Shown: positions 1 to 64,000 of the stretch, one piece after another
How positions within the stretch are numbered: the first letter of the stretch is position 1
How the letters are laid out: the number at the start of each line of letters is the position of its first letter
IMG/VR virus record: IMGVR_UViG_3300025858_000011
Origin: a virus
Taxonomy: Duplodnaviria > Heunggongvirae > Uroviricota > Caudoviricetes
Direction: 5' to 3' (one strand)
DNA length: 64,000 nucleotides
Position numbers and translations under genes: made by a program
Notes under the pieces: model-generated
Told to the model about the DNA's origin: nothing
Database searches by the model: none
What the model saw: the letters and a program-made list of their open reading frames with translations, nothing else

Positions 1-178
1 CGGCTGCCTGGACCTTTTTAAGTGCAGCAGCATGCTTAGATGTATGTTGGCCGATCTCGAGCTCAAGAGCCGTGATTCGCGCATTCAATCGAGTGGCCGG
101 AGTGCTTTTAAAGGGATTAGAAATTACAGTTGTTCCGATCATCATCGAAAGCGCACCAAAAATTGCTGTGACACTCAT
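1..178 (-). CDS. hypothetical protein, N-terminal part (gene continues past window start)
   Basis: ATG at 178..176 preceded by AAGGA; open frame to position 1; coiled-coil-like MSVTAIFGALSMMIGTT... Confidence 0.4.
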   Translation of the reverse strand, partial: MSVTAIFGALSMMIGTTVISNPFKSTPATRLNARITALELEIGQHTSKHAAALKKVQAA

Positions 179-180
179 AC

Positions 181-429
181 TTACTTATTCCTTTCATGAA
201 GTGCTCTTCGCACTCTAATTATGAATTGTGTCAATGTTTCGACTGGCCTTCCTACGTCAGGGGTATTTATGATACCATTCACGATGTGTTTACCTGGACG
301 ACCCCATCTTAACAATGACTGATCAAAATCCTTTTCATCTTTATTTAAAAGAATTTCGATCCGTTTTCTCTTATGAGAGATTTTGTGCAGCCTTGTTTTT
401 TGCTGCCTTTTACCTAATACTTTTTTCAA
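181..429 (-). CDS. hypothetical basic protein (82 aa)
   Basis: six-frame ORF, minus-strand gene run. Confidence 0.4.
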   Translation of the reverse strand: MKKVLGKRQQKTRLHKISHKRKRIEILLNKDEKDFDQSLLRWGRPGKHIVNGIINTPDVGRPVETLTQFIIRVRRALHERNK

Positions 430-436
430 TAACGCC

Positions 437-2056
437 TCACTTTAAAGATAATTTATAAAGAATGTTTCCTTTATAAGCTACTATTACGCCCTCTTCAGCA
501 GACAGCCGAAGTCCTTGTGGAAGACCAGAATCTCTTACTTCTAAGACTTTGAGATCCTCTATCCTTCTGATTTCCAAAACATCCTCGTCATTTAAAATAA
601 CAAATACTGAGTTATTTTTCATCCCAAAATTTATATCTGTTGTGTACACATCTTGTTTTAGAATATGTACATAAGATGAAAAATCTTTGTTAAAAACAAC
701 AAGGTGACGATCATATCTATTATTCTTATACCCTATTACAATTAGTACCCTTCCGATGCGTTTCATTGAGGCGATCTTATATCCGGACAATTCTGGAAGC
801 CTTACATTATGAACGGCTCCATCTTCCGGAAATAATACATATGGATTATTGAGAATATCCTGGTATACCACTCCATCAAAAACTTTTGAACTATTAGGCA
901 TGATGTCCCAAGATGTTGCTATTGAGGCTACATCATTTTTTCCAAATGTAGTTACATCTACCTTGGTGATAGCCCTTTCCTGGACAACGTACAGAGTATT
1001 ATCGGATAATATAATACCTTTTGCTGCCAATGTCAAGTTCAAAAAGGAAACTAGTCCCTTATAATACCTAACATAGAGCTTTTTACCAGCCTCATTAATT
1101 ACATACGGATCTTGACCATTAAAAACAAGTTGCCTTCCATTATAAAACCAATGTTGCCTGATTGAGGTTGGATATTGCTCTATTATATCCATTTGAAGTT
1201 GCTGGGATATAACTTTAATAGGAGCACTTACTACGGCTGCAGGACCAGTCATGCTAACAATTCCCGGGGGAGCTATTCTTGCTCCATCCTGAAAAAGTTT
1301 TTCATACCAGGACATGTACTCTTTTGGAATAATTCCGAAGTCTCTAATATTAGGTGGTAAAGTTGCTCTTTTATCTAACATCGAAACATTCTTTTTCATT
1401 CTCTCTACCATGTCCCTGGGTCCAAAGTCAGGATGTCTTCCCTTAAAAGGATGCGCACCAGTGTATAACATGAAGCTAATTATGGCGATGCCATACCAGT
1501 CTGTTAACTCAGTACACTCCTTGGAAGAGTAATCCTGGACACCCGGGGCCAATGCAGACACCTTATAAGATTTGGTTCCGTAGCTATCTACGTCAATCCA
1601 ATAGATCTTGGAAAGATCGTCGGATATCAAGATATTGAACTCATTAGTATCTCCGATTATAGCAGAATGCCTATGTACCGCCTCCGCGCCTTTAATTGAT
1701 AAATTTACCAATCTAGTCGCAATATCTGCAGTCATATTATTATTTGTCCAAAAATCATTGGATACCGCGACTACCCATTGAAGCGTATTCTTGGCCCAAT
1801 GCATCGCATATCCAATTCTTTTGGTATTTTGAGTAACAAATGCCTTAGGAGCGATGATCATCGGCTCTACTGCCATCGGAGAAAGCTCTTTAAACTTCTG
1901 TTCGGAGATGCATCTTTTAGGATCGTGATATATTTTTATTACTAATCCCATCGGAGAGTGACCATATAATACCGCTTCTCCGCCTGTAGCCAGATAGTCT
2001 TTAGAAGCATTAAGTTCAATTTTACCGATGCCTTCAATATTTAATCTCGTACCCAT
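437..2056 (-). CDS. protein kinase-like (RIO/atypical kinase-like catalytic motif) protein
   Basis: 539 aa; HRHSAIIGDTNEFNILISDD...IYWIDVDS resembles HGDLSEYNILV / IIDVSQ catalytic and metal-binding loops of RIO-type kinases; overlaps next gene (operon). Confidence 0.45.
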   Translation of the reverse strand: MGTRLNIEGIGKIELNASKDYLATGGEAVLYGHSPMGLVIKIYHDPKRCISEQKFKELSPMAVEPMIIAPKAFVTQNTKRIGYAMHWAKNTLQWVVAVSNDFWTNNNMTADIATRLVNLSIKGAEAVHRHSAIIGDTNEFNILISDDLSKIYWIDVDSYGTKSYKVSALAPGVQDYSSKECTELTDWYGIAIISFMLYTGAHPFKGRHPDFGPRDMVERMKKNVSMLDKRATLPPNIRDFGIIPKEYMSWYEKLFQDGARIAPPGIVSMTGPAAVVSAPIKVISQQLQMDIIEQYPTSIRQHWFYNGRQLVFNGQDPYVINEAGKKLYVRYYKGLVSFLNLTLAAKGIILSDNTLYVVQERAITKVDVTTFGKNDVASIATSWDIMPNSSKVFDGVVYQDILNNPYVLFPEDGAVHNVRLPELSGYKIASMKRIGRVLIVIGYKNNRYDRHLVVFNKDFSSYVHILKQDVYTTDINFGMKNNSVFVILNDEDVLEIRRIEDLKVLEVRDSGLPQGLRLSAEEGVIVAYKGNILYKLSLK

Positions 2057-2856
2057 TGAATTGCTCCCATCGATAGATCGTCATAATGTACGATGTTTCT
2101 TTTAGCAAAATCTTTTTCCATTCTTTTCAAACGTCGCTGAACAAATCCTGGAGAGGAATTATTAAACGTAGTTATTTCCTTTATTAGGGAATTTGATGGA
2201 ATAGCAACTAACCTATTAAACTCATTATTATTATAATAAGTCTCGATGCCATCGCTAAAAATAACTACCTGGGATATTTCGCTAACGTCCGCACTTATAA
2301 TGAATACTTCATCAGCTCCATCAGTTTGAGTACGTACTAATGGAATACTGTCCCTATCAGTGTGTATATATTTGCAAGATTTGGTTTTTACTTCTGATAT
2401 ATATTCTTCCTCAGAAGATGAAGAAAGTTTATAACTTAGATAAAAAGGTTTTTCCATTGGATATTCAACGATGTATTGTTGCGAAGATCCATCGGTGTAT
2501 TTAATATATATGCATCCATCCCCAAATAGATAAACATACACCATACCTTCTATTTCAAATACAACTCCCAATGTTGCGTCTAAAGCAGAGACAGGGATAT
2601 CTAACTCGTCAATTATCGATCTAGCACTTTTGATTACAGCCCTTCCAAATCGATCAGGTTCAAAAAGAACATCATCATTAAAGTATTTAATAACGTGGGC
2701 CGCCCGATGGGCAAGAATCCGGGCACCTACGTCAGAATACAAAGCGGAGGAGCATCCGTCAGATATTATGGTGTAATTTTCTCCACTTAGCGCATAATCT
2801 TGACAAGCAAGATGCCCACTACCAATTACGTAATGGGCATCCATCGATATTGTCAA
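2041..2856 (-). CDS. PP2C-like Ser/Thr phosphatase (PPM family) candidate
   Basis: 271 aa; SDGCSS, FGDGCIY, FSDGIETY Asp/Gly-rich motifs typical of PPM metal sites; start overlaps vWA gene stop (ATGA). Confidence 0.45.
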   Translation of the reverse strand: MTISMDAHYVIGSGHLACQDYALSGENYTIISDGCSSALYSDVGARILAHRAAHVIKYFNDDVLFEPDRFGRAVIKSARSIIDELDIPVSALDATLGVVFEIEGMVYVYLFGDGCIYIKYTDGSSQQYIVEYPMEKPFYLSYKLSSSSEEEYISEVKTKSCKYIHTDRDSIPLVRTQTDGADEVFIISADVSEISQVVIFSDGIETYYNNNEFNRLVAIPSNSLIKEITTFNNSSPGFVQRRLKRMEKDFAKRNIVHYDDLSMGAIQWVRD

Positions 2857-3587
2857 ATTGTCAATTGCGCGGATTTGCCCGACCCACGCGCCGATGATTG
2901 TGATGATACTGAAGAAGACACGATGCCAGCGACTTTCGCCAATGACTCTGGGGTTGCGTCCGCAACACCAGTGTAATAACTGATCTGAGCCTCATCTTTA
3001 AAACTTATAAGAGCTGTTTTACATTCTGTATCATTAATCCCGATGAGAATGGAAAGATGTGATGCTAAGCATTCATCATGAACAGACTTTAATAGTTGTG
3101 CCCCGATGTCAAATAAAGCTCTTTTAGATGCATTTTCGACACCGTCAGTAATAGTAATTTGGATACTATTTACATCATAATCTTGACCATACAAGTATTT
3201 TGCATAATCAAAAAGAACCTGCTGCCCTTCGAGGTGTGCATCAATCAAATTCGTAAGATGATCACACTTGAATGGCTTATATTGTGCAAGGATATCGATC
3301 GATTTTACAGGAATGAATCCATGAATCTCTTCGACACCTATTTTGGAATTAAAGATAGAAACCCGCAATAAGATGTTAGCACTTGTAGCACCCTTTTGCA
3401 ATGCTAATACTGCCGTTTTGACCATCTCAAGTAAATCATTAGAGAATGGCTGTGTACTCCCGGTTATATCCACTGACACATTGGCCAGTGTGTATCCTCC
3501 CGGCTCTTTCAAATCTTTTGTGCCAGTTCCGCTATATTGATACCCCATACCGGCATCAAAACTAATGTCATTTGCTAGTCTAGGCAT
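2853..3587 (-). CDS. von Willebrand factor A (vWA) domain protein
   Basis: 244 aa; MIDAS-like VDITGST and downstream ITITDGVEN; first gene of kinase/PP2C/vWA cassette. Confidence 0.55.
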   Translation of the reverse strand: MPRLANDISFDAGMGYQYSGTGTKDLKEPGGYTLANVSVDITGSTQPFSNDLLEMVKTAVLALQKGATSANILLRVSIFNSKIGVEEIHGFIPVKSIDILAQYKPFKCDHLTNLIDAHLEGQQVLFDYAKYLYGQDYDVNSIQITITDGVENASKRALFDIGAQLLKSVHDECLASHLSILIGINDTECKTALISFKDEAQISYYTGVADATPESLAKVAGIVSSSVSSQSSARGSGKSAQLTI

Positions 3588-3596
3588 AACTTTTCC

Positions 3597-4505
3597 TTAA
3601 AAATATTTGTGAACATCTAATGTATTTGAGACTCTCATGCCCTTTGCACGAAACTCATCAATCCAGGCCGTAGTGAGGTGTTCAAAGCCAGTGACGGGAG
3701 AAGAGGCGTTTTCCAAGAAGATCAATTTCCTGCATAGATCGTCTCCCCCGTATTTTACAATGTCACGCGCCGTATTTGCGAGACAATGTGATGAAGCCTC
3801 CCCCATAAGAAGAATAAGATCACCACCAGAAATTACTTGGATAAATGGGGTATTAACCATAGTGCTGGGGTCACTAGGATCTGGCACTTCCGCCTCGATG
3901 GCTGAATAATGCTCAGTTAAAAAGTTGGACCCCTTTGTTACGTAATCAACATTTGCCTGTTGAGTCTTTTCCCAATTGATTAATGCCTTTGAAATTGCTT
4001 CATGTAGTGCTTGCCCACGAGTCCCAATAATGCAATGCTCTGGCCAAATAAGATGCGGATATTTTCCACTTGCTTCTAGGGCCTGATCATATTCTAATAC
4101 TACCTCATATAAAGTTTTGTTTCCATGAGACTTTATTCGCATGCCAGGAGCGAATACGTTCCAGGTTCCATTTTTTAAAAGGTCATATGACATTAATGTG
4201 AATGGAGCAGGATTTTCTCCATGACTATTGATATACATCTTTGGATGAGAAATATCGAACACTCGATGTGAGTCGAGAGTCACATGGGCATCCTCCAGGG
4301 CATCACCATAATCATCAATGAACTTTGCCCCAGTTACCATGTCCTCATGGGCGTGTTCAACGTAAAGTGAGCCACGCCAATTGTGGTCTACTAAGGCAGC
4401 CTCAGCATCAGCGGGTAGGCCTGCTGGTATTGGAGTCTCATTTCCTTTTTTACAAAAATCATCCTCCGGGTCGATAATGACCAGGTGGATCTTTTTCTTA
4501 GACAT
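3597..4505 (-). CDS. isochorismatase-family cysteine hydrolase (nicotinamidase-like)
   Basis: 302 aa; HLVIIDPEDDF (cf. ALLVIDMQNDF), TKGSNF Lys, GEASSHCLANT Cys give a D/K/C triad. Confidence 0.55.
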   Translation of the reverse strand: MSKKKIHLVIIDPEDDFCKKGNETPIPAGLPADAEAALVDHNWRGSLYVEHAHEDMVTGAKFIDDYGDALEDAHVTLDSHRVFDISHPKMYINSHGENPAPFTLMSYDLLKNGTWNVFAPGMRIKSHGNKTLYEVVLEYDQALEASGKYPHLIWPEHCIIGTRGQALHEAISKALINWEKTQQANVDYVTKGSNFLTEHYSAIEAEVPDPSDPSTMVNTPFIQVISGGDLILLMGEASSHCLANTARDIVKYGGDDLCRKLIFLENASSPVTGFEHLTTAWIDEFRAKGMRVSNTLDVHKYF

Positions 4506-4515
4506 ATTATGTCCT

Positions 4516-5226
4516 TTAATTTATTTGTATTACTTTATTATATAATAATGTGAATTTGTCATTTATCTCAATGTCTTGGTGAAAATGACCGAAAAACCAT
4601 TTGGTAAATTTGACTTTGGACTGAATCTCATCAAAATATTTACGTAGACCTACTTCGAAACCTGCTTTACCTAGGATTTCATCATACATAAATATCTTGC
4701 ATAGTTGCTCAAATACAGAACTTGGGCAAGTATGGGTAATGATAAAGTCTACTTCTGGATATTTCTCCAAAGTGAATAATCCATTCTCCATCTCCGCGTA
4801 TGAGGGAAGTTCTTCCTCCCACCAAGATACAAATTCGGTTCTATAGGCCTTGTCTATTGAGGCGGCTCCACCGAATGTAAAAAAAGTCTTACCTTCGATA
4901 TTATAAACATTGCCTCGATACAGGCGAAAAATGGAATCAGAAACTATACCCACAACGGAACCAAACATTTCCTGGATTGGAAGCCTATTTAAACGATAAA
5001 AGTTTTCGTGATTTCCATCGACGAAAAGTGTAGTCCACGGTTTATCGTTATACCAATCGATGAGATATTTTTCTGTCTCGGTTGGTACTGTATCCCAAAT
5101 TATTCCCATGTCCCCGGCAACAATTACGTAATCACTCTTTGTAAGAGTTTTTCCAATTGGAAAACTCTTACTGGATAAATCATTAAAATCAATTACCCCG
5201 TGTTTGTCACCTGTAACAAATATCAA
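4516..5226 (-). CDS. calcineurin-like metallophosphoesterase
   Basis: 236 aa; GDKHG, GDMG, DGNHE, GHFH metallophosphatase motifs. Confidence 0.7.
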   Translation of the reverse strand: MIFVTGDKHGVIDFNDLSSKSFPIGKTLTKSDYVIVAGDMGIIWDTVPTETEKYLIDWYNDKPWTTLFVDGNHENFYRLNRLPIQEMFGSVVGIVSDSIFRLYRGNVYNIEGKTFFTFGGAASIDKAYRTEFVSWWEEELPSYAEMENGLFTLEKYPEVDFIITHTCPSSVFEQLCKIFMYDEILGKAGFEVGLRKYFDEIQSKVKFTKWFFGHFHQDIEINDKFTLLYNKVIQIN

Positions 5227-5250
5227 TATAACTCCTTTCTATTTTTAAAA

Positions 5251-5279
5251 TAAAAAAAGGGGATATTGCCAATCCCCTT
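5251..5279 (-). terminator. intrinsic terminator (minus)
   Basis: GGGGAT-ATTGCCA-ATCCCC hairpin followed by T7 on minus strand, after structured RNA/tRNA-Leu pair. Confidence 0.6.
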
Positions 5280-5289
5280 GTTTCTGGTG

Positions 5290-5530
<241 letters not shown>

Positions 5531-5533
5531 TTG

Positions 5534-5616
5534 TACCGAAAGCTGGACTTGAACCAGCATAGCTTACGCCAATGGTTTTTGAAACCATCGTGTCTACCAA
5601 ATTCCACCATTTCGGT
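5534..5616 (-). tRNA. tRNA-Leu(CAA)
   Basis: cloverleaf by eye: acceptor ACCGAAA/TTTCGGT, anticodon loop TTCAAAA, long variable arm, T-loop TTCAAGT. Confidence 0.75.
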
Positions 5617-5626
5617 TTGTAACTTG

Positions 5627-5711
5627 TGCCAGGGGCGGGGGTCGAACCCGCATGACCTTGCGATCGTTGGATTTTAAGTCCAGTGCGTCTGCCTAGTTTC
5701 GCCACCCTGGC
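5627..5711 (-). tRNA. tRNA-Leu(TAA)
   Basis: acceptor GCCAGGG/CCCTGGC, anticodon loop CTTAAAA, long variable arm, T-arm GCGGGTTCGACCCCCGC. Confidence 0.75.
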
Positions 5712-5764
5712 ATAACTAACTAAGCCCAGCAATCCCCGTTCTGGCCAGGCTTAGTTATATTTAC

Positions 5765-6730
5765 TTATTTAACATCAAAAAACAATTTTCTTTCATCATC
5801 TCCCCATGAGATGAATTTAGGCCCTTTATTGGATTTAATGTCTACCGCGTCTAATCCCCATTGCCCAATTGAGTATGTATTAACATACACCGCAATTTTA
5901 TGGTCTCCCAAAGCATACATAAAATCGAGAGCGGCTGATGTAGTTTCTTTATCAGTATTACGAAGTTGATTACAGGCCAATGTTACCTTTGTAACACCAC
6001 AATCTGCTAGTCTACTAGCAAATTTTTCAGCATTACTTGGAATTATAAAAGGAGCTATTGACACATATAAGTCAACTCCCGCTTTTGTGAGTATTTCAAT
6101 ATTTCGAAGTCGAGAATCTATGCTCGACGCCTTACAAAATCCAGGGACATCGTGGTCGGTCTCAACGCTAACCCCTAGTAAATTATGTGCAGGAAGGGGC
6201 TTTCCAGCAAGAATTCTCTTGACAAAAGTCTCGGGACACCTAGTGTGCTCGAACCATTTTTGCCAGTATCCCAATACCATCATGTCAAAAATGAGATCGT
6301 GCATCCACGTCGGATATTGCCAATGAAAGGCTTCAAATGACGATTGCACGTAGATAGTATGTGATTTTTTGGGAAGTTTTAATTCTCTAAGGGCAGACTC
6401 CCTAAAAATTGCAAACTTTTTTTCACAAAATGGTTTGTTATTGGGAACTATTTGCATTATGCACTCTTTGCATCCAATAGGACACATGCCCATAAATGGG
6501 GTACACGTTAGTGTGTATAACGTTGGACAAGGCTCTTCTGCCCATTTTGGAACTCCCATCTCATTTACTTCTAAGTAATTTTTATCTCTTTGCTGTAACA
6601 ACCCCAGATACGAAGAAGTCTTAAGGCAATAATCAGTACTATATATTATTACTGCTCCCGCCTTAATTTGAGAAAAAACTTCAGCGTTTCTTTTACCAGA
6701 AGGGACCCAAACTTTTTTAGTAGTTTCCAC
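5765..6730 (-). CDS. radical SAM enzyme
   Basis: 321 aa; CPIGCKEC = CxxxCxxC cluster motif. Confidence 0.6.
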   Translation of the reverse strand: METTKKVWVPSGKRNAEVFSQIKAGAVIIYSTDYCLKTSSYLGLLQQRDKNYLEVNEMGVPKWAEEPCPTLYTLTCTPFMGMCPIGCKECIMQIVPNNKPFCEKKFAIFRESALRELKLPKKSHTIYVQSSFEAFHWQYPTWMHDLIFDMMVLGYWQKWFEHTRCPETFVKRILAGKPLPAHNLLGVSVETDHDVPGFCKASSIDSRLRNIEILTKAGVDLYVSIAPFIIPSNAEKFASRLADCGVTKVTLACNQLRNTDKETTSAALDFMYALGDHKIAVYVNTYSIGQWGLDAVDIKSNKGPKFISWGDDERKLFFDVK

Positions 6731-6751
6731 ATAGAGCTCACTTTCTCTACT

Positions 6752-7648
6752 TTAAAAAATAATAGTTGCCCTATTACCCCATCCAGTATAAAGATGCCCA
6801 TCAGGAAGCCAAACCAGGCTTCTGACATCAGACGTATTGTTCTCTTCCTGGATACAATAATCTGAAAATGCGATGGAGATCCCATCTTTTTCCCAGATTT
6901 TCATTCCATATGGAAGAACGGTGTGGGGCTTTTTTCCAAGTCGTACCTGGTTTTCTTCAAATTTATAAGCCATTTCCCGATACCTTTCGGAGTCCACATG
7001 GGCTTTAATCCAGGTTACCTGGGAGCACTTGCGGGCATTTCCAGGAAACGTGACATTTCTTATCAGGAATTGTCTGACTGGACTTTCTTTTACCATTTCG
7101 AAAATGGTTACAAAGTCTCCCACGATCATGTCGGTTAGATTAATACAGACCCGGACAACGATTCCCTTTTTATCAAGTGCGATGAACAACTCCTTATATT
7201 CATCAATTGTCTCAAGCGTGTCCACCGAAAAGGCAACTACGCGGACTCCCGATGTAAAGAGCTGCGGGATTCGGTCTTGATTCTTATTTAACCATATCCC
7301 ATTCGTCTGTATTTCAATCAACATCGGCCAGAATGCTTTAGCCATTTTTATAATGGCACCATAGTTCAAAAATGGTTCTCGTTTCCCGGTTAAGGTACAC
7401 ACCGCCGCACCTGCGCATCTGGCAAAGTTTTTTACAAACTTTACGTTATTGTCAATAAGACCTTGATTGGTGATGACCATGCCAGTGATTTGACTAATGC
7501 AATACGGACAGCCTTTATCACAGGTTTCTCCAGGAATTGCGATTGTCAGGTTCCAGGATTTCATATTATTCCTTTCTAAATAAAAATTAATTGGCCGTCC
7601 CATTTTATGTCGAGGGGTTCGATTGACAAGGATTTTGTTCGACACCAT
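6752..7648 (-). CDS. radical SAM enzyme (activase/QueE-like small rSAM)
   Basis: 298 aa; IPGETCDKGCPYC CxxxCxxC motif near N-terminus. Confidence 0.6.
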   Translation of the reverse strand: MVSNKILVNRTPRHKMGRPINFYLERNNMKSWNLTIAIPGETCDKGCPYCISQITGMVITNQGLIDNNVKFVKNFARCAGAAVCTLTGKREPFLNYGAIIKMAKAFWPMLIEIQTNGIWLNKNQDRIPQLFTSGVRVVAFSVDTLETIDEYKELFIALDKKGIVVRVCINLTDMIVGDFVTIFEMVKESPVRQFLIRNVTFPGNARKCSQVTWIKAHVDSERYREMAYKFEENQVRLGKKPHTVLPYGMKIWEKDGISIAFSDYCIQEENNTSDVRSLVWLPDGHLYTGWGNRATIIF

Positions 7649-7701
7649 TTGTTCCTTGCCTACGTAAGTGACGGATCAACTTACTAACGGCCAATTAATA
7701 A

Positions 7702-7995
7702 TTACAATTTAAATAGCTCATGTCCGGGTGCTATAAAAATAGGAAATGGACTGTCATTCACACTAATCCCATTTTCAGCAAAAACTGCCAGGCTTTCCTT
7801 TTCCAACATAGGAGCAAGTTCCGGATCATATGTAATTTCAATTACATGTGACCTTCTAGAAAGACTATCAGAAATATCCTTGGACTCACGAAGCCCCAGG
7901 CCAGTTAAAAGCCGAATTTGCCGAATTACAAATATCTTATTCACAAACTTAGATGGCTTAGATAATGTAAGTGTCCAGGTTTTCATTTTTTGCAC
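7702..7995 (-). CDS. hypothetical protein (97 aa)
   Basis: ORF upstream of rSAM pair, same strand. Confidence 0.4.
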   Translation of the reverse strand: MQKMKTWTLTLSKPSKFVNKIFVIRQIRLLTGLGLRESKDISDSLSRRSHVIEITYDPELAPMLEKESLAVFAENGISVNDSPFPIFIAPGHELFKL

Positions 7996-8158
7996 TCCTG
8001 GTTAGTCATTGGTATACCAAAGTCGCGCATCATTCCGCGAAATTCATCGTAGTCTGATGTCATTGCAGTTATAAACTCCTTCATTGCTTTTCCTTTCTGT
8101 TAAGGTTAGTGCGGGTGAGAGGCATCGAACCTCCACGACCTTACGGTCACTAGATCCT

Positions 8159-8957
8159 CTTACTACAATACCTTTCAGTATCCATTTCTGTTGTAGTCTG
8201 GACTATATCATCACCTACAGTTTTATCTGTTTAGGGCTCGGCGTATAGTCTCTGAGGGGTCATTTCGGACTTCCCTGCGGATTATCAATATATCCTATAA
8301 ATTTTTACTTGATAGTCATTCCATAATTATGTATATTATGGTAGACAGATAGTATTATAGGCTTTACGAGTTTCCCGCATATAGCCAAGTACAAATTAGT
8401 TATTTCTAATTAATCGCTCAGTGTAATGAAGATAGATAAAAATGTTCTATATGAGTTATATACATTGCAGAAGCTAACTCCTTCGAAAATAGCTAGGAAA
8501 TTTAAATGCAATCATAAAACCATTCGTAGTTGGTTAAAAAAATATAATATTGCTATGCGTAGCCCTGCAGAATACAATTATTTAGCACGTCCGACACATA
8601 TTAGCCCCACTGATTTACTATTATTCAGTGACATTAGCATTGCTGGGCACATCGCCTATTTGTGTGAGGGATGGCATACTAATAAAACTACCCAATTATA
8701 TTTTTGTAATACTGATCCAATATTAATCAACTTATTCTGTAAAATGTTATTTACAATTTATAGTATTAATCATATTAGATACATCATTATTTCTCCAACT
8801 TTAGAACTATCAACAAAATTTAAAACTCTTTATCCTTCTGCAAAGATTTATATAGAACCGCTTAGAAAAAATCCTATTATACGAATCTATGCTGGAGGAA
8901 AAACATTAGCAAAAGAGTTTATAAATAATGCTTATAAAATATCCTCTTCATTAAGTT
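8159..8957 (-). other. group I self-splicing intron in tRNA-Leu(TAG), inserted after anticodon position 34
   Basis: P ATGCGGGAAACT, Q AATCCGCAGG, R TCAGAGACTATACG, S GATATAGTCCAGAC on minus reading; 5' exon ends in U, intron ends GTAAG (omega-G). Confidence 0.7.
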
Positions 8958-8959
8958 AA
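8426..8959 (+). CDS. HTH-domain protein encoded antisense inside the tRNA-Leu intron (possible homing-endonuclease-like ORF)
   Basis: 177 aa; N-terminal helix-turn-helix LTPSKIARKFKCNHKTIRSWLKKYNI; IAGHIAYLCEG weakly LAGLIDADG-like; stop codon abuts 5' splice site. Confidence 0.5.
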   Translation: MKIDKNVLYELYTLQKLTPSKIARKFKCNHKTIRSWLKKYNIAMRSPAEYNYLARPTHISPTDLLLFSDISIAGHIAYLCEGWHTNKTTQLYFCNTDPILINLFCKMLFTIYSINHIRYIIISPTLELSTKFKTLYPSAKIYIEPLRKNPIIRIYAGGKTLAKEFINNAYKISSSLS

Positions 8960-9135
8960 GTCTAGCGCGTATTCCAATTTCACCACACCCGCATAAAAAT
9001 GTAGCAACTAGTCAGTTTTAGGATTGATCAGATCCCTAATGCTCAAGAGCCCCTCGAGGTAACCGGCGCGTCGAGTTCTTCTTCTGACCCAAGCCTGTCA
9101 CAGTAGACTTTTTAGTGGGCTGCTACAATATCTTT

Positions 9136-9714
9136 TTAGGGCAACTGCCAGTACATATCGTACTTTGAGTAGCTCTCTTTATTTTTCTTTCTACAGATTT
9201 GTGTCTCCACAAATCCCAAGTCCACCAGGTCGATGAATCCATCACCGTTTACATCAGCGTAGGCATCGTATCCGGTATTTCCTCTCACTGCACCCCAGTG
9301 TACCGAAGTATGCACGATGTTAAAGTCGTCATCATTGACGACTTTGTCCCCATTTACGTCACAGAAGACGTGCGGAGGGTTTCCATAAAAACTCGCCAGG
9401 GTATCACTAACAACCAGGGTACGAGTTTTATATACAGCAACGACAAAGAACGTAAGTCTCTCTGTATATTTTTGTACCAAGATCTGTTTCTTTAAACTAG
9501 TTCTGGAGTACGGAATACCCCCGTTCATTGGAATAGGGGCTTCTGGATTTGCGTAGCTTCTTTGGTAAAGTTTAAAATACAGTGGTTTTTCCGCTGGAAC
9601 TTTCCAAGTAATTCTAAGAGTGTCATCAGCAAAAACTGGTACTCTGATTTTTTCGCGTGCCGACACACTTATTACCAATAAAAGAATAAGTGCAATAACC
9701 AATACTTTTTTCAT
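9136..9714 (-). CDS. secreted protein with dockerin-like Ca-binding repeats
   Basis: signal peptide MKKVLVIALILLLVISVSA; DVNGDKVVNDDDFNIV and DVNGDGFIDLVDLGFV dockerin type I-like repeat pair. Confidence 0.55.
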   Translation of the reverse strand: MKKVLVIALILLLVISVSAREKIRVPVFADDTLRITWKVPAEKPLYFKLYQRSYANPEAPIPMNGGIPYSRTSLKKQILVQKYTERLTFFVVAVYKTRTLVVSDTLASFYGNPPHVFCDVNGDKVVNDDDFNIVHTSVHWGAVRGNTGYDAYADVNGDGFIDLVDLGFVETQICRKKNKESYSKYDMYWQLP

Positions 9715-9941
9715 TTTAAAAATCCTTCAATCTTTTGAATAGTTTTTGGCATTAAATGTGCATTTCCCGCCAAGATATCTTTAAGCCGAGATAACTTTAT
9801 CCCAACTTGCTTAGCAAAGTCCTCAGAAGAAACTTTTCTAGTTTTTAATGCAGAAGCCAACTTTTCCGCAAAGATATTTTGTTCCCTGACTGTTCTTTTC
9901 GTTCTGTCAGGAATGTTTTCAAGTAGTTTACTAAATTTCAT
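9711..9941 (-). CDS. XRE-family HTH transcriptional regulator
   Basis: start moved to internal ATG at 9941 (GGAGG SD; avoids overlap with tRNA 3' exon); HTH SEDFAKQVGIKLSRLKDILAGN. Confidence 0.6.
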   Translation of the reverse strand: MKFSKLLENIPDRTKRTVREQNIFAEKLASALKTRKVSSEDFAKQVGIKLSRLKDILAGNAHLMPKTIQKIEGFLK

Positions 9942-9959
9942 AAATACCTCCAAAATTGG

Positions 9960-10226
9960 AGCCTGGGAGAGGACTTGAACCCCCAACCCGCTGATTACCT
10001 TACCACTATAGTTTTCACTACCGATTACTCGTTTGTGGTCTGGACTATGTCTTCACCATCTCAGGTGCAACACGTATAGTCTCTACGGATCCCCTTAGGT
10101 TTCCTCGGCGTTGCCATACATAATATGTAAGGGTTCACCGATACAGTGTTGTACATTCTATAAATTTTTTTCTCTATAGAAGCCCATTTTTTAGGTCAGC
10201 AGCTCTACCAATTGAGCTACCCAGGC
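9960..10226 (-). tRNA. tRNA-Thr(TGT) candidate interrupted by 194-nt group I intron (exons 10193..10226 and 9960..9998)
   Basis: 5' exon GCCTGGG-TA-GCTCAATTGGTAGAGC-T-GCTGA-CCT; 3' exon GTAA-TCAGC-...GGTTCAAGTCC...CCCAGGC-T; unusual C33 makes the anticodon call tentative. Confidence 0.6.
9999..10192 (-). other. group I intron (Azoarcus-like small IC-type core) in tRNA
   Basis: TATGGCAACGCCGAG, GAAACCTAAG, CCGTAGAGACTATACG, CATAGTCCAG elements; ends GTAAG like the tRNA-Leu intron. Confidence 0.65.
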
Positions 10227-10286
10227 TTAAAAGTCACACGGGTTTCCTCGCCAAGGTCCTTACCCCTATGATGCGATCGACGGACA

Positions 10287-10320
10287 TCCGGAGGGCATAT
10301 TGCTTGCTCCGGATTTTTTA
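10287..10320 (+). terminator. intrinsic terminator (plus)
   Basis: CCGGAG..CTCCGG hairpin followed by ATTTTTTAT. Confidence 0.5.
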
Positions 10321-10900
10321 TAATGGATGCCTTGTTGTGACTTGGATTACTATAATCATGATAGACACTTATTGAGAGCGACTCAACGCCTGCCTATTTT
10401 AGATTGGTGATTCCGTAATCCTAAACGTCCCCGCTTCCACGGGTTTCGCTTGATAATACCGTATGGCGACAGTTTGTAACATTGGGCCAACCTTGCCGGA
10501 ATGCCCGGTTACAATTATCAATCATTTGCGTGACCCCTTGCGCTGTAGCAAGATTTAACAATTCACAAGGGATACCCTTTAGGTATTCTCAAATTCACAC
10601 CTTCTTTTGCACATAGTTTACTATGTGAGTTTTAAATAAGTAATGTCACGGGAGACCGAGCATAAGGATTACGATTCCTTGCTAGTCTACCCTTCGATTT
10701 AGGTGCTACTCGAAGTAGCCACCGCGACATTGTTTATTATATAAATAACACATGTGGGAGCGAACCCTTAGTACGGTGAACTCTTTGGGTGTGGTTGCCC
10801 AAAAAGCGCATACTGCTAAGTAGGTAATATCCCCATGAAGGATATTTACCATATTCCACAATCTTGCCCACTTACGCTATAAATTTTTAAGTGATCAAAT

Positions 10901-11164
10901 TCACATGTGTCGCGTTTTAAATAACATTTTTACTACTTCAAACAAATCTGGTGCAGATCCGGTCGTCTTGTCGTCTGGATTATCGCTGAATCCGGTACAA
11001 GTCTCTAGCCAGACTGGGTCAAAATTCGCCGGCCAGAGAAACCATCCCATCCGGATTCCATGTAGGTTCCCAGTTACATGTGCGGTATTATTCACACATC
11101 CCGAGTGTGCATCTCCTGGAACATTTCGACGATGAACACATTTATAACAATCTGGAGTGGCCAT
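10901..11164 (-). CDS. hypothetical Cys/His-rich protein (87 aa)
   Basis: ORF; overlaps start of NADAR gene by 23 nt. Confidence 0.35.
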   Translation of the reverse strand: MATPDCYKCVHRRNVPGDAHSGCVNNTAHVTGNLHGIRMGWFLWPANFDPVWLETCTGFSDNPDDKTTGSAPDLFEVVKMLFKTRHM

Positions 11165-11591
11165 TCAAATTTGTTCTCACCTCCATTAATAGCTTTCCAA
11201 GAACGTTTTCTCCTGGTATTTCCATACAGTGTTCGCATAAACAATTTCCCCAAAAATTGTCATGCCAGTAATTTCCCTCTTGTAATGGTTGGTCTCCAGT
11301 GTCACAAAGAAGACCGCTGAACGGTTCCTTGCTGAATTTTTTAACCAGGAGTTCCTTCATTAGGTCTACCTTTACTTGATTCCAATCCGGTCGTAAGGGA
11401 TTTACCAATCTTCCGAGTCGTTTTGCCTGACCGGGAGTTCCGGCTGCAATTCTCGCACGTTCATTGTTATCAAGTGATTTAGCCGCCTGAAACGCGTTTT
11501 CTACAGAATGATAAATTTTATTATCAAATTCTACATCAGCAGGATAAAAATTTGAAAGAAACTCGTATTTTCCTATAAATAACACTATCAT
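11142..11591 (-). CDS. NADAR (YbiA/DUF1768) domain protein, ADP-ribose processing
   Basis: 149 aa; FLSNFYPADVEFDNKIYHSVENAFQAAK is the hallmark NADAR N-terminal motif. Confidence 0.65.
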   Translation of the reverse strand: MIVLFIGKYEFLSNFYPADVEFDNKIYHSVENAFQAAKSLDNNERARIAAGTPGQAKRLGRLVNPLRPDWNQVKVDLMKELLVKKFSKEPFSGLLCDTGDQPLQEGNYWHDNFWGNCLCEHCMEIPGENVLGKLLMEVRTNLNGHSRLL

Positions 11592-11776
11592 CGTAGTTTC
11601 CTTTTATAATTTATAATCGTTATTCCATTAAGTTGTTTTGTTTGTGGATCGATGCGCATGATTGCTTCTACTTCTGTAGATCTGCAGGCTCGTGGATTTC
11701 CAAATGAAATATACATTACATCTGATTCTTTATCATATGAAAACGACACTGTTTCTGAAGACAGTTCTTCACACAT
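11588..11776 (-). CDS. DUF2283-like small protein
   Basis: 62 aa; YDKESDVMYISF matches the YDxExDxLYI signature. Confidence 0.4.
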   Translation of the reverse strand: MCEELSSETVSFSYDKESDVMYISFGNPRACRSTEVEAIMRIDPQTKQLNGITIINYKRKLR

Positions 11777-11921
11777 ATAGCCTCCTTGATTAAATTAATT
11801 TGTGCTGGCCCGCAGACCAGCACATGTAAGAATTTCACTTACATAATATGCCTTTGGGAATCGAGCCCAAATAGACTCCCATCTATATAGATGGGGGTGT
11901 TTCCATTACACCATTGCATCG

Positions 11922-11994
11922 CTCCAGGAGGAGGGCTCGAACCTCCGACCTGATGGTTAACAGCCATCCGCTTCCACCACTGAGCTACCCTGGA
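11922..11994 (-). tRNA. tRNA-Asn(GTT)
   Basis: acceptor TCCAGGG/TCCTGGA, D GCTCAGTGGTGGAAGC, anticodon loop CTGTTAA, T GGAGGTTCGAGCCCTCC. Confidence 0.7.
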
Positions 11995-12002
11995 GTAGTA
12001 CT

Positions 12003-12446
12003 TCAATTGAGCAAATCTTTACACCAACGAAGTATTTGCTTAGCACTCTTTTCTATATTTGAAATTTTTGTGTCACCATTGTCTGGCACCGATGCCAGTT
12101 GGGCCCTATAAGCTGGTGTCCAATTCTTTTGTTTATATTCTTCGGGGATGGAGATATATATTGTCAATACTCCATTTCCAGGGTCATTATAAGTTATCTG
12201 TTCAGGAGTAATTGGTACTAATTCTTGAAGATCAGCGGATCTTCTGATTACCAAAGACCGTCTGCTGTTGGCAATCACTATTTTATTACAGAAGATAATC
12301 ACCTGATAGGCCTCATCAATATCCGCATCTTCGTCCCGCACAATAATTTCGATTTGCTCCTTCTTATTAATCCGAGCTTCAAAATATGAAAACTCGGGAG
12401 TACCTTCTGTAGCAAATTCAAGTGATTCCATAATCTGTACTGACAT
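12003..12446 (-). CDS. hypothetical protein (147 aa)
   Basis: ORF. Confidence 0.5.
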   Translation of the reverse strand: MSVQIMESLEFATEGTPEFSYFEARINKKEQIEIIVRDEDADIDEAYQVIIFCNKIVIANSRRSLVIRRSADLQELVPITPEQITYNDPGNGVLTIYISIPEEYKQKNWTPAYRAQLASVPDNGDTKISNIEKSAKQILRWCKDLLN

Positions 12447-12653
12447 ACATCACCTTTCTTTTAAATTATAGTATTAGCGGCCTCGTAAGGGCCAGTCCTG
12501 GCGGAAACCTGCTTGTTGAAGTTCAAGCTCTCCCGCAACCAGACCTATCGAATATGTCAGCCGGTCCCCCATATTGCAAATCTGGGTTACAGCCTATCTG
12601 ACATATTACCTCAATCTCCTGGATATCGGCCATTAACTTGCCGTTGCTAACTG

Positions 12654-12724
12654 CTCAGGGAGAGGGGCTCGAACCCCCGTTTGTAGATCCAAAATCTACA
12701 GTCCTACCATTGAACGATCCCCGA
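12654..12724 (-). tRNA. tRNA-Gln(TTG)
   Basis: acceptor TCGGGGA/TCCCTGA (one GU), D GTTCAATGGTAGGAC, anticodon loop TTTTGGA, T GGGGGTTCGAGCCCCTC; overlaps 3' end of ORF 12696..13358 by 29 nt. Confidence 0.55.
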
Positions 12725-13358
12725 GTGACTCTTGAATTTCTCGCTGTTTCTTCTGTTTTTCCCGATTGCGATTATAGATAATCAACCGGTCCCAAGCCTC
12801 ATCTCGATCTTTAACATGGTCAAGGATGAGAGACATATTAGCATCGAATAACTTTCGAGCTATAAGCTTCCTTTCCTCATCAGTGTTATTCTGGTAGTAC
12901 CTAACAGTATCAACGTAATACCTGGACGTCTTAACAACGAACTTCCAGGGATACTTAACTTGGTACATTTTCCTTTTTTCAAACGAAAATGGAGGAATGA
13001 AACACTTCTTTTGTTGCTCTGTAAGAGAGTTGAAAGTCTTCTCTCCAATTTCTCTGAGACCCTGATCGAACCGAAACTCAAAGAAGAAACCATTCCCGAA
13101 TTTAGTTTTGGGGGTGCTGTTTTTTCCTCGCGTAAACCATTCCCGGTTCACAAGAGGAAGAATGCTCTTAAGTATCGGTCCTTCTGAAGATCGCAGCAGG
13201 TCGGGACGAACCTCATAGGTATGTTTGTATCCCCAGAATTGGGAAGAAGTTTTTACTTCGATGGGACGCTCTTTCCAAATCTCGTTCCATCTCCGTAGGA
13301 GACGCCGTGCCTCTTTTTGTTCTAACTCTTTTTTATGTTTTCTGCTTTCTCTGCTCAT
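12696..13358 (-). CDS. hypothetical basic protein (220 aa)
   Basis: ORF; Lys/Arg-rich. Confidence 0.5.
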   Translation of the reverse strand: MSRESRKHKKELEQKEARRLLRRWNEIWKERPIEVKTSSQFWGYKHTYEVRPDLLRSSEGPILKSILPLVNREWFTRGKNSTPKTKFGNGFFFEFRFDQGLREIGEKTFNSLTEQQKKCFIPPFSFEKRKMYQVKYPWKFVVKTSRYYVDTVRYYQNNTDEERKLIARKLFDANMSLILDHVKDRDEAWDRLIIYNRNREKQKKQREIQESLGDRSMVGL

Positions 13359-13410
13359 CGGCTATTACCTGATTAGAGTTAATTGCACAAACCTAATTAT
13401 CTAATAGTTG

Positions 13411-13494
13411 TGCGGAGAGAAGGATTTGAACCTCCGAAGCCTTACGGCAGCGGATTTACAATCCGCCCCCTTTGTACCACTTGGGTATCCCCGC
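13411..13494 (-). tRNA. tRNA-Tyr(GTA)
   Basis: acceptor GCGGGGA/TCTCCGC, anticodon loop TTGTAAA, long variable arm, T GGAGGTTCAAATCCTTC. Confidence 0.75.
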
Positions 13495-13495
13495 A

Positions 13496-13530
13496 TAAAA
13501 AAAGCCCGTCAGATTAGATCCAACGGGCTT
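13496..13530 (-). terminator. intrinsic terminator (minus)
   Basis: AAGCCCGT..ACGGGCTT hairpin + T7 on minus strand, 5' of tRNA-Tyr. Confidence 0.6.
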
Positions 13531-13656
13531 ACCGAATCATCCTGACATACTAATCCACACTATTTAATAAATTTTGATATGTGAGGGATATTAACGTCAA
13601 GAAGTTCATATATAAATATAATATATTCGAATGTAATGTGCAAGTGAATTCTTAAA

Positions 13657-13941
13657 TTATTTTCTTTCTTCCGGCTCTCCACAGTAAATGCACCCATACT
13701 CCTTAGGATTATAAGAACATATATGATCAGGAGAAACTGGGCAATACCAACCAAGATCTCGTTCACAACGGGAACAAACGGCGGAGGAGGAGTCACCTGG
13801 GTCTTCTATTTCTTTTACATCATGCTTACATCTGCACAATGCATCACGCGCAAGGTTACTAAGCCTTATGGTTTCCCGCATTTGTTCATCCGTAAGTTCC
13901 GCTCCGGACTCCCAAGCTTCTACCAAATTTTCATGATTCAT
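13657..13941 (-). CDS. Cys-rich zinc-finger-like hypothetical protein
   Basis: 94 aa; multiple CxxC pairs. Confidence 0.45.
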   Translation of the reverse strand: MNHENLVEAWESGAELTDEQMRETIRLSNLARDALCRCKHDVKEIEDPGDSSSAVCSRCERDLGWYCPVSPDHICSYNPKEYGCIYCGEPEERK

Positions 13942-14024
13942 TTTTTGCGCCTTGATATACTAACTGTTACCACAACACTATAAGTATCAATAATGCCATA
14001 GGATTTTCCTTTTTTTTAAATTAG

Positions 14025-14098
14025 TAGGCCCGGGTGGGCTTGAACCACCGACCTGACGCTTATAAGACGCCGGCTCTAACCAACTGAGCTACAGGCCC
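14025..14098 (-). tRNA. tRNA-Ile(TAT)
   Basis: acceptor GGGCCTG/CGGGCCT, D GCTCAGTTGGTTAGAGC, anticodon loop CTTATAA, T GGTGGTTCAAGCCCACC. Confidence 0.65.
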
Positions 14099-14100
14099 AT

Positions 14101-14188
14101 AATATATAGTAGTAGGGACAGGATCAACCTGCATACATGGCCGCAGCCCTGCTCTAATTTGAGCTACCCTACTTTATTTGTATTATTG
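14101..14188 (-). pseudogene. tRNA-like element, degenerate
   Basis: acceptor AGTAGGG/CCCTACT and D-arm GCTCAAATTAGAGC present but no convincing anticodon or T arms. Confidence 0.25.
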
Positions 14189-14276
14189 CGGAGAGTAGAG
14201 GATTTGAACCCCTGGAGCTTTTAGGGCCCTACAGTTTTCAAGACTGCCGCCATAAGCCAGACTCGGCCAACTCTCC
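14189..14276 (-). tRNA. tRNA-Ser(TGA)
   Basis: acceptor GGAGAGT/ACTCTCC, anticodon loop CTTGAAA, long variable arm, T AGGGGTTCAAATCCTCT. Confidence 0.75.
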
Positions 14277-14462
14277 AATTATTTAAACAAGAAACCTACA
14301 ATGTCAACCAATGTCGCCTTAAAGACTTTGTGCCCACGATGTCTTGCCTGACATTGAGTTAGGCTACTACCAAATGTCATCTTTTTCAAGGAGGGAACTT
14401 TAAAAACTTTCCTTCCCTTTTGCAACGCGATTAGTTTTGCTTTGAATGTCATAACACTCTCC

Positions 14463-14702
14463 TCAATCTTGATAAACAAACGTTAAATCAGTATTCTCGG
14501 GAAGATTGCTAAATTCACAAATAATATCTTCTAATAAAATTTCTTCAGCCTCTTTTAACGAGAACTCTTTTTCAAATATTGCTACTTTTTCTTTTAATGC
14601 TAAAAGAGTAATTTCTTTGATATCAAGCCTCTTTATAAGCTCAGACTCCTTGGAATTTAATCTCACCAGGAGATCCAGCGGCTGCATTACTGACTTTATC
14701 AT
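14463..14702 (-). CDS. hypothetical protein (79 aa)
   Basis: ORF. Confidence 0.35.
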   Translation of the reverse strand: MIKSVMQPLDLLVRLNSKESELIKRLDIKEITLLALKEKVAIFEKEFSLKEAEEILLEDIICEFSNLPENTDLTFVYQD

Positions 14703-14862
14703 TTTTTAATTTGGTTACTTGTGTGAATACTGCTCCACAACGTTTGCATACTTCAATATTCACTGATAGGTCATCGTTTGAAATATTTATAGGAGCGTAG
14801 TGTGTAACACTTTTACCCCAAAATTCAATTCTCTTATGACCAAATAAACAAAAAATATTCAT
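14641..14862 (-). CDS. zinc-ribbon hypothetical protein (73 aa)
   Basis: CxxC...CxxC; ORF. Confidence 0.4.
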   Translation of the reverse strand: MNIFCLFGHKRIEFWGKSVTHYAPINISNDDLSVNIEVCKRCGAVFTQVTKLKNDKVSNAAAGSPGEIKFQGV

Positions 14863-14883
14863 ATTAATTTCTGATTAAAATAG

Positions 14884-14956
14884 TGAGACCGGCGGGGTTT
14901 GAACCCACGACCCGTTGCTTAAAAGGCAACTGCTCTGCCAACTGAGCTACGGTCTC
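14884..14956 (-). tRNA. tRNA-Lys(TTT)
   Basis: acceptor GAGACCG/CGGTCTC, anticodon stem GTTGC/GCAAC, loop CTTTTAA, T GTGGGTTCAAACCCCGC. Confidence 0.8.
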
Positions 14957-14977
14957 GTTAATGTAAATTAAGTATCG

Positions 14978-15050
<73 letters not shown>

Positions 15051-15080
15051 TTTAGTTCCTATTATTCTTATACCAATAAG

Positions 15081-15165
15081 CGGAGAGAACAGGGATTGAA
15101 CCTGTGTATCCTTTCGGATAGTCTCGGTTTAGCAAACCGGCCCCTTACCACTTGGGTATCCCTCC
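15081..15165 (-). tRNA. tRNA-Ser(GCT)
   Basis: acceptor GGAGGGA/TCTCTCC, anticodon loop TTGCTAA, long variable arm TATCCGAAAGGATA, T ACAGGTTCAATCCCTGT. Confidence 0.7.
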
Positions 15166-15175
15166 AAAATTTTAT

Positions 15176-15210
15176 GATAAAAAAAGCGTAGCCCTGTAGC
15201 AGGGCTACAG
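15176..15210 (-). terminator. intrinsic terminator (minus)
   Basis: GCGTAGCCCT..AGGGCTACAG hairpin + T-run on minus strand. Confidence 0.55.
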
Positions 15211-15504
15211 CTTCTGGACCATAAATCGATCATAGACTGGAAAGTCGGTTATAGTTCTCGATTCAGACCAACGCACCAATGTACTAGTACGATACGCCGC
15301 TAAATCCACTATAAAGGTCTCCCTGCTCCTTGCAGGCCTACCCATCGAGGTTTCCCCAACTCTTCGTATCACTCGAACTTCCAGAAGATTTCGTTCTGGT
15401 TGAATTCGAACTACTTCAAGTTCAAGTGCTACTCGGCAACCAGTTATGCTGTCGTGTACTGTTCTTGGTCCAGGGGCGATTATTTGTCCAACTTCAAATC
15501 TCAT
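15205..15504 (-). CDS. YDRF/YDKF-family small protein
   Basis: 99 aa; C-terminal ...FPVYDRFMVQKL; member of the repeated family, GC-rich codons. Confidence 0.55.
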   Translation of the reverse strand: MRFEVGQIIAPGPRTVHDSITGCRVALELEVVRIQPERNLLEVRVIRRVGETSMGRPARSRETFIVDLAAYRTSTLVRWSESRTITDFPVYDRFMVQKL

Positions 15505-15515
15505 TCAGTAGTCTC

Positions 15516-15788
15516 CTATAATGGGACAACCACCAACCGATCATAAATTACAAAATCTGAAAAACTAAATCCACCCACTTCAAGGTGTGCATCCTCAAAG
15601 TACTCTGAACTAACCCGATGACTTGAATCGACCATACTATTACCAGATAGTATTTTAACTTGAAACATGGGGGAATCACCAATATCCACCACCTCTAACT
15701 TTGCGTTATTTTTTAAAGAGGTGTAATTGTAGTGGTTTGAAAGGGGGCCTGGTATAATTATGTCCCCTACTTTAAAACGTCTTTCCAT
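15516..15788 (-). CDS. YDRF/YDKF-family small protein
   Basis: 90 aa; KVGDIIIPGP...FVIYDRLVVVPL. Confidence 0.55.
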   Translation of the reverse strand: MERRFKVGDIIIPGPLSNHYNYTSLKNNAKLEVVDIGDSPMFQVKILSGNSMVDSSHRVSSEYFEDAHLEVGGFSFSDFVIYDRLVVVPL

Positions 15789-15855
15789 GTGTAGTTCTCC
15801 AATGATAAAGAGGGAGGACTGGCCTCCCTCTCATAACAACCAGCGGACCTGTGAC

Positions 15856-16182
15856 TTAGGCCTTAAGGGCGTTCATGATAACGTCCACCTTAATGCCGAA
15901 GGTCTCCTCGAATTCCTTTGCCATCAGTTCCTGCGTCCAGGTCAAGCTGTGCAGCTTGGCCAACAGGGCGGTAATGGCATTGAGATCGTAACTCGGGGTA
16001 CCGAGCTTCTTGCGCTGTTCGGTCAATTCGGCTTCGATGGTTGCACGCTCACGATCGCCACGGAGATACTTCTCCGCAACGGAAACACGCGCTTGCTGCA
16101 GGTCGGCAGTCTTTTGTGCCTCAGATTTGTCTTTCGGGTCTTTTCCGTAGAATTGCTCCCAAAGAGTTATGGACTTTTCCAT
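15856..16182 (-). CDS. hypothetical protein (108 aa), GC-rich
   Basis: ORF with GC-rich codon usage unlike its neighbours. Confidence 0.5.
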   Translation of the reverse strand: MEKSITLWEQFYGKDPKDKSEAQKTADLQQARVSVAEKYLRGDRERATIEAELTEQRKKLGTPSYDLNAITALLAKLHSLTWTQELMAKEFEETFGIKVDVIMNALKA

Positions 16183-16242
16183 AGTTAATTCCTTCTTTTT
16201 TTATGTTAATGCATTAACACCCTCCCGGCTGGAGGCGTGTTG

Positions 16243-16317
16243 TGGACGCTACTGGATTTGAACCAATGATCTCCTGCTTGTAAGGCAGGCGCTTTGAACC
16301 AGCTGAGCTAAGCATCC
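16243..16317 (-). tRNA. tRNA-Val(TAC)
   Basis: acceptor GGATGCT/AGCGTCC, anticodon stem CCTGC/GCAGG loop CTTACAA, T ATTGGTTCAAATCCAGT. Confidence 0.65.
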
Positions 16318-16559
16318 CAGTATTTCTTTAAACAGATCTCACACTCTGGATCCCCACATCCAAGATATGATGCACTGTTTAATTCTTCCATTTTTAAAAA
16401 CTCTGCGTCTAAGTACTCATCCACTTCCTCATGATACTTGAAGTGTCTTTCCCGACGACTGGTGCTTTTTTTTAGAAGTTGTTTGTTTTTGCCTTTATAA
16501 TATTTTATACTAGGAAGGCAGTATATACAAAAAAATAATTTCGGTCTTTTTCTTTTCAT
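16308..16559 (-). CDS. zinc-finger-like hypothetical protein (83 aa)
   Basis: CIYC...CGDPECEIC. Confidence 0.4.
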   Translation of the reverse strand: MKRKRPKLFFCIYCLPSIKYYKGKNKQLLKKSTSRRERHFKYHEEVDEYLDAEFLKMEELNSASYLGCGDPECEICLKKYWDA

Positions 16560-16562
16560 AGT

Positions 16563-16637
16563 GCGGTACGTACGAGATTTGAACTCGTGTTACTGGCGTG
16601 ACAAGCCAGCATCCTGGGCCCCTAGATGAACATACCG
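16563..16637 (-). tRNA. tRNA-Asp(GTC)
   Basis: acceptor CGGTATG/CGTACCG, anticodon stem CTGGC/GCCAG loop TTGTCAC, T ACGAGTTCAAATCTCGT. Confidence 0.7.
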
Positions 16638-16638
16638 T

Positions 16639-17142
16639 TTAACGATGGATATCGTAGGCCAAGGTCATAGCCGCCAAGAGTTTTGCATCATGAAAATGTT
16701 CTGCCTTTAGTGTTTTCCTGGGCACCCACCGATTTACCAAGTGCTCGTGTCCTTCGACACTATCAACCTTTAGTTTGGCTTCAGAGCTATCGACCAAGTA
16801 ATAATAATACAGAAATGTTCTTTCAGTAAAGCATCCCGGGGAAGAATACACAAAACCCAGATTCACCATCGGTGTAAGTGGAATAATGCCGGTTTCTTCA
16901 AACAGTTCCCGTTCAGCAGCTTCCTCGGGAGACTCTCCAGGGTCAATATTACCTGCTGGTAATTCCAAAAACTGTACCAGCCCTTGATTTATAAATGGGC
17001 CGATGCGAAATTGCTGAGTAAGTAACAAATTATGTTCTTTTGCAATTTCAGTTTCTACCAGGATGGCAACTACGTCTGTTTTTTTGACGTAAGAATAGTC
17101 AATCTTGCCCTTGGGATATCTTTCAATTGTAATATAGGCCAT
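16639..17142 (-). CDS. Nudix hydrolase
   Basis: Nudix box GNIDPGESPEEAAERELFEETGI; start moved to internal ATG 17142 to avoid the tRNA-Phe overlap. Confidence 0.75.
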   Translation of the reverse strand: MAYITIERYPKGKIDYSYVKKTDVVAILVETEIAKEHNLLLTQQFRIGPFINQGLVQFLELPAGNIDPGESPEEAAERELFEETGIIPLTPMVNLGFVYSSPGCFTERTFLYYYYLVDSSEAKLKVDSVEGHEHLVNRWVPRKTLKAEHFHDAKLLAAMTLAYDIHR

Positions 17143-17157
17143 AATATTCCTTTTAAG

Positions 17158-17230
17158 TGGTAGCGAATGGAATTGAACCACCGACACGAGGCTCTTCAGG
17201 CCACTGCTCTACCAACTGAGCTACGCTACC
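17158..17230 (-). tRNA. tRNA-Phe(GAA)
   Basis: acceptor GGTAGCG/CGCTACC, D GCTCAGTTGGTAGAGC, anticodon loop CTGAAGA, T GGTGGTTCAATTCCATT. Confidence 0.7.
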
Positions 17231-17235
17231 AATAT

Positions 17236-17709
17236 TTAATATGTTAGTGGAAATGGATCTCTTTCTGATAAATCCGAAATTAGAGTTCCGTTCAAATGAT
17301 CAACTTCATGTTGAATTATAATTGCAGACGTCCCGCGGACTCCCTCAGTTGCAATTCTTCCTGTTCTATCCATCGATCTTACTTTAATACTTTTAGATCG
17401 TAAAACAGGAACGAGCATGCCCGGACAACTTAAACATGCTTCCCCTTTAAGTGTTGTTTGCGAAGAACGTTTAACAATCTCAGGATTTATAAGAACCGAA
17501 ATATTATCATTGGGCTCTTTTACAAGAATAACGGCCTTATTAATACCCAACTGTGGGGCAGCAAGACCGATGCCCTTAGTTTTTATTAATACCTCCACCA
17601 TTTGTGCAACGATGGAATTAGGGGCAAAAAGATTTTCTAATTCTTCAGGTAAAATACTTTCGGCCTTAACCCGAAGTCTAGGATCACCTAGTTGTAATAT
17701 TTCTTTCAT
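17236..17709 (-). CDS. def: peptide deformylase
   Basis: GIGLAAPQ, EACLSCPG, QHEVDHLNG, the three PDF motifs. Confidence 0.85.
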   Translation of the reverse strand: MKEILQLGDPRLRVKAESILPEELENLFAPNSIVAQMVEVLIKTKGIGLAAPQLGINKAVILVKEPNDNISVLINPEIVKRSSQTTLKGEACLSCPGMLVPVLRSKSIKVRSMDRTGRIATEGVRGTSAIIIQHEVDHLNGTLISDLSERDPFPLTY

Positions 17710-17714
17710 TATTC

Positions 17715-18089
17715 TTATACCCTTTTTTTAAATTCTGTAAGTTTTATTTCTTTTGCACAAAAGATCCCATCTCGCTCAATTCCATCTAATTTAAGATAAA
17801 TTCCTTTATTCCAAAATTTATCCCAATCTCCAAGATCCGAGGGAAGATGATGTTTTATTAAAATTGGCTCTTTAATTTCAATCTTCCATATTTCAATGTC
17901 GATGTCATCTACTACAACAAATGTTCTGTAATGCCGCGCAAGAAGATCTACTTCTTCATAATCACTGCAAAAAAACAACATACCTCGTTTGGCAGCTGTC
18001 CAAACGTAAGGGGTATAAACTGTTTCATACTTACCTGTTGCCCATGGGGAAACCAAATTCCCAAACTGTCTTACTAAAAATTTATACAT
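17715..18089 (-). CDS. hypothetical protein (124 aa)
   Basis: ORF. Confidence 0.5.
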   Translation of the reverse strand: MYKFLVRQFGNLVSPWATGKYETVYTPYVWTAAKRGMLFFCSDYEEVDLLARHYRTFVVVDDIDIEIWKIEIKEPILIKHHLPSDLGDWDKFWNKGIYLKLDGIERDGIFCAKEIKLTEFKKRV

Positions 18090-18482
18090 AGTTTCCTTTA
18101 TAAAATTAAGTTGTGATGTGTTCCCATGGTCCTACATAATAAATATTGGCACACACATGGCATCGTAACTTATACTTAGGTTCTTCTTTATTAGGAAATT
18201 GGGTGATAATATATTTCCCCAAAGTTTTGCACTTAGGGCACTCAAATTTCTTTTCTACTTTGTTAAGCACTTCGCTGGAATTCATAATTAATGTTTCTCC
18301 TTATAATAAATAAGGGTTACATTCTCCCCAAACATGCCAAGAAACATTTTATGTACTTGTTATATCGCAGTTACTTCATATCCAATAGCTTGTAATTCAG
18401 TAACTGCTTCTTCCACGTCTTGACTATGATAAGCACCGATACCACGTATAATTTGTATCATAATATTTCCTTTCTTAAATAG

Positions 18483-18556
18483 TAGTGGCGGGAGGAGTTG
18501 AACCTCCGACCCTCGCCTTATCAGAGCGATGCCCTAACCAACTGGGCTACGCCACT
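18483..18556 (-). tRNA. tRNA-Ile(GAT)
   Basis: acceptor AGTGGCG/CGCCACT, D GCCCAGTTGGTTAGGGC, anticodon loop CTGATAA, T GGAGGTTCAACTCCTCC. Confidence 0.7.
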
Positions 18557-18770
18557 ATATCTCGATTCTTGGTGTCACTGATACATATACCCAGGATTTC
18601 TTTGACGTATCCCAGGTTCTGCTTATATCAAGACTCCGTACAATTGTTCCAGTAATTTCTTCGAAAACTTTGATGGCTGCTTCCACAGCAAGCTCAAGAT
18701 TTTCTTTTTCTTTCTTAATTGCCTCAGCGTATGTAGCAGGAGCAACTGTTATCGCGGTATCTTCTGCCAT
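18555..18770 (-). CDS. hypothetical protein (71 aa)
   Basis: ORF. Confidence 0.4.
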   Translation of the reverse strand: MAEDTAITVAPATYAEAIKKEKENLELAVEAAIKVFEEITGTIVRSLDISRTWDTSKKSWVYVSVTPRIEI

Positions 18771-18824
18771 TTATTTTCCTTTATAATATAAGTAATTTTT
18801 TTAAAGTTTCCAAATAAAATATTG

Positions 18825-18896
18825 AGGCCACGATGGGATTCGAACCCATGATCACAGTTTTGCAGACTGTTGCCTTAACCTCTCGGCCACACGGCC
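18825..18896 (-). tRNA. tRNA-Cys(GCA)
   Basis: acceptor GGCCGTG/CGTGGCC, 3-bp D stem, anticodon loop CTGCAAA, T ATGGGTTCGAATCCCAT. Confidence 0.7.
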
Positions 18897-19130
18897 TTAT
18901 TTTTGTGACATAATGTTATAACAGTTGATACACAGTGACCTTACTAGTAAATGAGATGGACACTGTTCACCACATCTTCTGCATGCTAGTATTTTTATAG
19001 TATATTGCTTCTTGTTAATGGAAACAATTCCTGCAATTGCTATAAATGCTATAAACAGAACAATACTCAATATTATGTACAATTTCTTCTCCTTATTATT
19101 ATTGCCAGGATTATGAGTATAATTATCCAA
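18897..19130 (-). CDS. small membrane/zinc-ribbon hypothetical protein
   Basis: TM helix + CRRCGEQC...CINC. Confidence 0.4.
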   Translation of the reverse strand: MDNYTHNPGNNNKEKKLYIILSIVLFIAFIAIAGIVSINKKQYTIKILACRRCGEQCPSHLLVRSLCINCYNIMSQK

Positions 19131-19209
19131 ATAATAATGGATAATATCGTTGAAAAACCAAAAATAAATACTGCTATTAAAAAGGCATAAAGTATCATTT
19201 CATGGTTAG

Positions 19210-19446
19210 TCATAATCTAAACCTCGGACAAGTTGGATCCAATTTGGCCATTCTATCACAAAGTTTATTGAACCTTATCTTTATAGAATAAAGATCTTTG
19301 CTGATATTTTCTGCCAGGGCTGCCCCACATGAGTATCCATCTAATATTCTATAATAAGCTCGATATGCGGCCTTAGCCTGTTTTTGAAGAGCAAGTATTT
19401 TAGGATCTGTAGTCTTATTTTGTTTCATATTCACATCCATCTCCAA
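19210..19446 (-). CDS. hypothetical protein (78 aa)
   Basis: ORF. Confidence 0.4.
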   Translation of the reverse strand: MEMDVNMKQNKTTDPKILALQKQAKAAYRAYYRILDGYSCGAALAENISKDLYSIKIRFNKLCDRMAKLDPTCPRFRL

Positions 19447-19682
19447 AAGTATCCGCTACTGCCCAGTCCCAAGATAAATTAACTTTTTTACTTTGATTTG
19501 CATAAAAATCCTTTAAATAATAGTAGTACCAAGTTGCACTTACTTGTATACTACCATTGTATACGGTGAATTTGGATTAATTTCCGGAGGAATTGGCTTA
19601 GGATTCGCACAACATAATAAACACGCTAGAGCAAATATTACTATGTACTTCGTAACGCATTCCCCTTTATAAATTTAACTGC

Positions 19683-19969
19683 GCCCTCCCCGGGACTCGG
19701 ACCCGGAACCTACGGATTCAAGATTATGTTAGTTTCCTAACGTCTTGGACTTTCTCTTTACCGTATCATATCTCTATGACTTAGGTAGTAGCCGTCAAGT
19801 CTCTACACTTCCCATCAATATTTATATTGACGGTTTAGCTCGGGATTGCCATAAAGTAATGCTACTTTTTAGGTTTCCCCGAATTTGACTACTTACACTT
19901 ATAAAATTTCTTTTATAAGGCCCAAATTTTTTAGAAGTCCGTTGCTCTGTCCAATTGAGCTAAGAGGGC
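19683..19969 (-). tRNA. tRNA-Arg(TCT) interrupted by 213-nt group I intron (exons 19933..19969 and 19683..19719)
   Basis: 5' exon GCCCTCT-TA-GCTCAATTGGACAGAGC-A-ACGGA-CTTCT; 3' exon AA-TCCGT-AGGTT-CCGGGTCCGAGTCCCGG-GGAGGGC-G; 5' exon ends U, intron ends G. Confidence 0.7.
19720..19932 (-). other. group I intron, subgroup IC3-like, inserted after anticodon position 36
   Basis: AGTAGTCAAATTCGGGGAAACCTAAAAAGT, TTATGGCAATCCCGAGCT and GGGAAGTGTAGAGACTTGACGGCTACTACCTAAGTCATAG closely match the Azoarcus pre-tRNA-Ile intron (GUGUCAAAUUCGGCGAAACCUAAGCG, UAUGGCAACGCCGAGCC, GAAGGUGUAGAGACUAGACGGCACCCACCUAAGGCA). Confidence 0.75.
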
Positions 19970-20033
19970 AAAACTGGCGCAGTCGATGGAATGCACTCTC
20001 ATTATGTGCATCCCATCTATGCACTATGTTTAC

Positions 20034-21059
20034 TTATATTTCAAATGCCTTTGCTTTAACCCATTTTCTATTTGTTAATAGCCATTCTTTTCGAACAACT
20101 ACTGACGCATAAACGGGATTATTATTCAAAAGCATACATTGTCCTATAAGCTGTTCATTACGAAGACTTACTACCTGAACGGAATCTACAGTCTCATCAG
20201 TTTCAGTAATAAGCGGATCATCAATCAATTCACTGACGATCTTTCTTGCCAAAAGCATCTCTTCAGCTTTTGCTTTATCATAATTTGCAAGAACTTCATC
20301 GATGGTTGACACATTTGCATCGATATGTACGTAGGTTTTATAGTCAACAGTTTTTTTGACATCGATGTCTTTTGACAATCGAATTGCTGCCGTACCATAA
20401 CAGGTGCGGATCAACGCGTCAAATACTTCCCGAAAGAATTCTTCATTAGGGCATCTTTCGATGCCAAATACCACACCATTGATTAAAATGATAGCGCCAA
20501 CCTGACCCTTTACAGGTTCAAATTGAACTACGAATTCATCCAATTCTTTCTGAAATTTCTCGTAGAAGTATATCAAATGCCCCTCACTACGTGAAATTCC
20601 TGATTCATTATTAAATCTGGTGATATAAGGCCATAGCTTAGAGTAAGACTCTTTTCCTTTTAATGCAGTAGCATCTGCACGAAGTGCCCATGGTAAAATT
20701 GCTAATGACTTTTTACCACGCGACAAATGACCGCCCTGTGTTTGTTGAATACAGGCGCAATCATTATACTGCTTTGTTTTACCCTTTGTAACATATCCCA
20801 TGCGCATCATCGCATGATCCTGGGCACTTTCTTTGGTCATATAAGATGCATGTGCCGGTATAATGATGCTTTTATCAGTTACATTGATAAACGTAAGATT
20901 ACCATATGCTGAGTTTGTTACCTCGGCATTAGTAGATGATACAAAGTCTTCACATTGAAGTCCTTTGTCTAATAACAATGGAATCATCGTGAAAACTCCT
21001 ACGTGCTGCATATTTCCAACTACGCATCCTCGTAGTATATCTCTCGTATTAGTAAGCAT
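20034..21059 (-). CDS. hypothetical protein (341 aa), partner of vWA protein
   Basis: ORF abutting the vWA gene (2-nt gap). Confidence 0.55.
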   Translation of the reverse strand: MLTNTRDILRGCVVGNMQHVGVFTMIPLLLDKGLQCEDFVSSTNAEVTNSAYGNLTFINVTDKSIIIPAHASYMTKESAQDHAMMRMGYVTKGKTKQYNDCACIQQTQGGHLSRGKKSLAILPWALRADATALKGKESYSKLWPYITRFNNESGISRSEGHLIYFYEKFQKELDEFVVQFEPVKGQVGAIILINGVVFGIERCPNEEFFREVFDALIRTCYGTAAIRLSKDIDVKKTVDYKTYVHIDANVSTIDEVLANYDKAKAEEMLLARKIVSELIDDPLITETDETVDSVQVVSLRNEQLIGQCMLLNNNPVYASVVVRKEWLLTNRKWVKAKAFEI

Positions 21060-21060
21060 A

Positions 21061-22578
21061 TCAGTTTCCTCCCACTAATTTAAGTGTAGAGTTTTCTAAC
21101 ATGCCGATGCCCATTACAGGATCTGTGATAAATATACTTCGTAACATCGCTACTCCAACCTTAGTGATATCCATTACAGGAACTACGAGTACTGAGTCAT
21201 TCTCTGTAAATTTTCTGACTCCTGATGCTTCAGCGGCCATTACAGACGGAAGATAAATGATAGGAACTGTCCATCCCACTTTCCTTAATAAGGATAATAA
21301 TTCATCAAATCTTCCCGCAATGACATTTTCGTATCCGTCAGACACCACGAATATACAGTTTACATCTTTTTTTGCTAAATTCCGTAAACCCTCTGCCAGA
21401 TTAGTACCATCTTGCGGAAAAGGAAGAGTTTTAATAGTTTTTCCACCAATTCGTTCGACATGGACTTCTTCAGCATGCATTAATGTTTTCATTGTTGCGT
21501 AGGCGATTGCCATCGGTCGCATCGGTTGAGTTACATGACCACTCATGCTCTGAGAAGCATCAAAGATGATACCGATGTTCTTATACTTAAAAGGAAACTG
21601 TTCGTAAGCTTTTTTAGCCTTCTCATCAATCACTTGATTAATCTCTACAGTGGTTCCTTTTTCATAAATATAGATCGCAAGATCATTTAGACTCATAGCT
21701 CTCGGATTAAATTCGATGACCTTTGTAACTCCTACTTTTTTCTGAGTAGTCTGAGTTATCATTTTTTCCTTATCAGTCATTGCTTCTTCTGATAATTCAA
21801 AAATCCTGGCTACGGGAATTTCGCGATGATACTTACTTCGAATGCCTTCTAAGGTTGTTCTTGGCAATCCTTTTCCCTTGGAAAAATCAACTTTGCAATC
21901 TTCATACTGCTGAAGAAGCGTAGTCTTAAATGGGCCACTATTTCCTAATATAAATGAAACACATTCTAACTGAGTTTCACTTATATCTGGCCCTAGAAAG
22001 TTTGCAATCATCTGACGTTCTCGTAATATCCGTATTTCAGTAGGAGCAGAACTCTTTGCTAATATCGCTTTTGTGATAGAAGCTCTACGTTCTCCGAGCA
22101 CGTGTTTCAATGCCGTTCGAAGTTTATTACGGTATTTCACTGCTTCAAATGGCAAGTGCTCATTTGATAGAATTGACGTTAATATCAGCTTTCTAGTGCG
22201 AGTGTTGTTAACGCGTGCTTTAGCCAATTTTACAAATAATTTAAAACGTCTAGTAGCGGGCAAATGACTTACGATGTGCTGTAGGCCGATGTATTCTTGT
22301 TCAGCGGTTAATATTCCACTACTAAAGGAAGTACCCAATAGTTTTTCGACGACTGTCTGTCGACCATTGTCTTGTACAGATGGTAATAGTGATGCTAAAA
22401 GATATAGTCCACGATCTATTGCTAATATTTGATCATGGGCAGACTTCTTTACAGCATCCTGCTCCCCTTCTGTATTTACTGCAGTTGCTTTTCCAGTTGA
22501 TGTAACCAACGAATCCAAGTATGTCGGCATCGCAGTTTTCAGCAACATAAGCGAAGCCTGTGAAAGTTGTTTTTCCAC
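21061..22578 (-). CDS. vWA domain protein (505 aa)
   Basis: MIDAS IFDASQSMSG; later VVSDGYEN. Confidence 0.6.
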   Translation of the reverse strand: MEKQLSQASLMLLKTAMPTYLDSLVTSTGKATAVNTEGEQDAVKKSAHDQILAIDRGLYLLASLLPSVQDNGRQTVVEKLLGTSFSSGILTAEQEYIGLQHIVSHLPATRRFKLFVKLAKARVNNTRTRKLILTSILSNEHLPFEAVKYRNKLRTALKHVLGERRASITKAILAKSSAPTEIRILRERQMIANFLGPDISETQLECVSFILGNSGPFKTTLLQQYEDCKVDFSKGKGLPRTTLEGIRSKYHREIPVARIFELSEEAMTDKEKMITQTTQKKVGVTKVIEFNPRAMSLNDLAIYIYEKGTTVEINQVIDEKAKKAYEQFPFKYKNIGIIFDASQSMSGHVTQPMRPMAIAYATMKTLMHAEEVHVERIGGKTIKTLPFPQDGTNLAEGLRNLAKKDVNCIFVVSDGYENVIAGRFDELLSLLRKVGWTVPIIYLPSVMAAEASGVRKFTENDSVLVVPVMDITKVGVAMLRSIFITDPVMGIGMLENSTLKLVGGN

Positions 22579-22622
22579 ATAGCCTCCTAATTAAAATTAA
22601 TGAAAAGTTTAGGTACAATTAT

Positions 22623-22658
22623 AAAAAAGGGGTAGGGCACACTAATGCACCCTACCCT
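22623..22658 (-). terminator. intrinsic terminator (minus)
   Basis: GGGTAGGGTGCATTAGTGTGCCCTACCC hairpin + T6 on minus strand. Confidence 0.55.
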
Positions 22659-22720
22659 ATGAATTTGAAGAAAATTCGTAAATGATTTTTTCTTATTACT
22701 CCCCAAAACTAACAATATAC

Positions 22721-22790
22721 TTGCGGGGAGTGCCGGAGTCGAACCAGCTTGACTATTATTGAGATAGTATTATCCATTCTGAAATCATTT
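22721..22790 (-). pseudogene. tRNA-like 3' top-half fragment
   Basis: T-arm GCTGGTTCGACTCCGGC + ACTCCCC then 24-nt loop and GGGGAGT; no D or anticodon arm. Confidence 0.25.
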
Positions 22791-22920
22791 TCAGTTCTTC
22801 AAAAAATAAACATTAGGAGTAGGACTGAGGTTGTCTTGTTTATTTTTCATTCGAAATATCTGAAACAGCGTCAAGTCTCCTAATACAATAAAATGGTGGT
22901 AAGTTTATAGTTATGTTTTT

Positions 22921-22990
22921 CGAGCGGGATTTGAACCCGCCACCGATTGATTATAAGTCAATTGCTCTACCAAATGAGCTATTCTGAAAT
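22921..22990 (-). pseudogene. tRNA-like gene with anticodon loop CTTATAA (Ile-TAT-like) but unpaired acceptor
   Basis: good D (GCTCATTTGGTAGAGC), anticodon (ATTGA/TCAAT) and T (GCGGGTTCAAATCCCGC) arms; acceptor TTCAGAA vs TCGAAAA does not pair. Confidence 0.3.
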
Positions 22991-23010
22991 AACTGTAAGT
23001 CCACCGATGG

Positions 23011-23090
23011 TTACGACAAAAGGATTTGAACCTCTAAATTACGGTACCCGGGAGGATTACCGTCGCGTCTGCCAATTCCGCCATATCGTA
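23011..23090 (-). tRNA. tRNA-like gene with aberrant 13-nt anticodon-loop region (anticodon undetermined), CCA encoded
   Basis: acceptor TACGATA/TGTCGTA, D GCGGAATTGGCAGACGC, T AGAGGTTCAAATCCTTT, 3' ACCA; anticodon arm ACGGT-AATCCTCCCGGGT-ACCGT. Confidence 0.35.
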
Positions 23091-23121
23091 ATAAATAGGC
23101 AATAATTAATAAGTAAATTTT

Positions 23122-23196
23122 GTTTAGAAACAGGACTTGAACCTGCAATTCATTGATCCGCAATCAATTGTCTATACCAAATTAGACGATTCTGAA
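23122..23196 (-). tRNA. tRNA-Arg(GCG) candidate
   Basis: acceptor TTCAGAA/TTCTAAA (one C-A mismatch), D GTCTAATTTGGTATAGAC, anticodon stem ATTGA/TCAAT loop TTGCGGA, T GCAGGTTCAAGTCCTGT. Confidence 0.45.
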
Positions 23197-23219
23197 ATTA
23201 CTTAGTAGTTTGCCTTTTG

Positions 23220-23292
23220 TAGCGGGGGAGGGATTCGAACCCTCGCATAGCCTGGTTATGAGCCAAGTGACTTGCCACTTGTCGACCCCGCA
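23220..23292 (-). tRNA. tRNA-Met(CAT) (elongator or Ile-lysidine type)
   Basis: acceptor TGCGGGG/CCCCGCT (1-72 mismatch), anticodon stem CTTGG/CCAGG loop CTCATAA, T GAGGGTTCGAATCCCTC. Confidence 0.6.
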
Positions 23293-23298
23293 ATCAAA

Positions 23299-23685
23299 TT
23301 ACTTTTCGATCTCATAGATAGCAGCTATTGCTGCATCAACGATTTTATTTATGGCCATTATCTTGGCCATTTTTACATCTGTCTCAGTGTCTCTTGTTCT
23401 TGTTGCCCTCGAACTAAATCTTGCCTCTTCAACCTGATCAGGAATCTTTACGAGCATTGTTCTTGCCCGAAGATATGACCGAAATAATGCAAATTTAAGA
23501 TTTTGCACTTCGATCTCCCTTATCGCCGATTTTAATGAATCCTGAACAACTTCTACTACGGGAGTCATCCCTTTAGAGTTTACAAGATCTTCAAATGCTG
23601 CCTGTGCGGTATTTAATTCTTGCGTAGGGGCCTGTGCACATGCCAATAAAAGACATATGACAAAAAGAATTGATAACTTACGCAT
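23299..23685 (-). CDS. lipoprotein (128 aa)
   Basis: signal peptide + lipobox LLACAQ. Confidence 0.55.
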   Translation of the reverse strand: MRKLSILFVICLLLACAQAPTQELNTAQAAFEDLVNSKGMTPVVEVVQDSLKSAIREIEVQNLKFALFRSYLRARTMLVKIPDQVEEARFSSRATRTRDTETDVKMAKIMAINKIVDAAIAAIYEIEK

Positions 23686-23832
23686 ATCATCCTTTCAATT
23701 TTGATGACGAAGGCAATAAAAACAAAGCTAAACAAGTAGGGTTTGTTAGAATCATAATATGAATTATAAAAATGCCTTCGTCATAAATCTTATACCAATT
23801 AATATATGCAATGCTTTTTTAAAAAGCAAGTA

Positions 23833-24050
23833 AAAAATAATAGATAGTTGTCCCTTGCGTTAGTGGGATCCCCGTAGCTGCAAACTCGGAGCAAATACCT
23901 TGGAAAGATCCGGAGGGTTTTGTTTGCAGATATCCCTCCTCATTTTTTCCATGAACATGGCGAAATACGCGAGGCCTTAAGTCCTCATTGATTTAAGTGT
24001 GAAGCTTAGCTTCTTCCTCTTAAACCTTCTCTGCTGCAACTATCTATTAA
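23833..24050. repeat. ~220-bp element bounded by 13-bp inverted repeats (TAATAGATAGTTG / CAACTATCTATTA)
   Basis: perfect IR 190 bp apart; internal sequence moderately GC-rich, no ORF >35 aa; preceded at 24030-24085 by a second copy of the promoter-like block seen upstream of gene 24588..25355. Confidence 0.4.
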
Positions 24051-24350
24051 TAAAAAATTAGACTACCGGCCAGGCGAACTGACTCCTTACGCCTATACTA
24101 ACATAAGTAAGATGTATTGATTGATAAATAAGCAATAGGCATAGGTCTACTTATCCTTACAATATCATTCCCAGCAATATTCGCAATATTAAAACCTAAC
24201 TAGTTAGATACTAATAATTAATTATGCTTCTAGTAATCTAATATAACTTTGGGCCGCCGAACATATCCTTGATCGCACGGCCAAATCAGATAATATGATC
24301 AAATTCATAGTCTGGAAGTATGTATTACAAATGTCACTCGCCGCCCTGAT

Positions 24351-24445
24351 TAATGCTAAATTTGCTGCTCTACCACTGAGCTACTCCGCCATAATAAACA
24401 ATAACATTAGAGGCGGAGGGTGGGATTGGACCACCGACACACAAA
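24351..24445 (-). tRNA. circularly permuted tRNA-like gene (3' half upstream of 5' half)
   Basis: minus reading: TTTGT-GTGTC-GGTGGTCCAATCCCACC-CTCCGCC, 21-nt spacer, then GGCGGAG-TA-GCTCAGTGGTAGAGC-A-GCAAA...; acceptor halves are perfectly complementary (7/7). Confidence 0.4.
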
Positions 24446-24587
24446 GAAAGAAAGAACTCGATGACATGTGATACTGTTACTAAAACTGTTTGGGCAAGAT
24501 GCTTTATATAAGACTGAGCTTAATATATGTAAGGTTGTAAAGCCTTACTTTGTAATGCTGATACTTTCCCAAAAGTTTAGTTACAAT

Positions 24588-25355
24588 TTATTGATTGTAA
24601 AAAAGAAACTTTAATAGCTCGAAGCCAAATTTAACATTGGTGGCTTCGTTACTATTTGCACGACTACGTGCGTCCGCGATGGCAGAGAGCATTTTATCTA
24701 CTCTGGACATCATATCGGCCTTTACTGCTGGAGAAATCTTTCCTGATACAATACGTCTTGAAAATTCTCCAACCTGTGTTTTCTTTACAGCCTCTCGCAC
24801 TTGTGCGGGATGCTTATCCGTCGCCGGAGCTAATACTACCGGAACAGTCTCTTCAACATATCGGTACGTAGGAGCCTCTTGAGTTACTGAGGTGCCATCA
24901 CGTTCATCGTCATTCTCTTTCCAAGCCTTAGCCATGTCCAGAGTTGGAAGATTATTTACGATATGCTCTCTGAGTTCTCTTACGGACTTCTCCAATTGGA
25001 GCAGTTCCTGCGAAGAAAATTCTCCGAAGTCACGATCTCCAATTAAGAGATTTGCCTTTAACCCGCCAGAAGCATTTGAAGCTTCTCGAGATAATTGAAC
25101 ATTAATAGAATCAGCAAGATAAGGAAGAATGAAATCCAATTTTTCTGTTACAGTTGTTATCAGTTCTTTTCCCTCATCCGGCTGCTTGTCCCCGGCCTCA
25201 TCGAAGGGAGTATAAGTCCGAAGATATCCTTCGAACATCTCGCCCTTTTGGAAAGTCTTTGCGGCTTCAGCTAGGAGTTTATTTCCTTGCTGTACTTTGT
25301 CTCCCATCACTGCAAGCAGTTGATGGAATTGCCCTGCTTTTGTTTTAGTAAGCAT
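24588..25355 (-). CDS. hypothetical protein (255 aa), GC-rich
   Basis: ORF; GAGGA SD; codon usage richer in GC than neighbours. Confidence 0.55.
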   Translation of the reverse strand: MLTKTKAGQFHQLLAVMGDKVQQGNKLLAEAAKTFQKGEMFEGYLRTYTPFDEAGDKQPDEGKELITTVTEKLDFILPYLADSINVQLSREASNASGGLKANLLIGDRDFGEFSSQELLQLEKSVRELREHIVNNLPTLDMAKAWKENDDERDGTSVTQEAPTYRYVEETVPVVLAPATDKHPAQVREAVKKTQVGEFSRRIVSGKISPAVKADMMSRVDKMLSAIADARSRANSNEATNVKFGFELLKFLFYNQ

Positions 25356-25379
25356 TTATTTTCCTGGTTATAATATAAA

Positions 25380-26500
25380 AAATGAATAGTTGCCCAGGCG
25401 AACTGGGTGTCCTGATACACGTTTTTTATGGACATAAACTGCTGTCAGTTGACTTCGATGATCTTCGTGTAATAGTATCTAGGTAGCTCTGACAATCTAA
25501 GTCTATGCGAAAGTTCGCGTCATTGGAGAATACTTGTCTAGAATTTCCTCTCCGACTTGTTCTGCTCCAGCTATTCATTAATTGAGCACATTGTGCGCTA
25601 ATATTCTTAAAGTAAAAACAAAACAACTCAGGGTTGATTACTCAGCTCAGAGATTGCTTTGTTTAGAAAGCCTGAGACTACAGCTTTCAATACGCACCTC
25701 TACTCCCTTATTGTTTAGGAGCTTATCCACTACGACCGCTGTTAACGTATCGTAGTAGTGCGCGATGCCGGATGGGTTACCATCCAATTTCGATGTGGTC
25801 TGCTCGGCGATACTTCGTTCCCCCTGGGTTCGACCCCAAGAATCGGACCTTGCGAGTCCGGGAGAAATACCTACCAAAGACGATGGCTTCGCAAGCCATA
25901 GCCTTCCACTTTCCAATGGAGTGGACTTGGGCAACTTGTAAACCACACGCGGAAGCGTTTTTGCTTTTAATTGCATTCAATTTTTGGCATGTTAGCCGGA
26001 TTCAGGAATCGCACCTGATAATTTAATTACCATTATTCTCATTTTTAAGCCAGGAGCTTCCGTGAGGGACCATTTCCTTTTGAGAAACAGCATCCCTCCC
26101 TGGCCTATGGCAGCATCTCTGCTAACCGGTAATTTACTCCGCGCTCGCTACGCGTTTCTGTAAATCACTAGAGCACGCTCTTGACAATCGCTTGTCTCGA
26201 ACTAAGCTCTCTGATCTTGTCTCCCTAGCTAACTGTTAGACGTGTGCCCTCTAGTTCTAAGTAGAGGTATAGACTCGGCGGTCGCCCCTGTCTACGATGG
26301 CAATCACACACCAGCTTACTAAGTTCGCCCATTTAATAATAGGCACCTCTTTGTAGAGGCGAAAGATCATTGCTTGGACGGACTACGTACCACGGCAAGC
26401 CGCAATTCATAGCGCAAATTTACGTGAGATACGTAAGGATTGCTTTCCCGTATTACTACGGATTATCTTCCCAAGCGAAAAGCGTACATAGTACGCTACC
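25380..26500. other. 1.1-kb GC-rich ORF-poor segment (candidate structured RNA or foreign insert)
   Basis: ~50% GC versus ~35% around it; only short mutually overlapping ORFs; abundant local complementarity. Confidence 0.35.
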
Positions 26501-26506
26501 TTTTTC

Positions 26507-26953
26507 TTATACCAAGAAATTTTTTATTTGTTTAGATAGATCCTCGAGAGAAAAAACTACTTTAATATATGGACGTCTAAGTGATGTTTGTATTAATACA
26601 TCACTACGTCTTGTATATTCAGGATCTACGCCAATAAATAACATTTTAGGTTTATACATTGACCAGGCACCCAGCTCGTATAATACAATTGGGCATAGGG
26701 TTTCCTTAGGAAACCAGAATGATATGGCAGCTGCTTCATTTAAATGATAAAATTCCCACTCGATTTGCGCACGGGCGGCATTGGGATCGCTGATGGGAAA
26801 ATTCTTTCTTCGTGGATTAACAAGTATAATATCTTCATCTTTTAGAAGATCTACTAGTTCCGCTTGCCAATCGGGACATCCAGTTATCCCTCCAGCGAGG
26901 AATATATGATCTCCATGGCCGAGATAATTATTTGGAGCTTCAATGTATGTCAT
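26507..26953 (-). CDS. nucleoside 2-deoxyribosyltransferase-like protein
   Basis: IFLAGGITGCPDW...VNP...EWEF...LYELGAW pattern of Nuc_deoxyri_tr2-type Rossmann-like hydrolases. Confidence 0.5.
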   Translation of the reverse strand: MTYIEAPNNYLGHGDHIFLAGGITGCPDWQAELVDLLKDEDIILVNPRRKNFPISDPNAARAQIEWEFYHLNEAAAISFWFPKETLCPIVLYELGAWSMYKPKMLFIGVDPEYTRRSDVLIQTSLRRPYIKVVFSLEDLSKQIKNFLV

Positions 26954-27114
26954 TTATATTCTTGGTTAAATTAATATAAAAAAATACCGCCCCTATGTTC
27001 ATTCATAGGTCTACTAAATCTCCAAGCATGACCATGGAGACGCGTAGAAAAGGACAGCGATGGCCCATGTCCGTCATCAGTAGTCCGGCGGCAAGCTTAT
27101 TATAAAGTGTGAAC

Positions 27115-27158
27115 ACCCGGGAGACAGGATGTGAACTCCCGGGTGGTCGTTTTCGTCT
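27115..27158 (+). terminator. intrinsic terminator (plus)
   Basis: ACCCGGGAG..CTCCCGGGT hairpin followed by CGTTTTCGTCT. Confidence 0.5.
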
Positions 27159-27177
27159 GACATCCAGCCAGGCGTTG

Positions 27178-27250
27178 TCTGGGTGGCAGGGGACGATCCT
27201 GCGACCTCCTGGTCCCAAACCAGGCGCGCTACCAGCTGCGCTACACCCAG
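27178..27250 (-). tRNA. tRNA-Pro(TGG), GC-rich
   Basis: acceptor CTGGGTG/CACCCAG (C1-G72, typical of Pro), D GCGCAGCTGGTAGCGC, anticodon stem CCTGG/CCAGG loop TTTGGGA, T GCAGGATCGTCCCCTGC. Confidence 0.65.
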
Positions 27251-27257
27251 ATTAATA

Positions 27258-27581
27258 CTATGCCCACCAGGAACCCATAGTCTCCTCGTAATCAAGTGCC
27301 CGTAATTCGGCTCTCATTGCATCTATACCAACTGGATTATCTGACACGATTGTGATTCTACCAGGTTTAAATTGTGGATTATCTGATAACCATCGCAAGA
27401 TTCCTACGCCGTCCCGGTGATATCGTTTTTTATCAATTTCAGCAAAATCATCTTGGCCGTAGTCATGATCAAGATATAGATGATCTACAAAGACGGTGCG
27501 TAGAATATTGATACCTTGCTCAAATGTACGAGCGATGTAATCTACATTATATTCCCTACGATCATCAATTAGTAGATTCAT
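27258..27581 (-). CDS. hypothetical protein (107 aa)
   Basis: ORF. Confidence 0.45.
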   Translation of the reverse strand: MNLLIDDRREYNVDYIARTFEQGINILRTVFVDHLYLDHDYGQDDFAEIDKKRYHRDGVGILRWLSDNPQFKPGRITIVSDNPVGIDAMRAELRALDYEETMGSWWA

Positions 27582-27749
27582 ATTTTTCTCTTAAATTCTT
27601 AATGATGACAGCCGCCGATAACCATCTTTTATTTTTTGGCATATTGGCAATCGCTTCGATTGTTAATCTCTTGGAAGCCTGCTGAACTAGATGCAAAATT
27701 AACCTTTGTTCTGCCGATTCAAAATCACACCATACATAATTTTTCATAA

Positions 27750-28297
27750 ATATTCTTTCATAATTAGATCCCTTGAGAGGGGTTGAACCCCCGTCTTACC
27801 AGAACGTTACTTGATAATGTCCTTCCGACAACCAAGATCTTGGGTGTTTAGACGACAAGGGAATAAAATGATGCTAGCCGGACGCCACTACGGCCACTTA
27901 TTTTAGGGCTTGCTCAACCTCTCTATGAGAGGTGCACTTTTGTCCGAGGGTTTAAGACCGACAACCTCAATACCGTACGTGGTAGCATTACACGTTTTAG
28001 CATCATAATTGGCGGGTGAAGATCTCCAGCAGGTAAGGATTCGAATGATTTTAATCAGTAATTAAGTCGGCATTTTTACGTATCCGGATTTCTATTTTAT
28101 GCGTTCTTAATACTTCCCCTGCAACTTCACCCATTAAATTAATATACCGATCGGAATTACACCGACTGCATAGGTGCCACTATTATGCTTTTGGCCAATG
28201 CCCACTTAAACTCCATTTTGCGCCCGGCACAAAGCGCTGATGGCTGACATCGTTCCGCGTGTCATTGTCCACGCTGCAGTATATTATAATTTGGTCT
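27750..28297. other. 550-bp ORF-free region with tRNA-like T-arm fragments
   Basis: no ORF >=60 aa; contains GGGGTTCAACCCC and GGATTCGAAT motifs and several hairpins. Confidence 0.3.
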
Positions 28298-28567
28298 TTA
28301 CGCTTGTGCCATCATTGATGTAGTAATTTTATAACCGTCAATGTATGAGACGCTCGTTACCTTCTTTGGAAGAGACCAAGACTTAAGTGTTACATAAGGC
28401 TTCTTGGCCCCTTTAACCCTATACTCAGTGGTGCTCTCACTGCTGCCAACACCACTGGAATTACTGCTGGCGTCAGTATCGGATGTACTAGATGCACAAT
28501 TACACCAGATTTCACCTAATGCCGCCAGAAGAAACAGAATAGCTAGTCGAACTGCCAGTTTTTTCAC
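28298..28567 (-). CDS. small secreted protein / lipoprotein
   Basis: signal peptide MKKLAVRLAILFLLAALG. Confidence 0.45.
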   Translation of the reverse strand: MKKLAVRLAILFLLAALGEIWCNCASSTSDTDASSNSSGVGSSESTTEYRVKGAKKPYVTLKSWSLPKKVTSVSYIDGYKITTSMMAQA

Positions 28568-28782
28568 GCAGCTCCTCCGTAAATTTGTAATTTCCCCTAA
28601 TTATTTCCCCGAACTCCCGTTTATAAATGGGCCTCCAGGACGGTTTATTAGTATCATACAAGATTGGCGTAGGCCACTTATAATAATACATATTAATTCC
28701 AAGGACGCGTACTCCAAATTCATCCATATCATTAATAATCCATTGAACTCGGAGTACTTTTTCTATCAAAAATCTGAAAAAT

Positions 28783-29322
28783 TTATCCTTCATATGGTGC
28801 GTCGTGCTCCTTCCAGGCGACTACGATTCCTATACCGTCTTCATGGTCCCACCCATTATCAAATCCGATGCCGTACCCATAATAACAAGAGTCGGTCCAT
28901 CGATGTCCCTTTTGCTCGAAAGTAACACTATACATCTTTGACACTTCTGGAAGCCCAATGGTAACCGGAATCCATGGATCTTTTAGGCAAACAATCTCTG
29001 TAAATGCTTTTTCACAATTATGATAATTTATTGCCGCATCTTTGGCGGCTTTAATAGAACATATCATCTTGTTACGATGGTTTACTTCTGCACGGAAATG
29101 ATCCGCGCTATTGTGATAATGCATCGCCGCGTCTTTCGCTTCAGATAATTTCTTTCTGAGATTAGCAAGCTCATTTTCAAGCTCAACACGTATTAGATTG
29201 GATTCATTATACATATGCCGAAATTCGTCAGCCTCTTTCTTAGCCTTTACCAGTTCGATTTCGAGGATACTGATGCCGCCGACGCCCATGTTTGCTGTAT
29301 TTATTTCAGTGTGCTCACTCAT
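28783..29322 (-). CDS. coiled-coil hypothetical protein (179 aa)
   Basis: ORF. Confidence 0.5.
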   Translation of the reverse strand: MSEHTEINTANMGVGGISILEIELVKAKKEADEFRHMYNESNLIRVELENELANLRKKLSEAKDAAMHYHNSADHFRAEVNHRNKMICSIKAAKDAAINYHNCEKAFTEIVCLKDPWIPVTIGLPEVSKMYSVTFEQKGHRWTDSCYYGYGIGFDNGWDHEDGIGIVVAWKEHDAPYEG

Positions 29323-29506
29323 ATATTATCCGATTTAAATTGTTCAAAGTTATATCCAAATCCGTCTTCATACATTGGGACATCCTGGAACTCTGCTAAA
29401 ACCTTAGCAGCTTCTTCATGAGCGGAGTGATTTTGACAGCAACTGCATGTAATCTGCCAATGCCTGGCGAATTTTTGTTTCATAATTTAATACTCCAACT
29501 AAAAAG

Positions 29507-29578
29507 TACTCCGAGTGGGATTCGAACCCACGATGCAGGGTCGAAAACCCTGAGACTTTACCACTTGTCGATCGGAGC
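29507..29578 (-). tRNA. tRNA-Glu(TTC)
   Basis: acceptor GCTCCGA/TCGGAGT, anticodon stem CAGGG/CCCTG loop TTTTCGA, T GTGGGTTCGAATCCCAC. Confidence 0.7.
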
Positions 29579-29598
29579 AAAAAGGGGGGTTAATCCCC
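29576..29598 (-). terminator. intrinsic terminator (minus)
   Basis: GAGGGGGATTAACCCCCCTT + T5 on minus strand. Confidence 0.6.
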
Positions 29599-29628
29599 CT
29601 CATTCACCACTGTAATGCCATAAGGCAT

Positions 29629-30138
29629 TTACACCACCTCCTGCATGAGTGCGTCGCACTCAAGTTTATACTTCCATATTGTTAATGACACGTCAAGTGC
29701 TGCCTGTAAATCTTTTACCAGGAATACACTATTATGTGTAGTTCCTAATAGATGTTTTATCAGCATTTCGCGTGCTAATATTGACGCTTTTGCTAGCCCA
29801 AGGTCGGCTTCAATTAAGGATTTTGATACATCCGGATCGATAAAGACTATTAACTTTCGAAATGAGTCTTTCATTCTTCCGATGGCCATCGCGGCTTCCA
29901 TTAATGATATAAACGCGTAGGTTTCATCAGTAATTGCAAAAATAACTATGTCATCATTAGCAAGATGACATATTTCTTTATCTGAGTCCGCGGGTGTCCA
30001 CATTCCATCAGCTACCTGAGGATTAAAAAAAGGAATACCTCTAACAGTATACTGATCTACGAACGCTTGTCGCCAGATGGACTTTCCACATGTACCGAAA
30101 AGTCCGATGAAGTTACGGTCTTGTTGGTAAATCTCCAA
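29629..30138 (-). CDS. hypothetical protein, possibly nucleoside deoxyribosyltransferase-like
   Basis: 169 aa; IGLFGTCGKSIWR...IVIFAITDE weak resemblance to the Rossmann-like Ndt/DUF4062 fold. Confidence 0.3.
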   Translation of the reverse strand: MEIYQQDRNFIGLFGTCGKSIWRQAFVDQYTVRGIPFFNPQVADGMWTPADSDKEICHLANDDIVIFAITDETYAFISLMEAAMAIGRMKDSFRKLIVFIDPDVSKSLIEADLGLAKASILAREMLIKHLLGTTHNSVFLVKDLQAALDVSLTIWKYKLECDALMQEVV

Positions 30139-30188
30139 GATCTACTCCTAAAACTTTCATTTTTTTATCTCTTATGCAGCCTATTAAG

Positions 30189-30512
30189 TCAGTCCTCGCT
30201 GCGAGAGGCATTTTGACGTTCAATCCATTCATCCAGGGTTACCACTCGAATACTAGGAAATTGTCCGAGAAGTATTCCTGAGAAAATTATTAACGGTAGA
30301 TTAATGGATATTAACGTAGTATATAATATAATAATAATTAATGTGGCATGCAACAATAAAAAACACGCACGCCCCAGATTTGGCTTTTCATCGATGTCCA
30401 GTCCAAGGATAAACAATATATCATTGAACCGTTCATATAATAAAATTTTCCATTTTCGATATAAAATTGTTGTAATTACCGAAAATATAAATATTACAGA
30501 TCCTAATAACAT
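30189..30512 (-). CDS. membrane protein (107 aa)
   Basis: two or three TM helices. Confidence 0.45.
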   Translation of the reverse strand: MLLGSVIFIFSVITTILYRKWKILLYERFNDILFILGLDIDEKPNLGRACFLLLHATLIIIILYTTLISINLPLIIFSGILLGQFPSIRVVTLDEWIERQNASRSED

Positions 30513-30563
30513 AGTGCCTCCTATGATAAAAGAAAGCGGCCAGACTTGGCCGCTTTTTTTATG

Positions 30564-31508
30564 TTACTTGGTCAGCTTAAATCCCCTAAGTGGGCCTTCG
30601 CCTGTTGAAAGCACGATATTCGTGTTCTCATCAATGGTCTCTTCAAGAGTTCTCAAGCTCCGCATGAACGAATAAAATTCGGGGTATTGTCCGTAGGCGC
30701 TACTATAAATAGCCGCCGCTTCGCCCTCGCCCTTCGCATGAAACTCCTTAGCTTGTCTATAGGCCTCAGAACGAATGATTGCAATTTCGCGATCTTTCTT
30801 TCCAACGATTTCCATAGCCAGGCCGTTGCCCTTTGATGTATACAACTCTGCAACCCGGTTCTGATCGGAAATCATCCGATCATATACTCCCTGCAGGTTG
30901 TTTTTGGTGTACATCAATGTACGAAAATTCAGGTTTGCAAATTCAATACCTAGCGAGTCCGTGCTGGGTTTCGTAAGTTTCATGATCTGTACCAGCATCG
31001 AATCCCTGCCAACCCGTACCTTCGCAGAATCCGCTGAGGCAACTGAGATAATAACCGAGTCCGACTCTGATACACTGGCAATCAACATGACCCGGTTCGA
31101 AGTCCGTACGGCCTCATTCAGCATATTTGCCGAAATAAGGTCATTTACTTTGCCGTCGAAGATGTCATCGAGCCTGGAGAAACACTGTTCAGTATTACCT
31201 ACGGCATTCTTGAACAGCAGGGGATTTACAATCTTCCACCGTCCAAAAACCGAGATTGCCACATACTTGCGATCCAGCGTCGGAAGCTCCATCGGAGCAC
31301 CGTCCCACTCGTACCAACGGTTATCGTAGGTGTAACGATGCTCGATAATCGGCGTCTTAAACGCGACACCGGGGACTTTATTGATATTAACGGGATCACC
31401 CATGCGAGTGACTACGCTCTGTGTCACCATGTCCTGGACGTAGATTGAATCACAAACGATAACCAGGGCAATCATACACAGAACAGCCAGAATTATTTGT
31501 TTCTTCAT
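30564..31508 (-). CDS. hflC: SPFH/band-7 protein HflC-like
   Basis: N-terminal TM, SPFH core, YTKNNLQGVYDRMISDQ; paired with upstream HflK-like gene. Confidence 0.7.
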   Translation of the reverse strand: MKKQIILAVLCMIALVIVCDSIYVQDMVTQSVVTRMGDPVNINKVPGVAFKTPIIEHRYTYDNRWYEWDGAPMELPTLDRKYVAISVFGRWKIVNPLLFKNAVGNTEQCFSRLDDIFDGKVNDLISANMLNEAVRTSNRVMLIASVSESDSVIISVASADSAKVRVGRDSMLVQIMKLTKPSTDSLGIEFANLNFRTLMYTKNNLQGVYDRMISDQNRVAELYTSKGNGLAMEIVGKKDREIAIIRSEAYRQAKEFHAKGEGEAAAIYSSAYGQYPEFYSFMRSLRTLEETIDENTNIVLSTGEGPLRGFKLTK

Positions 31509-32479
31509 TGTTTGGCCTCGGGGTTCAGGTTCATGAATGGCAGAACATTGCGGACAGCATTGTCGACGAAGGTCTTATGGGCAGTTTTGTCCAATGCCCT
31601 TACGATGGCCTCGTTATACAGTCGCTCTTCAGTAGTTTTGGCATTCTTTGCATGTTCCCGCGCCAGGGCGAGGAATTCCGCTACGTCACCACGTGCATTG
31701 TTCACACGTTCGGCGTAAAAACCGTTAGCAAGTTCTACTGTCTGCAGAGCTTTGCCCTGTTCCAGCGGAACCTCCCGGTTATAAAGCTGCCTAGCCTTGT
31801 TGATCGTCTCGTCCATGCCTGATCGGGCATTGGTAACGTTTTCGTAAGATGTCTTGACTTCCTTAGGAGGTTGTGCCTCCTGAAGTTCAGTCATTACAAT
31901 GCCGAGTCCGGTGCCAAAATCACGTAGGCGCTTATCTGTTTCGATACGCGCCTGGATCGCGATGTCAGTCCTGGCGAGGTTAATAACCTCATCACCAGAA
32001 TGATCGCCTACGACTTTGCGCATCTCAGCGATTGACACATCGTCCAGTGTTTTCAAGGGGTCGATGACATTGTATGCATACTGATACGGATTAACAATCT
32101 GATAGTGATGCACCCATTGAACCCATACTACGGAAAGATCTCCCGTAAGCATAAGTGCCTCTTTGGCGAAATCGCCCTCAGCATATGTTGACTTCACATC
32201 TGCCTTAATTGTTCGAAACCCATACTCCGCCTTAAAGCGAGTCTTGACCGGAATATCCTTTACGGTTTCAACCCCTACGGGAAGTTTGAAATGAAGACCT
32301 GGACCAACGGTCCGATCGTACTTCCCAAGCGTCTCCACCAGGCCGACAGAATCAGATGATACCGTGTAAGGAGTCGTGAGTGCAAAAATGCATATCACGA
32401 TCAGTACTGCGATGCCGACGTATTTTTTTGGCATGTTACCCTTTCTTTCTTTGTTTTGTGTGACTTTTAACATCATCAA
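31505..32479 (-). CDS. hflK: SPFH/band-7 protein HflK-like
   Basis: 324 aa; N-terminal TM, SPFH domain, long C-terminal coiled coil; stop overlaps the hflC start. Confidence 0.7.
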   Translation of the reverse strand: MMMLKVTQNKERKGNMPKKYVGIAVLIVICIFALTTPYTVSSDSVGLVETLGKYDRTVGPGLHFKLPVGVETVKDIPVKTRFKAEYGFRTIKADVKSTYAEGDFAKEALMLTGDLSVVWVQWVHHYQIVNPYQYAYNVIDPLKTLDDVSIAEMRKVVGDHSGDEVINLARTDIAIQARIETDKRLRDFGTGLGIVMTELQEAQPPKEVKTSYENVTNARSGMDETINKARQLYNREVPLEQGKALQTVELANGFYAERVNNARGDVAEFLALAREHAKNAKTTEERLYNEAIVRALDKTAHKTFVDNAVRNVLPFMNLNPEAKQ

Positions 32480-32687
32480 GGACTTCCTCAGTTTTCACAA
32501 TCTCATCGATAAGGCCTTTTTTTGCAGTAGCCATCCGTAGATTGGCCCTTACAAGGTTCAATTCGGATTGTAAAGCTTCGATGTCCTTTTGATGTTCCTT
32601 GTTAATGTAGCCACGAACCAGTTGTACCAGAAAATATACTAATACTAAAACAAGCCCGATGGCTACAAAAAATCTCGCAAGATACAT
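32436..32687 (-). CDS. small membrane protein (83 aa)
   Basis: N-terminal TM + coiled coil. Confidence 0.45.
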   Translation of the reverse strand: MYLARFFVAIGLVLVLVYFLVQLVRGYINKEHQKDIEALQSELNLVRANLRMATAKKGLIDEIVKTEEVLDDVKSHTKQRKKG

Positions 32688-32690
32688 ATG

Positions 32691-32945
32691 CTACTCCTGC
32701 TCCCATTTTGTAATTACTACGGCAAGATAAACCCCTACGAGTTCCCCAAGAACTCCACCGATGCTTATCAGGGCCATCAGAAACAAGGATGTACCGAAGA
32801 CTGGAAAAAGAACTTTATCAGAGAATAATTCACTGACATCCTCATCGGTTTCCTCTCTGATTTCTTGTATCAATTGCTTCCCGTACTTCCGGCCCAAAAA
32901 TACGAGTATAAAACTAATAAGAAAAACTAAAACAAAACCAGTCAC
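32691..32945 (-). CDS. small membrane protein (84 aa)
   Basis: two TM helices. Confidence 0.45.
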   Translation of the reverse strand: MTGFVLVFLISFILVFLGRKYGKQLIQEIREETDEDVSELFSDKVLFPVFGTSLFLMALISIGGVLGELVGVYLAVVITKWEQE

Positions 32946-32964
32946 ATGAAATCTCCTATGTTAA

Positions 32965-33477
32965 TTAGGTTCTATCTATGTTCTTATACCGAAATTGATT
33001 TAAAATGCTCATTTGATCTACGGTCCACCATTCGGGTGGAGCTACTCCACGTTTCCATTTACTCTTCTTTCTGCTTTGTTGATAATAAGCCCGGTATGAC
33101 ACTACAACCTCAGACGATCTAAAACGAACAGGAACTGTTAGTTTAAATCCAAATGGACTATTAGGTAATCGCGTAGGAGCTATTTGCAATAATTTTATTA
33201 CATTTGCAAGTTTATGTTGACGTTGATATCTTATATTATATTGATTAAGTAATTCATTCAACATGATGCTTGCCCATCTATATTTATTTATGGTACACAT
33301 ATTCTGATCGATGGGCACCGGGGTATCATGTAATAATCTATATTTAAATGGAGATCCCAATGCCCAATGAATAAATGATAAATCTTTTGTAATCAAAAAA
33401 ATACTAGTAATTACATCCTGATCGCAATGTGCCTGTGCTGATAATATTGGATCGTAATCTAATATATTATAAATCAT
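32965..33477 (-). CDS. hypothetical protein (170 aa)
   Basis: ORF. Confidence 0.5.
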   Translation of the reverse strand: MIYNILDYDPILSAQAHCDQDVITSIFLITKDLSFIHWALGSPFKYRLLHDTPVPIDQNMCTINKYRWASIMLNELLNQYNIRYQRQHKLANVIKLLQIAPTRLPNSPFGFKLTVPVRFRSSEVVVSYRAYYQQSRKKSKWKRGVAPPEWWTVDQMSILNQFRYKNIDRT

Positions 33478-33634
33478 ATTATTTCCAATTTAAAAAAAAT
33501 TTGGGGGATTAGCCCGCAGACAAATCCCCCCATCTAAGTTATACCTAATATAAGATAGAAAGGGTACCGTTCTCTTCATTATATAAAGAGATTTGACGAT
33601 ATGTCTTTCTATAATTTTCTTATACCCTATTTTT

Positions 33635-33707
33635 ATTACATTTGCAGGGGCAGGAGGCATCGAACCCCCAACCGTCGGATTTGGAGTCCGATGCTCCGCC
33701 AGTTGAG
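33635..33707 (-). tRNA. tRNA-Trp(CCA)
   Basis: acceptor AGGGGCA/TGCCCCT, D GCTCAACTGGCGGAGC, anticodon stem TCGGA/TCCGA loop CTCCAAA, T GGGGGTTCGATGCCTCC. Confidence 0.75.
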
Positions 33708-33974
33708 CTATGCCCCTATGGCCGATAGGATGACCAAGACCAGGATATGCAATGCCTGATCTAACCAAATGCTTTTTATAATGCCTTGGCATTTAAATGC
33801 GTCGATTATCAAGTGCATAACAAATAGCACGATGAGACTCAACAGTCTTAGAGGGGAGAATAAAACGAATGGGGCTACATAAGTAGCGACATGATACATT
33901 AGTATCTCGTCACTTTTCACTTTTTCAGAGGACATCCAGGCGGATTGAAAGCGAAGTCCCCGATGAAGTGACAT
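33708..33974 (-). CDS. membrane protein (88 aa)
   Basis: two TM helices. Confidence 0.4.
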   Translation of the reverse strand: MSLHRGLRFQSAWMSSEKVKSDEILMYHVATYVAPFVLFSPLRLLSLIVLFVMHLIIDAFKCQGIIKSIWLDQALHILVLVILSAIGA

Positions 33975-34167
33975 GCTATAAGAACTAATACTGGATGCAT
34001 TGTTTTCTCTTATTCTTGTTCAGGTTCTGGTTCACTATGCTGGGCATTACGTGCCCAATCCTCATAATAACCATCTGTTCCATGCCCGATGTCTCCGTAG
34101 CACATCGAACACAAATCCCCTTGTCCGTCAGGAATTTTCTCTCCGCAAGATTTACAATATTTTTGAC

Positions 34168-34482
34168 TCATCGGTACCTTCTGGTTTCTCTTTCTAATGC
34201 ATCAAGACGTTGTTTTATCTCCTCGATATCAGTATAATTATCAACCTTATCTCTTTTCTGCCGGCACGATGGGCATACAGCAGAGTAAGGCTGAGGGGTG
34301 TCATAGGGGATTTGTATCATTCTATTACAGTCACAACAGTAAGTTAATCTCACTTTATTTTCTTCATGAGACTTTTTTTCCGTTGCGTCCTCTATCTCTT
34401 GAAGCATTATTTCCTTGTGTTTTTGCTCCATCGAGTCCGTCGGGACAAAATTCTCGATGAAATATTTAACATTTCTTAACAT
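34168..34482 (-). CDS. zinc-ribbon hypothetical protein (104 aa)
   Basis: CCDC...CPSC. Confidence 0.45.
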   Translation of the reverse strand: MLRNVKYFIENFVPTDSMEQKHKEIMLQEIEDATEKKSHEENKVRLTYCCDCNRMIQIPYDTPQPYSAVCPSCRQKRDKVDNYTDIEEIKQRLDALERETRRYR

Positions 34483-34654
34483 ATTAATACTGGTTAATAT
34501 TAAGTGGCCACGATGCGGCCACCGTTGATTAGAGACACTTTAGAGTCTCTCTTGCTAGGAATACAGCTTCTTTTGCCATCTCAGGAGCACATCAGAATAA
34601 AAATTACTAATAATATAAGTTTTTTCATACTACGTCCTTTCAGATTAAATATCA

Positions 34655-34680
34655 GTGTAAAAAGACCGGTTATCCGGCCC
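34655..34680 (-). terminator. intrinsic terminator (minus)
   Basis: GGCCGGATAACCGGTC hairpin + CTTTTTACACT. Confidence 0.5.
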
Positions 34681-34825
34681 TTTCTACAAAAGTCCACCTG
34701 GTAGAAAAAGTAACCCAAATAGTGCAACCATAGCTGTTAACACCAGGAGTATTAATAAAATTAAAAACTCTGGATCATTGATAAGTTTCATGTTACTTCC
34801 TATTTAAAGTTATTAATATCTAATG

Positions 34826-34857
34826 TTCTTATACCTATTCTTAAGGTAAAAAATAAG
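34826..34857 (-). promoter_or_regulatory. terminator-promoter composite motif copy
   Basis: TTCTTATACCTATTCTTAAGGTAAAAAATAAG. Confidence 0.45.
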
Positions 34858-35541
34858 CCTACGCGATTTGATGGTGACGGCGATTGGCCGTTATAGTCCA
34901 AGAATGTGCGTGGCTTATTTTTAAGGAGACTTTATGTCCTACGTATCTTATACCAGAAAAAATCTATAATGATTCACATTACAGATTTCTTTTCTTTTAA
35001 TGGTTGATATTTTGTAAATAAATTAGTTTCAGTAAATTGTCTAGTTATGTGATCATATATACCACTTACAATTATAGGTTCACATACACCACCTATTCCC
35101 ACGGTAGTGTGTCCTGATATAGTTCCACAAAAAGCATCTTCGCTAATTGGGCATGATAGTAAATCAAGACAATACCAATCACAAATTAGAAATTAGAAAC
35201 TTACATTGTACCTTTGTAAATGATACATACGGACATTTATTATTTTTCATTTCGTATTTTGTAATATAAATCCTCACATAATAATATCAAGTATACCAAT
35301 GAAAGGTATAGCTGAATACGTACTGCTGGATATGCTAAAAACTGAATAATTGTATTTATAGGCTTGCGTCCTCATAATGAAGAAATAATACATTTTTAAG
35401 ATTAATTATATGAACGACTTTGTTAACAAGAAATCTAAAAATTTTCCCGTCATCTTGTATATTATATGCATTTGGAAAATTAAATACATCCCCGTTTTCA
35501 AATTTTACATGAATAGTCGCCATATTTCCTCATATTATAAT

Positions 35542-35566
35542 AAAAAAATGGTGGCATAGCCACCAT
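35542..35566 (-). terminator. intrinsic terminator (minus)
   Basis: ATGGTGGCTATGCCACCAT + T7. Confidence 0.6.
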
Positions 35567-35746
35567 TACTTGTTATCCTGAATCTTTTTTTCAATCTCTC
35601 GTTGAGAGGCTGCGATGCGTGCAGCCTGCTCATCAAGCTTCTTAAGCTCCGCTGTTTGCTGATCGGCTTTAACCTTATCAGGGGATTTCCCGGGATCGGC
35701 ACAGCTTAGCGAAAATAGTAGCATGAGAACTAGTATAATTCTCATA
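35567..35746 (-). CDS. small lipoprotein (59 aa)
   Basis: MRIILVLMLLFSLSC lipobox; ATG overlaps upstream stop (ATGA); below the 60-aa ORF-track cutoff. Confidence 0.4.
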
Positions 35747-36005
35747 AGGCAACCACTTTGAATCTATCGTAGATTTGCATTGGGCTGGTAATAGTTAGTT
35801 CCAGCACAGACTCAGGAAACCAATAAGTGCCTTCCACATCTATGCCTGTGGCCAACAGATACCCATATTTACGATTATACCTTATCACCTTATATTCCTT
35901 GCCGATGCATTTATCCATTTGAGTTACCCAGTTTGCTTCCCAGACTCCAGCTTCAGATTCCTCTTTTCTGGTAACTCTTACTACGTCATTAACATTAAAT
36001 TTCAT
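35742..36005 (-). CDS. YDKF-family small protein
   Basis: 87 aa; VNDVVRVTR...WEANWVTQMDKCIGKEYKV...WFPESVLELT...IYDRFKVVAL. Confidence 0.6.
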   Translation of the reverse strand: MKFNVNDVVRVTRKEESEAGVWEANWVTQMDKCIGKEYKVIRYNRKYGYLLATGIDVEGTYWFPESVLELTITSPMQIYDRFKVVAL

Positions 36006-36259
36006 AAGGCAATCACCTCGAATTTATTGTAAATTGGCATTGCTACGGATAGTTCCAATGCAGTTTCAGGAAACCAATAAATAATTGTACCATTGCTTAG
36101 TGTGGATAGCAAATAACCGTAGACACCACCACACATTCGTATTACATATTCTTTCCCAATGTGCTTGTCCATTCCAGATACCCACTCTCCTTCCCAACCA
36201 TCACTTAGAGACTCTATTTTCTTGATGACCATAACCTTGTCATTAACTTTGAATTTCAT
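36002..36259 (-). CDS. YDKF-family small protein
   Basis: 85 aa paralog, ends IYNKFEVIAL; translationally coupled. Confidence 0.6.
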   Translation of the reverse strand: MKFKVNDKVMVIKKIESLSDGWEGEWVSGMDKHIGKEYVIRMCGGVYGYLLSTLSNGTIIYWFPETALELSVAMPIYNKFEVIAL

Positions 36260-37263
36260 AGGGGGACCACCTGAAATTTATCGTAGATTTCAAAATCTGA
36301 TTCTGATTTCAATATAAATTCAGGAAACCAAAAATTATAGGAATTAAGAGATGGATCTGCGGATGTATTGAGTCTAACTCCAAGACCATCATTATGATCT
36401 ATAACCTTGTATTTATTCCCTACGCATCTGTCCATCCTCGGATTCCAATCCACGTTCCATCCCTTTTCGCCTCGATGTGCTATTCTTGTAACAGTTACTA
36501 CGTCTCCAATTTTTAGTTTAGATCTTTTTGAATTATCAGTAACTTTCTCAAGAATAAAATAGGGTACGTAGGCGGAGTCCGTGTCATCCAGGCGTATAGA
36601 AACTCCCATTACATCATTGGTACTTTCTACTCTAACCTGTTTTCTAATAAGATGGTCCATTGAATCTAACCAAACTGTTCCCCATCCATTTTCATAACTC
36701 TTGGCCGCTCTGGTTATTTTAACAGTGTCTCCCGCCCGAAATCCCGCAGAATTTTGCCGGGATGCATAGTCATTTTGTTTTTCTAGTACAAAAAAGGGAA
36801 CCCACATTGATACATGATTTTTTGTCATTATTTTAATTCCCTCATTTTCACGAATATCCGTAATGGTAACTACGGATCCTACGTAAAAATTCATTGAGGA
36901 GGTCCAGTTATTACTCCAGCCATCTTGTAAGGACTTGGCAGTTGTAGTGATCTTTACTACGTCACCAATTTTAAGTCCGCACTCATTCTGGCGGCGTAGA
37001 TAATCTCTGGTAAGTTCTCCTCTTACGTCTGTTTTTTGTAATACAAAATATGGCCAGCTATAGGAGATCCGGGAACCATCTTCTTTGCCTAATATAACCC
37101 CTGAATCAGAAATTGAAAGAATTATAAAAGTCTTTCCAACAGATCTATCCATGTCTGATACCCAGGAATTCATCCAATCTTTTTCATGAGTTACCGCCGA
37201 ACGAGTAATTTTTACGTGATCTCCGATGCGAAAACCACTTTTAGCTTGATCATCACAATACAT
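36256..37263 (-). CDS. YDKF-family protein with four tandem domain repeats
   Basis: 335 aa; four ~80-aa repeats each with GD.V.IT..W...W...MD...GK; ends EIYDKFQVVPL. Confidence 0.65.
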   Translation of the reverse strand: MYCDDQAKSGFRIGDHVKITRSAVTHEKDWMNSWVSDMDRSVGKTFIILSISDSGVILGKEDGSRISYSWPYFVLQKTDVRGELTRDYLRRQNECGLKIGDVVKITTTAKSLQDGWSNNWTSSMNFYVGSVVTITDIRENEGIKIMTKNHVSMWVPFFVLEKQNDYASRQNSAGFRAGDTVKITRAAKSYENGWGTVWLDSMDHLIRKQVRVESTNDVMGVSIRLDDTDSAYVPYFILEKVTDNSKRSKLKIGDVVTVTRIAHRGEKGWNVDWNPRMDRCVGNKYKVIDHNDGLGVRLNTSADPSLNSYNFWFPEFILKSESDFEIYDKFQVVPL

Positions 37264-37273
37264 AATTTTTCCT

Positions 37274-37474
37274 TTAATTTGAAACTAATGGTTGAAAAAC
37301 ATTATCTTCTTCATTATGATAAATTGTTTTATTATAATCATTGCCGCCACACTTGGGGCATTTATAATTATAATAAGTAAAAGAGGGATTAGTATCTAAT
37401 ATTGCAGGTCTGTAATGATTCCCACAAAAACCACATACTGCCTCATCATCTTCTATTGTTCTTATACCTTCCAA
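37274..37474 (-). CDS. zinc-ribbon protein (66 aa)
   Basis: CGFCGNHY...CPKCGGNDY. Confidence 0.45.
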   Translation of the reverse strand: MEGIRTIEDDEAVCGFCGNHYRPAILDTNPSFTYYNYKCPKCGGNDYNKTIYHNEEDNVFQPLVSN

Positions 37475-39624
37475 TTTAACTTATACCCCTTTCGTGGTTC
37501 TCCATTAACTCTAATGGATTGCTTTTCTTCTACGTACATCGAAATTAACTTACCAAAGGATGCAACTGATAAATCTTTTCGATACATGTAATTATATAGT
37601 TTACATAGTTCCTCAGTAGTAGCATTGCCACGCTCTTTGATAGCATGTAATATTGCTGCTGCCTGAGCGTAAGTTTCCTGACGCATCGGCTCAGATACAA
37701 GATTTTCCTGTAGATATGTAATGTCCCCGGTCCGTAGTGCTACGAAGAAATCTTCTGACGTAGTAGTTGACATTTCCTGAAGTTTACGTTTTGCCTCATT
37801 ATTAATGGGCTTAGATACATCTGCCGTAGTAACATTTATTGTCTTTAAATATCTAACAAATTCTGGTAGTTCTGATGTTACCATCGATAACCATTCTTCA
37901 TGCCCTGGATACCATGGCATATCATGAAGCTTCTTTTCCTGCCTTGGGCACACATTAAATCTACGGTCACCTTTTGATAATATAATACCATGATGACGAT
38001 TTGTAGCAAAAAGAAAAGTACAAACTTGTTCTTCCTTATCTGCCTCTACGCCTTTTCGTTCAACGATGCCCGATGTCTCAGTGATTGCCTGTTTAATCTT
38101 TTCCATCGCTGAACGATTCCGCTCGGAATCATCCATGTGAACTTCATTTACAAGAACTAATAGATATGACGTAAGAAAAGAATTAAATTGATTCCCAAAT
38201 CTGTCTTGATCCGCATCAGAACAATAACGATGGCCAATGATTGGTGTTAGTATATGATTAAATGTAACTCCTTTCCCCGTTCCCTCTGTACCTTGAAATA
38301 GGAAAGTAGTAATTACCTTCTTACGAAATTGAATAAAGTATGCTAACCACTTTACAAATTGGTTATACATTACCTCATCATCACCAACGATGTGACGAAG
38401 TGTCTTGCCAATCATGTAAGGCATCTCATGTTTTTCTGATGGGATGGGTACCAATGTAATTAACTCTGTCGGAATATATTTATTAACCATTTGTTTTTCA
38501 AAATTTATAACATCATTAGAATCAAATCTAATTCCGTAGTCCATTCTTTGTAAAGTTAATGGTATTGGTATTTTATTCCCTTTACAAAAATTATAAAGGT
38601 TGTCTTTTGTAGCAAGATGCCGGAATACAGGTTCCTTGGTCTCGAGATCATACTCCAGTCCGTAGGTATTTCCAGTTCGTTTATCCTCAAAAACGTATTC
38701 ACGTTTCTCTAATATCATGTACTCATACCAGTCATCAGGATGAAGTTGATATACACCAGACCCAGCTTTTCCCAGGTCTCTGCTTGCACATGAACTACAA
38801 TAGACATGGGGCATCGCATTTCTGGCGATAAACATCGTAGCATTATGAGTGGCATTGCTTCGGTACGGGGCATCTCCGCACTTCGGACAGAATATTCTAT
38901 CTCCAGGCTTAGCGTCCCGCATTTTCATCGGCATTCCAGCTTCATCCCTGGCATTTTCATCCAGGCGGTACGAGATTTGTTCAATCTCGTAGGATGTGTA
39001 ATGTGGTTTAGCTTTTGCTTCAGCCTGAAGAATTGGGGCCTGATCCTTTCCGTACCCAGGAATATCTTTATAATTAAGAAATCCTCGATCCGTAGTTATA
39101 GAATCGATGCCTGAATCTGCTCTGCCATGTGCAAAGTATCGATTTCTATCCATGAAGGAGCCATCGATGGCCTTTCCAAAATTCTGAACAAAGATTTGTT
39201 TTATAATCTTACGATCGTCTTCATTCTGAATTGGCGTAGATAAAGGTATCAATACTCTAAGTTTTTCTACTACGGGCTTTGGTTGTCCAGATTTATCGTA
39301 TGTAGCTTTCATATGATTCTGGGATGTGAAAATATAAGAATTAAATGCAAACGCATCCTGAATCTGTAATAGTCTTTGACTTGTCATGATGCCATTATCA
39401 AAATCAAGCATCAGACAATGAAAGCAAAACCAGGATGTATTAACTTTATGACCATCCAGAAATTCTGAACAAGATACTCCATTAGTAGTAACTAATGTAC
39501 GAATATCCTCCCATGCCCATGGTACTTCGATGATTTTCCACCCAGATGATACCCGGGAGTTATTATACTCTTTATCCTTAGTGTAATCATAACGATCACA
39601 AATTGATATCTTAATATTAGTCAT
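37462..39624 (-). CDS. DNA primase-helicase (D5/P4-alpha-like: prim-pol N-domain + SF3 helicase)
   Basis: 720 aa; Walker A FQGTEGTGKGV, Walker B LLVLVNEV, zinc motif CPKCGD...CSSC in the central region. Confidence 0.7.
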   Translation of the reverse strand: MTNIKISICDRYDYTKDKEYNNSRVSSGWKIIEVPWAWEDIRTLVTTNGVSCSEFLDGHKVNTSWFCFHCLMLDFDNGIMTSQRLLQIQDAFAFNSYIFTSQNHMKATYDKSGQPKPVVEKLRVLIPLSTPIQNEDDRKIIKQIFVQNFGKAIDGSFMDRNRYFAHGRADSGIDSITTDRGFLNYKDIPGYGKDQAPILQAEAKAKPHYTSYEIEQISYRLDENARDEAGMPMKMRDAKPGDRIFCPKCGDAPYRSNATHNATMFIARNAMPHVYCSSCASRDLGKAGSGVYQLHPDDWYEYMILEKREYVFEDKRTGNTYGLEYDLETKEPVFRHLATKDNLYNFCKGNKIPIPLTLQRMDYGIRFDSNDVINFEKQMVNKYIPTELITLVPIPSEKHEMPYMIGKTLRHIVGDDEVMYNQFVKWLAYFIQFRKKVITTFLFQGTEGTGKGVTFNHILTPIIGHRYCSDADQDRFGNQFNSFLTSYLLVLVNEVHMDDSERNRSAMEKIKQAITETSGIVERKGVEADKEEQVCTFLFATNRHHGIILSKGDRRFNVCPRQEKKLHDMPWYPGHEEWLSMVTSELPEFVRYLKTINVTTADVSKPINNEAKRKLQEMSTTTSEDFFVALRTGDITYLQENLVSEPMRQETYAQAAAILHAIKERGNATTEELCKLYNYMYRKDLSVASFGKLISMYVEEKQSIRVNGEPRKGYKLNWKV

Positions 39625-39910
39625 CTGTCTTTATCTTCCTCTCCTCCCATACTTCATCCATGATTTTTTTCATCGATGAGAACCCCTGATGTATTTCTTT
39701 CTTTTTTGGATGTAGCTCAAAATCTTTATCAGATCCCGGGCTATACTCCACTACGTCGAGGGATTTATATTTTTCCAAAAACAATCGTAGCCCCTCTTCT
39801 ACTCTTGCAGAAAAAGACTCGACGTAGGCTGTTGCTGGTATTTCTTTAACTGCATTTACAAGATCGATGTCGATGACGACATTATATCTTGGCTTTGGAT
39901 TTTTTGACAT
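39617..39910 (-). CDS. hypothetical protein (97 aa)
   Basis: ORF overlapping primase-helicase start. Confidence 0.45.
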   Translation of the reverse strand: MSKNPKPRYNVVIDIDLVNAVKEIPATAYVESFSARVEEGLRLFLEKYKSLDVVEYSPGSDKDFELHPKKKEIHQGFSSMKKIMDEVWEERKIKTDD

Positions 39911-39923
39911 ATTATTTATTGAT

Positions 39924-39950
39924 TAAAAATTAATGTAAAAGAACCGGTTA
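39924..39950 (-). terminator. intrinsic terminator (minus)
   Basis: GGACCGGGTAACCGGTTC + TTTTACATTAATTTTT. Confidence 0.55.
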
Positions 39951-39994
39951 CCCGGTCCTTTCAGGAGAACCAATGAACACTGCGCACGTAGTTC

Positions 39995-40531
39995 TTATAC
40001 CAAATTCTTGGCATTCTCGAATGCGTCCGCGATGTCACATGGAATAATTACAGTGAATTCCCCTTTAATGAGCTGTTCATATATCCTTGAGAGCGACCCA
40101 TCGTTTTCAATCCCCCTTGGCCATGGGCATAATAGAAATTGAGGTTCTTTAACAGTTCCCCAGGCCCAGGCGCAGCTAGCGTAGTATGATCTCCAGGCCC
40201 AGTCTGAGGTCGGATGCACCCCAGAACGAAGAATGGACAGGATCGCCGTGTATATCAGCGGCATCGTCCATGGGGATTCAACGTCCCAACCCAGGGCGTC
40301 TATGATGTCCTGGAGCTTACGAAGATTCTTGCAGGTGATCAAACTTTCTGACACTTCATTAAGCTCCTCGATGGTATACCAGCCGATGCGTATTCTAGCG
40401 ATTAGTACATCGACTGCCTTTCTTTTGTATGCTTCAAATATCTCGTGAGGCATCAGACCTCCTTTCAATAGTACCATGAGTAGCCAAATAGAACCGGTCG
40501 TAGCCTGTAGCCGCACCGATGGCGGTATCAA
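39995..40531 (-). CDS. hypothetical protein (178 aa)
   Basis: ORF. Confidence 0.5.
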   Translation of the reverse strand: MIPPSVRLQATTGSIWLLMVLLKGGLMPHEIFEAYKRKAVDVLIARIRIGWYTIEELNEVSESLITCKNLRKLQDIIDALGWDVESPWTMPLIYTAILSILRSGVHPTSDWAWRSYYASCAWAWGTVKEPQFLLCPWPRGIENDGSLSRIYEQLIKGEFTVIIPCDIADAFENAKNLV

Positions 40532-40916
40532 GCGTACCGGTAACTCGAAGAATCTCTTCTCCGGTCTGATCCCTTATAATCCAGGATCCGTAAGCATCGG
40601 GGCCAAACTTTCTAAGAAGATTCTTGACCACTTTAGACTTTGTAAAGGTCTTTTTTTCTTCTTCTGAAACCTCATCCCGAATCTCCCAGGCTAGGCCCTG
40701 GAGGTTATTGGCGATGTCAGAAACCTTTGCTTGATCAACATCGGTTATGTCCAGACAGGCTCCTGCCAGTGAGTTAAGGTCACGGAGAACTCTGAGTAAT
40801 TCCTCAAGAGCCTCCGTAGGATCTCTCGTGAGCAATGCTAGCTCACTTAAGGTGATGCTATCTGATGGAAACATCCCTTGAGACCAGTCAGCAACGCTGA
40901 TTAAAAGTCTTTTCAT
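40434..40916 (-). CDS. hypothetical protein (160 aa)
   Basis: ORF. Confidence 0.45.
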   Translation of the reverse strand: MKRLLISVADWSQGMFPSDSITLSELALLTRDPTEALEELLRVLRDLNSLAGACLDITDVDQAKVSDIANNLQGLAWEIRDEVSEEEKKTFTKSKVVKNLLRKFGPDAYGSWIIRDQTGEEILRVTGTLDTAIGAATGYDRFYLATHGTIERRSDASRDI

Positions 40917-41143
40917 AGCCTTTTTATCTCTCCTATGTGAGGTCTGACACCGATGAATCCTTCTATTGGTACACCATACAGAACTGCCTCGTCAAGTGTA
41001 CCACGAAAAAGTATAGCGGGACTTAGTATGTTATCAAAGAGAATAACCCAGTCTCTTACTTTGTCTACATAATAAGTGCGTAGTTCCTGGTATTCTGTTG
41101 ATTTTATAAAGCCTTCACTGCCATGAGCTGTCATGGATATCAA
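40913..41143 (-). CDS. hypothetical protein (76 aa)
   Basis: ORF. Confidence 0.4.
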   Translation of the reverse strand: MISMTAHGSEGFIKSTEYQELRTYYVDKVRDWVILFDNILSPAILFRGTLDEAVLYGVPIEGFIGVRPHIGEIKRL

Positions 41144-41164
41144 TGATGATCTCCTTTGTTATAC

Positions 41165-41200
41165 TTCTTATACCAATTCTTAATGTAAGAAAAGGAAGAA
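41165..41200 (-). promoter_or_regulatory. terminator-promoter composite motif copy
   Basis: TTCTTATACCAATTCTTAATGTAAGAAAAGG, ~25 nt upstream (minus) of gene start 41143. Confidence 0.5.
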
Positions 41201-41228
41201 ATCTCCCTTTCTACGTAGGTGCAAGGCC

Positions 41229-41696
41229 CTATTTGTGGGCTCTTGCTTTAGGCGCTTTGGCCGGCTCGATCGGAACATCCTTCAGATCCAGGCCCTCTAC
41301 GATGGCCCGCATTCCTTCATAGATCTGATTCAATTTTGCCGCATCACATGTGTGCACCAGGACTCGTGCCGCCTGAGCACCAAGGGTGAAAATGCCTTCT
41401 GCCTGTTTATCGCTCCTGGGAGTAAATCCCAGATTTTTGCAGGCTGCGATGGCAAACCTTGTAAGCGTCTTCCCATCTTCGTACTGCCGTAAGTCTTCCA
41501 GCCACTTCTCTTGCTGTCGGAGATACTCCAGCATAGTCGCCATAACTGTGTCGGCTTGTTGTTTGTTTCCAACCGACGATGGTAGTGGAAGCTGATACGG
41601 ATGCTTAATTAGCAATTCCCCTCGCATCGGAAACACGTAGGGGGTAAAGTCCATCGGCGATGTTTGCCGGATAGTAAAATCTTTCGGATCGTACAC
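41229..41696 (-). CDS. hypothetical protein (155 aa)
   Basis: ORF. Confidence 0.5.
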   Translation of the reverse strand: MYDPKDFTIRQTSPMDFTPYVFPMRGELLIKHPYQLPLPSSVGNKQQADTVMATMLEYLRQQEKWLEDLRQYEDGKTLTRFAIAACKNLGFTPRSDKQAEGIFTLGAQAARVLVHTCDAAKLNQIYEGMRAIVEGLDLKDVPIEPAKAPKARAHK

Positions 41697-41716
41697 TCGA
41701 CTCCTTGTTTGTTAGG

Positions 41717-41953
41717 TTAACAGCCGAACCCCGTTAAAGGCATCGGGATGTTTTTGAGGTGTAACACCAGGTCTTCCAGGGAACCCTCATAACTCTGGAC
41801 CGAAAAGTCATTCTCGTCGGTTTCGAGAATTGCAAACTTATGTTTCTTGTCCTTCAATTTTTCGAAGAAGAACTGATAGGCGGCAGTGCTACGGAACATC
41901 ACCCCGATGCCAATTATTTCGGTTAGAGACTTAGTGGAATTAATTCCTTTCAT
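41717..41953 (-). CDS. hypothetical protein (78 aa)
   Basis: ORF. Confidence 0.4.
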   Translation of the reverse strand: MKGINSTKSLTEIIGIGVMFRSTAAYQFFFEKLKDKKHKFAILETDENDFSVQSYEGSLEDLVLHLKNIPMPLTGFGC

Positions 41954-41959
41954 TATTCT

Positions 41960-42650
41960 TATACATTTAAGTGTGTGTATAGAATTTACTAAATCTGACG
42001 ATTTCTATACACACAGTCAAATACTTGTTTTTATTGAGTTGACAAGTTTTAACGCTGATTGTAAGCCTTTTTTAAGCATTTTTTATGATTTTTGTAGTCG
42101 CAAATTTTTAGTGAAAAATGGCTTAATTAATTATAATATATATAATTAAGTCTGTAGTAAGGTGTAGTCAGTAACTGACTACACTTAAGTTTATTATATA
42201 TTACATGTTACATTACACATATATGTTTTAAATACTACGGAGCTAATTATATAATAAATATTAAGTTATTAATGTTTTTTGGGTTCATGTAGTCAGAAAA
42301 AGAGGTCAAATTACCAAATTTTCATAAAAAGGTGTGTATAAAGTGTGTATAGAATTACAGATTTTCGGTAATTTCGATGTAATTTGCGACTACAAATTAA
42401 TTAAATATAAAAAAAATAATTACTTAACGCGTAGTACCTTGTAGTCAGTAGCGACTACGGAGCTAAGTATAATAAACAAATAAAGTTAAGGTATAATGAA
42501 AAAAATCGTTATAAACTAAAGTGTGGCATAAATGCCACACTTTTCGCTTATTTTCGTCAGTTTTTGAGGGTGTGGCATAAATGGGACACTATTATTGGAT
42601 GAGAAATGGTGAATTTTCGTTCGTAGATATCTACCCCGAGAGTGTAGCCT
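41960..42650. repeat. AT-rich repeat- and palindrome-dense intergenic region (candidate replication origin / regulatory hub)
   Basis: inverted repeats GTGTGTATAGAA..TTCTATACACAC (41974-42013), GTAGTCGCAAAT/ATTTGCGACTAC (42093/42378), palindromes TAGTCAGTAACTGACTA and GTGTGGCATAAATGCCACAC, direct repeats TACGGAGCTAA(T/G)TATA (42236, 42452); 700 bp without ORFs. Confidence 0.5.
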
Positions 42651-42668
42651 TGACGTGAAACTTGGCTA

Positions 42669-42869
42669 TTATAGCATAGATAGATCACCCGCTAATAACA
42701 CTAAGGGCTCTGTGTTAGTTAGCAGTTTTTGTGTTTGTATCGCAGCTTGGTGCTCGGCTCGTGTTCCGATGTCAACGCCAAAAATAAGTGCTAACATAAC
42801 CAGCACAATAAATAAGATGGTGGTCCAATCTATTTTCATAACTCTCTTACAGAAAAAAGATACAGGCAA
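42669..42869 (-). CDS. small membrane protein (66 aa)
   Basis: single TM. Confidence 0.35.
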   Translation of the reverse strand: MPVSFFCKRVMKIDWTTILFIVLVMLALIFGVDIGTRAEHQAAIQTQKLLTNTEPLVLLAGDLSML

Positions 42870-43089
42870 AAATTCCGTTGATTACGATGCAGGTAAGAAC
42901 TCCTGCTGCTATTATTTTGCCTTTTTTAATTTCGACAAAATTCGGCCGCATCGCAACGCGAATTGCCGCGATGGCGATGTTCATCGCCGATGTACTCATC
43001 GACAATAAAAACCAAATCATTGCTTTTGTGACGAGCATGTTGCCTCCAGTTGTGTTAAATAATATACAAATTAAACATTGATAATGCAA
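42847..43089 (-). CDS. small membrane protein (80 aa)
   Basis: two or three TM helices. Confidence 0.4.
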   Translation of the reverse strand: MHYQCLICILFNTTGGNMLVTKAMIWFLLSMSTSAMNIAIAAIRVAMRPNFVEIKKGKIIAAGVLTCIVINGIFACIFFL

Positions 43090-43288
43090 CTATTTTAACT
43101 GTCCTCGTAAAATAAACTGTTGTTCTTGAAACAGAATCATGTGTCACACTTGTGACATCGGATACAAAGTATGGATTTGTGATTTGAAATACTCACCAGA
43201 TACTTCACATCGATGGTGTAATACATTATCACTAATGTAAATTACACTCATCGATGAGTCGGGGATGATTAATGTGAGATGTTTTTTG

Positions 43289-43816
43289 TTATAGGGATGT
43301 ACGTTGATAGTGCATAGAAAGTAGATCATTGAGATGATCAGCACAACCAAGCTTATCCATGTTTTGTAGGTCTGTATTAAACCTTTTAAGGTGCCCATGT
43401 CTTCCCATTGAGTAGTATAGTTTTTTTGTGACAATCACATGATCCATTAATGTAATATTAAAAATTCCGGCGGCTGAAAAACAAAGTCTTGTAGTTTCGA
43501 TGTCCGCCGAACTTGGATTTGGATCGCCACTTGGATGATTATGAACAAGGATAATTCCTCGTGCACCCGTTAATAAAGCGGTTTGCAACATCGCTACTGG
43601 GTCTAGGTCAAGCCCGTGCCGTGGTCCCTTTGCAAGAACATACTTTGCGATGATGTCCATTTTTCCGTTTAGATATAATGCAATCAGTGTTTCCGTAGCA
43701 AGATTGCGAATATCCCCAACGAGGTCAAGAACATCCTCCAGATATCTAGCATGTTTTCGAGCTCTGGACTTTTTTACAACGTGAAGTTCAATTTCCTCGT
43801 AGCTGTAAGTTTTCAT
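43289..43816 (-). CDS. radC: RadC-like JAB/MPN domain protein
   Basis: ILVHNHPSGDPNPSSADIETTRL JAMM-like motif. Confidence 0.7.
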   Translation of the reverse strand: MKTYSYEEIELHVVKKSRARKHARYLEDVLDLVGDIRNLATETLIALYLNGKMDIIAKYVLAKGPRHGLDLDPVAMLQTALLTGARGIILVHNHPSGDPNPSSADIETTRLCFSAAGIFNITLMDHVIVTKKLYYSMGRHGHLKRFNTDLQNMDKLGCADHLNDLLSMHYQRTSL

Positions 43817-43833
43817 CTAGCCTCCTTTCATAG

Positions 43834-43870
43834 TTCTTATACCTATTCTTAATGTAAAAAAGCGGAGGAT
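43834..43870 (-). promoter_or_regulatory. terminator-promoter composite motif copy
   Basis: TTCTTATACCTATTCTTAATGTAAAAAAGCGGAGG; minus reading gives GGTATAAGAAC-N12-AAGGAGG-ATG (43816). Confidence 0.55.
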
Positions 43871-43877
43871 CCCTCCT

Positions 43878-44099
43878 CTAATAAAGCGGAACTGCATCTA
43901 TGAACTTTTTGGAAGGAGTGGACGGAATGCTGCTTACATAATAATAAATGGGGAAAGTGAGGGTTAGATTTCGTAGACGATCATAGGCTCCGGGATATGC
44001 AGAGCGCATTTCCATCGCTCGTTCCAGTTCATATAAACTTGTCGCCTGACGTTCATTGCATGCTGATGTCTCGGTTTTGTTGAGATTTAAATATTTCAT
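43878..44099 (-). CDS. hypothetical protein (73 aa)
   Basis: ORF. Confidence 0.4.
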   Translation of the reverse strand: MKYLNLNKTETSACNERQATSLYELERAMEMRSAYPGAYDRLRNLTLTFPIYYYVSSIPSTPSKKFIDAVPLY

Positions 44100-44167
44100 G
44101 TATATTCCTAAGTTAAAGAGTAGCGTAGGCTACTCTTCGATTCTGCCGCTGCCGCTGCAAAATGCAA

Positions 44168-44398
44168 TTAGTCTTCCAGGGGGCTCACGACGGTTTTTCC
44201 GCCGAGGACCTTATCGCCGAATTTGTGGCCGAGGAAAAAAGTGCCGATGGCTGCGACGGTTGCGGTTGCACCAGCGATGATCCAGGTGGCCGGATCTTTG
44301 GCCGAAGTCCTTACACGCGTAACCATGTTCGGAGATGTCTGAATGGCATCTGCAACGAACTCTTCAGGAGTTTGTTTGGACATGATAACCTTTCTCAT
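44168..44398 (-). CDS. hypothetical protein (76 aa) with C-terminal TM
   Basis: ORF. Confidence 0.45.
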   Translation of the reverse strand: MRKVIMSKQTPEEFVADAIQTSPNMVTRVRTSAKDPATWIIAGATATVAAIGTFFLGHKFGDKVLGGKTVVSPLED

Positions 44399-44440
44399 TA
44401 AAGATTAAGAACTGTACTATCTATAGAGTTCTTATACCAA

Positions 44441-44728
44441 TTATAATTGGTAAACCCAGTATTTATCATAAATTGGAAAGGACTCCTCTACCTCGACTGA
44501 TACTGTCGGCCAGGCGCTGAATAGACGTATCTTGATAAGGTCAATGGCAGCTTTCACACTAAATACTGAACTAGTACGGCAACGATGCGAATCTTGCCCT
44601 GGCATAGGACTACCCCAATTCCTGCCTAGTTCCTGGCTAAACAACATGAGTCCCGACGGATGTTGATGTAACAATGTGACAGGTATAATCACTGTCACCA
44701 TCTTGCGATCTGTTTTGATTCTGATCAT
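44441..44728 (-). CDS. YDKF-family small protein
   Basis: 95 aa; ends FPIYDKYWVYQL. Confidence 0.5.
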   Translation of the reverse strand: MIRIKTDRKMVTVIIPVTLLHQHPSGLMLFSQELGRNWGSPMPGQDSHRCRTSSVFSVKAAIDLIKIRLFSAWPTVSVEVEESFPIYDKYWVYQL

Positions 44729-44760
44729 AGCTTCTTCTTATAGTAAGAGGGCGTTAGCCC

Positions 44761-44901
44761 TCATCCACACCTCGCCATGAAGTCCTTCAGGGACTCCATT
44801 CTGCGAGGCAGCTTGTGTCGGGTGTGAACCATTTCGATGACTTCGGTACGTTCGGTTTTTCCGAACAAACTGCAAATCCAACTCCAAAGTTTCGTCAACA
44901 T
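44761..44901 (-). CDS. small hypothetical protein (46 aa)
   Basis: AGGAG SD + ATG; preceded on minus strand by a GGTATAAGAAAG promoter-motif copy. Confidence 0.35.
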   Translation of the reverse strand: MLTKLWSWICSLFGKTERTEVIEMVHTRHKLPRRMESLKDFMARCG

Positions 44902-44958
44902 GCTTTTTCTCCTAAAGTTTGGGGTTGCTTTCTATCTTTCTTATACCTATATTTAAGC

Positions 44959-46896
44959 ATGATTACCTTATTTAGAGCTCGTGTATCTAGTGTTGAGGAC
45001 ATAATTGTAGGAGATACTAGGGAAGGAAGAAAACAAATCTACGTAGAACCCATCGGCTACGCTAATAATGCTACTACACAACAAAAGGTGTATCCTCCAA
45101 ATTTTATGCCTAATAGTGTTGCCGGAAGTGGAGTATGGTCTTGGCCTGATGTAGGTCAGGAATGTATCGTTGCCGTAGATGATCAGTATGAAGAAGGATT
45201 TATTATATCATATACTGTATTTCCTGGCATGGATATATTTGGAGATTACATCGAAGCCGAAACTGGAGAAATGGGTGGAGTAGTATTAAAAGTAGGGGGC
45301 TATGAAAGTGCGAAAGTAGCGATGTCTCCTGGAGGAATTATTGACATCGGTTCTAATAGATTTAGTAGAATTAGCATCGATGGAACACAGCGATTCATCG
45401 AGATTCAGTCGATGCCGATGCGCATCGATTTTGCAGGTGGTACTTTTGTTTTTAATTATGGTAAGGAACATATCGATACTGGAATTAAGGAAATTACCAG
45501 TAATGTGATAGAGTTTGCACGAACCTACGAAGAGCCTGGATTCTCTGATTGGGAACAGCTATGTGCTGAAAGAACAATTGAGATTCCTCCTCTTGTGGAC
45601 TATGTAGATAAATGTGTGATACGAGCTGGGTACATTCCGAATTTTAATAAGACAACGGACACTCCCAAGCATGTATTTCAATTAGATACTCGTCAATCTA
45701 TCGGGGATGATCCTAAGTTAAAAGATGTTACAACAGAGTTAAAATTAGGATATCAATATGAATCAGATGTATACGGAAATGGTGTAGTTTATCCTGAAGG
45801 ATCAATTCTGGAATGGAAGGCTAAAAGAAATGTTGCTGATGACATCGGTACAGCCTACATTAGATATGGAAAATTAAAAACTGGTGATTATTCTGGTGAG
45901 GTTTACAGAATCCAGTTACGTGAAAACATCGATCCAGGTACGGGATCATCTACGTTAGGTACAAATGTTGCAGGATACCGTTATTTTGATTCTACAGGAT
46001 TTGGAAAAGGATTTGACTACGTAGATAATCTTAAAGTGGGTGAACAGTATGTATTAAGCGTAGGAACTTTATCTGATAATACTTTATTTAGAGAACAGTA
46101 TTATAATGATATAGATAGTTATAATTATATATTTGGCGGGGATGTAATTTCATCAGAAGTTATACGTAGTGTAAATGTTTATAAAAGTGAAATTCTGGAT
46201 AAACAGTCATATGTAGTATCACATCAGACCCCTGGAAAAGTAAATACATTAGCATTTAGACCTGATGAGGTTTTATTAAAGCATCACGTAGATGACATCG
46301 TGGATGTATCGATGCTATTAGATAACCATGATCTTGCTCTTGCACGTATTGCAAATAAAGAAAAAGAAAGAGAACAAATTTATCTCACAGATCAGGAAAT
46401 TTACATCGAGTATTATACTGATGAAGATTCTGATTTCATTGATATACAGAAGGATGATATAGAATTTGAAAACAGAACCACGTCTAATATCCGTTTACAT
46501 GAAGAAACAATTTCTGCAAAGTCAGGTGGACACCCAGATGTTGATAATTTGGTCATCGATGGTGATAAATTATCTCTTACACATGGAACTAGTGGCATCG
46601 TTATAGAAACTGGAAAGGTTACTATTACAGCTGGAACCAGTTACGTCGAAGTAGCAGATGATAAGATTACTATCAATGCCCTGGGATCCAATGAGCTAAT
46701 ATTAAGTTCTACAGGATTTACATTAAATGGTGTAGCTTTTGCAATGGAAACATTAGTTGCCTGGCTAAACACTTACTCTACGATGCTTGGAATGGGAAAT
46801 CTTGGAGCGCCAGTGCCAATGTTCCCAGTAGCGAAAACTGCTTTCCAGATAGGAAATTTATTAGAGTATCCAGTATTAGGAGCATTTAAATCATGA
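44959..46896 (+). CDS. baseplate central spike protein (gpV/gp5/VgrG-like OB-fold N-domain)
   Basis: AGSGVWSWPDVGQECIVAVDDQYEEGFII resembles the gp5/gpV OB-fold motif; first plus-strand gene; start uncertain (six-frame ORF opens at 44815). Confidence 0.5.
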   Translation: MITLFRARVSSVEDIIVGDTREGRKQIYVEPIGYANNATTQQKVYPPNFMPNSVAGSGVWSWPDVGQECIVAVDDQYEEGFIISYTVFPGMDIFGDYIEAETGEMGGVVLKVGGYESAKVAMSPGGIIDIGSNRFSRISIDGTQRFIEIQSMPMRIDFAGGTFVFNYGKEHIDTGIKEITSNVIEFARTYEEPGFSDWEQLCAERTIEIPPLVDYVDKCVIRAGYIPNFNKTTDTPKHVFQLDTRQSIGDDPKLKDVTTELKLGYQYESDVYGNGVVYPEGSILEWKAKRNVADDIGTAYIRYGKLKTGDYSGEVYRIQLRENIDPGTGSSTLGTNVAGYRYFDSTGFGKGFDYVDNLKVGEQYVLSVGTLSDNTLFREQYYNDIDSYNYIFGGDVISSEVIRSVNVYKSEILDKQSYVVSHQTPGKVNTLAFRPDEVLLKHHVDDIVDVSMLLDNHDLALARIANKEKEREQIYLTDQEIYIEYYTDEDSDFIDIQKDDIEFENRTTSNIRLHEETISAKSGGHPDVDNLVIDGDKLSLTHGTSGIVIETGKVTITAGTSYVEVADDKITINALGSNELILSSTGFTLNGVAFAMETLVAWLNTYSTMLGMGNLGAPVPMFPVAKTAFQIGNLLEYPVLGAFKS

Positions 46897-47573
46897 GTGT
46901 ACAAAAAGAAATATTAACCGCGGCAATTACCGCGGATTTATCGCAGTATGACCTTGTTACTGAAGATGGTCTTTCTATTCCTACGGAATTCAGTTATAAT
47001 GGTCTTATAGTAACTGTGCCAGAAGGATACTATGATGATGTAGCAAAACGTGGTAATATCAGAAGTGTTAATTTAAGGTATGATGTAATAGATGCAGCAA
47101 TTACGCCCGAGGAAGACGCAGGCCAAACACTAGTATTTGATCAGGTGCGAGCTGTAGAGAACCAAAGACTGGCTACAGTATTATCGGATAGAATATTAGG
47201 GCACATCGTTGAATATTTAGAAACAGATGCTGCTGCTAATAATATTGAATTAGCTAGGAAGCAAACACAATCCATCGTTGATGATGTAGTTAAAATAACA
47301 GAGAATATAGAAGACCTTGCAATATTTGCAAATTCTCAATCCGTAAGTTATAATCAGTTATTAACTATATTACAGACTACATTTGCTGCTGTACTAGGTG
47401 GAGCAGCGGCGATTCCATTATTAGCAAATTTACAGGCTACCTACGCAGCTCCTAATATTATTACATCTGCAACTCAGATTCAAGCTGATATGATTGAGTT
47501 GAAGACAAAATTAGAAGAGATAAAAAAGACACTAGATACAATTACTCGAGATAATTCTATAGCTGTAATATAA
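46893..47573 (+). CDS. hypothetical virion-associated protein (226 aa)
   Basis: ORF translationally coupled to spike gene. Confidence 0.5.
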   Translation: MSVQKEILTAAITADLSQYDLVTEDGLSIPTEFSYNGLIVTVPEGYYDDVAKRGNIRSVNLRYDVIDAAITPEEDAGQTLVFDQVRAVENQRLATVLSDRILGHIVEYLETDAAANNIELARKQTQSIVDDVVKITENIEDLAIFANSQSVSYNQLLTILQTTFAAVLGGAAAIPLLANLQATYAAPNIITSATQIQADMIELKTKLEEIKKTLDTITRDNSIAVI

Positions 47574-47592
47574 TTTTAATGTAAAAAGAAAA

Positions 47593-47620
47593 AGCCCTGT
47601 TTCCAGGGCTCTTTCCTCTA
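47593..47620 (+). terminator. intrinsic terminator (plus)
   Basis: AGCCCTGTTTCCAGGGCT + CTTTCCTCT. Confidence 0.5.
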
Positions 47621-47791
47621 TCGTGCAGCATTGGGCGCCGGCCGAAAGAAGGTTGACTCCGGAAGTCTGACGACTTCCACTCCCACTGTTCCAAAACAGA
47701 ACCTGGATTCATCCAGGTCATTTAGTAACGTGCCATTGCCCGAAGTAATAGTGTCCTGCTGGGCCTGCTGGCCCAAATCCTGCGTTTCCAT
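47618..47791 (-). CDS. small hypothetical protein (57 aa)
   Basis: AAGGAG SD before the internal Met of ORF 47618..47860; promoter motif upstream. Confidence 0.4.
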   Translation of the reverse strand: METQDLGQQAQQDTITSGNGTLLNDLDESRFCFGTVGVEVVRLPESTFFRPAPNAAR

Positions 47792-47825
47792 CTTAATCTC
47801 CTTAATGGAATATTCTCGTCTATAG

Positions 47826-47876
47826 TTCTTATACCAAAACTTAATGTAAAAAATAGGCAAAAGGCTCTTTGCCTAT
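47826..47876 (-). promoter_or_regulatory. terminator-promoter composite motif copy (TTCTTATACC-N-TTAATGTAAAAAA + hairpin)
   Basis: on minus strand: hairpin AGGCAAAGAGCCTTTTGCCT, TTTTTTACATTAAG, then GGTATAAGAAC ~35 nt upstream of ATG 47791. Confidence 0.55.
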
Positions 47877-48072
47877 CTTCGAGAAAGGGGGCTGACGAGG
47901 CCCGGAGAAATTTTTAGGGGACGCATTAGGTGCCCCTTCCGAGGGGGATATTCCTCGGTTCAATTTGAATAAAAATAGAAAAAATTTAACTCGATAAACT
48001 TTTTCTTTTTTTATTCATTTCACTTCTCCGGTTTGGGTTCCACTTTAAAAAAAGACTAATTATTTATCATTG

Positions 48073-48120
48073 TTCTTATACCAAGTTTTAACGTAAGAAA
48101 AGCGCGTTAGCGCTCCTCCG
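48073..48120 (-). promoter_or_regulatory. terminator-promoter composite motif copy
   Basis: TTCTTATACCAAGTTTTAACGTAAGAAAA + GCGCGTTAGCGC hairpin. Confidence 0.5.
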
Positions 48121-48189
48121 GCCGGCTTTCGCCTTATATGTAGGATTCTTCTCAAACCGGTCGCATAATTTGGCCTATGGTGTTGGATA

Positions 48190-48525
48190 TTAACTGCGTT
48201 CCGGGATTTCTCTCCCGGTGTGATCATAACCCCAGAATGTTTCCTTCGTGGGGGCGAACCAATTTCGTATTGCAGTTTGGATGTGGGACCCAGACATAGT
48301 ACCTCTCGGTTCTTGTCCGAGTTTCGGAGTACTCCGGCGTTCGTATTTACGCCAATGATAATAGCCTCTGGCATCCCAGGCATTTGGCTTATCGGTGCGG
48401 ACCAGAATAGCTGAGCAATGGTCCTCACCAATCCATAACTCGTCTGCCTCATTAAAAGTCCGAGTTTCGGACTCATTCATGTGGCAACGCATGAATTGTG
48501 CTGTTACAAATGTTCCCAAATACAT
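48190..48525 (-). CDS. hypothetical protein (111 aa)
   Basis: start moved to internal ATG with AGGAGA SD; motif copy at 48561 lies upstream. Confidence 0.45.
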   Translation of the reverse strand: MYLGTFVTAQFMRCHMNESETRTFNEADELWIGEDHCSAILVRTDKPNAWDARGYYHWRKYERRSTPKLGQEPRGTMSGSHIQTAIRNWFAPTKETFWGYDHTGREIPERS

Positions 48526-48560
48526 CTTTGTTCTCCTAGTTAATGATTCCTCGTCAATTT

Positions 48561-48600
48561 TTTTATACCTAATATTAATGTAAAAGAAAGCCAATTCGGC
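48561..48600 (-). promoter_or_regulatory. terminator-promoter composite motif copy (variant TTTATACC)
   Basis: TTTATACCTAATATTAATGTAAAAGAAA + GCCAATTCGGC hairpin. Confidence 0.5.
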
Positions 48601-48830
48601 TTTCTCTACGCCAACTAAGTTGGCAGTTAACTTGAAGGCAGGGGCCATGTATACCGGCCCAATATGTAAGAACCGAAAATGAAACAGAGAGGGTCAGACT
48701 CATAGGGCTCGATATGAATTACTGACTATTTATGGCCTGGCGATAATCGTGCTCATCGCGGTCGGTGGTTTTTAAATTGTGAGCCTCTATGCGACTACCT
48801 CGCATATAGACTATATTTCTATAGTCTTCA

Positions 48831-48885
48831 TTCTTATACCAAAAATTTTAATGTAAAAAACTTGGTAGCCGCAGGCTACCAAGCA
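48831..48885 (-). promoter_or_regulatory. terminator-promoter composite motif copy
   Basis: TTCTTATACCAAAAATTTTAATGTAAAAAA + GGTAGCCGCAGGCTACC hairpin. Confidence 0.5.
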
Positions 48886-49082
48886 CATGCCAACTACCCT
48901 GAGTTGGCTAAGCAAGTTATAGCACGGCCTTATAACCTTGCTTCTCGAGAAGCCTTCCTAAGAAGGACAGCATGGATTTTAAACACCGTGCGGGCCTCAC
49001 CATAAAGGCACAATTTCCTCCTAATCTCTGCAGCGAGGGAGGGACCATATTATTGGTCTTTATTCTTATACCGATAAAAAAC

Positions 49083-49112
49083 ACTTGACGTTTACAGTTT
49101 AGTTCAATATAT
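49083..49112 (+). promoter_or_regulatory. sigma70-like promoter for plus-strand structural gene
   Basis: TTGACG-17 nt-TATATT upstream of 49155 ATG (SD GGAGG). Confidence 0.45.
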
Positions 49113-49154
49113 TTAATCATGAACACAAATCAACAATTTTTGGAGGATATAAAT

Positions 49155-51359
49155 ATGAATCAGCTGTTTCTCACACCGACAATAGAGAAACAAGCTACAT
49201 ACCATGTCATCGGCAGAGATCAAACTCAGTGGGTGAAGGACATTGTAACTAAATTTCTTGAAGAATATCCTTTCTTGCAAAATTCACCACTAACGGTGAC
49301 ATGGACTAAAAAAGATGCAACAAAGGGGTATGCCGTCGGATCGCTACATGTACTTGGAGGACAGGTACCATTAATTATTAAAGAAGGAGCGTTAGCTCCG
49401 ATGGATGTTATCATGTTTCCTGGAAATGCAACTGTACCATTGAGTGAGTCAATATTGAAAGAATTGATGGCCGAGCCAACTCCATTTAAAGGGGTCACTA
49501 TGGCAAAAGGAAAGTCAAATCTGGGATTATGGGGAGAAACTGTTGCAGGATTGCAATGGTCACCTACGGATACTGATACAGACGCATTAAATACGGAAGA
49601 GTCTTCATCTACTAGAGACGCTATTAAAGTTTCTTCTTTTATTGACAATATTGGACAAATTGGTAAAGATGCCGCTAAAGAAATTTTATTAGAGGTAAAG
49701 AATAGTCCTGAATTATTAGAAGGTTTTAAAAAGAATGGTACTTTATCTGTATTGGAGAAACTTGCTAAGGCTGTAGATGCCGTAGATGAAGTTGATTCTT
49801 TTGTAAGGGGTCTTGAAATTGATAGACAATGCTTATTTTCAGATAAGTTTGGTAATTATCATGTAAAAATGGCAAATCATCAGGTTGATCATACTTGGGA
49901 GGTAGAAATTGCTCCTAATGAGGTAGAAACCATCGTTGAAAAATTTGCTGCTTGTAAACCTCAGAAAAAATCCGCAAAAACTCTTAAAAAGGCCAATGCT
50001 TATAAAATATTAGACAAAAAAGCCTATTTATATGTTGATGAAAGCAAGAATTGGAGCATATTAGAGGGTGATTTAGTTAAAAATTCAGTTGAAAATGTTA
50101 AAATTGCGTCAAATACCCCTCAAATTGGTGACATTGGAGTATGGAAGATTGATGATGTAGTAACAACGCCTTTTGAAATTATAGCTATTTCAAAGAATGC
50201 AGAGTTTGAAAAGGGTAATTTATATAAATTAGCTAATAGAGTTGGATCATTATATATAAATGAACAAAAAGAATGGTCTATAGATGATAAAACTATTACT
50301 AAGACAGCAACTGTTGTTGATATTGAGGGTGTTGATCCACAAGTAGGTGACCATGGTTGTTGGATAATTGGTGACGTGGCAACTACGCCATTTGATATAG
50401 TTGGGATGCAGAAGCTTTCGACAGTCGGTGGTTGGAAGATAATTGCACATGATGGTTTGAATAAGGTATCTTACTATCCAATAAGACCTAAAAATGCATC
50501 TATTACTGCACATGATGCCGAAAAATCAGCTTTTTATGTGCCAGGAAATGCAAAATTTGTGAGATTAGACCAAAAATTAGTTAAAATTGCTGGATTGACA
50601 AGGGCTAATACTGCTGCAGAGTCTGGAATTATTGAAATATTGGCATTAGAGGGGCTAACCAAGCGTTCTTTCTTAATAACTCGTCAAAAAGATGGACAAT
50701 TTGAGAAAAATTCAGCATATATTCCAGAAAATGCTGATTTTATAAAATTATCGTCTAGAATTAAGATTTCTGAGGATAATTTTGATTTATTAGAGCCAAC
50801 TGCCATAGTTACACGTGATACGTCTGGTCTTTATAATGTAAGTGGCAATGTTGCTGAAAAATATGCAGCGATGCATTCCATTAGAGATTTAGAGAAAAAT
50901 GATATAAAATGGGCATTAACTCATCTAGGAGCTACCATAGTTGATTTGCAAAAGGTTGCAAATCTAAAAAAAGGAGAATTTACTAAGATTTCATCTGATT
51001 TATCATGTCCAGTTGATCCAAAAGTAATTATAACTGCTATTAAAACTAATTATGATGCATCAAGTTCAAAAATTGCGATGCTTACTAAAAATCTTGTGAA
51101 AGAAGCTGCAGTTTTAACGGATGAAACTACTGTTGATGCTGTTTTGTCATTAGGTTTACTTAGAAAAAATAATGTAGCAGAGTATATTGCATTAATTCCT
51201 GATTATGAGAAAATAATGTCAGAATTAGCAAAATTACTTGTTTCCACACGATTAGGTATGACTCAGTTACCAGAGTATGTAGTAAAAAATGCGATGGAGG
51301 GAGTTACTAGTGTTGTGGAGATTTTGCGTGGTATTAGAGCATCATTGATGAAAAATTAG
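49155..51359 (+). CDS. large virion-type hypothetical protein with internal duplicated segment
   Basis: ~734 aa from ATG 49155 (GGAGG SD; the six-frame ORF opens at 49119); repeats PQIGDIGVWKIDDVVTTPFEIIAIS / PQVGDHGCWIIGDVATTPFDIVGMQ. Confidence 0.6.
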   Translation: MNQLFLTPTIEKQATYHVIGRDQTQWVKDIVTKFLEEYPFLQNSPLTVTWTKKDATKGYAVGSLHVLGGQVPLIIKEGALAPMDVIMFPGNATVPLSESILKELMAEPTPFKGVTMAKGKSNLGLWGETVAGLQWSPTDTDTDALNTEESSSTRDAIKVSSFIDNIGQIGKDAAKEILLEVKNSPELLEGFKKNGTLSVLEKLAKAVDAVDEVDSFVRGLEIDRQCLFSDKFGNYHVKMANHQVDHTWEVEIAPNEVETIVEKFAACKPQKKSAKTLKKANAYKILDKKAYLYVDESKNWSILEGDLVKNSVENVKIASNTPQIGDIGVWKIDDVVTTPFEIIAISKNAEFEKGNLYKLANRVGSLYINEQKEWSIDDKTITKTATVVDIEGVDPQVGDHGCWIIGDVATTPFDIVGMQKLSTVGGWKIIAHDGLNKVSYYPIRPKNASITAHDAEKSAFYVPGNAKFVRLDQKLVKIAGLTRANTAAESGIIEILALEGLTKRSFLITRQKDGQFEKNSAYIPENADFIKLSSRIKISEDNFDLLEPTAIVTRDTSGLYNVSGNVAEKYAAMHSIRDLEKNDIKWALTHLGATIVDLQKVANLKKGEFTKISSDLSCPVDPKVIITAIKTNYDASSSKIAMLTKNLVKEAAVLTDETTVDAVLSLGLLRKNNVAEYIALIPDYEKIMSELAKLLVSTRLGMTQLPEYVVKNAMEGVTSVVEILRGIRASLMKN

Positions 51360-51368
51360 GAGAATGAT

Positions 51369-52190
51369 ATGGCATTAGATGTTAGAATGTTATTAGCAAA
51401 AGGAAAGCAGTACGGTAAACAATTAGTTAGTGAGAGTGTTGAATCTGCTAAGAATTTACCACATGCACCTAAATATTTTAGTAATATAAGAAAAGATATT
51501 AGATTGCTAAATTTGCCAAAGAAAGATAGCAGAGTTATAATGAAGCAACGTGCCGCTGATGCACTTCATACAGAATTAATTGAAGAGAAACGTAAATTAA
51601 GATCTGCAATGAAATTGCCACTTGCTGGAGTTGCTGGATATGGCGGTTATAAAGCTGTAAAAATTATGAGAGATCCTAAGATTCCTCAAAATTATGTAGA
51701 AGCTCCAGAAGGTCAGTATCTTACTGAAGAGGAATTGTTAAAATCATCTGCTTTTGATTTTAGAAAGATTATAGGTGCAGCGGCTGCAAAATTTAGAAAT
51801 AGAACATTATCAGTTGCTGAACAGGCTGCAACTAGTGTAAAAGGTACACCTAAGATTAAGTCTGTTGCATCATCTTTTGATGCAGCTAAGGCTCGTGCTA
51901 CAGATATTCCATTTGCTGATGTACATAGTAATGTTGTTAAACCAATAGATATTCGCAATGGTATAGCTAGTAAACCTAAAGCTCCTGATGTACAGGATAT
52001 AAAGTTTAAAGATGTGAAACCAGCTTCAGCAAAGGCTTCAGCTCCTGAACCAACTATAAAAGTAGTTCCTGCTCCAGTTCCTGAACCAAAAAAGAGTGGA
52101 ATAGCTAAGTATGTTATGGCTGGAGGTGCTATAGGTGTAGGTGCAATTGCTCTTAATTCAAATAAGAAAAAGAAAGAAGAAGAATATTAA
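51369..52190 (+). CDS. hypothetical protein with C-terminal TM anchor (273 aa)
   Basis: ORF. Confidence 0.55.
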   Translation: MALDVRMLLAKGKQYGKQLVSESVESAKNLPHAPKYFSNIRKDIRLLNLPKKDSRVIMKQRAADALHTELIEEKRKLRSAMKLPLAGVAGYGGYKAVKIMRDPKIPQNYVEAPEGQYLTEEELLKSSAFDFRKIIGAAAAKFRNRTLSVAEQAATSVKGTPKIKSVASSFDAAKARATDIPFADVHSNVVKPIDIRNGIASKPKAPDVQDIKFKDVKPASAKASAPEPTIKVVPAPVPEPKKSGIAKYVMAGGAIGVGAIALNSNKKKKEEEY

Positions 52191-52204
52191 GTAGGAGATA
52201 ACAA

Positions 52205-52480
52205 ATGGGTAAAGCTGAAACAATTATGGATGGTATGAAGTATTTATTGCGCAGAACAAAACAATTACCACAGAATATAAGTGAAGTGGTTGCTGCAAAT
52301 AAGATAGTAAATAAGAAAGTGCCTATTGACATGTTTTCTGATACAACAAAGATTATTAATGAGGCTAAGAGAGTAAGACAAGTTGGTTTAAAGAAGATTT
52401 GGCAAGGAGCTCAACTTCCTTTAGCTGCTGGTGCTGGAGGTGGGTTAGGTCTTGCTGCCACTAGGTCATCTGATCAGTAA
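52205..52480 (+). CDS. hypothetical protein (91 aa)
   Basis: ORF. Confidence 0.45.
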   Translation: MGKAETIMDGMKYLLRRTKQLPQNISEVVAANKIVNKKVPIDMFSDTTKIINEAKRVRQVGLKKIWQGAQLPLAAGAGGGLGLAATRSSDQ

Positions 52481-52532
52481 TCTGGATCTACCCTGATAAA
52501 CACATTTTGTAAAGTTAATTTTTGTATGTATA

Positions 52533-52922
52533 ATGGATAATATGATGAAAACATTAATTATAGATGATGAATTACAAGCATATGACTGTGTTAAGAACAT
52601 GTTGGGGTGCTATGATGTAGCTGAAACTGGTTTGATAGGGATCGAGTATGCTGAGACTGCTCTAAAAGTTAACTCCTATTATAATTTAATTTTATTAGAT
52701 GTTGTAATACCAGGTCTTAATGGCATAGAAGTTATAAAAAGGCTTAGAGATCTTGAAAAACATTACAACATCAAGTCAATTAGGGAAGCTAAAATTATAG
52801 TAGTCTCATCTCGTAGGGATGAGCCTGCTATACTAGAGGCATTCAGGAATGGAGCAACAGGATGGATTGAGAAACCAGTAGTTACAGATATACTTATAAC
52901 TAAACTAAAAAACTTAATGTAA
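52533..52922 (+). CDS. stand-alone response-regulator receiver (REC/CheY-like) domain protein
   Basis: LIIDDE acidic pocket, LILLDVVIPGLNG phospho-acceptor Asp, IVVSS, GATGWIEKP. Confidence 0.65.
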   Translation: MDNMMKTLIIDDELQAYDCVKNMLGCYDVAETGLIGIEYAETALKVNSYYNLILLDVVIPGLNGIEVIKRLRDLEKHYNIKSIREAKIIVVSSRRDEPAILEAFRNGATGWIEKPVVTDILITKLKNLM

Positions 52923-52950
52923 AAAAGAATCCCAGACTTACATCTGGGAT
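52918..52950 (-). terminator. hairpin terminator (probably bidirectional) with partial TTAATGTAAAAAA motif
   Basis: AATCCCAGACTTACATCTGGGATT flanked by an A-run (plus) / T-run (minus). Confidence 0.5.
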
Positions 52951-52962
52951 TCCATGTGCTGA

Positions 52963-53112
52963 CTAAGCCTGAACCTCTTGCGAGGCACGCTTATCAAGCA
53001 CCGATTTCGCCACGAAGGATGCAGCCGTGATGGCAGCGAGTGTCAGTACAACAATGACTTTTGTCTTGTGCACTTTGACAGCGCTGATAGCGGCAACGAT
53101 TTTCTCGTTCAT
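52963..53112 (-). CDS. small membrane protein (49 aa)
   Basis: internal Met of ORF 52963..53313 with AAGGA SD; motif copy at 53165 upstream. Confidence 0.35.
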   Translation of the reverse strand: MNEKIVAAISAVKVHKTKVIVVLTLAAITAASFVAKSVLDKRASQEVQA

Positions 53113-53342
53113 AGTCTTATCCTTTCTCTGGTGAAAAACTTGACCTTTATTAGGTCCGTCAATACTCTTATACCATAAAATACAAATAATCTTGCGAGAT
53201 TGGGTCCCATACACTACCCCCTCCCTCGTTCCAGGATCTAACCTGTAATTTATATATTTTATTGTATCTGGTATCAAATTCGAAAACCTAAAATTTTTTT
53301 TGGAAAAAAACACACATGAATAAAGCGCAAAATATTATAATA

Positions 53343-53372
53343 TAAAAAGAGAGCCTTGCGGCTCTCTTAGAT
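53343..53372 (-). terminator. intrinsic terminator (minus)
   Basis: AGAGAGCCGCAAGGCTCTCT + TTTTATATT. Confidence 0.55.
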
Positions 53373-53374
53373 GC

Positions 53375-53541
53375 TACGACTGCTGAGCGTTATACTCACG
53401 CAATCCTTGCATCGCAATTTCCATTTCCTTTTTTTGCCACTCAACTAGATGGGGTGCAACAACTACTGCAAGCAGTATCGCACAGGCACCAGCAACGATG
53501 GGAGCTCCATAGTCGCACACGAAGTTTTTAATTCTGTTCAT
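53375..53541 (-). CDS. small membrane protein (55 aa)
   Basis: CAGGAGA SD + ATG; MNRIKNFVCDYGAPIVAGACAILLAVVVAP; motif copy at 53588 upstream. Confidence 0.4.
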
Positions 53542-53620
53542 TGTGTATCTCCTGAAATGAAGTGAATGTACTTCGATTAATTACATAGTTCTTATATACC
53601 ATAAAATTTAGAGAAATAGT

Positions 53621-53878
53621 ATGTTTAAATTTTCAGCAACTAAAATGATACAATTACTTAGAGAGGGAAAACTATCTCTGGAAGCAGCTGGAGAAGCTGC
53701 AAAGAAATTAAATTTAAATACTCGCACTATAAGTGAACTAGGAAGAGGTGCTGAAGGAATAGCAGAAAAGGCCATCGGTGCAAGATTTACTGATACTGGA
53801 TTTGGTGTAATGAAAACTTATAATCCTACAGGTATGCTATATAGTGATAAACAATTTTTAGCTAAAACTAAAGCATAG
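53621..53878 (+). CDS. hypothetical protein (85 aa)
   Basis: ORF. Confidence 0.45.
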   Translation: MFKFSATKMIQLLREGKLSLEAAGEAAKKLNLNTRTISELGRGAEGIAEKAIGARFTDTGFGVMKTYNPTGMLYSDKQFLAKTKA

Positions 53879-53959
53879 GAAACTCTTGGAAAAGATAAAC
53901 AATTTGCAAAGTATTATGGAAAACATGATACTAGACCAACTACATACCATGAGTTAATT

Positions 53960-54403
53960 GTGGGAGATAAAAGAGATAGTTTTCTTGATGAACGTGTTCT
54001 GATACCTGCATTTTTAACTGGAGCAAAAGCAAGACTACATGGATTTAAAATTGGAGATACTTTTATAAATCCAGGAAATGTAATAAATACGGCATCCGGC
54101 CCAAAGGTTATTGATTTTTTAGTAAAAGGTCATCCACAAGTTGGTATGATGTCAGGAAGGGAGGCAATAAAAGCATTATTTTCTACAGATCCTGTGGCCA
54201 GATTTGGAAGTTTATTATTAAAACGGGTAAACGGAGTAGCAACAGCAGGCAGTGATATTAGGAAACTAAATAATGCAAAGATAGTGGATCCATCGGCTTT
54301 TAATAAAGTAGACAGAGTCATGGGAGCAATAGGCGCTCATAAGGTACCTTTAATTATAGGTGGTGTATCTAGTACGATCGCCATAAACAATAGGAGAAAA
54401 TAA
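53960..54403 (+). CDS. hypothetical protein (147 aa)
   Basis: ORF. Confidence 0.5.
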   Translation: MGDKRDSFLDERVLIPAFLTGAKARLHGFKIGDTFINPGNVINTASGPKVIDFLVKGHPQVGMMSGREAIKALFSTDPVARFGSLLLKRVNGVATAGSDIRKLNNAKIVDPSAFNKVDRVMGAIGAHKVPLIIGGVSSTIAINNRRK

Positions 54404-54407
54404 TGAA

Positions 54408-54485
54408 ATGAATAAAGCACAAGTAGTATTTAATAAATTGGCATTTATAGCTGTTACACCATTTAAAGAGGAAATAAGCATATGA
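54408..54485 (+). pseudogene. truncated copy (25 codons) of the MNKAQVVFNKLA-leader family
   Basis: MNKAQVVFNKLAFIAVTPFKEEISI*; stop overlaps the ATG of the next full-length paralog. Confidence 0.35.
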
Positions 54486-54796
54486 ATAAAGCGCAAATAG
54501 TATTTGAAAAATTAGCACTTTCTCCTGAGTTACTAGAGAGGGCTTCTGTAAAAGCTTTTGATAAAGCTTACACATATAGTGAATTGGCGAGGGCCGCTCA
54601 TCTTGATGGGGATTTGGTTCAAAAAAAATTATTTAAAGGTTTGGAAAATAAATTTACTAATAAATCTATCAAGTTTGACACTGCTGCATTTAAAAAGGGC
54701 CTGGCAGAACCATCCGCAGAAGCAATGGCCCTTTCTAAAAGAATTTTAAGTAAATTTTCAAAAGATGATCTGGACTTATTAAGTAGATTAATATAG
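54482..54796 (+). CDS. MNKAQ-leader family protein (104 aa)
   Basis: MNKAQIVFEKLALSPELLERA... Confidence 0.55.
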   Translation: MNKAQIVFEKLALSPELLERASVKAFDKAYTYSELARAAHLDGDLVQKKLFKGLENKFTNKSIKFDTAAFKKGLAEPSAEAMALSKRILSKFSKDDLDLLSRLI

Positions 54797-54915
54797 TGGA
54801 TAAAGTACAACCAATATTTAATAAGTTATCAGCATACGGTCCCGCGGGTACCCGGGAACGAATGAATAATTATTATAGTGGTATCAGAGAACTATTTAAA
54901 CCGAAGAAGTAAACA

Positions 54916-55011
54916 ATGAATAAAGCACAGGTAGTATTTAGTAAATTAGCAGAAAAGTTAAGTCCTCTTTTTAAGGGGCCACTAGAGGCGGAAAAGACTA
55001 TCCAATGGTAA
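54916..55011 (+). pseudogene. truncated copy (31 codons) of the MNKAQ-leader family
   Basis: MNKAQVVFSKLAEKLSPLFKGPLEAEKTIQW*. Confidence 0.35.
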
Positions 55012-55277
55012 AGCTTCGTTCAAAGGATTATTATAAAAATGTAGTTTTACCAGATACATTAGAACGCGGTGCAGGCATTCTTCCAGCAACTGCAGCAGCG
55101 GCGTATGCAATGGTAAAGGGCAAAAAGAACCTGGTGTTTGGACTGGGTGGGGTCAGTGTTTTGGGCGCATTAGTTGCTGGACATCGTGCAAATAAAAGAG
55201 ATCAAAAATGGCTTGGAGAACATGGTATAAAAAGAAATTATTTTAATACGAAATTTGAGAGGTTAAAAAGTGAATAA
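55005..55277 (+). CDS. hypothetical protein (90 aa) with Gly-rich hydrophobic segment
   Basis: ORF. Confidence 0.45.
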   Translation: MVKLRSKDYYKNVVLPDTLERGAGILPATAAAAYAMVKGKKNLVFGLGGVSVLGALVAGHRANKRDQKWLGEHGIKRNYFNTKFERLKSE

Positions 55278-55533
55278 AGTAAAAATATTATTTGGAAAAC
55301 CCTTGGCTAAAACAGAAAGAAATGTAGCTGCAACAAAAGAATTAAAAACAAATTGGAATGAGTTCCATCGGATGTCCAAGAGAAATAGAGCAGCTGGATA
55401 TGCAATACATGGAGATAAGGAATTAGAAAAATATGTTACCAGGATAGTAAATGGCTTAAAACTTCCAGTAGCAGCAACAGGCGTAGTGGCAGCAACTGGA
55501 CTCGCTGGCAAAAAATTATTGGATAAGAATTGA
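55270..55533 (+). CDS. MNK-leader family protein (87 aa)
   Basis: MNKVKILFGKPLAKTERN... Confidence 0.45.
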   Translation: MNKVKILFGKPLAKTERNVAATKELKTNWNEFHRMSKRNRAAGYAIHGDKELEKYVTRIVNGLKLPVAATGVVAATGLAGKKLLDKN

Positions 55534-55597
55534 CTTTGTATCTCGGATGTGTTATATTAAATAAAAGTACACGATTAATAATTAGAGGAAGAATCAA

Positions 55598-56215
55598 ATG
55601 TGGACAGAGGTAATCGTCGCACTTATATCATCAATTACAACTCTTGCGGCGCTTTTTATTACTAATTATTTAAAACATAAAAATGCGAAAAAAAGATCTT
55701 TAAATCATCGTATCCAAAGAGACGTAGTAGTATATGAAATATTAAATAGTATCAAGACTAAATTTAAATTTAGTAGAGTAGTAATTATATTATTTCATAA
55801 TGGTTCCAAGTATTTTAGTGGTGAACCAATACAGAAAGCATCAGTTGTATTTGAAACTGTATCACCGGGCATCGACCCCATCGGTAAATCGATGCAAGAT
55901 ATTCCAGTATCAACGATGACTGTAGCATTAAAAGCAATCTCTTCTGAAGGTTGGTTCCTCATCGATGATATCGAAAAGATTGATGATGAGCATTATAAGA
56001 ACCTAATGAAGAGTTATAGAGAAACTCAACATTATTCTTATAAAATTGAAGACGTAGATGGTTGGATTGGAATATTAACTTGTGATTACACAGTAGAAAA
56101 CTCACAACCTCCATTAACTAGGGAGTGTGCGGAATATATTCGTCTTCAGGCTGGAAGACTTGCTACGTTGTTAAAATTGACAAATAAAATTTATGGAGTC
56201 CACAAAAATGAGTAG
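55598..56215 (+). CDS. hypothetical protein with N-terminal TM (205 aa)
   Basis: ORF. Confidence 0.55.
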   Translation: MWTEVIVALISSITTLAALFITNYLKHKNAKKRSLNHRIQRDVVVYEILNSIKTKFKFSRVVIILFHNGSKYFSGEPIQKASVVFETVSPGIDPIGKSMQDIPVSTMTVALKAISSEGWFLIDDIEKIDDEHYKNLMKSYRETQHYSYKIEDVDGWIGILTCDYTVENSQPPLTRECAEYIRLQAGRLATLLKLTNKIYGVHKNE

Positions 56216-57335
56216 ACTATCAGAATGGCAAGAAGCAAGAAAAAAACATGGTTGGTTTAATAGAAGAGATATTAATAGTTCTATCGATCCTAAGATAAAA
56301 AAAATTAGGGCAGCCTATCCACTCGAAACACATCTTGACCTTGATGAAAGGTTATTTCCAGGACCATGGGACTCATTTGGAGAAGGACTTCATCAGGCGC
56401 GTAATATGTCAAATGACAAATTACGTAATATCCTTATTAAGCAAGATATCACTCCAAGGACCGTAGGACTTTTTACGGAGTATATGTTTAGAGAAACCGT
56501 AGATCAGGAAATTCTTGATAAGTATAAGAATATTAATATTGATAATTATCTTGCTTTTATTAAACGTCGTATGGCAGAAGCAAATTCGGCAGAGACACTT
56601 AGTGCCATCGGAAATTTTGGTGCATTTGGAATATCCCTGGGCGCTGGTTTCGCATTAAATAGAATGGCTAGTAATTCTGAAAATATAACTCCATTCATTG
56701 ATTTTATTAAGAAAAAAGATAACATCGATACTACAGTTAATGTAATTGATGATACACTTTTTTCTAGATTTTCTCAGTCAAAGAATCTGGCATCAGTTGG
56801 TAAAGACTTGGCTATAGCAGGACACGAACTTGGACATGCAAAAAATTATGCACAACTTAGTAAATATTTTGGAAAAGCTGCTCCAATTATAAGCACTGTT
56901 ACTTATAATGGACTTGGTGACATTCCATTTATTGGCCGTGTATTTGGTAAATCAATAGGAGGGGTACCATTACTTGGGTTAGCGGCGATTCCTTTTGCTG
57001 ATCGTAGATTTACTAATAAATTAAAAAGTGACGATCGGCACTCGATGCAAAATAAGGCGGTAGATTACATCGAGCGGCATCCGTTACAACTTGGAGCATT
57101 AGCGGTGTCTCCTAAGTTAATTGAAGAGGGATCTGCTACAGTAAGAGCTTTAAATAATCTTGGAAGATATAGTGGTGCTGCATCTGCACTTAAAGGATCT
57201 CCTAAGTTATTAACTGCTTTTGCAACATATCTTGCGGCTGCGGCTCTTCCAGTCCTTGCAATCAATTTTATTAATAAAAAAACAAAAGGGACACAGCAAG
57301 CACAGACATACTTAAGAAATAGGATCGTAAACTAA
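56193..57335 (+). CDS. hypothetical protein (380 aa)
   Basis: ORF. Confidence 0.55.
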   Translation: MESTKMSRLSEWQEARKKHGWFNRRDINSSIDPKIKKIRAAYPLETHLDLDERLFPGPWDSFGEGLHQARNMSNDKLRNILIKQDITPRTVGLFTEYMFRETVDQEILDKYKNINIDNYLAFIKRRMAEANSAETLSAIGNFGAFGISLGAGFALNRMASNSENITPFIDFIKKKDNIDTTVNVIDDTLFSRFSQSKNLASVGKDLAIAGHELGHAKNYAQLSKYFGKAAPIISTVTYNGLGDIPFIGRVFGKSIGGVPLLGLAAIPFADRRFTNKLKSDDRHSMQNKAVDYIERHPLQLGALAVSPKLIEEGSATVRALNNLGRYSGAASALKGSPKLLTAFATYLAAAALPVLAINFINKKTKGTQQAQTYLRNRIVN

Positions 57336-57336
57336 T

Positions 57337-57906
57337 ATGCCAGCAAAAAGTAAAAAACAACAAAGATTCATGGGAATGGTTCACGCTTATAAAACAGGAC
57401 AACTTCCCGAGTCAAAAGCATCTCCTCAGATAATTGCGGCGGCTAGGGCAATTACCGATAAAACAGCAAGAGAATTTGCAAAATCTGCAGGCGTTGCTTC
57501 TACTGCAGTTACTTTATATAAGAAGCCGCCGCTACGAACTAGAATTCTAAGAACTGTCCTAGAGGACATGATCCCTGGATTCCTTGGAGGAGCCGCGGGC
57601 GGAGCAATTCCTACTGCCATTACCTACGCGGCTGATACCCAAAATATCAGACAACAATCTGGAATGCCTCCGGCTACTACGATGGCTGAAAAATATAAAG
57701 GATTTGATACCAAGATGTTTAAGACCATCGCATCCGTAGGATTAACATTTGCATTGGCTAAACCACTTGAGGACTATGTTAAGGCTATGTCTAAAGTACA
57801 TCCAAAACTAGTACGCGCGGGTGCAGGCGCTGGATTAGTTGGGCTAGGTGCTCTTGGTACTCGCATCGTTAGACGTAATAATATGGAATTAAAAAAGAAT
57901 GCATAA
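57337..57906 (+). CDS. hypothetical protein (189 aa), Gly/Ala-rich hydrophobic segments
   Basis: ORF. Confidence 0.5.
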   Translation: MPAKSKKQQRFMGMVHAYKTGQLPESKASPQIIAAARAITDKTAREFAKSAGVASTAVTLYKKPPLRTRILRTVLEDMIPGFLGGAAGGAIPTAITYAADTQNIRQQSGMPPATTMAEKYKGFDTKMFKTIASVGLTFALAKPLEDYVKAMSKVHPKLVRAGAGAGLVGLGALGTRIVRRNNMELKKNA

Positions 57907-58465
57907 AGTAGCAGTAACAGCTGATCAAATAATGGCTGGAAAAAGTATTTTTAACATTGCTAATAAAGGCACGTATCGCAGGATAATGATGGAGCAACCA
58001 GATGTTAAGAAGGTATTAAAGTTCTTTGGAAAGATAGATAAAAAACTTGAAAATGCTGGAGGGGACCTTTTCATAAAACAACACGGTTATGGGTCACTTC
58101 GTAAAAATCTTAGAGATCAGTTTAATTTAAATTTTATGAAAAACTACGATACTTCTTTAGGCACAGTAATAAAGTCTAATACTGGTAAGAAATCAATTGT
58201 TTTAAATTCTAAATTTTTTGATTTGCCTAAAAAAGAAAGACGTAATATATTACATCATGAAGCTTTTCATGTTAAAAATCCTATATTAGGCAAATCCGAA
58301 ATACTCGCACATATGTATGGCAATTATAAGACCAAAGATTCTATAGTAGCAGGAATTGCACATTTAATTAAGACCAGGCCTGATAGATTTTTATTAGAAG
58401 CTATTCCATTGGCAGGGGTAGTGGCAGGAACCGGGTTAATAACAAAAAAAGTAATAGGAGATTAA
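57899..58465 (+). CDS. hypothetical protein with HExxH motif (possible small zincin-like peptidase)
   Basis: ILHHEAFHV. Confidence 0.35.
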   Translation: MHKVAVTADQIMAGKSIFNIANKGTYRRIMMEQPDVKKVLKFFGKIDKKLENAGGDLFIKQHGYGSLRKNLRDQFNLNFMKNYDTSLGTVIKSNTGKKSIVLNSKFFDLPKKERRNILHHEAFHVKNPILGKSEILAHMYGNYKTKDSIVAGIAHLIKTRPDRFLLEAIPLAGVVAGTGLITKKVIGD

Positions 58466-58466
58466 T

Positions 58467-58757
58467 ATGTTTGTATTTAACGCGATGTTTATAACAATCA
58501 TGGGAACCGTGATAGTTCCCTTTGTAGCACAATGGTTAAAGAAAGAATCCTGGAGTCGCGCATTGAAGTTCCTTGTTACCGTAGGACTATGTCTGGTAAC
58601 TGGTGGCATCGGCTATGTTGCATCAGGATATGCACTTGCAGAATTTGCCGTAGTTGCAAAGGGAGTATTTATATTAGCAATTTCTTCTTATACTCTATGG
58701 TGGAAGAAAGTATTTGAAGAGTCTATAACGATGAAGTCATTGGGATTACGTAAATAA
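58467..58757 (+). CDS. membrane protein (96 aa)
   Basis: three TM helices. Confidence 0.5.
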   Translation: MFVFNAMFITIMGTVIVPFVAQWLKKESWSRALKFLVTVGLCLVTGGIGYVASGYALAEFAVVAKGVFILAISSYTLWWKKVFEESITMKSLGLRK

Positions 58758-58766
58758 GGAGATAAA

Positions 58767-59378
58767 ATGAACAAGGCAGAAGTAGCATTTAATAAATTAG
58801 CAAATCTTTTTCATGTGCCACCTGGTGGAAAATCAGTGGCTCAGTTAATAGTAGATGCCAAAAATATACCGGACGAAGTAAAAAGTGCTAAGGCATTAAA
58901 AAATATTCTTAGGGAGTATCCTGAGGCAGAGTACCTGGTACGTAGATTTACCGGAAAAACTGGAGCTGGCGCTGTATATCGTAAAGGTAAGTCTTCAATA
59001 AGATTTGATATGAAAAAGATATCAACATTAGTAATGACTTCTCCACAAAATGCGCTTGATCAAAGAAAAGCTAGAGCTGCAGTTGTTCTTGATAAATCTT
59101 ATGCTACGCCGATGGTTGGGGGAGCAGTACTTGGGGCACTTACAGGGGCAGCAATACCAACACACAATGGTTCATATAAGAAATTATTAATTCAAGCTGG
59201 CGTAGGAGCGGCGCTAGGAACAAGTGCAGGTGCTACGGCAAAAGTCATTACTAATGCAAGAGCCAAGAGTTTATTAAATCCTGAAAATGATCTAGAGAAC
59301 AAGATGGAGATAGCTGCTCGGCGTAATAGAATAGCGATGACTTTGACTAAAGCTGATGTACCAGTAATAGTATCATGA
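58767..59378 (+). CDS. MNKAE-leader family protein (203 aa)
   Basis: MNKAEVAFNKLANLF... Confidence 0.55.
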   Translation: MNKAEVAFNKLANLFHVPPGGKSVAQLIVDAKNIPDEVKSAKALKNILREYPEAEYLVRRFTGKTGAGAVYRKGKSSIRFDMKKISTLVMTSPQNALDQRKARAAVVLDKSYATPMVGGAVLGALTGAAIPTHNGSYKKLLIQAGVGAALGTSAGATAKVITNARAKSLLNPENDLENKMEIAARRNRIAMTLTKADVPVIVS

Positions 59379-60706
59379 TATTAGGAATTCCAAATATTAA
59401 ATTTTTTTCTCCAGCACCCCAGACTCAATCTGAGGGAGAGACCTGGAGACTAAATGTTCAGGAGCACGCAGCAGATAAAGCTGGATTACATTATGATCTT
59501 CGCCTGGGTCCACCTGGATCCGATGATGCATTATCATGGGCAATTCGTACTACGTCCCTGCCCTCTGCTGGTCAAAAGGTATTAGCAGTAGAACAACCTA
59601 CGCATGCAAAGTCTTACATGGGTTGGTCCGGTAAAATTCCGGAGGGATATGGTGCTGGAGAAGTTAAGTCCATTATCGATGATCAAGTTGAGATTTTAAA
59701 GTCAAGCCCTGATCAGATTGAATTCGTGATGCACTCATCACAGATTCCGCAACGTTTTATGCTAAAACGTACATCTGGCCGAGACTGGTTATTCTATAAT
59801 TACACAGCTACTGACTCAAATAAATTAATTCCAGATTATAAACCATCATATCAGGAAATAAGCATGGGAGACGTTCATACCATCGATGAGAACGAAGTTC
59901 TCTCTCCCAAGATTGATGGTGCCCATAATACTATTATATTACGGCCTGAGAAGAGAATTGATCTTTATTCTTATCGTAAATCCAAACGTTCTAATGAACG
60001 CATCGATCATTCTTATAAAACTGATTTTTATAAAATTCGATCACCTAAGGACCTCGGTACAACCGTTCTTCGTGGGGAACTTTACATGCCGGGTCAATCA
60101 GCAACAACGATTGCAGGAGTATTAAACTCTAATACACTTAAGGCAAGAGAAAAACAAAAAGAACTTGGAACACCACTACGTGTAATGGCTTTTGACGTAG
60201 TAACGTTTAAAAACAAGAACGTTGAAAACGCCCCGTACCGAGATAAACTTGATATGCTACGAGAAGTAAATTCATACTTACCAGAAATTGAATTACCAGA
60301 GCTTGCTTACACTCCTGATCAGAAGGTTAAGTTATTGGATGAAATTAAAAAGAAAAAGCACTCATTGACCGAAGAAGGCGTAGTTATTTATAAGTTAGAT
60401 AAGGCAGTTCCGATGAAGGCTAAAGTAAAAAGTGATTATGATGTACTTATAACTGGAGTATATCCAGCACAACCTGGAACCAAATATTCTGGAAATGCCA
60501 TCGGAGGATTCGTAGGTATTCCTGAGAATGGAAAGTCTGTAATTCAAATCGGCTCTGGACTTAGTGATGAACTTCGAAGATCGGCATACTTAAATCCGGA
60601 GAGATTTATCGGAAATTGGGCAAAAATTGAAGGACAACTTCAATATGAGGATTCCGGAAAATTACGAATGCCTATATTTAAAGGATTTCGTATTGATAAA
60701 TATTAA
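59375..60706 (+). CDS. ATP-dependent DNA ligase with N-terminal LigD-type 3'-phosphoesterase-like domain
   Basis: HYDLRLG (PE-domain-like), ligase motif I SPKIDGAHN, MAFDVV, C-terminal RMPIFKGFRIDK. Confidence 0.65.
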   Translation: MILGIPNIKFFSPAPQTQSEGETWRLNVQEHAADKAGLHYDLRLGPPGSDDALSWAIRTTSLPSAGQKVLAVEQPTHAKSYMGWSGKIPEGYGAGEVKSIIDDQVEILKSSPDQIEFVMHSSQIPQRFMLKRTSGRDWLFYNYTATDSNKLIPDYKPSYQEISMGDVHTIDENEVLSPKIDGAHNTIILRPEKRIDLYSYRKSKRSNERIDHSYKTDFYKIRSPKDLGTTVLRGELYMPGQSATTIAGVLNSNTLKAREKQKELGTPLRVMAFDVVTFKNKNVENAPYRDKLDMLREVNSYLPEIELPELAYTPDQKVKLLDEIKKKKHSLTEEGVVIYKLDKAVPMKAKVKSDYDVLITGVYPAQPGTKYSGNAIGGFVGIPENGKSVIQIGSGLSDELRRSAYLNPERFIGNWAKIEGQLQYEDSGKLRMPIFKGFRIDKY

Positions 60707-60717
60707 CAGGAGATTTA

Positions 60718-60929
60718 TGATTATAATTTCAAATCCGCCAGCAACAACTGCTCCGGCCACCATCGATCCTAGTTCCGTAGCTCTTAATGACGCGCGGGTA
60801 TACGTAGGAAATGGAATCGGCGATGCAGACATCGCATTTATCGCCCTAAGAAACTCTGCAGGAGTTCAGGTCTTTATATATCCCAATAGTACTGGGAATG
60901 GCATCGTGGTTAGTACAGTTCATCCGTAG
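60718..60929 (+). CDS. hypothetical protein (70 aa)
   Basis: AGGAG SD + ATG at 60718 inside six-frame ORF 60627..60929. Confidence 0.4.
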
Positions 60930-60949
60930 ACATAGGAGAATGAAGTAGT

Positions 60950-61627
60950 ATGTTTAAAAAAATATTTATAATATTAGCCATCATGGCGTCAGTAGTTACG
61001 GCACAAAATATTCAAACAGTGGGAGAACCTGCTGATACATTACACCAGGTAAATATTAAAATTGGTGCCGTAGGGGATACATATGTAATGCCCGTAGGTA
61101 ATGGTACCGCAGGACAGTTATTAAAAACTGATGGTAATAAAACAGCATCCTGGGCAACACCAGATAGTAGTTTATTGGAGAATGATACTATCACATCCGA
61201 GACAATTAAAGATAATCAAATTAAGTATGTTGATCTGGCTACTGCGGTGCAAGATAGTTTAAAATCATATGCTAATAGAAAATTTGTTTATAGTATAACC
61301 ATCGATAGTACAGCTATACTAACTACAAGAATTATTCCATTTTTTTATACATCATTTCCAGTAACCATCGACACTGTAATATCAAATAATGTAGGAATAC
61401 CCTCCCCATCAACTGTTTTTAATATCGTTCATGATGATACGCTGGGGGCGGCCGATGGTGCCCTTGTAATAAACACTCCTGCTGCAACTACGCTTAGAAC
61501 TGTTGGAAATAGATATACTGACTTCGTCGATGCAACACTAACTTATAAAGAGTGGGTTTGGATAAAATTCACTACGGTAACCACGGCACCACAATCAATA
61601 ATTATATCGGTAATCGGGAGAAGATAG
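60950..61627 (+). CDS. secreted/structural hypothetical protein (225 aa)
   Basis: signal peptide MFKKIFIILAIMASVVTAQN. Confidence 0.5.
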   Translation: MFKKIFIILAIMASVVTAQNIQTVGEPADTLHQVNIKIGAVGDTYVMPVGNGTAGQLLKTDGNKTASWATPDSSLLENDTITSETIKDNQIKYVDLATAVQDSLKSYANRKFVYSITIDSTAILTTRIIPFFYTSFPVTIDTVISNNVGIPSPSTVFNIVHDDTLGAADGALVINTPAATTLRTVGNRYTDFVDATLTYKEWVWIKFTTVTTAPQSIIISVIGRR

Positions 61628-62400
61628 TGCGAAATATTTTTATATTTTTATTAACCTTGACCACGATAACTTCGGCGCAAGTTATGTCCTTTATTAAACC
61701 AGCCACAGGCATAAATCCAAAGACAGGCCTGGTAGCTTTTTGGAAATTTGAGGAAACTGCTACCCCATATAGTGAATATACTGGTGCGTATGCCTTAACA
61801 GCCTCAAGTACTCCCGGCACAGCTACTGGAAAAATTGGTAAAGCAGTTGATCTGGAATGGAGTACCGAATGGCAATATCTTTTTAGATCTGGTGTTTCTG
61901 ATTTAACTTTTAATAATGTAACTTTTACATTATCATGTTGGGTAAAATTTGAGAGTATTGAATCCACGTACTTCGTAGGACTAATGACTCGATATGATAC
62001 TGGTGGCGGTAAGCGAGAGTATGGTCTTTTTTGTGATAATACCTGGAAGTGCCTGGATTTTAGAGTTTCTCCCGATGGGGTTAATTCTGTCGCCGCCAGA
62101 ACTCCTAATGAATCCGTAACTACGGGAGTGTGGTATAATGTAGTTGGTTGGTATAATGCCACTACTGACAGTGCTTACATCGCGATTAATGACGGGACAA
62201 TATATAGAACCTACGGGGCTACGGGCGCTAAGCCGGCCGCCAATGATTTTTGCATCGGCATGAATGTTACATCAACTAATAATCGCCTGGATGGTCTGAT
62301 AGATTGTGCTGGAGTATGGAACACTTGCCCACAGGCATCCGATGGTTACGCGATGTTAACCTCATTATATAATGGCGGAAATGGGTGGGAACCTAATTAA
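61627..62400 (+). CDS. LamG/concanavalin-A-like lectin-fold secreted protein
   Basis: GTG start coupled to the upstream stop (TAGTG) with GGGAG SD; signal peptide; FTLSCWVKF jelly-roll motif. Confidence 0.45.
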   Translation: MRNIFIFLLTLTTITSAQVMSFIKPATGINPKTGLVAFWKFEETATPYSEYTGAYALTASSTPGTATGKIGKAVDLEWSTEWQYLFRSGVSDLTFNNVTFTLSCWVKFESIESTYFVGLMTRYDTGGGKREYGLFCDNTWKCLDFRVSPDGVNSVAARTPNESVTTGVWYNVVGWYNATTDSAYIAINDGTIYRTYGATGAKPAANDFCIGMNVTSTNNRLDGLIDCAGVWNTCPQASDGYAMLTSLYNGGNGWEPN

Positions 62401-62448
62401 AATCTTAATATAAAAAAAGCTAGCAATGCTGGCTTTTTTATTATAATT

Positions 62449-63189
62449 CTAGAAAAATAGTCCCAGGTCATGGGCCCGATGTGAGCCCTTTGCAAATTCC
62501 TTGATAAGGGCCTGGAATATCTCTCCTCTTTTGTCAGCGCAGTCCAGCACATAGATATGTGCCGCAAGCTGCTGCAGTACGCTGATATCCACAATTGCCC
62601 CGGCGCTTCCGCACCATAGTGGCCAACATGCGAAGTCTATATCGGCCCCACGAAAATCTGTACCTCTGAGTAATGTCCCGGTGATGTTGGCTCCGCATAG
62701 TGTAGCCTTTTGTAAATTTGCAGACTGCAGACTTGCTCCTTGTAGATTTACACCCGATAAATCAGCACTCTCAAAATTTGCACTAATAAAATGACCTTCG
62801 CCTAGATCTGCCATAGTTAAGTCTGCATTTTTTAGATTTGCATTATGGGCGCACGCATGTTGAAGGCAAGAGTAGGACAAGTTCACACCATGCAGGTCAG
62901 CATTATTAAGGCTGGCCTGTCGTAAATTCGTGTGTTGCATTTCCGAATTTTTGAACTTGGCAGCGTCCAGGTTCGTATTGGCAAAATTAACACCATCAAG
63001 AATAGTGTTTCGGAAGTCTGCCTTGATAAGATTTAAATTGCTAAGATCCTTATCAGTCAGATCCATGTCTTTGAATTTGGCGCATTTCCCGCCTCTTTCC
63101 TTTCTTATCCATTTATTATGGCGTAAGAGAATTTCTGAAATTTCCATACTGCCTCCTTTGTTGTCATAGTTTTTATACCTATAATTCAC
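62449..63189 (-). CDS. pentapeptide-repeat protein
   Basis: tandem A(D/N)LxxA(N/D)L pentapeptides over ~150 residues. Confidence 0.7.
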   Translation of the reverse strand: MNYRYKNYDNKGGSMEISEILLRHNKWIRKERGGKCAKFKDMDLTDKDLSNLNLIKADFRNTILDGVNFANTNLDAAKFKNSEMQHTNLRQASLNNADLHGVNLSYSCLQHACAHNANLKNADLTMADLGEGHFISANFESADLSGVNLQGASLQSANLQKATLCGANITGTLLRGTDFRGADIDFACWPLWCGSAGAIVDISVLQQLAAHIYVLDCADKRGEIFQALIKEFAKGSHRAHDLGLFF

Positions 63190-63223
63190 TTGACAACTAC
63201 GTAGTTTATGTATATATTAAAAT

Positions 63224-64000
63224 ATGGGTAAATTTTATAAATCAGCGTCTGAACTAAAACCGCACCAACAACGGGTCATCGATAAACTTCGTAATGAAGA
63301 CTCAATATTAGTATATCATGGAGTTGGTTCCGGTAAGACTCTTACCGCTCTTGAAGCTGGTGAACAGCTTAATCTTCCGATGGACATCATCGGTCCTGCA
63401 GCATTAAAGTCAAATTTTGCCAAGGAAAAGGCAAAACATCATGTAAAGGTTCCATTTAAATATTTTAGTTATAATAAACCCCCCGCGGCATCGGAGGTTA
63501 ATTCCGGAAATAAATTATTAGTATTTGATGAGGCTCATAATATGGGTCGCATGGAAAGCGCCAGATCACATTATCCTGATCAGTATTATGGTAATAAGAC
63601 TATGTTCCTCACTGGTACTCCATTGCGTAATTCTCCCGATGAATTAATTCCACTCATGCGTGGATTGGGAGTTGCTGTTCCTAGGGATCGTCAACGTTTC
63701 AATAATTTATTCGTAGAAGAAATTGTTAAGAAACCAAGTTTTCTTGCAGCTACGATGCTTGGAGTAAAACCTGGTACTATAAAAGTTCCCAGAAATCTCG
63801 AGTTATTTAAGAAACTATTAGAAGATAAAGTTGATTATTACAAACCTGAATCGGCTGATTATCCATCAGTATCAGAAAGTACTAAGATAGTTGAAATGAG
63901 TGATCGTCAATTTGATACCTACAAAGAAATGATGAAGGGTAATCCTGGATTAGCTTATAAAGTTAAACATGGATTACCGCCTGATAAATCAGAGGCATCA
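63224..64000 (+). CDS. SF2 (DEAD/DEAH, SNF2-like) helicase, N-terminal part (continues past window end)
   Basis: Walker A GVGSGKT, DEAH box LLVFDEAHNM, motif III LTGTP. Confidence 0.7.
   Translation, partial: MGKFYKSASELKPHQQRVIDKLRNEDSILVYHGVGSGKTLTALEAGEQLNLPMDIIGPAALKSNFAKEKAKHHVKVPFKYFSYNKPPAASEVNSGNKLLVFDEAHNMGRMESARSHYPDQYYGNKTMFLTGTPLRNSPDELIPLMRGLGVAVPRDRQRFNNLFVEEIVKKPSFLAATMLGVKPGTIKVPRNLELFKKLLEDKVDYYKPESADYPSVSESTKIVEMSDRQFDTYKEMMKGNPGLAYKVKHGLPPDKSEAS

Follow-up and report, generated by a model that had tools for sequence, protein, structure and literature searches.

What is a signalling cassette, composed of a vWA protein, a PP2C-like phosphatase and a Ser/Thr kinase and packed together with two hydrolases, doing on what had been described as phage DNA? 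The question is raised by positions 437-5226 of the window, meaning the whole 64,000-nucleotide stretch of DNA that was analysed. The ORF list of the window shows exactly five minus-strand ORFs there, co-oriented and tightly packed with small gaps and overlaps, as the original prediction had stated. In order of transcription they encode a metallophosphoesterase (4516-5226, 236 aa), a nicotinamidase-like protein (3597-4505, 302 aa), the vWA protein (2853-3587, 244 aa), the PP2C (2041-2856, 271 aa from a TTG, or 267 aa from an ATG at 2844) and the kinase (437-2056, 539 aa), and they are separated, in turn, by a 10-nt gap, a 9-nt gap, a 4-nt overlap and a 16-nt overlap. The ATG at 2844 is the PP2C start called on an identical 5.9-kb contig and would turn the 4-nt overlap with the vWA gene into an 8-nt gap. 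The five predicted folds were all upheld when checked with Pfam, PHROG, family profiles and hhalign. Upstream, between a tRNA-Leu pair and the cassette, a consensus scan (a pattern match only) found a terminator-like hairpin with a T-run on the minus strand (5257..5279), whose 8-bp stem contains 4 GC pairs and precedes TTTTTATTTT; the transcription unit may have its upstream boundary here. Downstream, 7 nt beyond the kinase gene, lies a small basic minus-strand ORF of 82 aa (181..429), for which Pfam/PHROG-type searches gave no family match and no detectable relatives. Gene calling on the identical 5.9-kb contig recovers it as well.

The cassette is likely phage-borne. The window carries 21 tRNA genes dispersed among small ORFs, encodes a primase-helicase and a ligase of phage type and yielded no cellular core genes, and IMG/VR contigs with relatives of the cassette encode a T4-type portal, a prohead protease and gp25. 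These points favour the phage assignment originally made; against it stand the absence of any recognized virion gene within the 64 kb and the placement by NCBI of the 204-kb contig that contains the window under a Bacteroidales MAG.

The 2853..3587 product is a TerY/YegL-type vWA protein with an intact MIDAS site, its residues D40, S44, T112 and D148 being invariant in the family alignment. By itself the window protein has no Pfam match, but 5 of 30 homologues match PF00092; compared with E. coli YegL, the alignment gave an hhalign E value of 5e-5 (probability 67.5%, 172 columns), so that sequence comparison lends the assignment moderate support. JGI labels homologues 'YegL'. The protein ends in a conserved Ser-rich tail (2856..2948, minus strand; LAKVAGIVSSSVSSQSSARGSGKSAQLTI) that aligns with the tail of YegL. 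In the sampled loci, phage and cellular alike, its consensus is LAKLAxFVSxSISxQSQxLGTGGPSQSLxF, and the strict pattern S.S[VILMA]S[ST].S fits 59 of the 122 unique tails. The tail may serve as a phospho-acceptor or docking peptide.

Next to it, the 2041..2856 product is a PP2C-family Ser/Thr phosphatase. It matches PF13672 (PP2C_2) at 5.9e-13, the Pfam family to which E. coli PphC also belongs (5.7e-52), aligns with PphC by hhalign (E 2.5e-5) and retains invariant metal-binding residues D33, D113, D202, D259 and D260. The kinase begins with a Hanks-type Ser/Thr kinase domain of the YegI type (aa 1-265 of 539; 1262..2056, minus strand), with an hhalign probability of 98.7% against YegI and a subdomain-IX DW motif, which is typical of protein kinases and not of small-molecule kinases. 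Its C-terminal 268 aa (aa 272-539, followed by the stop codon; 437..1243, minus strand) fold as a seven-bladed beta-propeller, presumed to be a sensor or docking domain. The window kinase gave no Pfam match to TerY-C, and its C-terminus is neither a zinc ribbon nor an OB fold. The TerY-P triad reportedly goes back to Anantharaman, Iyer and Aravind in 2012. The vWA, PP2C and Ser/Thr kinase genes, which follow one another in this order on one strand, had been recognized as a recurrent bacterial cassette; hhalign and Pfam comparisons now place them more specifically, as homologues of E. coli YegL-PphC-YegI, in the TerY-P class (PMC11090510).

The 3597..4505 product is a nicotinamidase-like cysteine hydrolase. 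The window protein alone matches M. tuberculosis PncA weakly (5.9e-4), and the family profile reaches 1e-17 against yeast Pnc1 (2h0r) and 1e-10 to 1e-12 against other nicotinamidases. Among 34 diverse members the catalytic triad D12/K191/C241 is invariant and aligns with that of Pnc1, and so is the metal site, formed by D78/H80 ('DSH') and H157 ('WPEHC'), with 'DWH' and 'WPVHC' as the Pnc1 counterparts; D51, H53 and H94 are the metal ligands of Pnc1. An Asp/His/His metal site separates nicotinamidases from the remaining isochorismatase-fold enzymes. The family comprises 1948 clusters at E<=1e-3, and jackhmmer started from a canonical PncA seed converges on it. The window protein has no match at the gathering score of Pfam PF00857 (Isochorismatase); its relatives lie on both sides of that score, some above it (42.7, 33.6 and 27.9 bits) and others slightly below, which points to a divergent subfamily. 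With its invariant residues and the profile match to Pnc1, the enzyme looks catalytically competent, and its substrate would be nicotinamide, deamidated to nicotinate.

Comparison of loci showed that the conserved unit consists of four genes, encoding the nicotinamidase-like enzyme, which is both the first gene of this tetrad and its most conserved member, the vWA protein, the PP2C and the kinase. Of 76 non-redundant loci from IMG/VR or huge phages, 55 preserve this order, as do at least 44 of the 105 bacterial loci of 8 kb, and many of the other bacterial loci are truncated at the 8-kb edge. An order that recurs at well over a hundred independent loci is far beyond what chance would give. Where both genes are present, the vWA gene lies <=400 nt from the nicotinamidase gene and shares its strand in 51/63 phage and 51/55 cellular loci, and this adjacency survives block permutation in three loci (L014, L050 and L086). 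In Variovorax the pair occurs without kinase or PP2C, so the two can apparently work unswitched. The four proteins co-evolve: their pairwise distance matrices are correlated with r of 0.60-0.73, a level reached in 0 of 500 permutations. Carriers include complete Capsulimonadaceae chromosomes and one Saccharimonadales genome, and many of the loci counted as bacterial are MAG contigs, possibly misbinned phages.

The fifth gene is different. The 4516..5226 product is a calcineurin-like metallophosphoesterase, as indicated by Pfam Metallophos (1.7e-8, 35.6 bits against a cutoff of 21.5), phrog_1649 (6e-29) and the motifs GDKHG, GDMG, GNHE and GHFH in its translation. Only about 3 of the 76 phage loci have it beside the cassette (L018, L061 and L004, the last being the same sequence as the window), and it is a widespread stand-alone phage gene, found alone in 310 phage records. 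The gene adjoins and is probably co-transcribed with the others here; it is nevertheless a chance neighbour outside the conserved module, and the five genes do not form one functional unit as had been supposed.

The neighbourhood of the tetrad in related loci points to its role. Relatives show same-strand strings of the type NAPRTase-NadE-[tetrad]-NMNAT-NrtR, and in one 455-kb contig the tetrad is embedded in NrtR-PnuC-NadR...NadD-PncA-NAD kinase-NAPRTase. NAPRTase, NadE or NMNAT occurred <=8 kb away in 33/76 phage loci (43%, a figure without a matched random-gene control), and all 65 of the 65 NAD-gene matches in phage loci were on the kinase strand; NadE lay <=300 nt from the tetrad in 15 of 24 cases. 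Bacterial NAPRTase genes were on the same strand in 18/19 cases and <=300 nt away in 13/19. NrtR-type Nudix regulators were found in 29 bacterial and 10 phage loci, with 30 of 35 bacterial Nudix matches <=300 nt from a tetrad gene. These annotations come from jackhmmer searches with few Pfam-annotated seeds, with nine proteins spot-checked; Pfam confirmed bona fide NAPRTase (8e-80, 4.7e-73) and NAD synthase (5e-38), as well as NMNAT-like and NrtR genes. In the 64-kb window itself, seeds from related loci detected no NAPRTase, NadE or NMNAT and no PnuC or NadR relative, and Adps, Namat and Nampt were not among the best 25 Pfam families listed for window ORFs >=150 aa.

Since the tetrad usually stands beside NAD+ salvage genes, it most likely governs NAD+ recycling and not a general host takeover. 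We propose, with a probability of roughly 0.55, that it is a nicotinamidase gated by phosphorylation, giving nicotinamide access to the deamidated (Preiss-Handler) route back to NAD+ and controlling NAD+ recycling during infection. Through its cytoplasmic propeller the kinase would sense NAD+ stress, signalled by a protein or a small molecule, and would phosphorylate a partner; the most plausible target is the vWA protein, at its Ser-rich tail. The PP2C would reset the switch, and the vWA protein, whose gene adjoins that of the enzyme, would hold or free the nicotinamidase through its MIDAS site. Conversion of nicotinamide into nicotinate would then be the regulated entry to Preiss-Handler salvage, in which NAPRTase, NMNAT/NadD and NAD synthase would regenerate NAD+ from nicotinate, these downstream enzymes presumably being supplied here by the host or elsewhere in the phage genome. 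Of the E. coli counterparts of the switch, YegI is reported to autophosphorylate (bioRxiv 10.1101/819920) and PphC to be an active PP2C-like phosphatase (bioRxiv 10.1101/303594). Huge phages probably use the tetrad against NAD+-depleting host immunity, and a jumbo phage would gain by recovering NAD+ from the nicotinamide shed by NAD+-cleaving host defences. When a phage makes NAD+ without regulation (NARP2), the process is reportedly wasteful and somewhat toxic (bioRxiv 10.64898/2026.01.28.702374), which provides a rationale for gating, as the wasteful pathway would not run constitutively. Gated salvage fits less easily with the lack of downstream salvage genes in the window, with the second nicotinamidase of some loci and with the unswitched pair of Variovorax.

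A tentative alternative is a conflict system of the TerY-P class, acting in phage superinfection exclusion or bacterial defence, with the nicotinamidase-like enzyme as effector. A competitor would be sensed and the kinase switch would unleash the enzyme, which would destroy nicotinamide or nicotinamide nucleotide; NARP1 and NARP2 each require nicotinamide, so a rival phage carrying either would be starved, with nicotinate usable by the owner alone. TerY-P-like triads, homologous to the one described here, are known otherwise as anti-phage defence (PMC11090510), which favours this explanation, and the tetrad is mobile and patchy across phyla, with phage and cellular versions intermixed. Searches of the window proteins and two bacterial sets argue against it, with no match to PADLOC TerY-P models at E<=0.1 and none to other PADLOC defence models. 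So do the neighbours, which serve NAD biosynthesis or its regulation (NrtR) and have nothing to do with restriction or abortive infection, and the Saccharimonadales copy, which is surrounded by housekeeping genes.

It is unlikely that the locus is, as the original prediction had it, a five-gene operon for general phosphorylation-based takeover or anti-defence, in which a kinase and two phosphatases rewire the host and two hydrolases are accessory. The tight, co-oriented spacing, the intact kinase, PP2C and metallophosphoesterase and the terminator-like hairpin just upstream of the first gene agree with such an operon. The metallophosphoesterase, however, is not conserved alongside the other four genes, and the nicotinamidase gene, regarded then as an extra hydrolase, is the best conserved of the core genes and has evolved in step with the switch. 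Nor is the module phage-specific: bacterial chromosomes carry the tetrad too, and there 'host takeover' is meaningless. Takeover also leaves unexplained the strong linkage to same-strand NAPRTase, NAD synthase, NMNAT and NrtR genes, often abutting the tetrad in relatives, which had been missed. What stays plausible is an anti-defence role; the NAD+ gene context and the bacterial carriers speak against general takeover.

Another explanation, equally doubtful, makes the nicotinamidase-like protein mainly a sensor, whose binding or turnover of a ligand (nicotinamide or an ADP-ribose-related compound) would report NAD+ cleavage to the vWA/kinase switch, with the output elsewhere, for example in transcription with NrtR or in control of NAPRTase or NadE. 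Two loci have a second nicotinamidase beside NMNAT (L197, where it is a canonical 201-aa PncA, and L073), so the long form could act on a different substrate or serve as a sensor. A sensor would also suit the ~60-100 additional residues relative to PncA, the many tetrads directly abutted by NrtR and the eukaryotic relatives, in which fusions to ion-channel and cytochrome b561 modules give a signalling-type architecture. Against this, the catalytic and metal residues invariant in all 34 members argue for turnover over mere binding, and the tetrad encodes no output domain. That the genes are unrelated neighbours without a common system is effectively refuted by synteny: jumbo-phage accessory regions are dense and co-oriented anyway, and one strand holds all genes across ~42 kb of the window, but well over 100 loci, in phages as well as in several bacterial phyla, keep the order, with correlated evolution.

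With E. coli YegL-PphC/YegK-YegI the tetrad shares three protein families and the order vWA, PP2C, kinase. YegI crosses the membrane twice (10.1101/819920) and the kinases of TerY-P systems end in a zinc ribbon (PMC11090510), whereas the kinase described here has a cytoplasmic seven-bladed beta-propeller. In contrast to both, a nicotinamidase-like gene is the fixed fourth member, and the neighbours are NAD+ salvage genes instead of DNA-processing or secretion genes. TerY-P-like modules have also been described as stand-alone antiphage systems (Gao et al. 2020, cited in PMC11090510). As summarized there, these are likewise three-gene vWA/PP2C/kinase cassettes on mobile DNA without an obvious effector of their own, with an OB fold at the kinase C-terminus in place of the propeller; the tetrad has an enzymatic partner and lies in biosynthetic operons.

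A precedent for a vWA phospho-switch, by analogy only, is provided by the Arn system of Sulfolobus, where the C-terminus of the vWA protein ArnB is phosphorylated by Hanks kinases (PMC6509490). Like the tetrad, ArnA/ArnB with ArnC/ArnD has a MIDAS vWA protein; there its C-terminal region is phosphorylated, and partner binding depends on that region (PMC6509490). An FHA protein acts as the reader in that system, whose output is the expression of motility genes, and the ArnB C-terminus is a helical bundle, in contrast to the short Ser-rich tail of the tetrad protein.

The enzyme itself agrees with PncA and Pnc1 in catalytic triad and metal site, but at ~270-300 aa it exceeds the canonical forms (~180-215 aa), carries insertions, is paired with a vWA protein and sometimes coexists with a canonical PncA. 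As in the NrtR-controlled Preiss-Handler pathway, it shares operons in relatives with pncB-type NAPRTase, NadE, NadD/NMNAT and NrtR. A functional parallel would be the NAD+ restoration encoded by phages against NAD+-depleting immunity, namely NARP1 (Adps and Namat), NARP2 (Nampt and Nmnat) and NARP3 (PnuC and a NadR-like protein). None of these employs a nicotinamidase, the deamidated route or a kinase/phosphatase switch, and the window has just the entry enzyme and its switch; NARP1 and NARP2 nevertheless start from nicotinamide, as would the route proposed for the tetrad.

Five ORFs run from 5226 to 437, all on the minus strand and exactly where the original prediction had placed them, and their common orientation and tight packing, as claimed there, agree with the ORF listing of the window. 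In order of transcription they encode a metallophosphoesterase (MPE, 4516-5226; Pfam Metallophos above threshold, phrog_1649 at 6e-29), a 302-aa nicotinamidase-like protein (NIC, 3597-4505), a 244-aa vWA protein (2853-3587), a 271-aa PP2C phosphatase (2041-2856; PF13672 at 5.9e-13), and a 539-aa kinase (437-2056) ending in a seven-bladed beta-propeller. Gaps of 10 and then 9 nt separate the first three genes, and the two junctions that follow overlap by 4 and 16 nt. The five domain calls were likewise borne out by Pfam, PHROGs, and family profiles; the latter were required for the vWA protein, the kinase, and NIC, for which single-sequence searches were negative or marginal. The same five genes, together with a downstream small ORF, occur on an identical 5.9-kb contig from a different sample. 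A terminator-like hairpin (5279-5257, minus strand) lies between the cassette and two upstream tRNA-Leu genes, and a promoter scan was uninformative, its matches being fewer than in shuffled sequence.

As a single sequence the kinase falls below the Pfam Pkinase threshold; an 18-member family profile matches dozens of solved protein kinases. Residues Gly25, Lys41, Asp136, and Asp155 are invariant, Asn141 is almost so, and a subdomain-IX-like Asp186-Trp187 is present. A small-molecule kinase was ruled out by the fold, the subdomain-IX motif, and the homology to YegI, all of which indicate a protein kinase. The vWA protein of the window has no Pfam match; PF00092 is matched by five of its 30 homologues, several of which are named "YegL" by JGI, and the MIDAS residues are invariant, as are all metal-binding aspartates of the PP2C in an 18-member alignment. 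The vWA tail is strongly conserved (LAKLAxFVSxSISxQSQxLGTGGPSQSLxF). In the window copies of the cassette proteins every catalytic residue is intact.

The vWA, PP2C, and Ser/Thr kinase genes had been recognized as a recurrent bacterial cassette, and this triad is indeed homologous to YegL-PphC-YegI and to the TerY-P class. E. coli K-12 carries yegL (vWA), pphC (PP2C), and yegI (kinase) in the order found here. Profile comparison matched the kinase to YegI over 252 columns (probability 98.7%, E 3.7e-16), the vWA protein to YegL (E 5e-5, the Ser-rich tail included), and the PP2C to PphC (E 2.5e-5, PF13672 being common to both). YegI is catalytically active, phosphorylates itself, and crosses the membrane twice (10.1101/819920). 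TerY-P triads have been described as joining a TerY-like vWA protein and a PP2C to a Ser/Thr kinase that carries a fused zinc ribbon (PMC11090510, PMC4978471), and OB-fold variants work as stand-alone antiphage systems (PMC11090510). The kinase studied here ends instead in a propeller, and PADLOC gave no TerY-P or other meaningful match for phage or bacterial versions of the module, which is thus not filed as a known defence system. For these two reasons the module is a relative of the TerY-P class lying outside the defined defence family.

The cassette had no megablast match among 50,697 phage records, tblastn with the kinase found only three huge-phage assemblies, all unannotated, and among the cassette proteins PHROGs recognized MPE alone. 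These assemblies, 80 IMG/VR loci, and contigs from protein look-ups (tblastn and HMM searches) yielded 76 non-redundant phage loci carrying cassette relatives. PP2C is present in 74 of the 76, vWA in 68, and NIC in 64, and the exact order NIC>vWA>PP2C>kinase on one strand is kept in 55. In rearranged blocks (loci L014, L050, L086) NIC stays with vWA, and PP2C with the kinase. The window-type MPE was found in only 3/76 phage loci, one of them the window's own sequence, and is found on its own in 310 phage records (Mycobacterium, Streptomyces, Prevotella, and gut phages); MPE is therefore a neighbour of this conserved tetrad and lies outside it. The proposal that all five genes form one unit does not hold. 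The idea that MPE serves as the ADP-ribose-1''-phosphate phosphatase of an extended NARP1, one of the described phage NAD+ reconstitution pathways, was also rejected, that enzyme being a Macro-domain protein.

Bacterial loci were collected by scanning one genome per GTDB species for a degenerate nucleotide pattern that encodes the kinase motif W-x14-HP[FY][KR]GxHP. The scan returned 105 loci, every one encoding a full-length family member. They include three complete Capsulimonadaceae chromosomes and contigs of ~0.8-1 Mb from Polyangiaceae, Chthonomonadaceae, and proteobacteria; further hosts are Myxococcota, Desulfobacterales, Thiotrichales/Beggiatoa, Rhodoferax/Accumulibacter, Planctomycetota, and CPR bacteria. 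The complete ordered tetrad lies within an 8-kb locus in 44 of the 105, and in a Saccharimonadales genome it sits amid ribosomal and tRNA-modification genes. In the 81 loci that encode the full set of four, the protein distance matrices correlate pairwise at r 0.60-0.73, a level reached in none of 500 permutations; versions from phages and from cells are mixed with each other. The four tetrad genes very probably form one functional unit. About ten bacterial loci (L128, L133, L161, L172, L187, L193, and others) carry NIC>vWA>kinase with no intervening PP2C, a natural variant lacking the reset enzyme.

NIC is the most conserved tetrad member, with ~50% mean identity vs 28% for PP2C in the same 81 loci. 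Its single sequence matches PncA only weakly; with a 34-member profile the match to yeast Pnc1 reaches 1e-17, and those to four other nicotinamidases range from 2.7e-12 to 2.2e-9. Neither the Asp-Lys-Cys triad nor the Asp/His/His metal site varies in the alignment. The protein belongs to a large, uncharacterized nicotinamidase subfamily of ~1900 clusters at 50% identity, ranging from phages to eukaryotic channel fusions. Two relatives, P0163 (1629 aa; fused to ankyrin repeats and an ion-transport channel domain) and P0256 (1452 aa; fused to DOMON and cytochrome b561), look like eukaryotic "channel-enzyme" architectures, and these fusions suggest a signalling use of the NIC-type domain.

Pfam annotation of neighbouring genes pointed to NAD+ synthesis. 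One locus (L007) has NAD synthase and a NAPRTase-like gene directly after the kinase, and another (L009) has NAPRTase and NMNAT. The fullest NAD island lies at 3600-20200 of a 455-kb contig (L197, ENA ERZ25039527 contig_24681). There Nudix, NrtR, PnuC, NadR-like, and two unknown ORFs precede the tetrad, in this order, and NadD-like, canonical PncA, NAD kinase, NAPRTase, and finally a deoxyribosyltransferase-like gene follow it. NAD genes from such neighbours were used as seeds across all loci. NAPRTase was detected in 27/76 phage and 19/105 bacterial loci, NadE in 24/76 and 9/105, and NMNAT in 14/76 and 1/105; at least one of the three occurs in 33/76 phage loci. All 65 phage NAD-gene matches are on the kinase strand, and in 15 of its 24 phage cases NadE is at most 300 nt away from a tetrad gene. 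Bacterial NAPRTase shares the strand in 18/19 cases and is within 300 nt in 13/19. A Nudix protein with the NrtR winged-helix domain occurs in 29 bacterial and 10 phage loci, and for 30 of 35 bacterial Nudix matches the distance to a tetrad gene is at most 300 nt. NAPRTase (8e-80, 4.7e-73), NAD synthase (5e-38), NMNAT of a cytidylyltransferase-like kind, and NrtR were confirmed in Pfam spot checks. The recurrent gene string is NAPRTase-NadE-NIC-vWA-PP2C-kinase-NMNAT-NrtR.

Cultured Variovorax strains carry a NIC-vWA pair, labelled "cysteine hydrolase" and "hypothetical protein" in RefSeq; in Variovorax sp. WDL1 it is in the region 5600-11850 of the linear, 816-kb "plasmid 2" (L195, NZ_LR594690.1). 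On one side of the pair are a macro-domain gene and two Nudix genes, on the other NAD kinase; a deoxyribosyltransferase-domain protein is also among the flanking genes, and no kinase or PP2C is nearby. From its gene neighbourhood, the tetrad probably acts in NAD+/nicotinamide metabolism.

NAPRTase, NadE, and NMNAT were not found in the 64-kb window, which encodes on the minus strand a NADAR protein (11142-11591; 6e-23), a Nudix protein (16639-17187; 4.8e-20) with no winged-helix match and too short for NrtR, and two nucleoside 2-deoxyribosyltransferase-like ORFs (26507-26953, 29629-30138). All share the transcription direction of the cassette, giving the accessory region an NAD/ADP-ribose theme. 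ARPP ("ARG and Rhodanese-Phosphatase-superfamily-associated") proteins are part of predicted ADP-ribose-centred conflict systems, and an ARPP-1 domain protein (20034-21059, minus; 8.6e-26) adjoins a 505-aa ORF (21061-22578, minus) with no family match.

The parent 204-kb contig is filed at NCBI under a Bacteroidales MAG, the G+C content of the window is 39%, and Pfam and PHROGs found no virion genes in it. A jumbo phage is the likely source, because the gene content is phage-like (a tRNA array, primase-helicase, ligase, peptide deformylase, RadC, a Band_7 pair, NADAR, and Nudix) and IMG/VR contigs as long as 618 kb carry cassette relatives together with T4-type portal, prohead protease, and gp25. 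The 21 tRNA genes, scattered among small ORFs over 28 kb (5533-33717, minus), resemble a jumbo-phage tRNA bank; tRNA-Ile(UAU) is present twice, Leu(CAA) is next to Leu(UAA) and Lys(UUU) next to Lys(CUU), and Arg(GCG) stands beside Met. Just upstream of the tRNA-Leu pair, two adjacent minus-strand ORFs (5765-6730, 6752-7648) have weak, sub-threshold matches, one to radical SAM (1.1e-5) and one to DUF5131 (0.006), and may be a tRNA- or nucleoside-modifying pair. A 192-aa ORF (9136-9714, minus) has a type I dockerin domain (9e-8), unusual for a phage, and the SPFH/Band_7 proteins are in tandem (30564-32479, minus), Band_7 also recurring close to the cassette on a phage contig related to this one (L005). 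Transcription runs in a single direction to ~42 kb and in the opposite one beyond; the switch from minus to plus at ~42000 coincides with a sign change in GC skew and might mark either a point of divergent transcription or some landmark of replication.

The nicotinamidase-type active site, the protein kinase, and the PP2C are all intact, the vWA protein bears a MIDAS site, and the kinase/PP2C family has activity demonstrated in E. coli. NIC and vWA are strictly adjacent, the four proteins co-evolve, and they are embedded in a Preiss-Handler/NrtR gene string. The boldest reading proposed here, to which we assign a probability of about 0.35, is that huge phages and many bacteria share an undescribed, post-translationally gated route of NAD+ reconstitution, in which a long-form nicotinamidase would feed NAPRTase, NMNAT, and NAD synthase, and a TerY-P-type vWA/PP2C/kinase-propeller switch would turn it on only during NAD+ cleavage. 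NIC would deamidate nicotinamide, the reaction with which the deamidated route begins. The MIDAS site of vWA might bind NIC, or the protein's own tail. This tail would be phosphorylated by the kinase, much as Hanks kinases phosphorylate ArnB at its C-terminus, which governs the binding of partners there (PMC6509490). PP2C would reset the switch and the propeller would receive the signal. A phage could thereby recover NAD+ from nicotinamide freed by NAD+-cleaving defences, and gating would spare it the cost of a constitutive pathway such as NARP2, reported as wasteful and somewhat toxic (bioRxiv 10.64898/2026.01.28.702374). This specific switch model is rather doubtful. The vWA tail is also conserved in Variovorax, where the kinase is absent, and so may be a docking peptide rather than just a phospho-acceptor. 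NIC itself may act on a different substrate or serve as a sensor, since two loci encode a second nicotinamidase (canonical PncA in the 455-kb contig L197). Of the interpretation first offered for the cassette, the triad stands and an anti-defence role is possible; the five-gene unit and the "takeover" do not stand.

NAD+ depletion and reconstitution form a central current front of the phage-bacterium conflict, and TerY-P-like triads are reported defence systems with no obvious effector of their own. A TerY-P homologue locked to one enzyme and one metabolic pathway, in over 150 independent loci, thus offers a testable hypothesis for what switches of this class control. Experiments are feasible because cultured Variovorax has the NIC-vWA pair, for which it is a tractable system, and E. 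coli has the homologous triad. A broad survey of jumbo-phage functions and another of viral NAD/ADP-ribose systems do not mention nicotinamidase or PP2C, and open-access full texts contained nothing relevant on nicotinamidase or NrtR combined with vWA, PP2C, or kinase, an earlier mention being possible.

The finding is best described as a propeller-kinase variant of TerY-P tied to a nicotinamidase and NAD+ salvage, common to huge phages and diverse bacteria. The described phage pathways, NARP1 (Adps and Namat, with an optional Macro phosphatase), NARP2 (Nampt and Nmnat), and NARP3 (PnuC and a NadR-like protein), differ in using the amidated branch without nicotinamidase or protein kinase, and with no post-translational regulation reported. 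If the proposed route is real, it would add a deamidated "NARP" as the fourth of these pathways and give a phospho-switch of the TerY-P class its first concrete enzymatic output.

Follow-up and report, generated by a model that had tools for sequence, protein, structure and literature searches.

ORGANIZATION OF THE SPLIT tRNA GENES

The window analyzed here, a 64,000-nt stretch of DNA from the IMG/VR virus record IMGVR_UViG_3300025858_000011, contains tRNA genes for Leu(UAG), Thr(UGU) and Arg(UCU), all three of them split in the anticodon loop by group I introns inserted after positions 34, 34, and 36, respectively. Every exon and intron feature is located on the minus strand, and the Leu intron includes an open reading frame (ORF) in the opposite orientation:

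8109..8158, minus strand: tRNA-Leu(UAG) 3' exon, 50 nt, 5' end AGGATCTAG (ARAGORN, spliced cloverleaf)
8159..8957, minus strand: group I intron of tRNA-Leu(UAG), 799 nt, between positions 34/35 (ARAGORN, hand-joined exons, Rfam)
8159..8421, minus strand: 263-nt ribozyme core within the Leu intron, comprising IGS, P2-P9 and terminal G (Rfam alignment and RNAalifold)
8417..8420, minus strand: internal guide sequence (IGS) of the Leu intron, UGAG (read from the sequence)
8425..8432, minus strand: P1 extension of the Leu intron, 3' strand (UCUUCAUU)
8426..8959, plus strand: ORF of 177 aa, antisense to the Leu intron, filling loop L1
8945..8952, minus strand: P1 extension of the Leu intron, 5' strand (AAUGAAGA; read from the sequence)
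8958..8992, minus strand: tRNA-Leu(UAG) 5' exon, 35 nt, end ...CTAGACTT, final base U34 (ARAGORN -i, spliced cloverleaf, sequence)
9957..9998, minus strand: tRNA-Thr(UGU) 3' exon, 42 nt, CCA encoded (ARAGORN, spliced cloverleaf)
9999..10192, minus strand: group I intron of tRNA-Thr(UGU), 194 nt, between positions 34/35, no ORF, end GUGGUAAG (Rfam, fold z, identity)
10193..10226, minus strand: tRNA-Thr(UGU) 5' exon, 34 nt, end ...GCTGACCT with C32, C33 and U34 (sequence, spliced cloverleaf, ARAGORN)
19681..19718, minus strand: tRNA-Arg(UCU) 3' exon, 38 nt, 5' end AATCCGTAGG (ARAGORN, spliced cloverleaf)
19719..19932, minus strand: group I intron of tRNA-Arg(UCU), 214 nt, between positions 36/37, no ORF, terminal G at 19719 (Rfam, fold z, colinearity)
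19933..19969, minus strand: tRNA-Arg(UCU) 5' exon, 37 nt, end ...GGACTTCT with U36 (sequence, spliced cloverleaf, ARAGORN)

The presence of three group I introns in these genes, proposed in an earlier note on this DNA, is confirmed by the agreement of Rfam, ARAGORN, hand-checked pairing of P1 with the IGS, fold statistics, covariation and homologs. Run with its intron search and no prior information, ARAGORN recovered exactly three real split genes, namely tRNA-Leu(tag) c[8109,8992], tRNA-Thr(tgt) c[9957,10226] and tRNA-Arg(tct) c[19681,19969], with introns of 799, 194, and 214 nt; three additional calls made in this mode overlap ordinary tRNAs and were discarded as artefacts. Joined by hand, the exons of all three loci form canonical cloverleaves. 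The acceptor stems, described earlier as perfect, consist of seven Watson-Crick pairs in tRNA-Leu and tRNA-Thr but include one G-U pair (T7-G66) in tRNA-Arg. The intron limits given in the earlier note are correct for Leu (8159-8957) and Thr (9999-10192), whereas that of Arg (19720-19932) is one base off and should read 19719-19932; a boundary at 19720 yields an 8-nt anticodon loop and a tRNA that ARAGORN cannot type. As described there, the 5' exon ends in U and the intron in G at the three loci, and all the quoted motif strings occur at their places.

The anticodons TAG, TGT, and TCT are absent from the other 21 tRNAs detected by ARAGORN in the window. The spliced products are its sole Leu(UAG), Thr(UGU), and Arg(UCU) tRNAs, and thus the supply of these decoders by the island needs splicing.

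STRUCTURE OF THE INTRONS

Each of the three introns follows a U at position -1, ends in G, and has a short P1 formed with an internal guide. When compared with the Rfam family RF00028 (Intron_gpI, gathering score 50 bits), the Leu intron (8180-8435, 72.0 bits, E 2.5e-16) and the Arg intron (19726-19944, 81.6 bits, E 3e-19) score above the gathering value, whereas the Thr intron (10018-10202, E 1.3e-5 over the window as a whole, 8e-8 locally) remains below it with 36.2 bits. Chance is excluded as the origin of these elements, since the Thr and Arg introns show fold z values of -4.9 and -5.4 against dinucleotide shuffles and are 72-77% identical over ~190-210 nt to bona fide tRNA introns from bacteria and viral contigs.

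The Leu intron starts with A and ends in ...GUAGUAAG, its terminal G being 8159. Its P1 is formed by the guide UGAG with exon CUU and intron A1, with a U-G pair at the splice site, and covaries across Leu introns (CUUA/UGAG in the window vs. UUUA/UGAA in homolog L036, which has exon UUU and guide UGAA). The two strands of the P1 extension pair with each other and close the ORF-bearing loop L1; the 3' strand is also the complement of the ORF start, ATGAAGA. An equivalent helix built from differing sequences occurs in L036, L038, and L040, and RNAalifold analysis of four homologous Leu(UAG) intron cores revealed compensatory changes at 25 of the 67 pairs it predicted. Identity between the Leu core and the Thr intron of the window amounts to 71%. 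The guide of the Arg intron is UUUGGG (19921-19926), which pairs with the anticodon UCU and AAA; that of the Thr intron is UGGG (10183-10186), which pairs with CCU and A1.

It is very unlikely that one or more of the introns, with that of Thr the most plausible case, is a relic in decay that no longer splices, which would make the split gene a tRNA pseudogene. The low Rfam score of the Thr intron and its P1 of only 4 base pairs point in this direction, and so does C33 of the spliced tRNA-Thr, which departs from the 21 other tRNAs of the window and from intron-less homologs. As U33 is near-universal in tRNAs, the gene could be impaired by C33; however, this base strengthens P1 by replacing a U-G with a C-G pair. 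Moreover, the core helices P2-P9 can all be drawn and are recovered by the minimum free energy fold, the intron shares 74-77% identity with introns of the tRNA-Leu(UAA) and Arg types, and the exons, whose acceptor stem is still perfect, line up in register with functional, intron-less phage tRNA-Thr(TGT) genes. The window has no other tRNA-Thr.

THE ANTISENSE ORF OF THE Leu INTRON

The ORF, which the earlier note had overlooked, encodes an N-terminal helix-turn-helix and a single LAGLIDADG-fold domain, and its stop codon TAA spans the 5' splice site (T is intron base 1, AA are exon bases -1 and -2). Conservation of the family spans the full length of the protein, with 5 close homologs and at least 14 more clusters at 50% identity. 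Members of the family lie antisense within tRNA-Leu(UAG) introns (L036, L038/L163, L040/L162, L165, L304) or are free-standing beside uninterrupted tRNA(TAG) genes (L039, L164) or beside a 90-nt tRNA (L041); the anticodon of the tRNA gene at these loci is TAG wherever readable, except in L041. No ORF-less tRNA-Leu(UAG) intron was found, and the composite intron with its ORF occurs only in IMG/VR viral contigs, with none in 185,579 GTDB species genomes. The intron-less target sequence GCTAGACTTAGGATCTAG is present in more than 120 IMG/VR contigs.

The LAGLIDADG fold is also used by WhiA, where it can be non-catalytic, and by some intron maturases. A role of the ORF product as a DNA-binding regulator or RNA maturase, instead of a homing endonuclease, is a possible but rather unlikely alternative. 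The C-terminal domain matched no Pfam or PDB sequence family and a Foldseek search of the PDB gave nothing significant. On the other hand, E81-G82, the acidic residue and glycine with which the LAGLIDADG helix (the first helix of the domain) closes, do not vary among 19 family members, the gene is always within or adjoining a tRNA gene, as a homing element would be, and the helix-turn-helix module is common to HNH nucleases (the N-terminal module is the repeat that precedes the HNH domain in P0006). In addition, the intron RNA cannot serve as the message for a helper protein encoded on the opposite strand, though such a protein could act in trans. No convincing promoter was detected for the ORF, promoter-like sequences being as frequent as expected from shuffles, and the Bacteroidetes-type -7 motif was not found. 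Antisense HNH genes were also observed in the viral tRNA-Leu(UAA) introns L007 and L022.

RELATIONSHIP TO KNOWN tRNA INTRONS

The class to which the introns belong is known, and they add new members to it. Two lineages are represented in the window: the Arg intron (36/37) is of the Azoarcus/tRNA(CAU) type and those of Thr and Leu (34/35) are of the tRNA-Leu(UAA) type. Among ORF-less introns, the nearest to Arg are of the tRNA(CAU) type and the nearest to Thr are of the tRNA-Leu(UAA) and tRNA-Arg types. The proposed likeness of the Arg intron to the Azoarcus pre-tRNA-Ile(CAU) intron (subgroup IC3), for which the Rhodocyclaceae tRNA(CAU) introns L184 and L244 stand in, was borne out: tRNA(CAU) introns from bacterial genomes, including those of Azoarcus relatives in the Rhodocyclaceae, are among its best matches, colinear and 69-75% identical. 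The shared features comprise insertion after position 36, a P1 that joins the anticodon triplet to a guide of three bases at the intron 5' end, a size of ~200 nt with no ORF, and colinearity over P2, P3 (GUCAAAUUCGG.GAAACCUAA), P6, P7, P8, and P9. In contrast to that type, the window intron resides in tRNA-Arg(UCU) of a phage-like genome, has the guide GGG instead of GUG, is AT-rich with a P8 region 11 nt longer, and shows compensated P7 (GACUU/AAGUC against GACUA/UAGUC in Rhodocyclaceae) and P9.

Introns of the tRNA-Leu(UAA) type resemble those of Leu and Thr in their position between 34/35 after U34, short P1 and 3' end (GUGGUAAG or GUAGUAAG), and the viral ones are 74% identical to the Thr intron; the hosts in the window are instead Leu(UAG) and Thr(UGU), and the Leu copy has a 530-nt L1 insert with the antisense gene. 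The tRNA-Arg(CCU) introns of Agrobacterium and cyanobacteria, some with LAGLIDADG genes (PF03161) (PMC13011429), share with the Arg intron the group I class, the 36/37 site, an arginine tRNA and 74-76% identity, and with the Leu intron a LAGLIDADG-type protein within a tRNA intron. Unlike in that system, the Arg intron of the window is ORF-less and the LAGLIDADG-like gene is in the Leu intron, antisense and outside any Pfam family. Antisense homing endonuclease genes are also present in group I introns of nuclear rDNA (e.g., position L2066; PMC9548176), where they likewise lie opposite the ribozyme strand, but these are His-Cys box genes in eukaryotic rDNA whereas the window has a LAGLIDADG-fold gene in a phage tRNA intron.

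All phage introns known by 2014 were in protein genes (Hausner et al., 2014; PMC3984707), and the tRNA introns of Lak phages were termed "enigmatic" (Devoto et al., 2018; bioRxiv 10.1101/356790). Lak megaphages, huge phages with a Bacteroidota host, also have several tRNA genes with inserts, one of them a tRNA-Thr(TGT); their introns were left unclassified, whereas the inserts of the window are demonstrably group I. Intron-containing tRNA genes, described in the earlier note as uncommon in phages, are so in the literature but not rare in phage sequence data: a 19-nt core motif matched 30 IMG/VR contigs, with split-tRNA calls in 24, and genes of this kind are also carried by Agrobacterium phage Atu_ph07 and by an uncultured phage of 484 kb.

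PROPOSED SPLICING AND MOBILITY

On the basis of the anatomy (sequence and structure), homology and covariation observed, we consider it highly probable (about 85%) that the inserts are group I ribozymes of the compact class known from anticodon loops of bacterial tRNAs and that the Leu intron is also a composite mobile element. The pre-tRNAs would be transcribed with the introns inside, and the internal guide would pair with the last three exon bases (CUU in Leu, CCU in Thr, the anticodon UCU in Arg), the splice-site U forming a wobble pair with G. An external guanosine would attack after this U, the terminal G of the intron would then occupy the guanosine site, and the released 5' exon would attack the 3' splice site to give an intact tRNA. 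The ORF product most likely works as a dimer, cutting intron-less tRNA-Leu(UAG) DNA, its presumed target, and thereby promoting homing. In "collaborative homing" of cyanophage psbA/F-CphI a free-standing endonuclease and an ORF-less intron converge on one site (PMC3984707); similarly, some members of the ORF family stand alone alongside the target gene and others lie inside an intron of it, though the target is a tRNA gene, not a protein gene, and the endonuclease activity is putative.

The earlier suggestion that three introns in one island denote active mobility is supported for the Leu intron, with its endonuclease-like ORF, but not for the ORF-less Arg and Thr introns, which have probably passed down by vertical descent or depended on external help to move. 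Signs of mobility are limited to the Leu intron, and ongoing mobility is putative, as five independent assemblies from different samples, identical over the Leu locus (and over the Thr gene in the two that reach it), include no intron-less allele of this genome.

PHAGE OR BACTERIAL GENOME

We infer that the window belongs to a phage. A rival origin, in which the contig derives from a large plasmid or from the chromosome of a member of the Bacteroidales and its tRNA introns are ordinary bacterial ones, is highly doubtful, even though the window yielded no capsid, portal, or terminase gene, two flanking proteins tested had 0 relatives in IMG/VR, and the identical ORF is deposited in NCBI as [quoted passage not shown]. 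Against a bacterial origin are the 25 tRNA genes on one strand interspersed with small ORFs, a GOLLD RNA, PHROG matches for primase, ligase, NADAR, peptide deformylase, and NUDIX, and the lack of any family for most ORFs of the window. The relatives of the primase in the phage collection are phage proteins only, the source contig is 204 kb long, and the ORF family, absent from the GTDB genomes, occurs in IMG/VR contigs of 106-276 kb.

Split tRNA genes and their introns

The three inserts in tRNA genes of the window are group I introns, new examples of a class that is already known. Scanned with Rfam at gathering thresholds, the window matched Intron_gpI (RF00028, curated gathering score 50 bits) at 19726-19944 with 81.6 bits and at 8180-8435 with 72.0 bits, corresponding to the Arg and Leu introns; the scan also gave 21 tRNAs and one GOLLD RNA. 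The Thr intron lies below the gathering score and was found in a permissive scan (10018-10202, 36.2 bits, E = 1.3e-5 for the whole window). A default ARAGORN run on the window reported none of the three split genes; all were called with intron search.

Split tRNA genes called by ARAGORN with intron search
c[8109,8992], minus strand: tRNA-Leu(tag), 799-nt intron
c[9957,10226], minus strand: tRNA-Thr(tgt), 194-nt intron
c[19681,19969], minus strand: tRNA-Arg(tct), 214-nt intron

When the exons were joined by hand and the spliced sequences submitted to ARAGORN, all three genes gave a normal cloverleaf with a 7-nt anticodon loop. The proposal of the earlier note that these genes are split by group I introns is thus confirmed by Rfam, ARAGORN intron search and exon joining, and every motif string that it quoted was found where it had placed it. 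Two of its details had to be corrected: the Arg intron ends at 19719 and not at 19720, a boundary that yields an 8-nt anticodon loop, and the Arg acceptor stem, described as perfect, contains one G-U pair.

Junctions and spliced anticodon loops
Leu, minus strand: 5' exon ...CUAGACUU; intron AACUUAAUGAAGA...GUAGUAAG; 3' exon AGGAUCUAG; loop CUUAGGA
Thr, minus strand: 5' exon ...GCUGACCU; intron AAAAAAUGGGC...GUGGUAAG; 3' exon GUAAUCAGC; loop CCUGUAA
Arg, minus strand: 5' exon ...GGACUUCU; intron AAAAAAUUUGGGCC...AUAAUCUUG; 3' exon AAUCCGU; loop CUUCUAA

As the earlier note had read, U is the last base of the 5' exon and G the last base of the intron in all three cases (terminal G at 8159 for Leu, 9999 for Thr and 19719 for Arg). 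The three final bases of the exon pair with a short guide that directly precedes P2: CUU+A with UGAG in the Leu gene and CCU+A with UGGG in the Thr gene. The Arg guide UUUGGG pairs with UCU+AAA, so that P1 of this gene is built from the anticodon itself, as in introns of the Azoarcus type.

On the basis of insertion position (34/35 or 36/37), compact size and Azoarcus/Anabaena-type similarity, all of which agree with the bacterial tRNA-intron class, the introns would belong to subgroup IC3. The P3-P9 core has covariation support for the Leu intron, in a family of four sequences with 25 of 67 core pairs compensated, and for the Arg intron against tRNA(CAU) introns of two Rhodocyclaceae genomes (L184 and L244), which were taken from the genome scan as the Azoarcus-type reference. 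The Arg intron is colinear with the latter, its P7 (GACUU/AAGUC) being a compensated version of theirs (GACUA/UAGUC), and P9 is compensated too. P1 covaries among the Leu(UAG) intron homologues. The Thr and Arg introns fold with z = -4.9 and -5.4 relative to shuffled sequence, and their minimum-energy folds contain the P2, P4-P6, P8 and P9 hairpins; support for the Thr core consists of the Rfam alignment and this single-sequence fold. The P7 pseudoknot was read by eye.

Relatives in viruses and bacteria

A 19-nt core of the Arg intron, CAAATTCGGNGAAACCTAA, matched 30 IMG/VR contigs, 24 of which carry at least one split-tRNA ARAGORN call, and nearly all calls cover the motif. The split types include tRNA(CAT) at 36/37, tRNA-Leu(TAA) and tRNA-Arg(TCT) at 34/35, and tRNA-Asn(GTT); a 1.4-kb stretch of one viral contig (L022) contains two of them. 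The motif also occurs in at least 119 GTDB genomes and, among the matches listed, 95 split tRNAs cover it (CAT 46, Arg(CCT) 24, Leu(TAA) 15 and a few others), distributed over Betaproteobacteria, cyanobacteria, Patescibacteria and Acidobacteria. The exact 19-mer is absent from the Thr and Leu introns. Among the IMG/VR and GTDB introns that share it, those of the CAT, Arg(CCT) and Arg(TCT) types have 72-77% identity to the Arg intron of the window, and those of the Leu(TAA) and Arg types 74-77% to its Thr intron. The nearest sequence to the Leu core is the Thr intron of the window itself (71%). These identity values point to two intron lineages, and among the three introns and their nearest relatives lineage tracks insertion site. 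Matches of the Thr intron to Kolpuevirus and crAss-like phages were set aside, as they correspond to an intron of the DnaB helicase gene and not to tRNA introns.

Two large phage genomes in GenBank contain similar, unannotated genes. In the isolated 490-kb jumbo phage Atu_ph07 of Agrobacterium (MF403008.1), a tRNA-Leu(TAA) with a 278-nt intron lies at about 112890-113251 (L168 1251-1612); the record lists no tRNA at this place, and its CDS AUZ94936.1, for a hypothetical protein, runs into the 3' exon. In an uncultured phage of 484 kb (LR756508.1, L167 1000-1650), ARAGORN calls a split tRNA-Arg(tct) whose 175-nt intron is 73% identical to the Thr intron of the window, and next to it a candidate split tRNA-Lys(ttt) with a 193-nt intron.

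A megablast search of 8000-20000 against 50,697 phage records gave no match. Two proteins flanking the introns (341 aa, 20034-21059; 192 aa, 9136-9714) had no relatives in IMG/VR, and no intron-plus/intron-minus comparison is therefore possible within this phage lineage. The gene for the 341-aa protein, on the minus strand, directly precedes the split tRNA-Arg, and the protein has a match to Pfam ARPP-1 (E 9e-26).

Anticodon loops of bacterial tRNA genes are a well-documented site of group I introns: a 2026 survey lists 333, 81% of them of subgroup IC and only 12 with endonuclease genes (PMC13011429). According to a standard review of 2014, the phage introns known at that time all reside in protein genes, despite the many tRNA genes of phages (PMC3984707), and tRNA introns reported from Lak megaphages were left unclassified (bioRxiv 10.1101/356790). 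A literature search of incomplete coverage turned up no account of phage tRNA genes with group I introns. Phage genomes are an under-described host context for such introns, but a common one in sequence data; the window locus and dozens of similar loci show that classical tRNA introns, predicted to self-splice, occur regularly in large phages. Since standard annotation misses split genes, as seen in Atu_ph07 and here with default ARAGORN, huge-phage tRNA repertoires and the codon-usage arguments built on them are systematically incomplete.

An endonuclease-like gene antisense in the tRNA-Leu intron

The additional 530 nt of the Leu intron follow the 5' splice site and precede the guide, and so make up loop L1, which is closed by an 8-bp extension of P1 (AAUGAAGA/UCUUCAUU). 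This loop holds an open reading frame that the earlier note overlooked:

8426-8959, plus strand: ORF177 (177 aa), antisense to the tRNA

The ATG of ORF177 lies within the 3' strand of the P1 extension, and its TAA stop comprises the first base of the intron and the last two of the exon (-1 and -2). A promoter scan around the gene gave the same count as shuffled sequence and no TAnnTTTG motif. The identical protein is encoded on a 204,345-bp JGI contig (3300009694, Ga0116170_10000006), and its NCBI entry is filed under a Bacteroidales MAG. Four homologues show 47-51% identity, and a profile search adds at least 14 full-length clusters; the same search retrieved many proteins with tandem repeats of the N-terminal helix-turn-helix module, one of which (P0006) ends in an HNH nuclease domain.

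Searches of 19 family members against Pfam, and of PDB sequences with the family profile, gave matches to the helix-turn-helix only and none to a LAGLIDADG model or protein; the C-terminal domain matched no Pfam or PDB sequence family, and a Foldseek search with it found nothing. Confident AlphaFold models (pLDDT 89 for the full-length protein and 93 for the C-terminal domain) have the alpha-beta-beta-alpha-beta-beta-alpha order of the LAGLIDADG fold, and a fold of this type is reasonably supported. The pair E81-G82, within the motif SIxxHxxYLCEGW, is invariant in all 19 members and closes the domain helix. The catalytic acid of LAGLIDADG enzymes sits at such a helix end, and from this position we infer that E81 is equivalent to the catalytic Asp/Glu. 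Our reading of ORF177 is a LAGLIDADG-like homing endonuclease of putative activity, with a single domain of that kind and an added helix-turn-helix, that presumably forms dimers. One of the three introns of the window thus holds an antisense endonuclease-like gene, whose family had no earlier annotation.

Genomic contexts of the ORF177 family and intron mobility

In the window and in L036, L038/L163, L040/L162, L165 and L304, the family gene runs antisense within a tRNA-Leu(UAG) group I intron; one further copy (L037) runs off its contig end. In L165, an ARAGORN call of 'tRNA-SeC(tca)' proved to be the mis-split tRNA-Leu(UAG). In L037, a Logan contig (SRR12022132), the 5' exon of the homologous intron-bearing tRNA ends in four T's after the anticodon stem and so seems to exceed that of the other copies by one base; its anticodon is illegible because the 3' exon is off the contig. 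The exons of the ORF-bearing tRNA-Leu(UAG) genes vary, with anticodon stems CUAGA/UCUAG or CAGGU/ACCUG; P1 and its extension are preserved by differing sequences, and the stop codon spans the splice site in each of the four copies examined. Free-standing family genes also occur, on either side of an uninterrupted tRNA with a TAG anticodon (L039, L164) and beside a 90-nt tRNA (L041). The family is present in IMG/VR contigs of 106-276 kb and was not found in 185,579 GTDB species genomes; the composite intron is likewise confined to viral contigs.

The intron-less tRNA-Leu(UAG) arm has the sequence GCGCTAGACTTAGGATCTAGTG, and the intron-less target arm GCTAGACTTAGGATCTAG is present in more than 120 viral contigs; a tblastn search of the family against 120 viral loci with the intron-less tRNA-Leu(TAG) arm detected no neighbouring homologue. 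The coexistence of free-standing and intron-lodged genes agrees with the predictions of endonuclease-invasion or collaborative-homing models (PMC3984707). Collaborative homing calls for an ORF-less intron partner, but a search of IMG/VR for such a tRNA-Leu(UAG) intron by its conserved P4 motif returned ORF-bearing copies only.

Three viral tRNA-Leu(UAA) introns of 685-704 nt (L007, L022 and L027) carry an HNH ORF of about 150 aa, which is antisense in the first two and sense in L027. The antisense orientation, found in two of these three, is thus not unique to the ORF177 family. The Leu(UAG) intron and its relatives may record how a mobile intron arose in huge-phage tRNA genes, a reading to which we give a probability of about 0.35. 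In it, an uncharacterised clade of putative endonucleases with a helix-turn-helix and a LAGLIDADG fold, free-standing on either side of intact tRNA(TAG) genes, has also lodged, in every case antisense, in L1 of a group I intron between U34 and A35, its stop codon spanning the splice site. If this holds, antisense endonuclease genes, those of the ORF177 family joined by the HNH genes of Leu(UAA) introns, would be a general solution for mobile introns of untranslated and heavily processed tRNA transcripts. The Leu(UAG) family also offers a natural series, from free-standing gene to composite intron, for studying the union of an endonuclease gene and a ribozyme.

With respect to this genome, the earlier note had taken three introns in one island as a sign of active mobility. 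The claim is only partly supported: the Leu intron carries a mobility gene, but the other two introns of the window have none, and five assemblies from different samples are 99.96-100% identical to the window over the stretches they share with it, none showing an intron-less allele.

Two other elements were noted on the 183-kb contig L040, which bears the same Leu(UAG) composite intron: a permuted-tmRNA-like match of 45 bits (cut-off 47) at 438-674, minus strand, and a PDDEXK_5 gene at 3169-3582, minus strand, adjoining tRNAs. PDDEXK_5 is the family to which the tRNA-fMet intron endonucleases belong.

An unusual C33 in the tRNA-Thr

Position 33 is a near-universal U in tRNAs, and U33 occurs in all 21 unsplit tRNAs of the window as well as in the spliced Leu and Arg tRNAs. 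The spliced tRNA-Thr(UGU) (9957-10226, minus strand) has C33, in the loop CCUGUAA. The same base is found across independent assemblies, while intron-less phage tRNA-Thr(TGT) genes, which align in register with the Thr exons, have CTTGTAA. A mis-split tRNA-Asn(GUU), an artefact described elsewhere (PMC13011429), was considered as another reading of this gene and rejected: no other boundary gives U at -1, a terminal G and a 7-nt loop, and the in-register intron-less tRNA-Thr genes also rule it out. C33 makes the -2 pair of P1 a C-G pair and thereby strengthens P1. C33 could reflect co-evolution of exon and intron, editing of the RNA or weakening of the tRNA; a further possibility is that the intron reshaped its exon, the change from U33 to C strengthening P1.

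Identity of the genome and other elements of the tRNA island

All 25 tRNA genes of the window share one strand, and a GOLLD RNA is also present. PHROG matches include primase, ligase, NADAR, peptide deformylase, NUDIX and metallophosphoesterase proteins, most ORFs being without a family, and the relatives of the primase in the phage collection are phage proteins of about 25% identity. No capsid, portal or terminase gene was found within the window; given the huge-phage-like features, its assignment to a phage is likely but not proven.

Additional features of the window
25669-26107, minus strand: GOLLD RNA within the tRNA island, full-length model match, 165.5 bits
5467-5539, minus strand: 73-nt element resembling the L11-binding GTPase-associated centre of 23S rRNA
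7702-7995, minus strand: 97-aa ORF with a weak match to the L7/L12 C-terminal domain (Pfam E 2.5e-5)
23011-23090, minus strand: tRNA-like gene
14024-14098 and 22915-22989, minus strand: tRNA-Ile(TAT)

The 73-nt element (GGGAUGUUGGCUUAGAAGCAGCCAUCAUUUAAAGAGUG) is nearly identical to helices 43/44 of the rRNA, matching positions 1082-1155 of the Rfam LSU model with 33-38.6 bits (E about 1e-8). A stem of its own closes the element, which lies directly against the tRNA-Leu(CAA) 3' end as an isolated mimic of an rRNA domain in the tRNA island; the 97-aa ORF lies 2 kb away. The tRNA-like gene was found by Rfam only (43.9 bits), ARAGORN being silent, and has an anticodon stem ACGGU/ACCGU around a 13-nt loop, AAUCCUCCCGGGU. 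The two tRNA-Ile(TAT) genes, whose anticodon is unusual for bacteria, are accompanied by one tRNA-Ile(GAT). At about 42000-44000 the sign of the GC skew reverses and the genes turn from the minus to the plus strand; the place may be an origin or terminus of replication, or the border of a module.

Follow-up and report, generated by a model that had tools for sequence, protein, structure and literature searches.

Homing endonucleases and introns are textbook selfish DNA and the source of genome-engineering meganucleases. Antisense endonuclease genes have been described in group I introns of myxomycete nuclear rDNA, namely the His-Cys box genes of I-DirII in Dir.S956-2 and of I-DsqI in Dsq.L2066 (PMC9548176, PMC3679873). 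Free-standing endonucleases are found beside their targets, such as phage T4 SegB in a tRNA cluster (PMC2330249) and F-CphI at psbA; the latter was reviewed together with "collaborative homing" or "endonuclease-gene invasion" as a route to mobile introns (PMC3984707). In addition, a 2026 survey of bacterial tRNA introns (PMC13011429) includes group I introns that interrupt the anticodon loop and exceed 500 nt owing to an endonuclease ORF.

We analyzed a stretch of phage DNA of 64,000 nt (hereafter the window), in which a tRNA-Leu(UAG) gene is split by a group I intron of this kind. The intron contains an antisense ORF. We consider it likely that this ORF encodes a homing endonuclease of an unclassified and very divergent LAGLIDADG-fold family, specialized on the tRNA-Leu(UAG) genes of large phages. 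As in the myxomycete cases, the putative endonuclease gene lies on the strand opposite to both the ribozyme and the host gene, an internal promoter of its own is presumed, and the mRNA is complementary to the precursor RNA. However, the myxomycete genes are nuclear and involve RNA polymerase II, spliceosomal introns and poly(A), whereas the present ORF is phage-borne with a bacterial-type promoter candidate. Moreover, they encode His-Cys box enzymes in rRNA hosts, with the ORF in P9.2 in the case of Dsq.L2066, whereas here a LAGLIDADG-like protein is encoded in the P1 loop of a tRNA intron.

Members of the family also resemble SegB and F-CphI, in that a gene of a phage tRNA region can stand beside, and not within, a conserved target. 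SegB belongs to the GIY-YIG enzymes and F-CphI is not known to be a LAGLIDADG enzyme, in contrast to the LAGLIDADG-like family described here. In those systems, no single family has been seen across many genomes in both the free-standing and the intron-borne state, nor is there a systematic antisense orientation of the genes. The present family, on the other hand, occurs in both states at one gene, which agrees with the prediction of the invasion model. The bacterial survey differs by dealing with bacterial genomes. Neither a tRNA-Leu(UAG) intron nor an antisense ORF or an unclassified family is reported there, and the ORF protein would escape its Pfam-based detection.

A full-text literature search retrieved no group I intron of a phage or a bacterium with an antisense endonuclease gene. 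Such a case is mentioned neither in the 2026 tRNA-intron survey (PMC13011429), nor in the review of bacterial group I introns (PMC3984707), nor in a 2025 paper on an intron and endonuclease database (PMC11835236). As far as the searched literature shows, the ORF is thus the first of its kind, and the arrangement is indeed unusual, as a preliminary description of the DNA had remarked; it is otherwise documented only in the myxomycete nuclear rDNA introns.

The antisense gene and its host tRNA-Leu(UAG)

The window has the appearance of a segment of a large phage genome. It encodes a primase-helicase-like protein and a LigD-type ligase, and the majority of its proteins have no family match. With ARAGORN, 21 tRNA genes without interruption were identified, exclusively on the minus strand. 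The tRNA-Leu(UAG) gene, which has a long variable arm and extends over 8992..8109 (-), was found by ARAGORN only with the intron option; the standard scan detects no tRNA at this position. Two split tRNA genes of the window are missed by standard finders in this way. The intron separates nucleotides 34 and 35 of the anticodon loop (Table 1), and the spliced gene reads …CGCGCTAGACTTAGGATCTAGTG…. Unlike the classical cyanobacterial tRNA-Leu intron, which interrupts a tRNA with a UAA anticodon, the intron is located in a tRNA with a UAG anticodon. An alternative splice site, giving a UAA anticodon with A at position -1, was rejected on the basis of the U-1/omega-G rule, the ARAGORN call and the P1/P10 pairing.

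The Rfam model Intron_gpI (RF00028) is matched over its full length (1-253) at 8435..8180 (-) with 72 bits and E 1.4e-17. This exceeds the gathering score of 50 bits and identifies the P3-P9 catalytic core of group I introns. The related introns described below score 48-71 bits with the same model. The P5 region of the ribozyme is ~70 nt longer than the Rfam consensus. The second intron of the window, which is devoid of an ORF, lacks this extension.

As described initially, a 177-aa ORF is nested in the ~800-nt intron on the opposite strand. It occupies the stretch from the 5′ splice site to the internal guide sequence, and its start codon is 2 nt away from the guide. The stop codon was said to abut the 5′ splice site. 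Its location (8957-8959) is correct, but the TAA is complementary to U33-U34 and to the first intron base, and therefore overlaps the exon by two bases. The overlap merely follows from an in-frame UU/A (the slash marks the splice site), because in one related locus (L014) the first intron base is G and the ORF reads on through the entire 5′ exon. The idea that the stop/anticodon overlap is a designed feature was consequently dropped.

The ORF is a real gene under purifying selection. The other five frames of the same stretch contain 10-25 stops each, and 177 stop-free codons have a chance probability of ~4e-7 given the composition of the ORF itself (GC 0.288 vs 0.392 for the window). When 5.8 billion proteins were searched, an identical copy was retrieved along with four relatives that align over the full length (47-51% identity), within a range of 44-54% for full-length homologues. 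The identical protein is encoded on contigs of up to 204 kb, which are labeled as a Bacteroidales MAG by one source. Synonymous sites are saturated at the DNA level and the protein is conserved over its full length at ~50% identity. For the closest pair (L007/L011, 83% identical), dN/dS is 0.22. Over all family pairs, differences at the three codon positions amount to 5133/3680/7270, the third position being the most variable.

Table 1 Positions of the features of the tRNA-Leu(UAG) locus in the window
Feature	Positions	Strand	Basis or remark
5′ exon of tRNA-Leu(UAG), comprising the acceptor, the D arm and the 5′ half of the anticodon arm up to U34	8958..8992	-	ARAGORN intron option and sequence
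Group I intron, 799 nt, at anticodon position 34/35; U at -1, last base G	8159..8957	-	ARAGORN, Rfam
3′ exon of tRNA-Leu(UAG): from A35 G36 G37 on, long variable arm, T arm, acceptor	8109..8158	-	ARAGORN
Ribozyme core P2 to P9, with ~70 nt insertion in P5 region	8180..8435	-	Rfam Intron_gpI
Internal guide sequence 5′-CACUGAG-3′	8417..8423	-	P1 between GAG and exon C-U-U; P10 between the bases before GAG and 3′ exon AGG
P1-extension helix, 5′ strand (UAAUGAAGA)	8945..8953	-	Complement of the last codons of the ORF
P1-extension helix, 3′ strand (UCUUCAUUA)	8424..8432	-	Complement of the start-codon region of the ORF
Candidate sigma-70-like promoter TTGATA-17-TATATT, 89 nt upstream of ATG	8309..8337	+	Complement of the P5-region extension
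Antisense ORF, 177 aa, ATG to TAA	8426..8959	+	HTH and single predicted LAGLIDADG-fold domain; putative homing endonuclease
N-terminal three-helix HTH module, residues 5-39	8438..8542	+	Pfam, PHROGs, AlphaFold
Predicted LAGLIDADG-fold domain, residues 60-177	8603..8956	+	
Motif H75-I-A-Y78-L-C-E81-G82, located where helix 1 ends and corresponding to the LAGLIDADG motif	8648..8671	+	Alignment of 20 sequences

An HTH module followed by a predicted LAGLIDADG-fold domain

The helix-turn-helix noticed at the N-terminus is recognized by Pfam HTH_23 (residues 14-41, E 4e-5) and is modeled by AlphaFold as three helices. HTH segments of two PHROGs families annotated as HNH endonucleases also match the ORF protein. 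The module is widespread: according to an exhaustive HMMER search, thousands of other proteins contain it, with arrays that reach 14 copies.

The remainder of the protein is not matched by sequence libraries. For residues 60-177, nothing was found in Pfam, NCBIfam and PHROGs, even at E 10. Comparison of 20 family members with Pfam gave generic HTH hits and none for this region, and two family profiles run against the PDB sequences retrieved HTH or noise only. Likewise, no curated sequence model of LAGLIDADG homing endonucleases matches. The Pfam search proposed at the outset thus recovered the HTH and no LAGLIDADG model; since sequence libraries are blind to the nuclease-like domain, an HHpred/Pfam check would probably be uninformative if used alone.

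In the structure predictions, pLDDT is 89 for the full-length protein and 97.4 for the C-terminal domain alone. With the domain-only model, LAGLIDADG endonucleases are the first and almost exclusive structural matches (16 LAGLIDADG hits). The full-length and domain models share the same top structural hit. OmpA-like, Rid and DegV folds, which rivaled LAGLIDADG with the full-length model, rank behind these 16 hits when the domain model is used. No PDB entry was matched by Foldseek below E 0.1, the tubulin/FtsZ hits being spurious. EDxHD/Vsr-like and PD-(D/E)xK folds were rejected, as they do not agree with the predicted topology and W83/H84 vary within the family.

The predicted domain has the alpha-beta-beta-alpha-beta-beta-alpha core of LAGLIDADG enzymes, and its helix 1 (residues 69-81) ends with the acidic residue and glycine of the motif, E81-G82; H75, Y78 and C80 are non-canonical. 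The weak LAGLIDADG-like stretch pointed out in the preliminary description is located here, and conservation within the family is highest in this part. All 20 sequences share H75, Y78, E81 and G82, and also N95, Y112, G158 and N168. N95 terminates the strand preceding helix 2. E81 is a candidate metal-binding residue; E81-G82 and N95 would correspond in position to the catalytic Asp-Gly and Gln47 of I-CreI.

Known single-domain, homodimeric LAGLIDADG enzymes are I-CreI, I-CeuI, I-MsoI and I-CvuI. The ORF protein has no detectable sequence similarity to them. It would also differ from the I-CreI group by a first beta hairpin truncated to a single strand, an additional strand-helix unit inserted after helix 2, the N-terminal HTH and the motif HxxYLCEG, and its gene is antisense to its intron. 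In known LAGLIDADG enzymes, the first beta hairpin reads DNA. In addition, H/I/Y take the place of the small residues through which the two LAGLIDADG helices pack. There is one LAGLIDADG-type domain per chain, and pairs of tandem paralogues are encoded at three loci (L136, L139 and L142). Overall, the models show a LAGLIDADG fold with an invariant Glu-Gly, joined to an HTH module. As no sequence model matches, membership is assigned at the level of the fold, with no named sequence family.

Family members inside and beside tRNA-Leu(UAG) genes

A profile of the C-terminal domain collected 32 clusters of 134-203 aa, all with E 3e-29 or better and with zero Pfam domains on record. They originate exclusively from metagenomic or large viral contigs, several of which reach 100-790 kb; relatives on IMG/VR viral contigs are found on sequences of 106-275 kb. 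With a 5-sequence family alignment as the query, the family was not found in 185,579 species genomes, and tblastn against 50,697 deposited phage records gave no family match. A blastn search of the deposited phages returned a short piece of ribozyme core in Lactococcus phages and nothing else.

Loci were searched with the 5-sequence alignment, the 20-sequence alignment being too diverse. Together with the window, an exact-protein look-up, pattern scans of viral and metagenome data and a look-up of distant members yielded 16 distinct loci. At all 15 typable loci, a tRNA-Leu(UAG) gene is present within ~130 nt on the opposite strand (the L012 tRNA, miscalled by ARAGORN, is UAG when read by eye). 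At the sixteenth (L002), the tRNA is cut by the contig end and is untypable. The family is therefore strictly linked to tRNA-Leu(UAG).

The gene is intron-borne at eight complete loci (the window, L001, L003=L006, L005, L009, L012, L013 and L014) and at L002. All nine ORFs are within the P1 loop, with the insertion at 34/35 and the antisense orientation of the window. At the seven other loci, the gene is free-standing beside an intronless tRNA-Leu(UAG), in agreement with the early suggestion of a free-standing nuclease. Four of these ORFs are at the 3′ end of the tRNA. Two of them (L007=L008=L010 and L011) cross the antisense strand of the tRNA 3′ half and stop at the same anticodon-loop TAA, a third (L140=L141) is separated from the tRNA 3′ end by 10 nt, and at L136-138 two tandem paralogues are found with a gap of 125 nt to the tRNA. 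At the remaining three loci (L004, L139 and L142) the gene is 5′ of the tRNA, with tandem paralogue pairs in the last two. It is the family as a whole, rather than the intron, that is characterized by the antisense orientation.

The intron-borne loci share sequence features of group I introns. At all eight complete loci, the 5′ exon ends with U and the intron with G (the L012 3′ end was corrected by eye); L002 also has U at -1, its intron end being beyond the contig. The guide reads 5′-CCUGAR-3′ across the loci, with CACUGAG in the window and CCU in most relatives. Its G faces U-1 in P1, and R covaries with exon position -3 at 9/9 loci (C-G in five, U-A in four). The CCU is complementary to the AGG that begins the 3′ exon, as expected for P10. 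From the intact core, the U-1/omega-G rule and the P1 covariation, we infer that the intron is competent for splicing.

A further helix, formed by intron bases ~5-20 and the complement of the start-codon region, is predicted at 9/9 loci, with z from -0.9 to -4.9 relative to shuffled sequences. In the window, this P1-extension duplex has 9 bp, -13.3 kcal/mol and z -3.0. It closes a loop of ~510 nt that is nearly all antisense coding sequence. The ORF is looped out of P1 in this way.

The suggestion that the gene needs a promoter of its own is also supported. The best sigma-70-like site within 260 nt upstream of the ATG is found at -107 to -118 in 6/8 intron loci, and the L012 site (TTGACA-17-TATACT) has 11/12 matches. 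The site of the window by itself is not above chance, the TTG of the promoter is also under RNA constraint (CAA), and the compared loci are homologous. With these limits, a promoter can reasonably be placed inside the ribozyme complement. The complement of the guide, CTCAGG, would be a plausible Shine-Dalgarno sequence in several relatives; it is absent in the window and is not claimed.

The uninterrupted anticodon-arm site GCTAGAYTTAGGWTCTAG, which is the arm of the intron-bearing alleles, was found in at least 120 viral contigs, with no family member in the fetched flanks. Their tRNAs are up to 86% identical to the spliced tRNA of the window. The same site is split at the eight complete loci and at the contig-truncated one, which is the presence/absence polymorphism of a mobile element. 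Because the tRNA exons of the split loci have diverged, the element resides in different phage lineages. An ORF-less tRNA-Leu(UAG) intron was not found in the viral contigs, all 11 matches of a gapped pattern being due to chance, with no tRNA. Comparison of the window flanks with all fetched loci by blastn did not reveal any closely related genome in which the site is empty.

Sense-strand ORFs occupy the equivalent position in other tRNA introns on two of the contigs with family members, one ORF having an HNH motif and one being PD-(D/E)xK-like (both by eye). Low GC, sporadic spread, linkage to a tRNA and an intron niche together form a sequence signature of a site-specific selfish nuclease.

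The DNA of the anticodon arm is an inverted repeat centered on the insertion site (CTAGA CTT/AGGA TCTAG, the slash marking the insertion). Position 37 is G in 8/8 intron-bearing tRNAs and A in 6/7 tRNAs beside free-standing members, the loci counted here being not independent of each other. The exception is L011, where the anticodon arm of the tRNA adjoining the free-standing gene (CTAGATTTAGGATCTGG) resembles an uncut homing site.

Proposed homing and alternative functions

For a homing endonuclease, the following cycle can be proposed. Transcription of the minus strand would give a pre-tRNA, from which the group I ribozyme would excise the intron by means of a guide pairing with both exons. 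The plus strand would be transcribed from the promoter in the complement of the P5-region extension. With a single LAGLIDADG-type domain, the protein is expected to act as a homodimer; a heterodimer may form where tandem paralogues are encoded. During mixed infection, its target would be the anticodon arm of intron-less tRNA-Leu(UAG) genes; after cleavage, repair from the intron-bearing genome would copy the intron and the gene into the cut allele. The intron, by splitting the site, would protect its own genome. Free-standing members adjoin mostly A37 tRNAs, and A37 instead of G37 may confer resistance; the pattern fits the expectation that free-standing copies live beside a resistant site. 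L011 is awkward for this model if the anticodon arm is the entire target. Finally, the antisense layout would uncouple the gene from a strongly transcribed tRNA cluster and probably keeps its expression low.

A wider reading can be advanced more tentatively. One always-antisense endonuclease family tied to tRNA-Leu(UAG), found free-standing on either side, overlapping the tRNA 3′ half and in the P1 loop, might form a natural series for the "endonuclease invades intron" route. The antisense layout would then be functional, and the dimer would read the palindromic DNA of the anticodon arm. The promoter candidate is located in one ribozyme arm, with the 5′ UTR and the coding region of the ORF complementary to P1-P4. 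The tRNA and nuclease genes could then interfere with each other at the level of transcription, and the mRNA could be an antisense inhibitor of splicing. As a whole, we regard this reading as possible and somewhat doubtful.

The same protein could be a domesticated, catalytically dead LAGLIDADG and HTH regulator of the tRNA-Leu(UAG) gene or of the tRNA cluster, comparable to WhiA. WhiA, a bacterial transcription factor encoded by a conserved chromosomal gene, is not known to retain the catalytic acidic residue and the glycine at the end of helix 1, whereas both residues are invariant across the present family. In addition, WhiA has two LAGLIDADG domains, which are degenerate, and a C-terminal HTH. 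The proteins described here have a single such domain with the HTH at the N-terminus, and they are phage-borne and sporadic in distribution. The low GC, the at least 120 phage contigs that have the same tRNA arm and no family member, and an intron niche equal to that of the HNH- or PD-(D/E)xK-like ORFs, typical of selfish nucleases, also argue against a regulator, which we find unlikely. A regulator of the intron itself, as envisaged in the preliminary description, is not favored, because relatives also adjoin intron-less tRNAs.

For group I introns of fungal mitochondria, maturases of the LAGLIDADG type are well established. As P1 has only 3-4 bp and must form across a very long loop, a protein that binds the intron RNA and helps it to fold over the ~510-nt P1 loop, with or without residual nuclease activity, is conceivable. 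However, the P1-extension helix already closes this loop at 9/9 intron loci. Moreover, seven distinct loci are beside intron-less tRNA genes with no intron within reach, so that splicing help cannot be the common function of the family. A maturase is therefore quite improbable.

That the ORF is no gene, either an open frame produced by AT bias, as the AT-rich region (GC 0.288) and the C-terminal two thirds unnamed by any family library might suggest, or a frame with conservation borrowed from the intron RNA of the opposite strand, is refuted by the selection, fold and chance computations given above (AT richness makes stops commoner, not rarer, the fold is predicted with a domain pLDDT of 97, and relatives exist outside introns).

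Antisense endonuclease genes, in myxomycete rDNA, and free-standing endonucleases beside their targets were already known. New here is a so far unclassified LAGLIDADG-fold family whose genes are invariably antisense to one and the same target gene, whether within its intron or beside it. As sequence libraries miss this family, surveys that rely on Pfam undercount endonuclease-bearing introns, and the split tRNA genes of large phages escape standard tRNA finders. The small two-module scaffold, consisting of an HTH and a domain of ~115 aa, with a naturally palindromic site, could serve as an engineering chassis. Two convergent transcripts over one ribozyme would raise the question of how they are reconciled. 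Finally, one family is strictly linked to one target, tRNA-Leu(UAG), and its free-standing and intron-borne copies allow the origin of mobile introns, a matter of long debate, to be compared directly between genomes.

Family ORFs beside tRNA-Leu(UAG)

The family of putative homing endonucleases, which combine an HTH with a LAGLIDADG fold, also occurs as free-standing ORFs. At L007 and L011, two contig loci of this kind, a tRNA(UAG) without an intron has its entire 3' half crossed in antisense by the family ORF. The tail that the ORF gains by reading through the tRNA is …EMVGGEGVEPSDTRF, and its stop codon, TAA, is the complement of U33-U34-A35 in the tRNA. The D arm of this tRNA is Leu-like, yet its variable loop is short. 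It resembles a fusion of a 5' half of class II with a 3' half of class I.

At three further free-standing loci (L136, L139 and L142), two family paralogues lie in tandem next to tRNA-Leu(UAG), each with one LAGLIDADG-like domain. These pairs may be heterodimeric enzymes, representing a stage before the gene fusion of double-motif LAGLIDADG proteins. The contig bearing L136 measures 790 kb.

Features of the window and of related contigs
Feature	Location	Coordinates	Strand	Remarks
Radical SAM-like protein gene	window	6752-7648	-	Pfam E 1e-5, slightly below cut-off
Dockerin type I domain gene, small protein	window	9136-9714	-	E 9e-8
Split tRNA-Thr(UGU) gene	window	9957-10226	-	
Group I intron of tRNA-Thr(UGU)	window	9999-10192	-	194 nt, without ORF
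tmRNA-like element	L005	929-1165	-	slightly below Rfam thresholds
Family ORF	L007	2992-3561	+	tRNA 3518-3594 (-)
tRNA intron region	L009	4494-5252	-	ORF 4542-5057 (-)
Family ORF	L011	1549-2118	+	tRNA 2075-2152 (-)
tRNA-Leu(UAA) intron region	L013	4587-5424	-	ORF 4699-5334 (-)
tRNA, anticodon CUA	L014	4103-4177	-	ARAGORN: Pyl
Tandem family paralogue pair	L136	1924-3058	+	
Tandem family paralogue pair	L139	2501-3617	+	
Tandem family paralogue pair	L142	2501-3621	+	

The HTH module and the guide complement

The N-terminal HTH module of the family, about 45 aa long, is also found in proteins P0006, P0008, P0012 and some 3,700 more. There, it forms tandem arrays of 4-14 copies in proteins of 200-900 aa, for which Pfam reports HTH families alone.

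In several relatives of the window intron (8159-8957), the start codon of the antisense ORF is preceded, at a distance of 3-12 nt, by CTCAGG, the complement of the guide sequence CCUGAG. This stretch could also serve those relatives as a ribosome-binding site. In the window, the guide complement is CTCAGTG, without AGG.

Neighbouring genes, other split tRNAs and translation-related elements

The split tRNA-Leu(UAG) is flanked by a dockerin type I gene and a radical SAM-like gene. A dockerin is unusual for phages, and its presence here possibly indicates a host with cellulosomes. The window holds a second split tRNA gene, tRNA-Thr(UGU), overlooked by the standard tRNA scan. Its intron scores 36 bits in Rfam, less than the gathering score, and shares with the tRNA-Leu(UAG) intron the insertion point after nucleotide 34. 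Once spliced, the anticodon loop of tRNA-Thr(UGU) would read CC-UGU-AA, with C at position 33 instead of the near-universal U.

Additional introns share contigs with the family's own loci at L013 and L009. The L013 intron, matched by an Rfam group I model, carries a sense ORF with an HNH motif; that of L009, called by ARAGORN only and with no Rfam match listed, carries a sense ORF of PD-(D/E)xK-like appearance (both families assigned by eye). Endonuclease-bearing tRNA introns may be common in these large phages.

On the L014 contig, which belongs to a related phage, the tRNA called Pyl is an amber suppressor. The L005 element reaches 45 bits with the permuted tmRNA model of Rfam, for a threshold of 47. 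These two elements are a hint that the phages may reassign stop codons or carry rescue functions.
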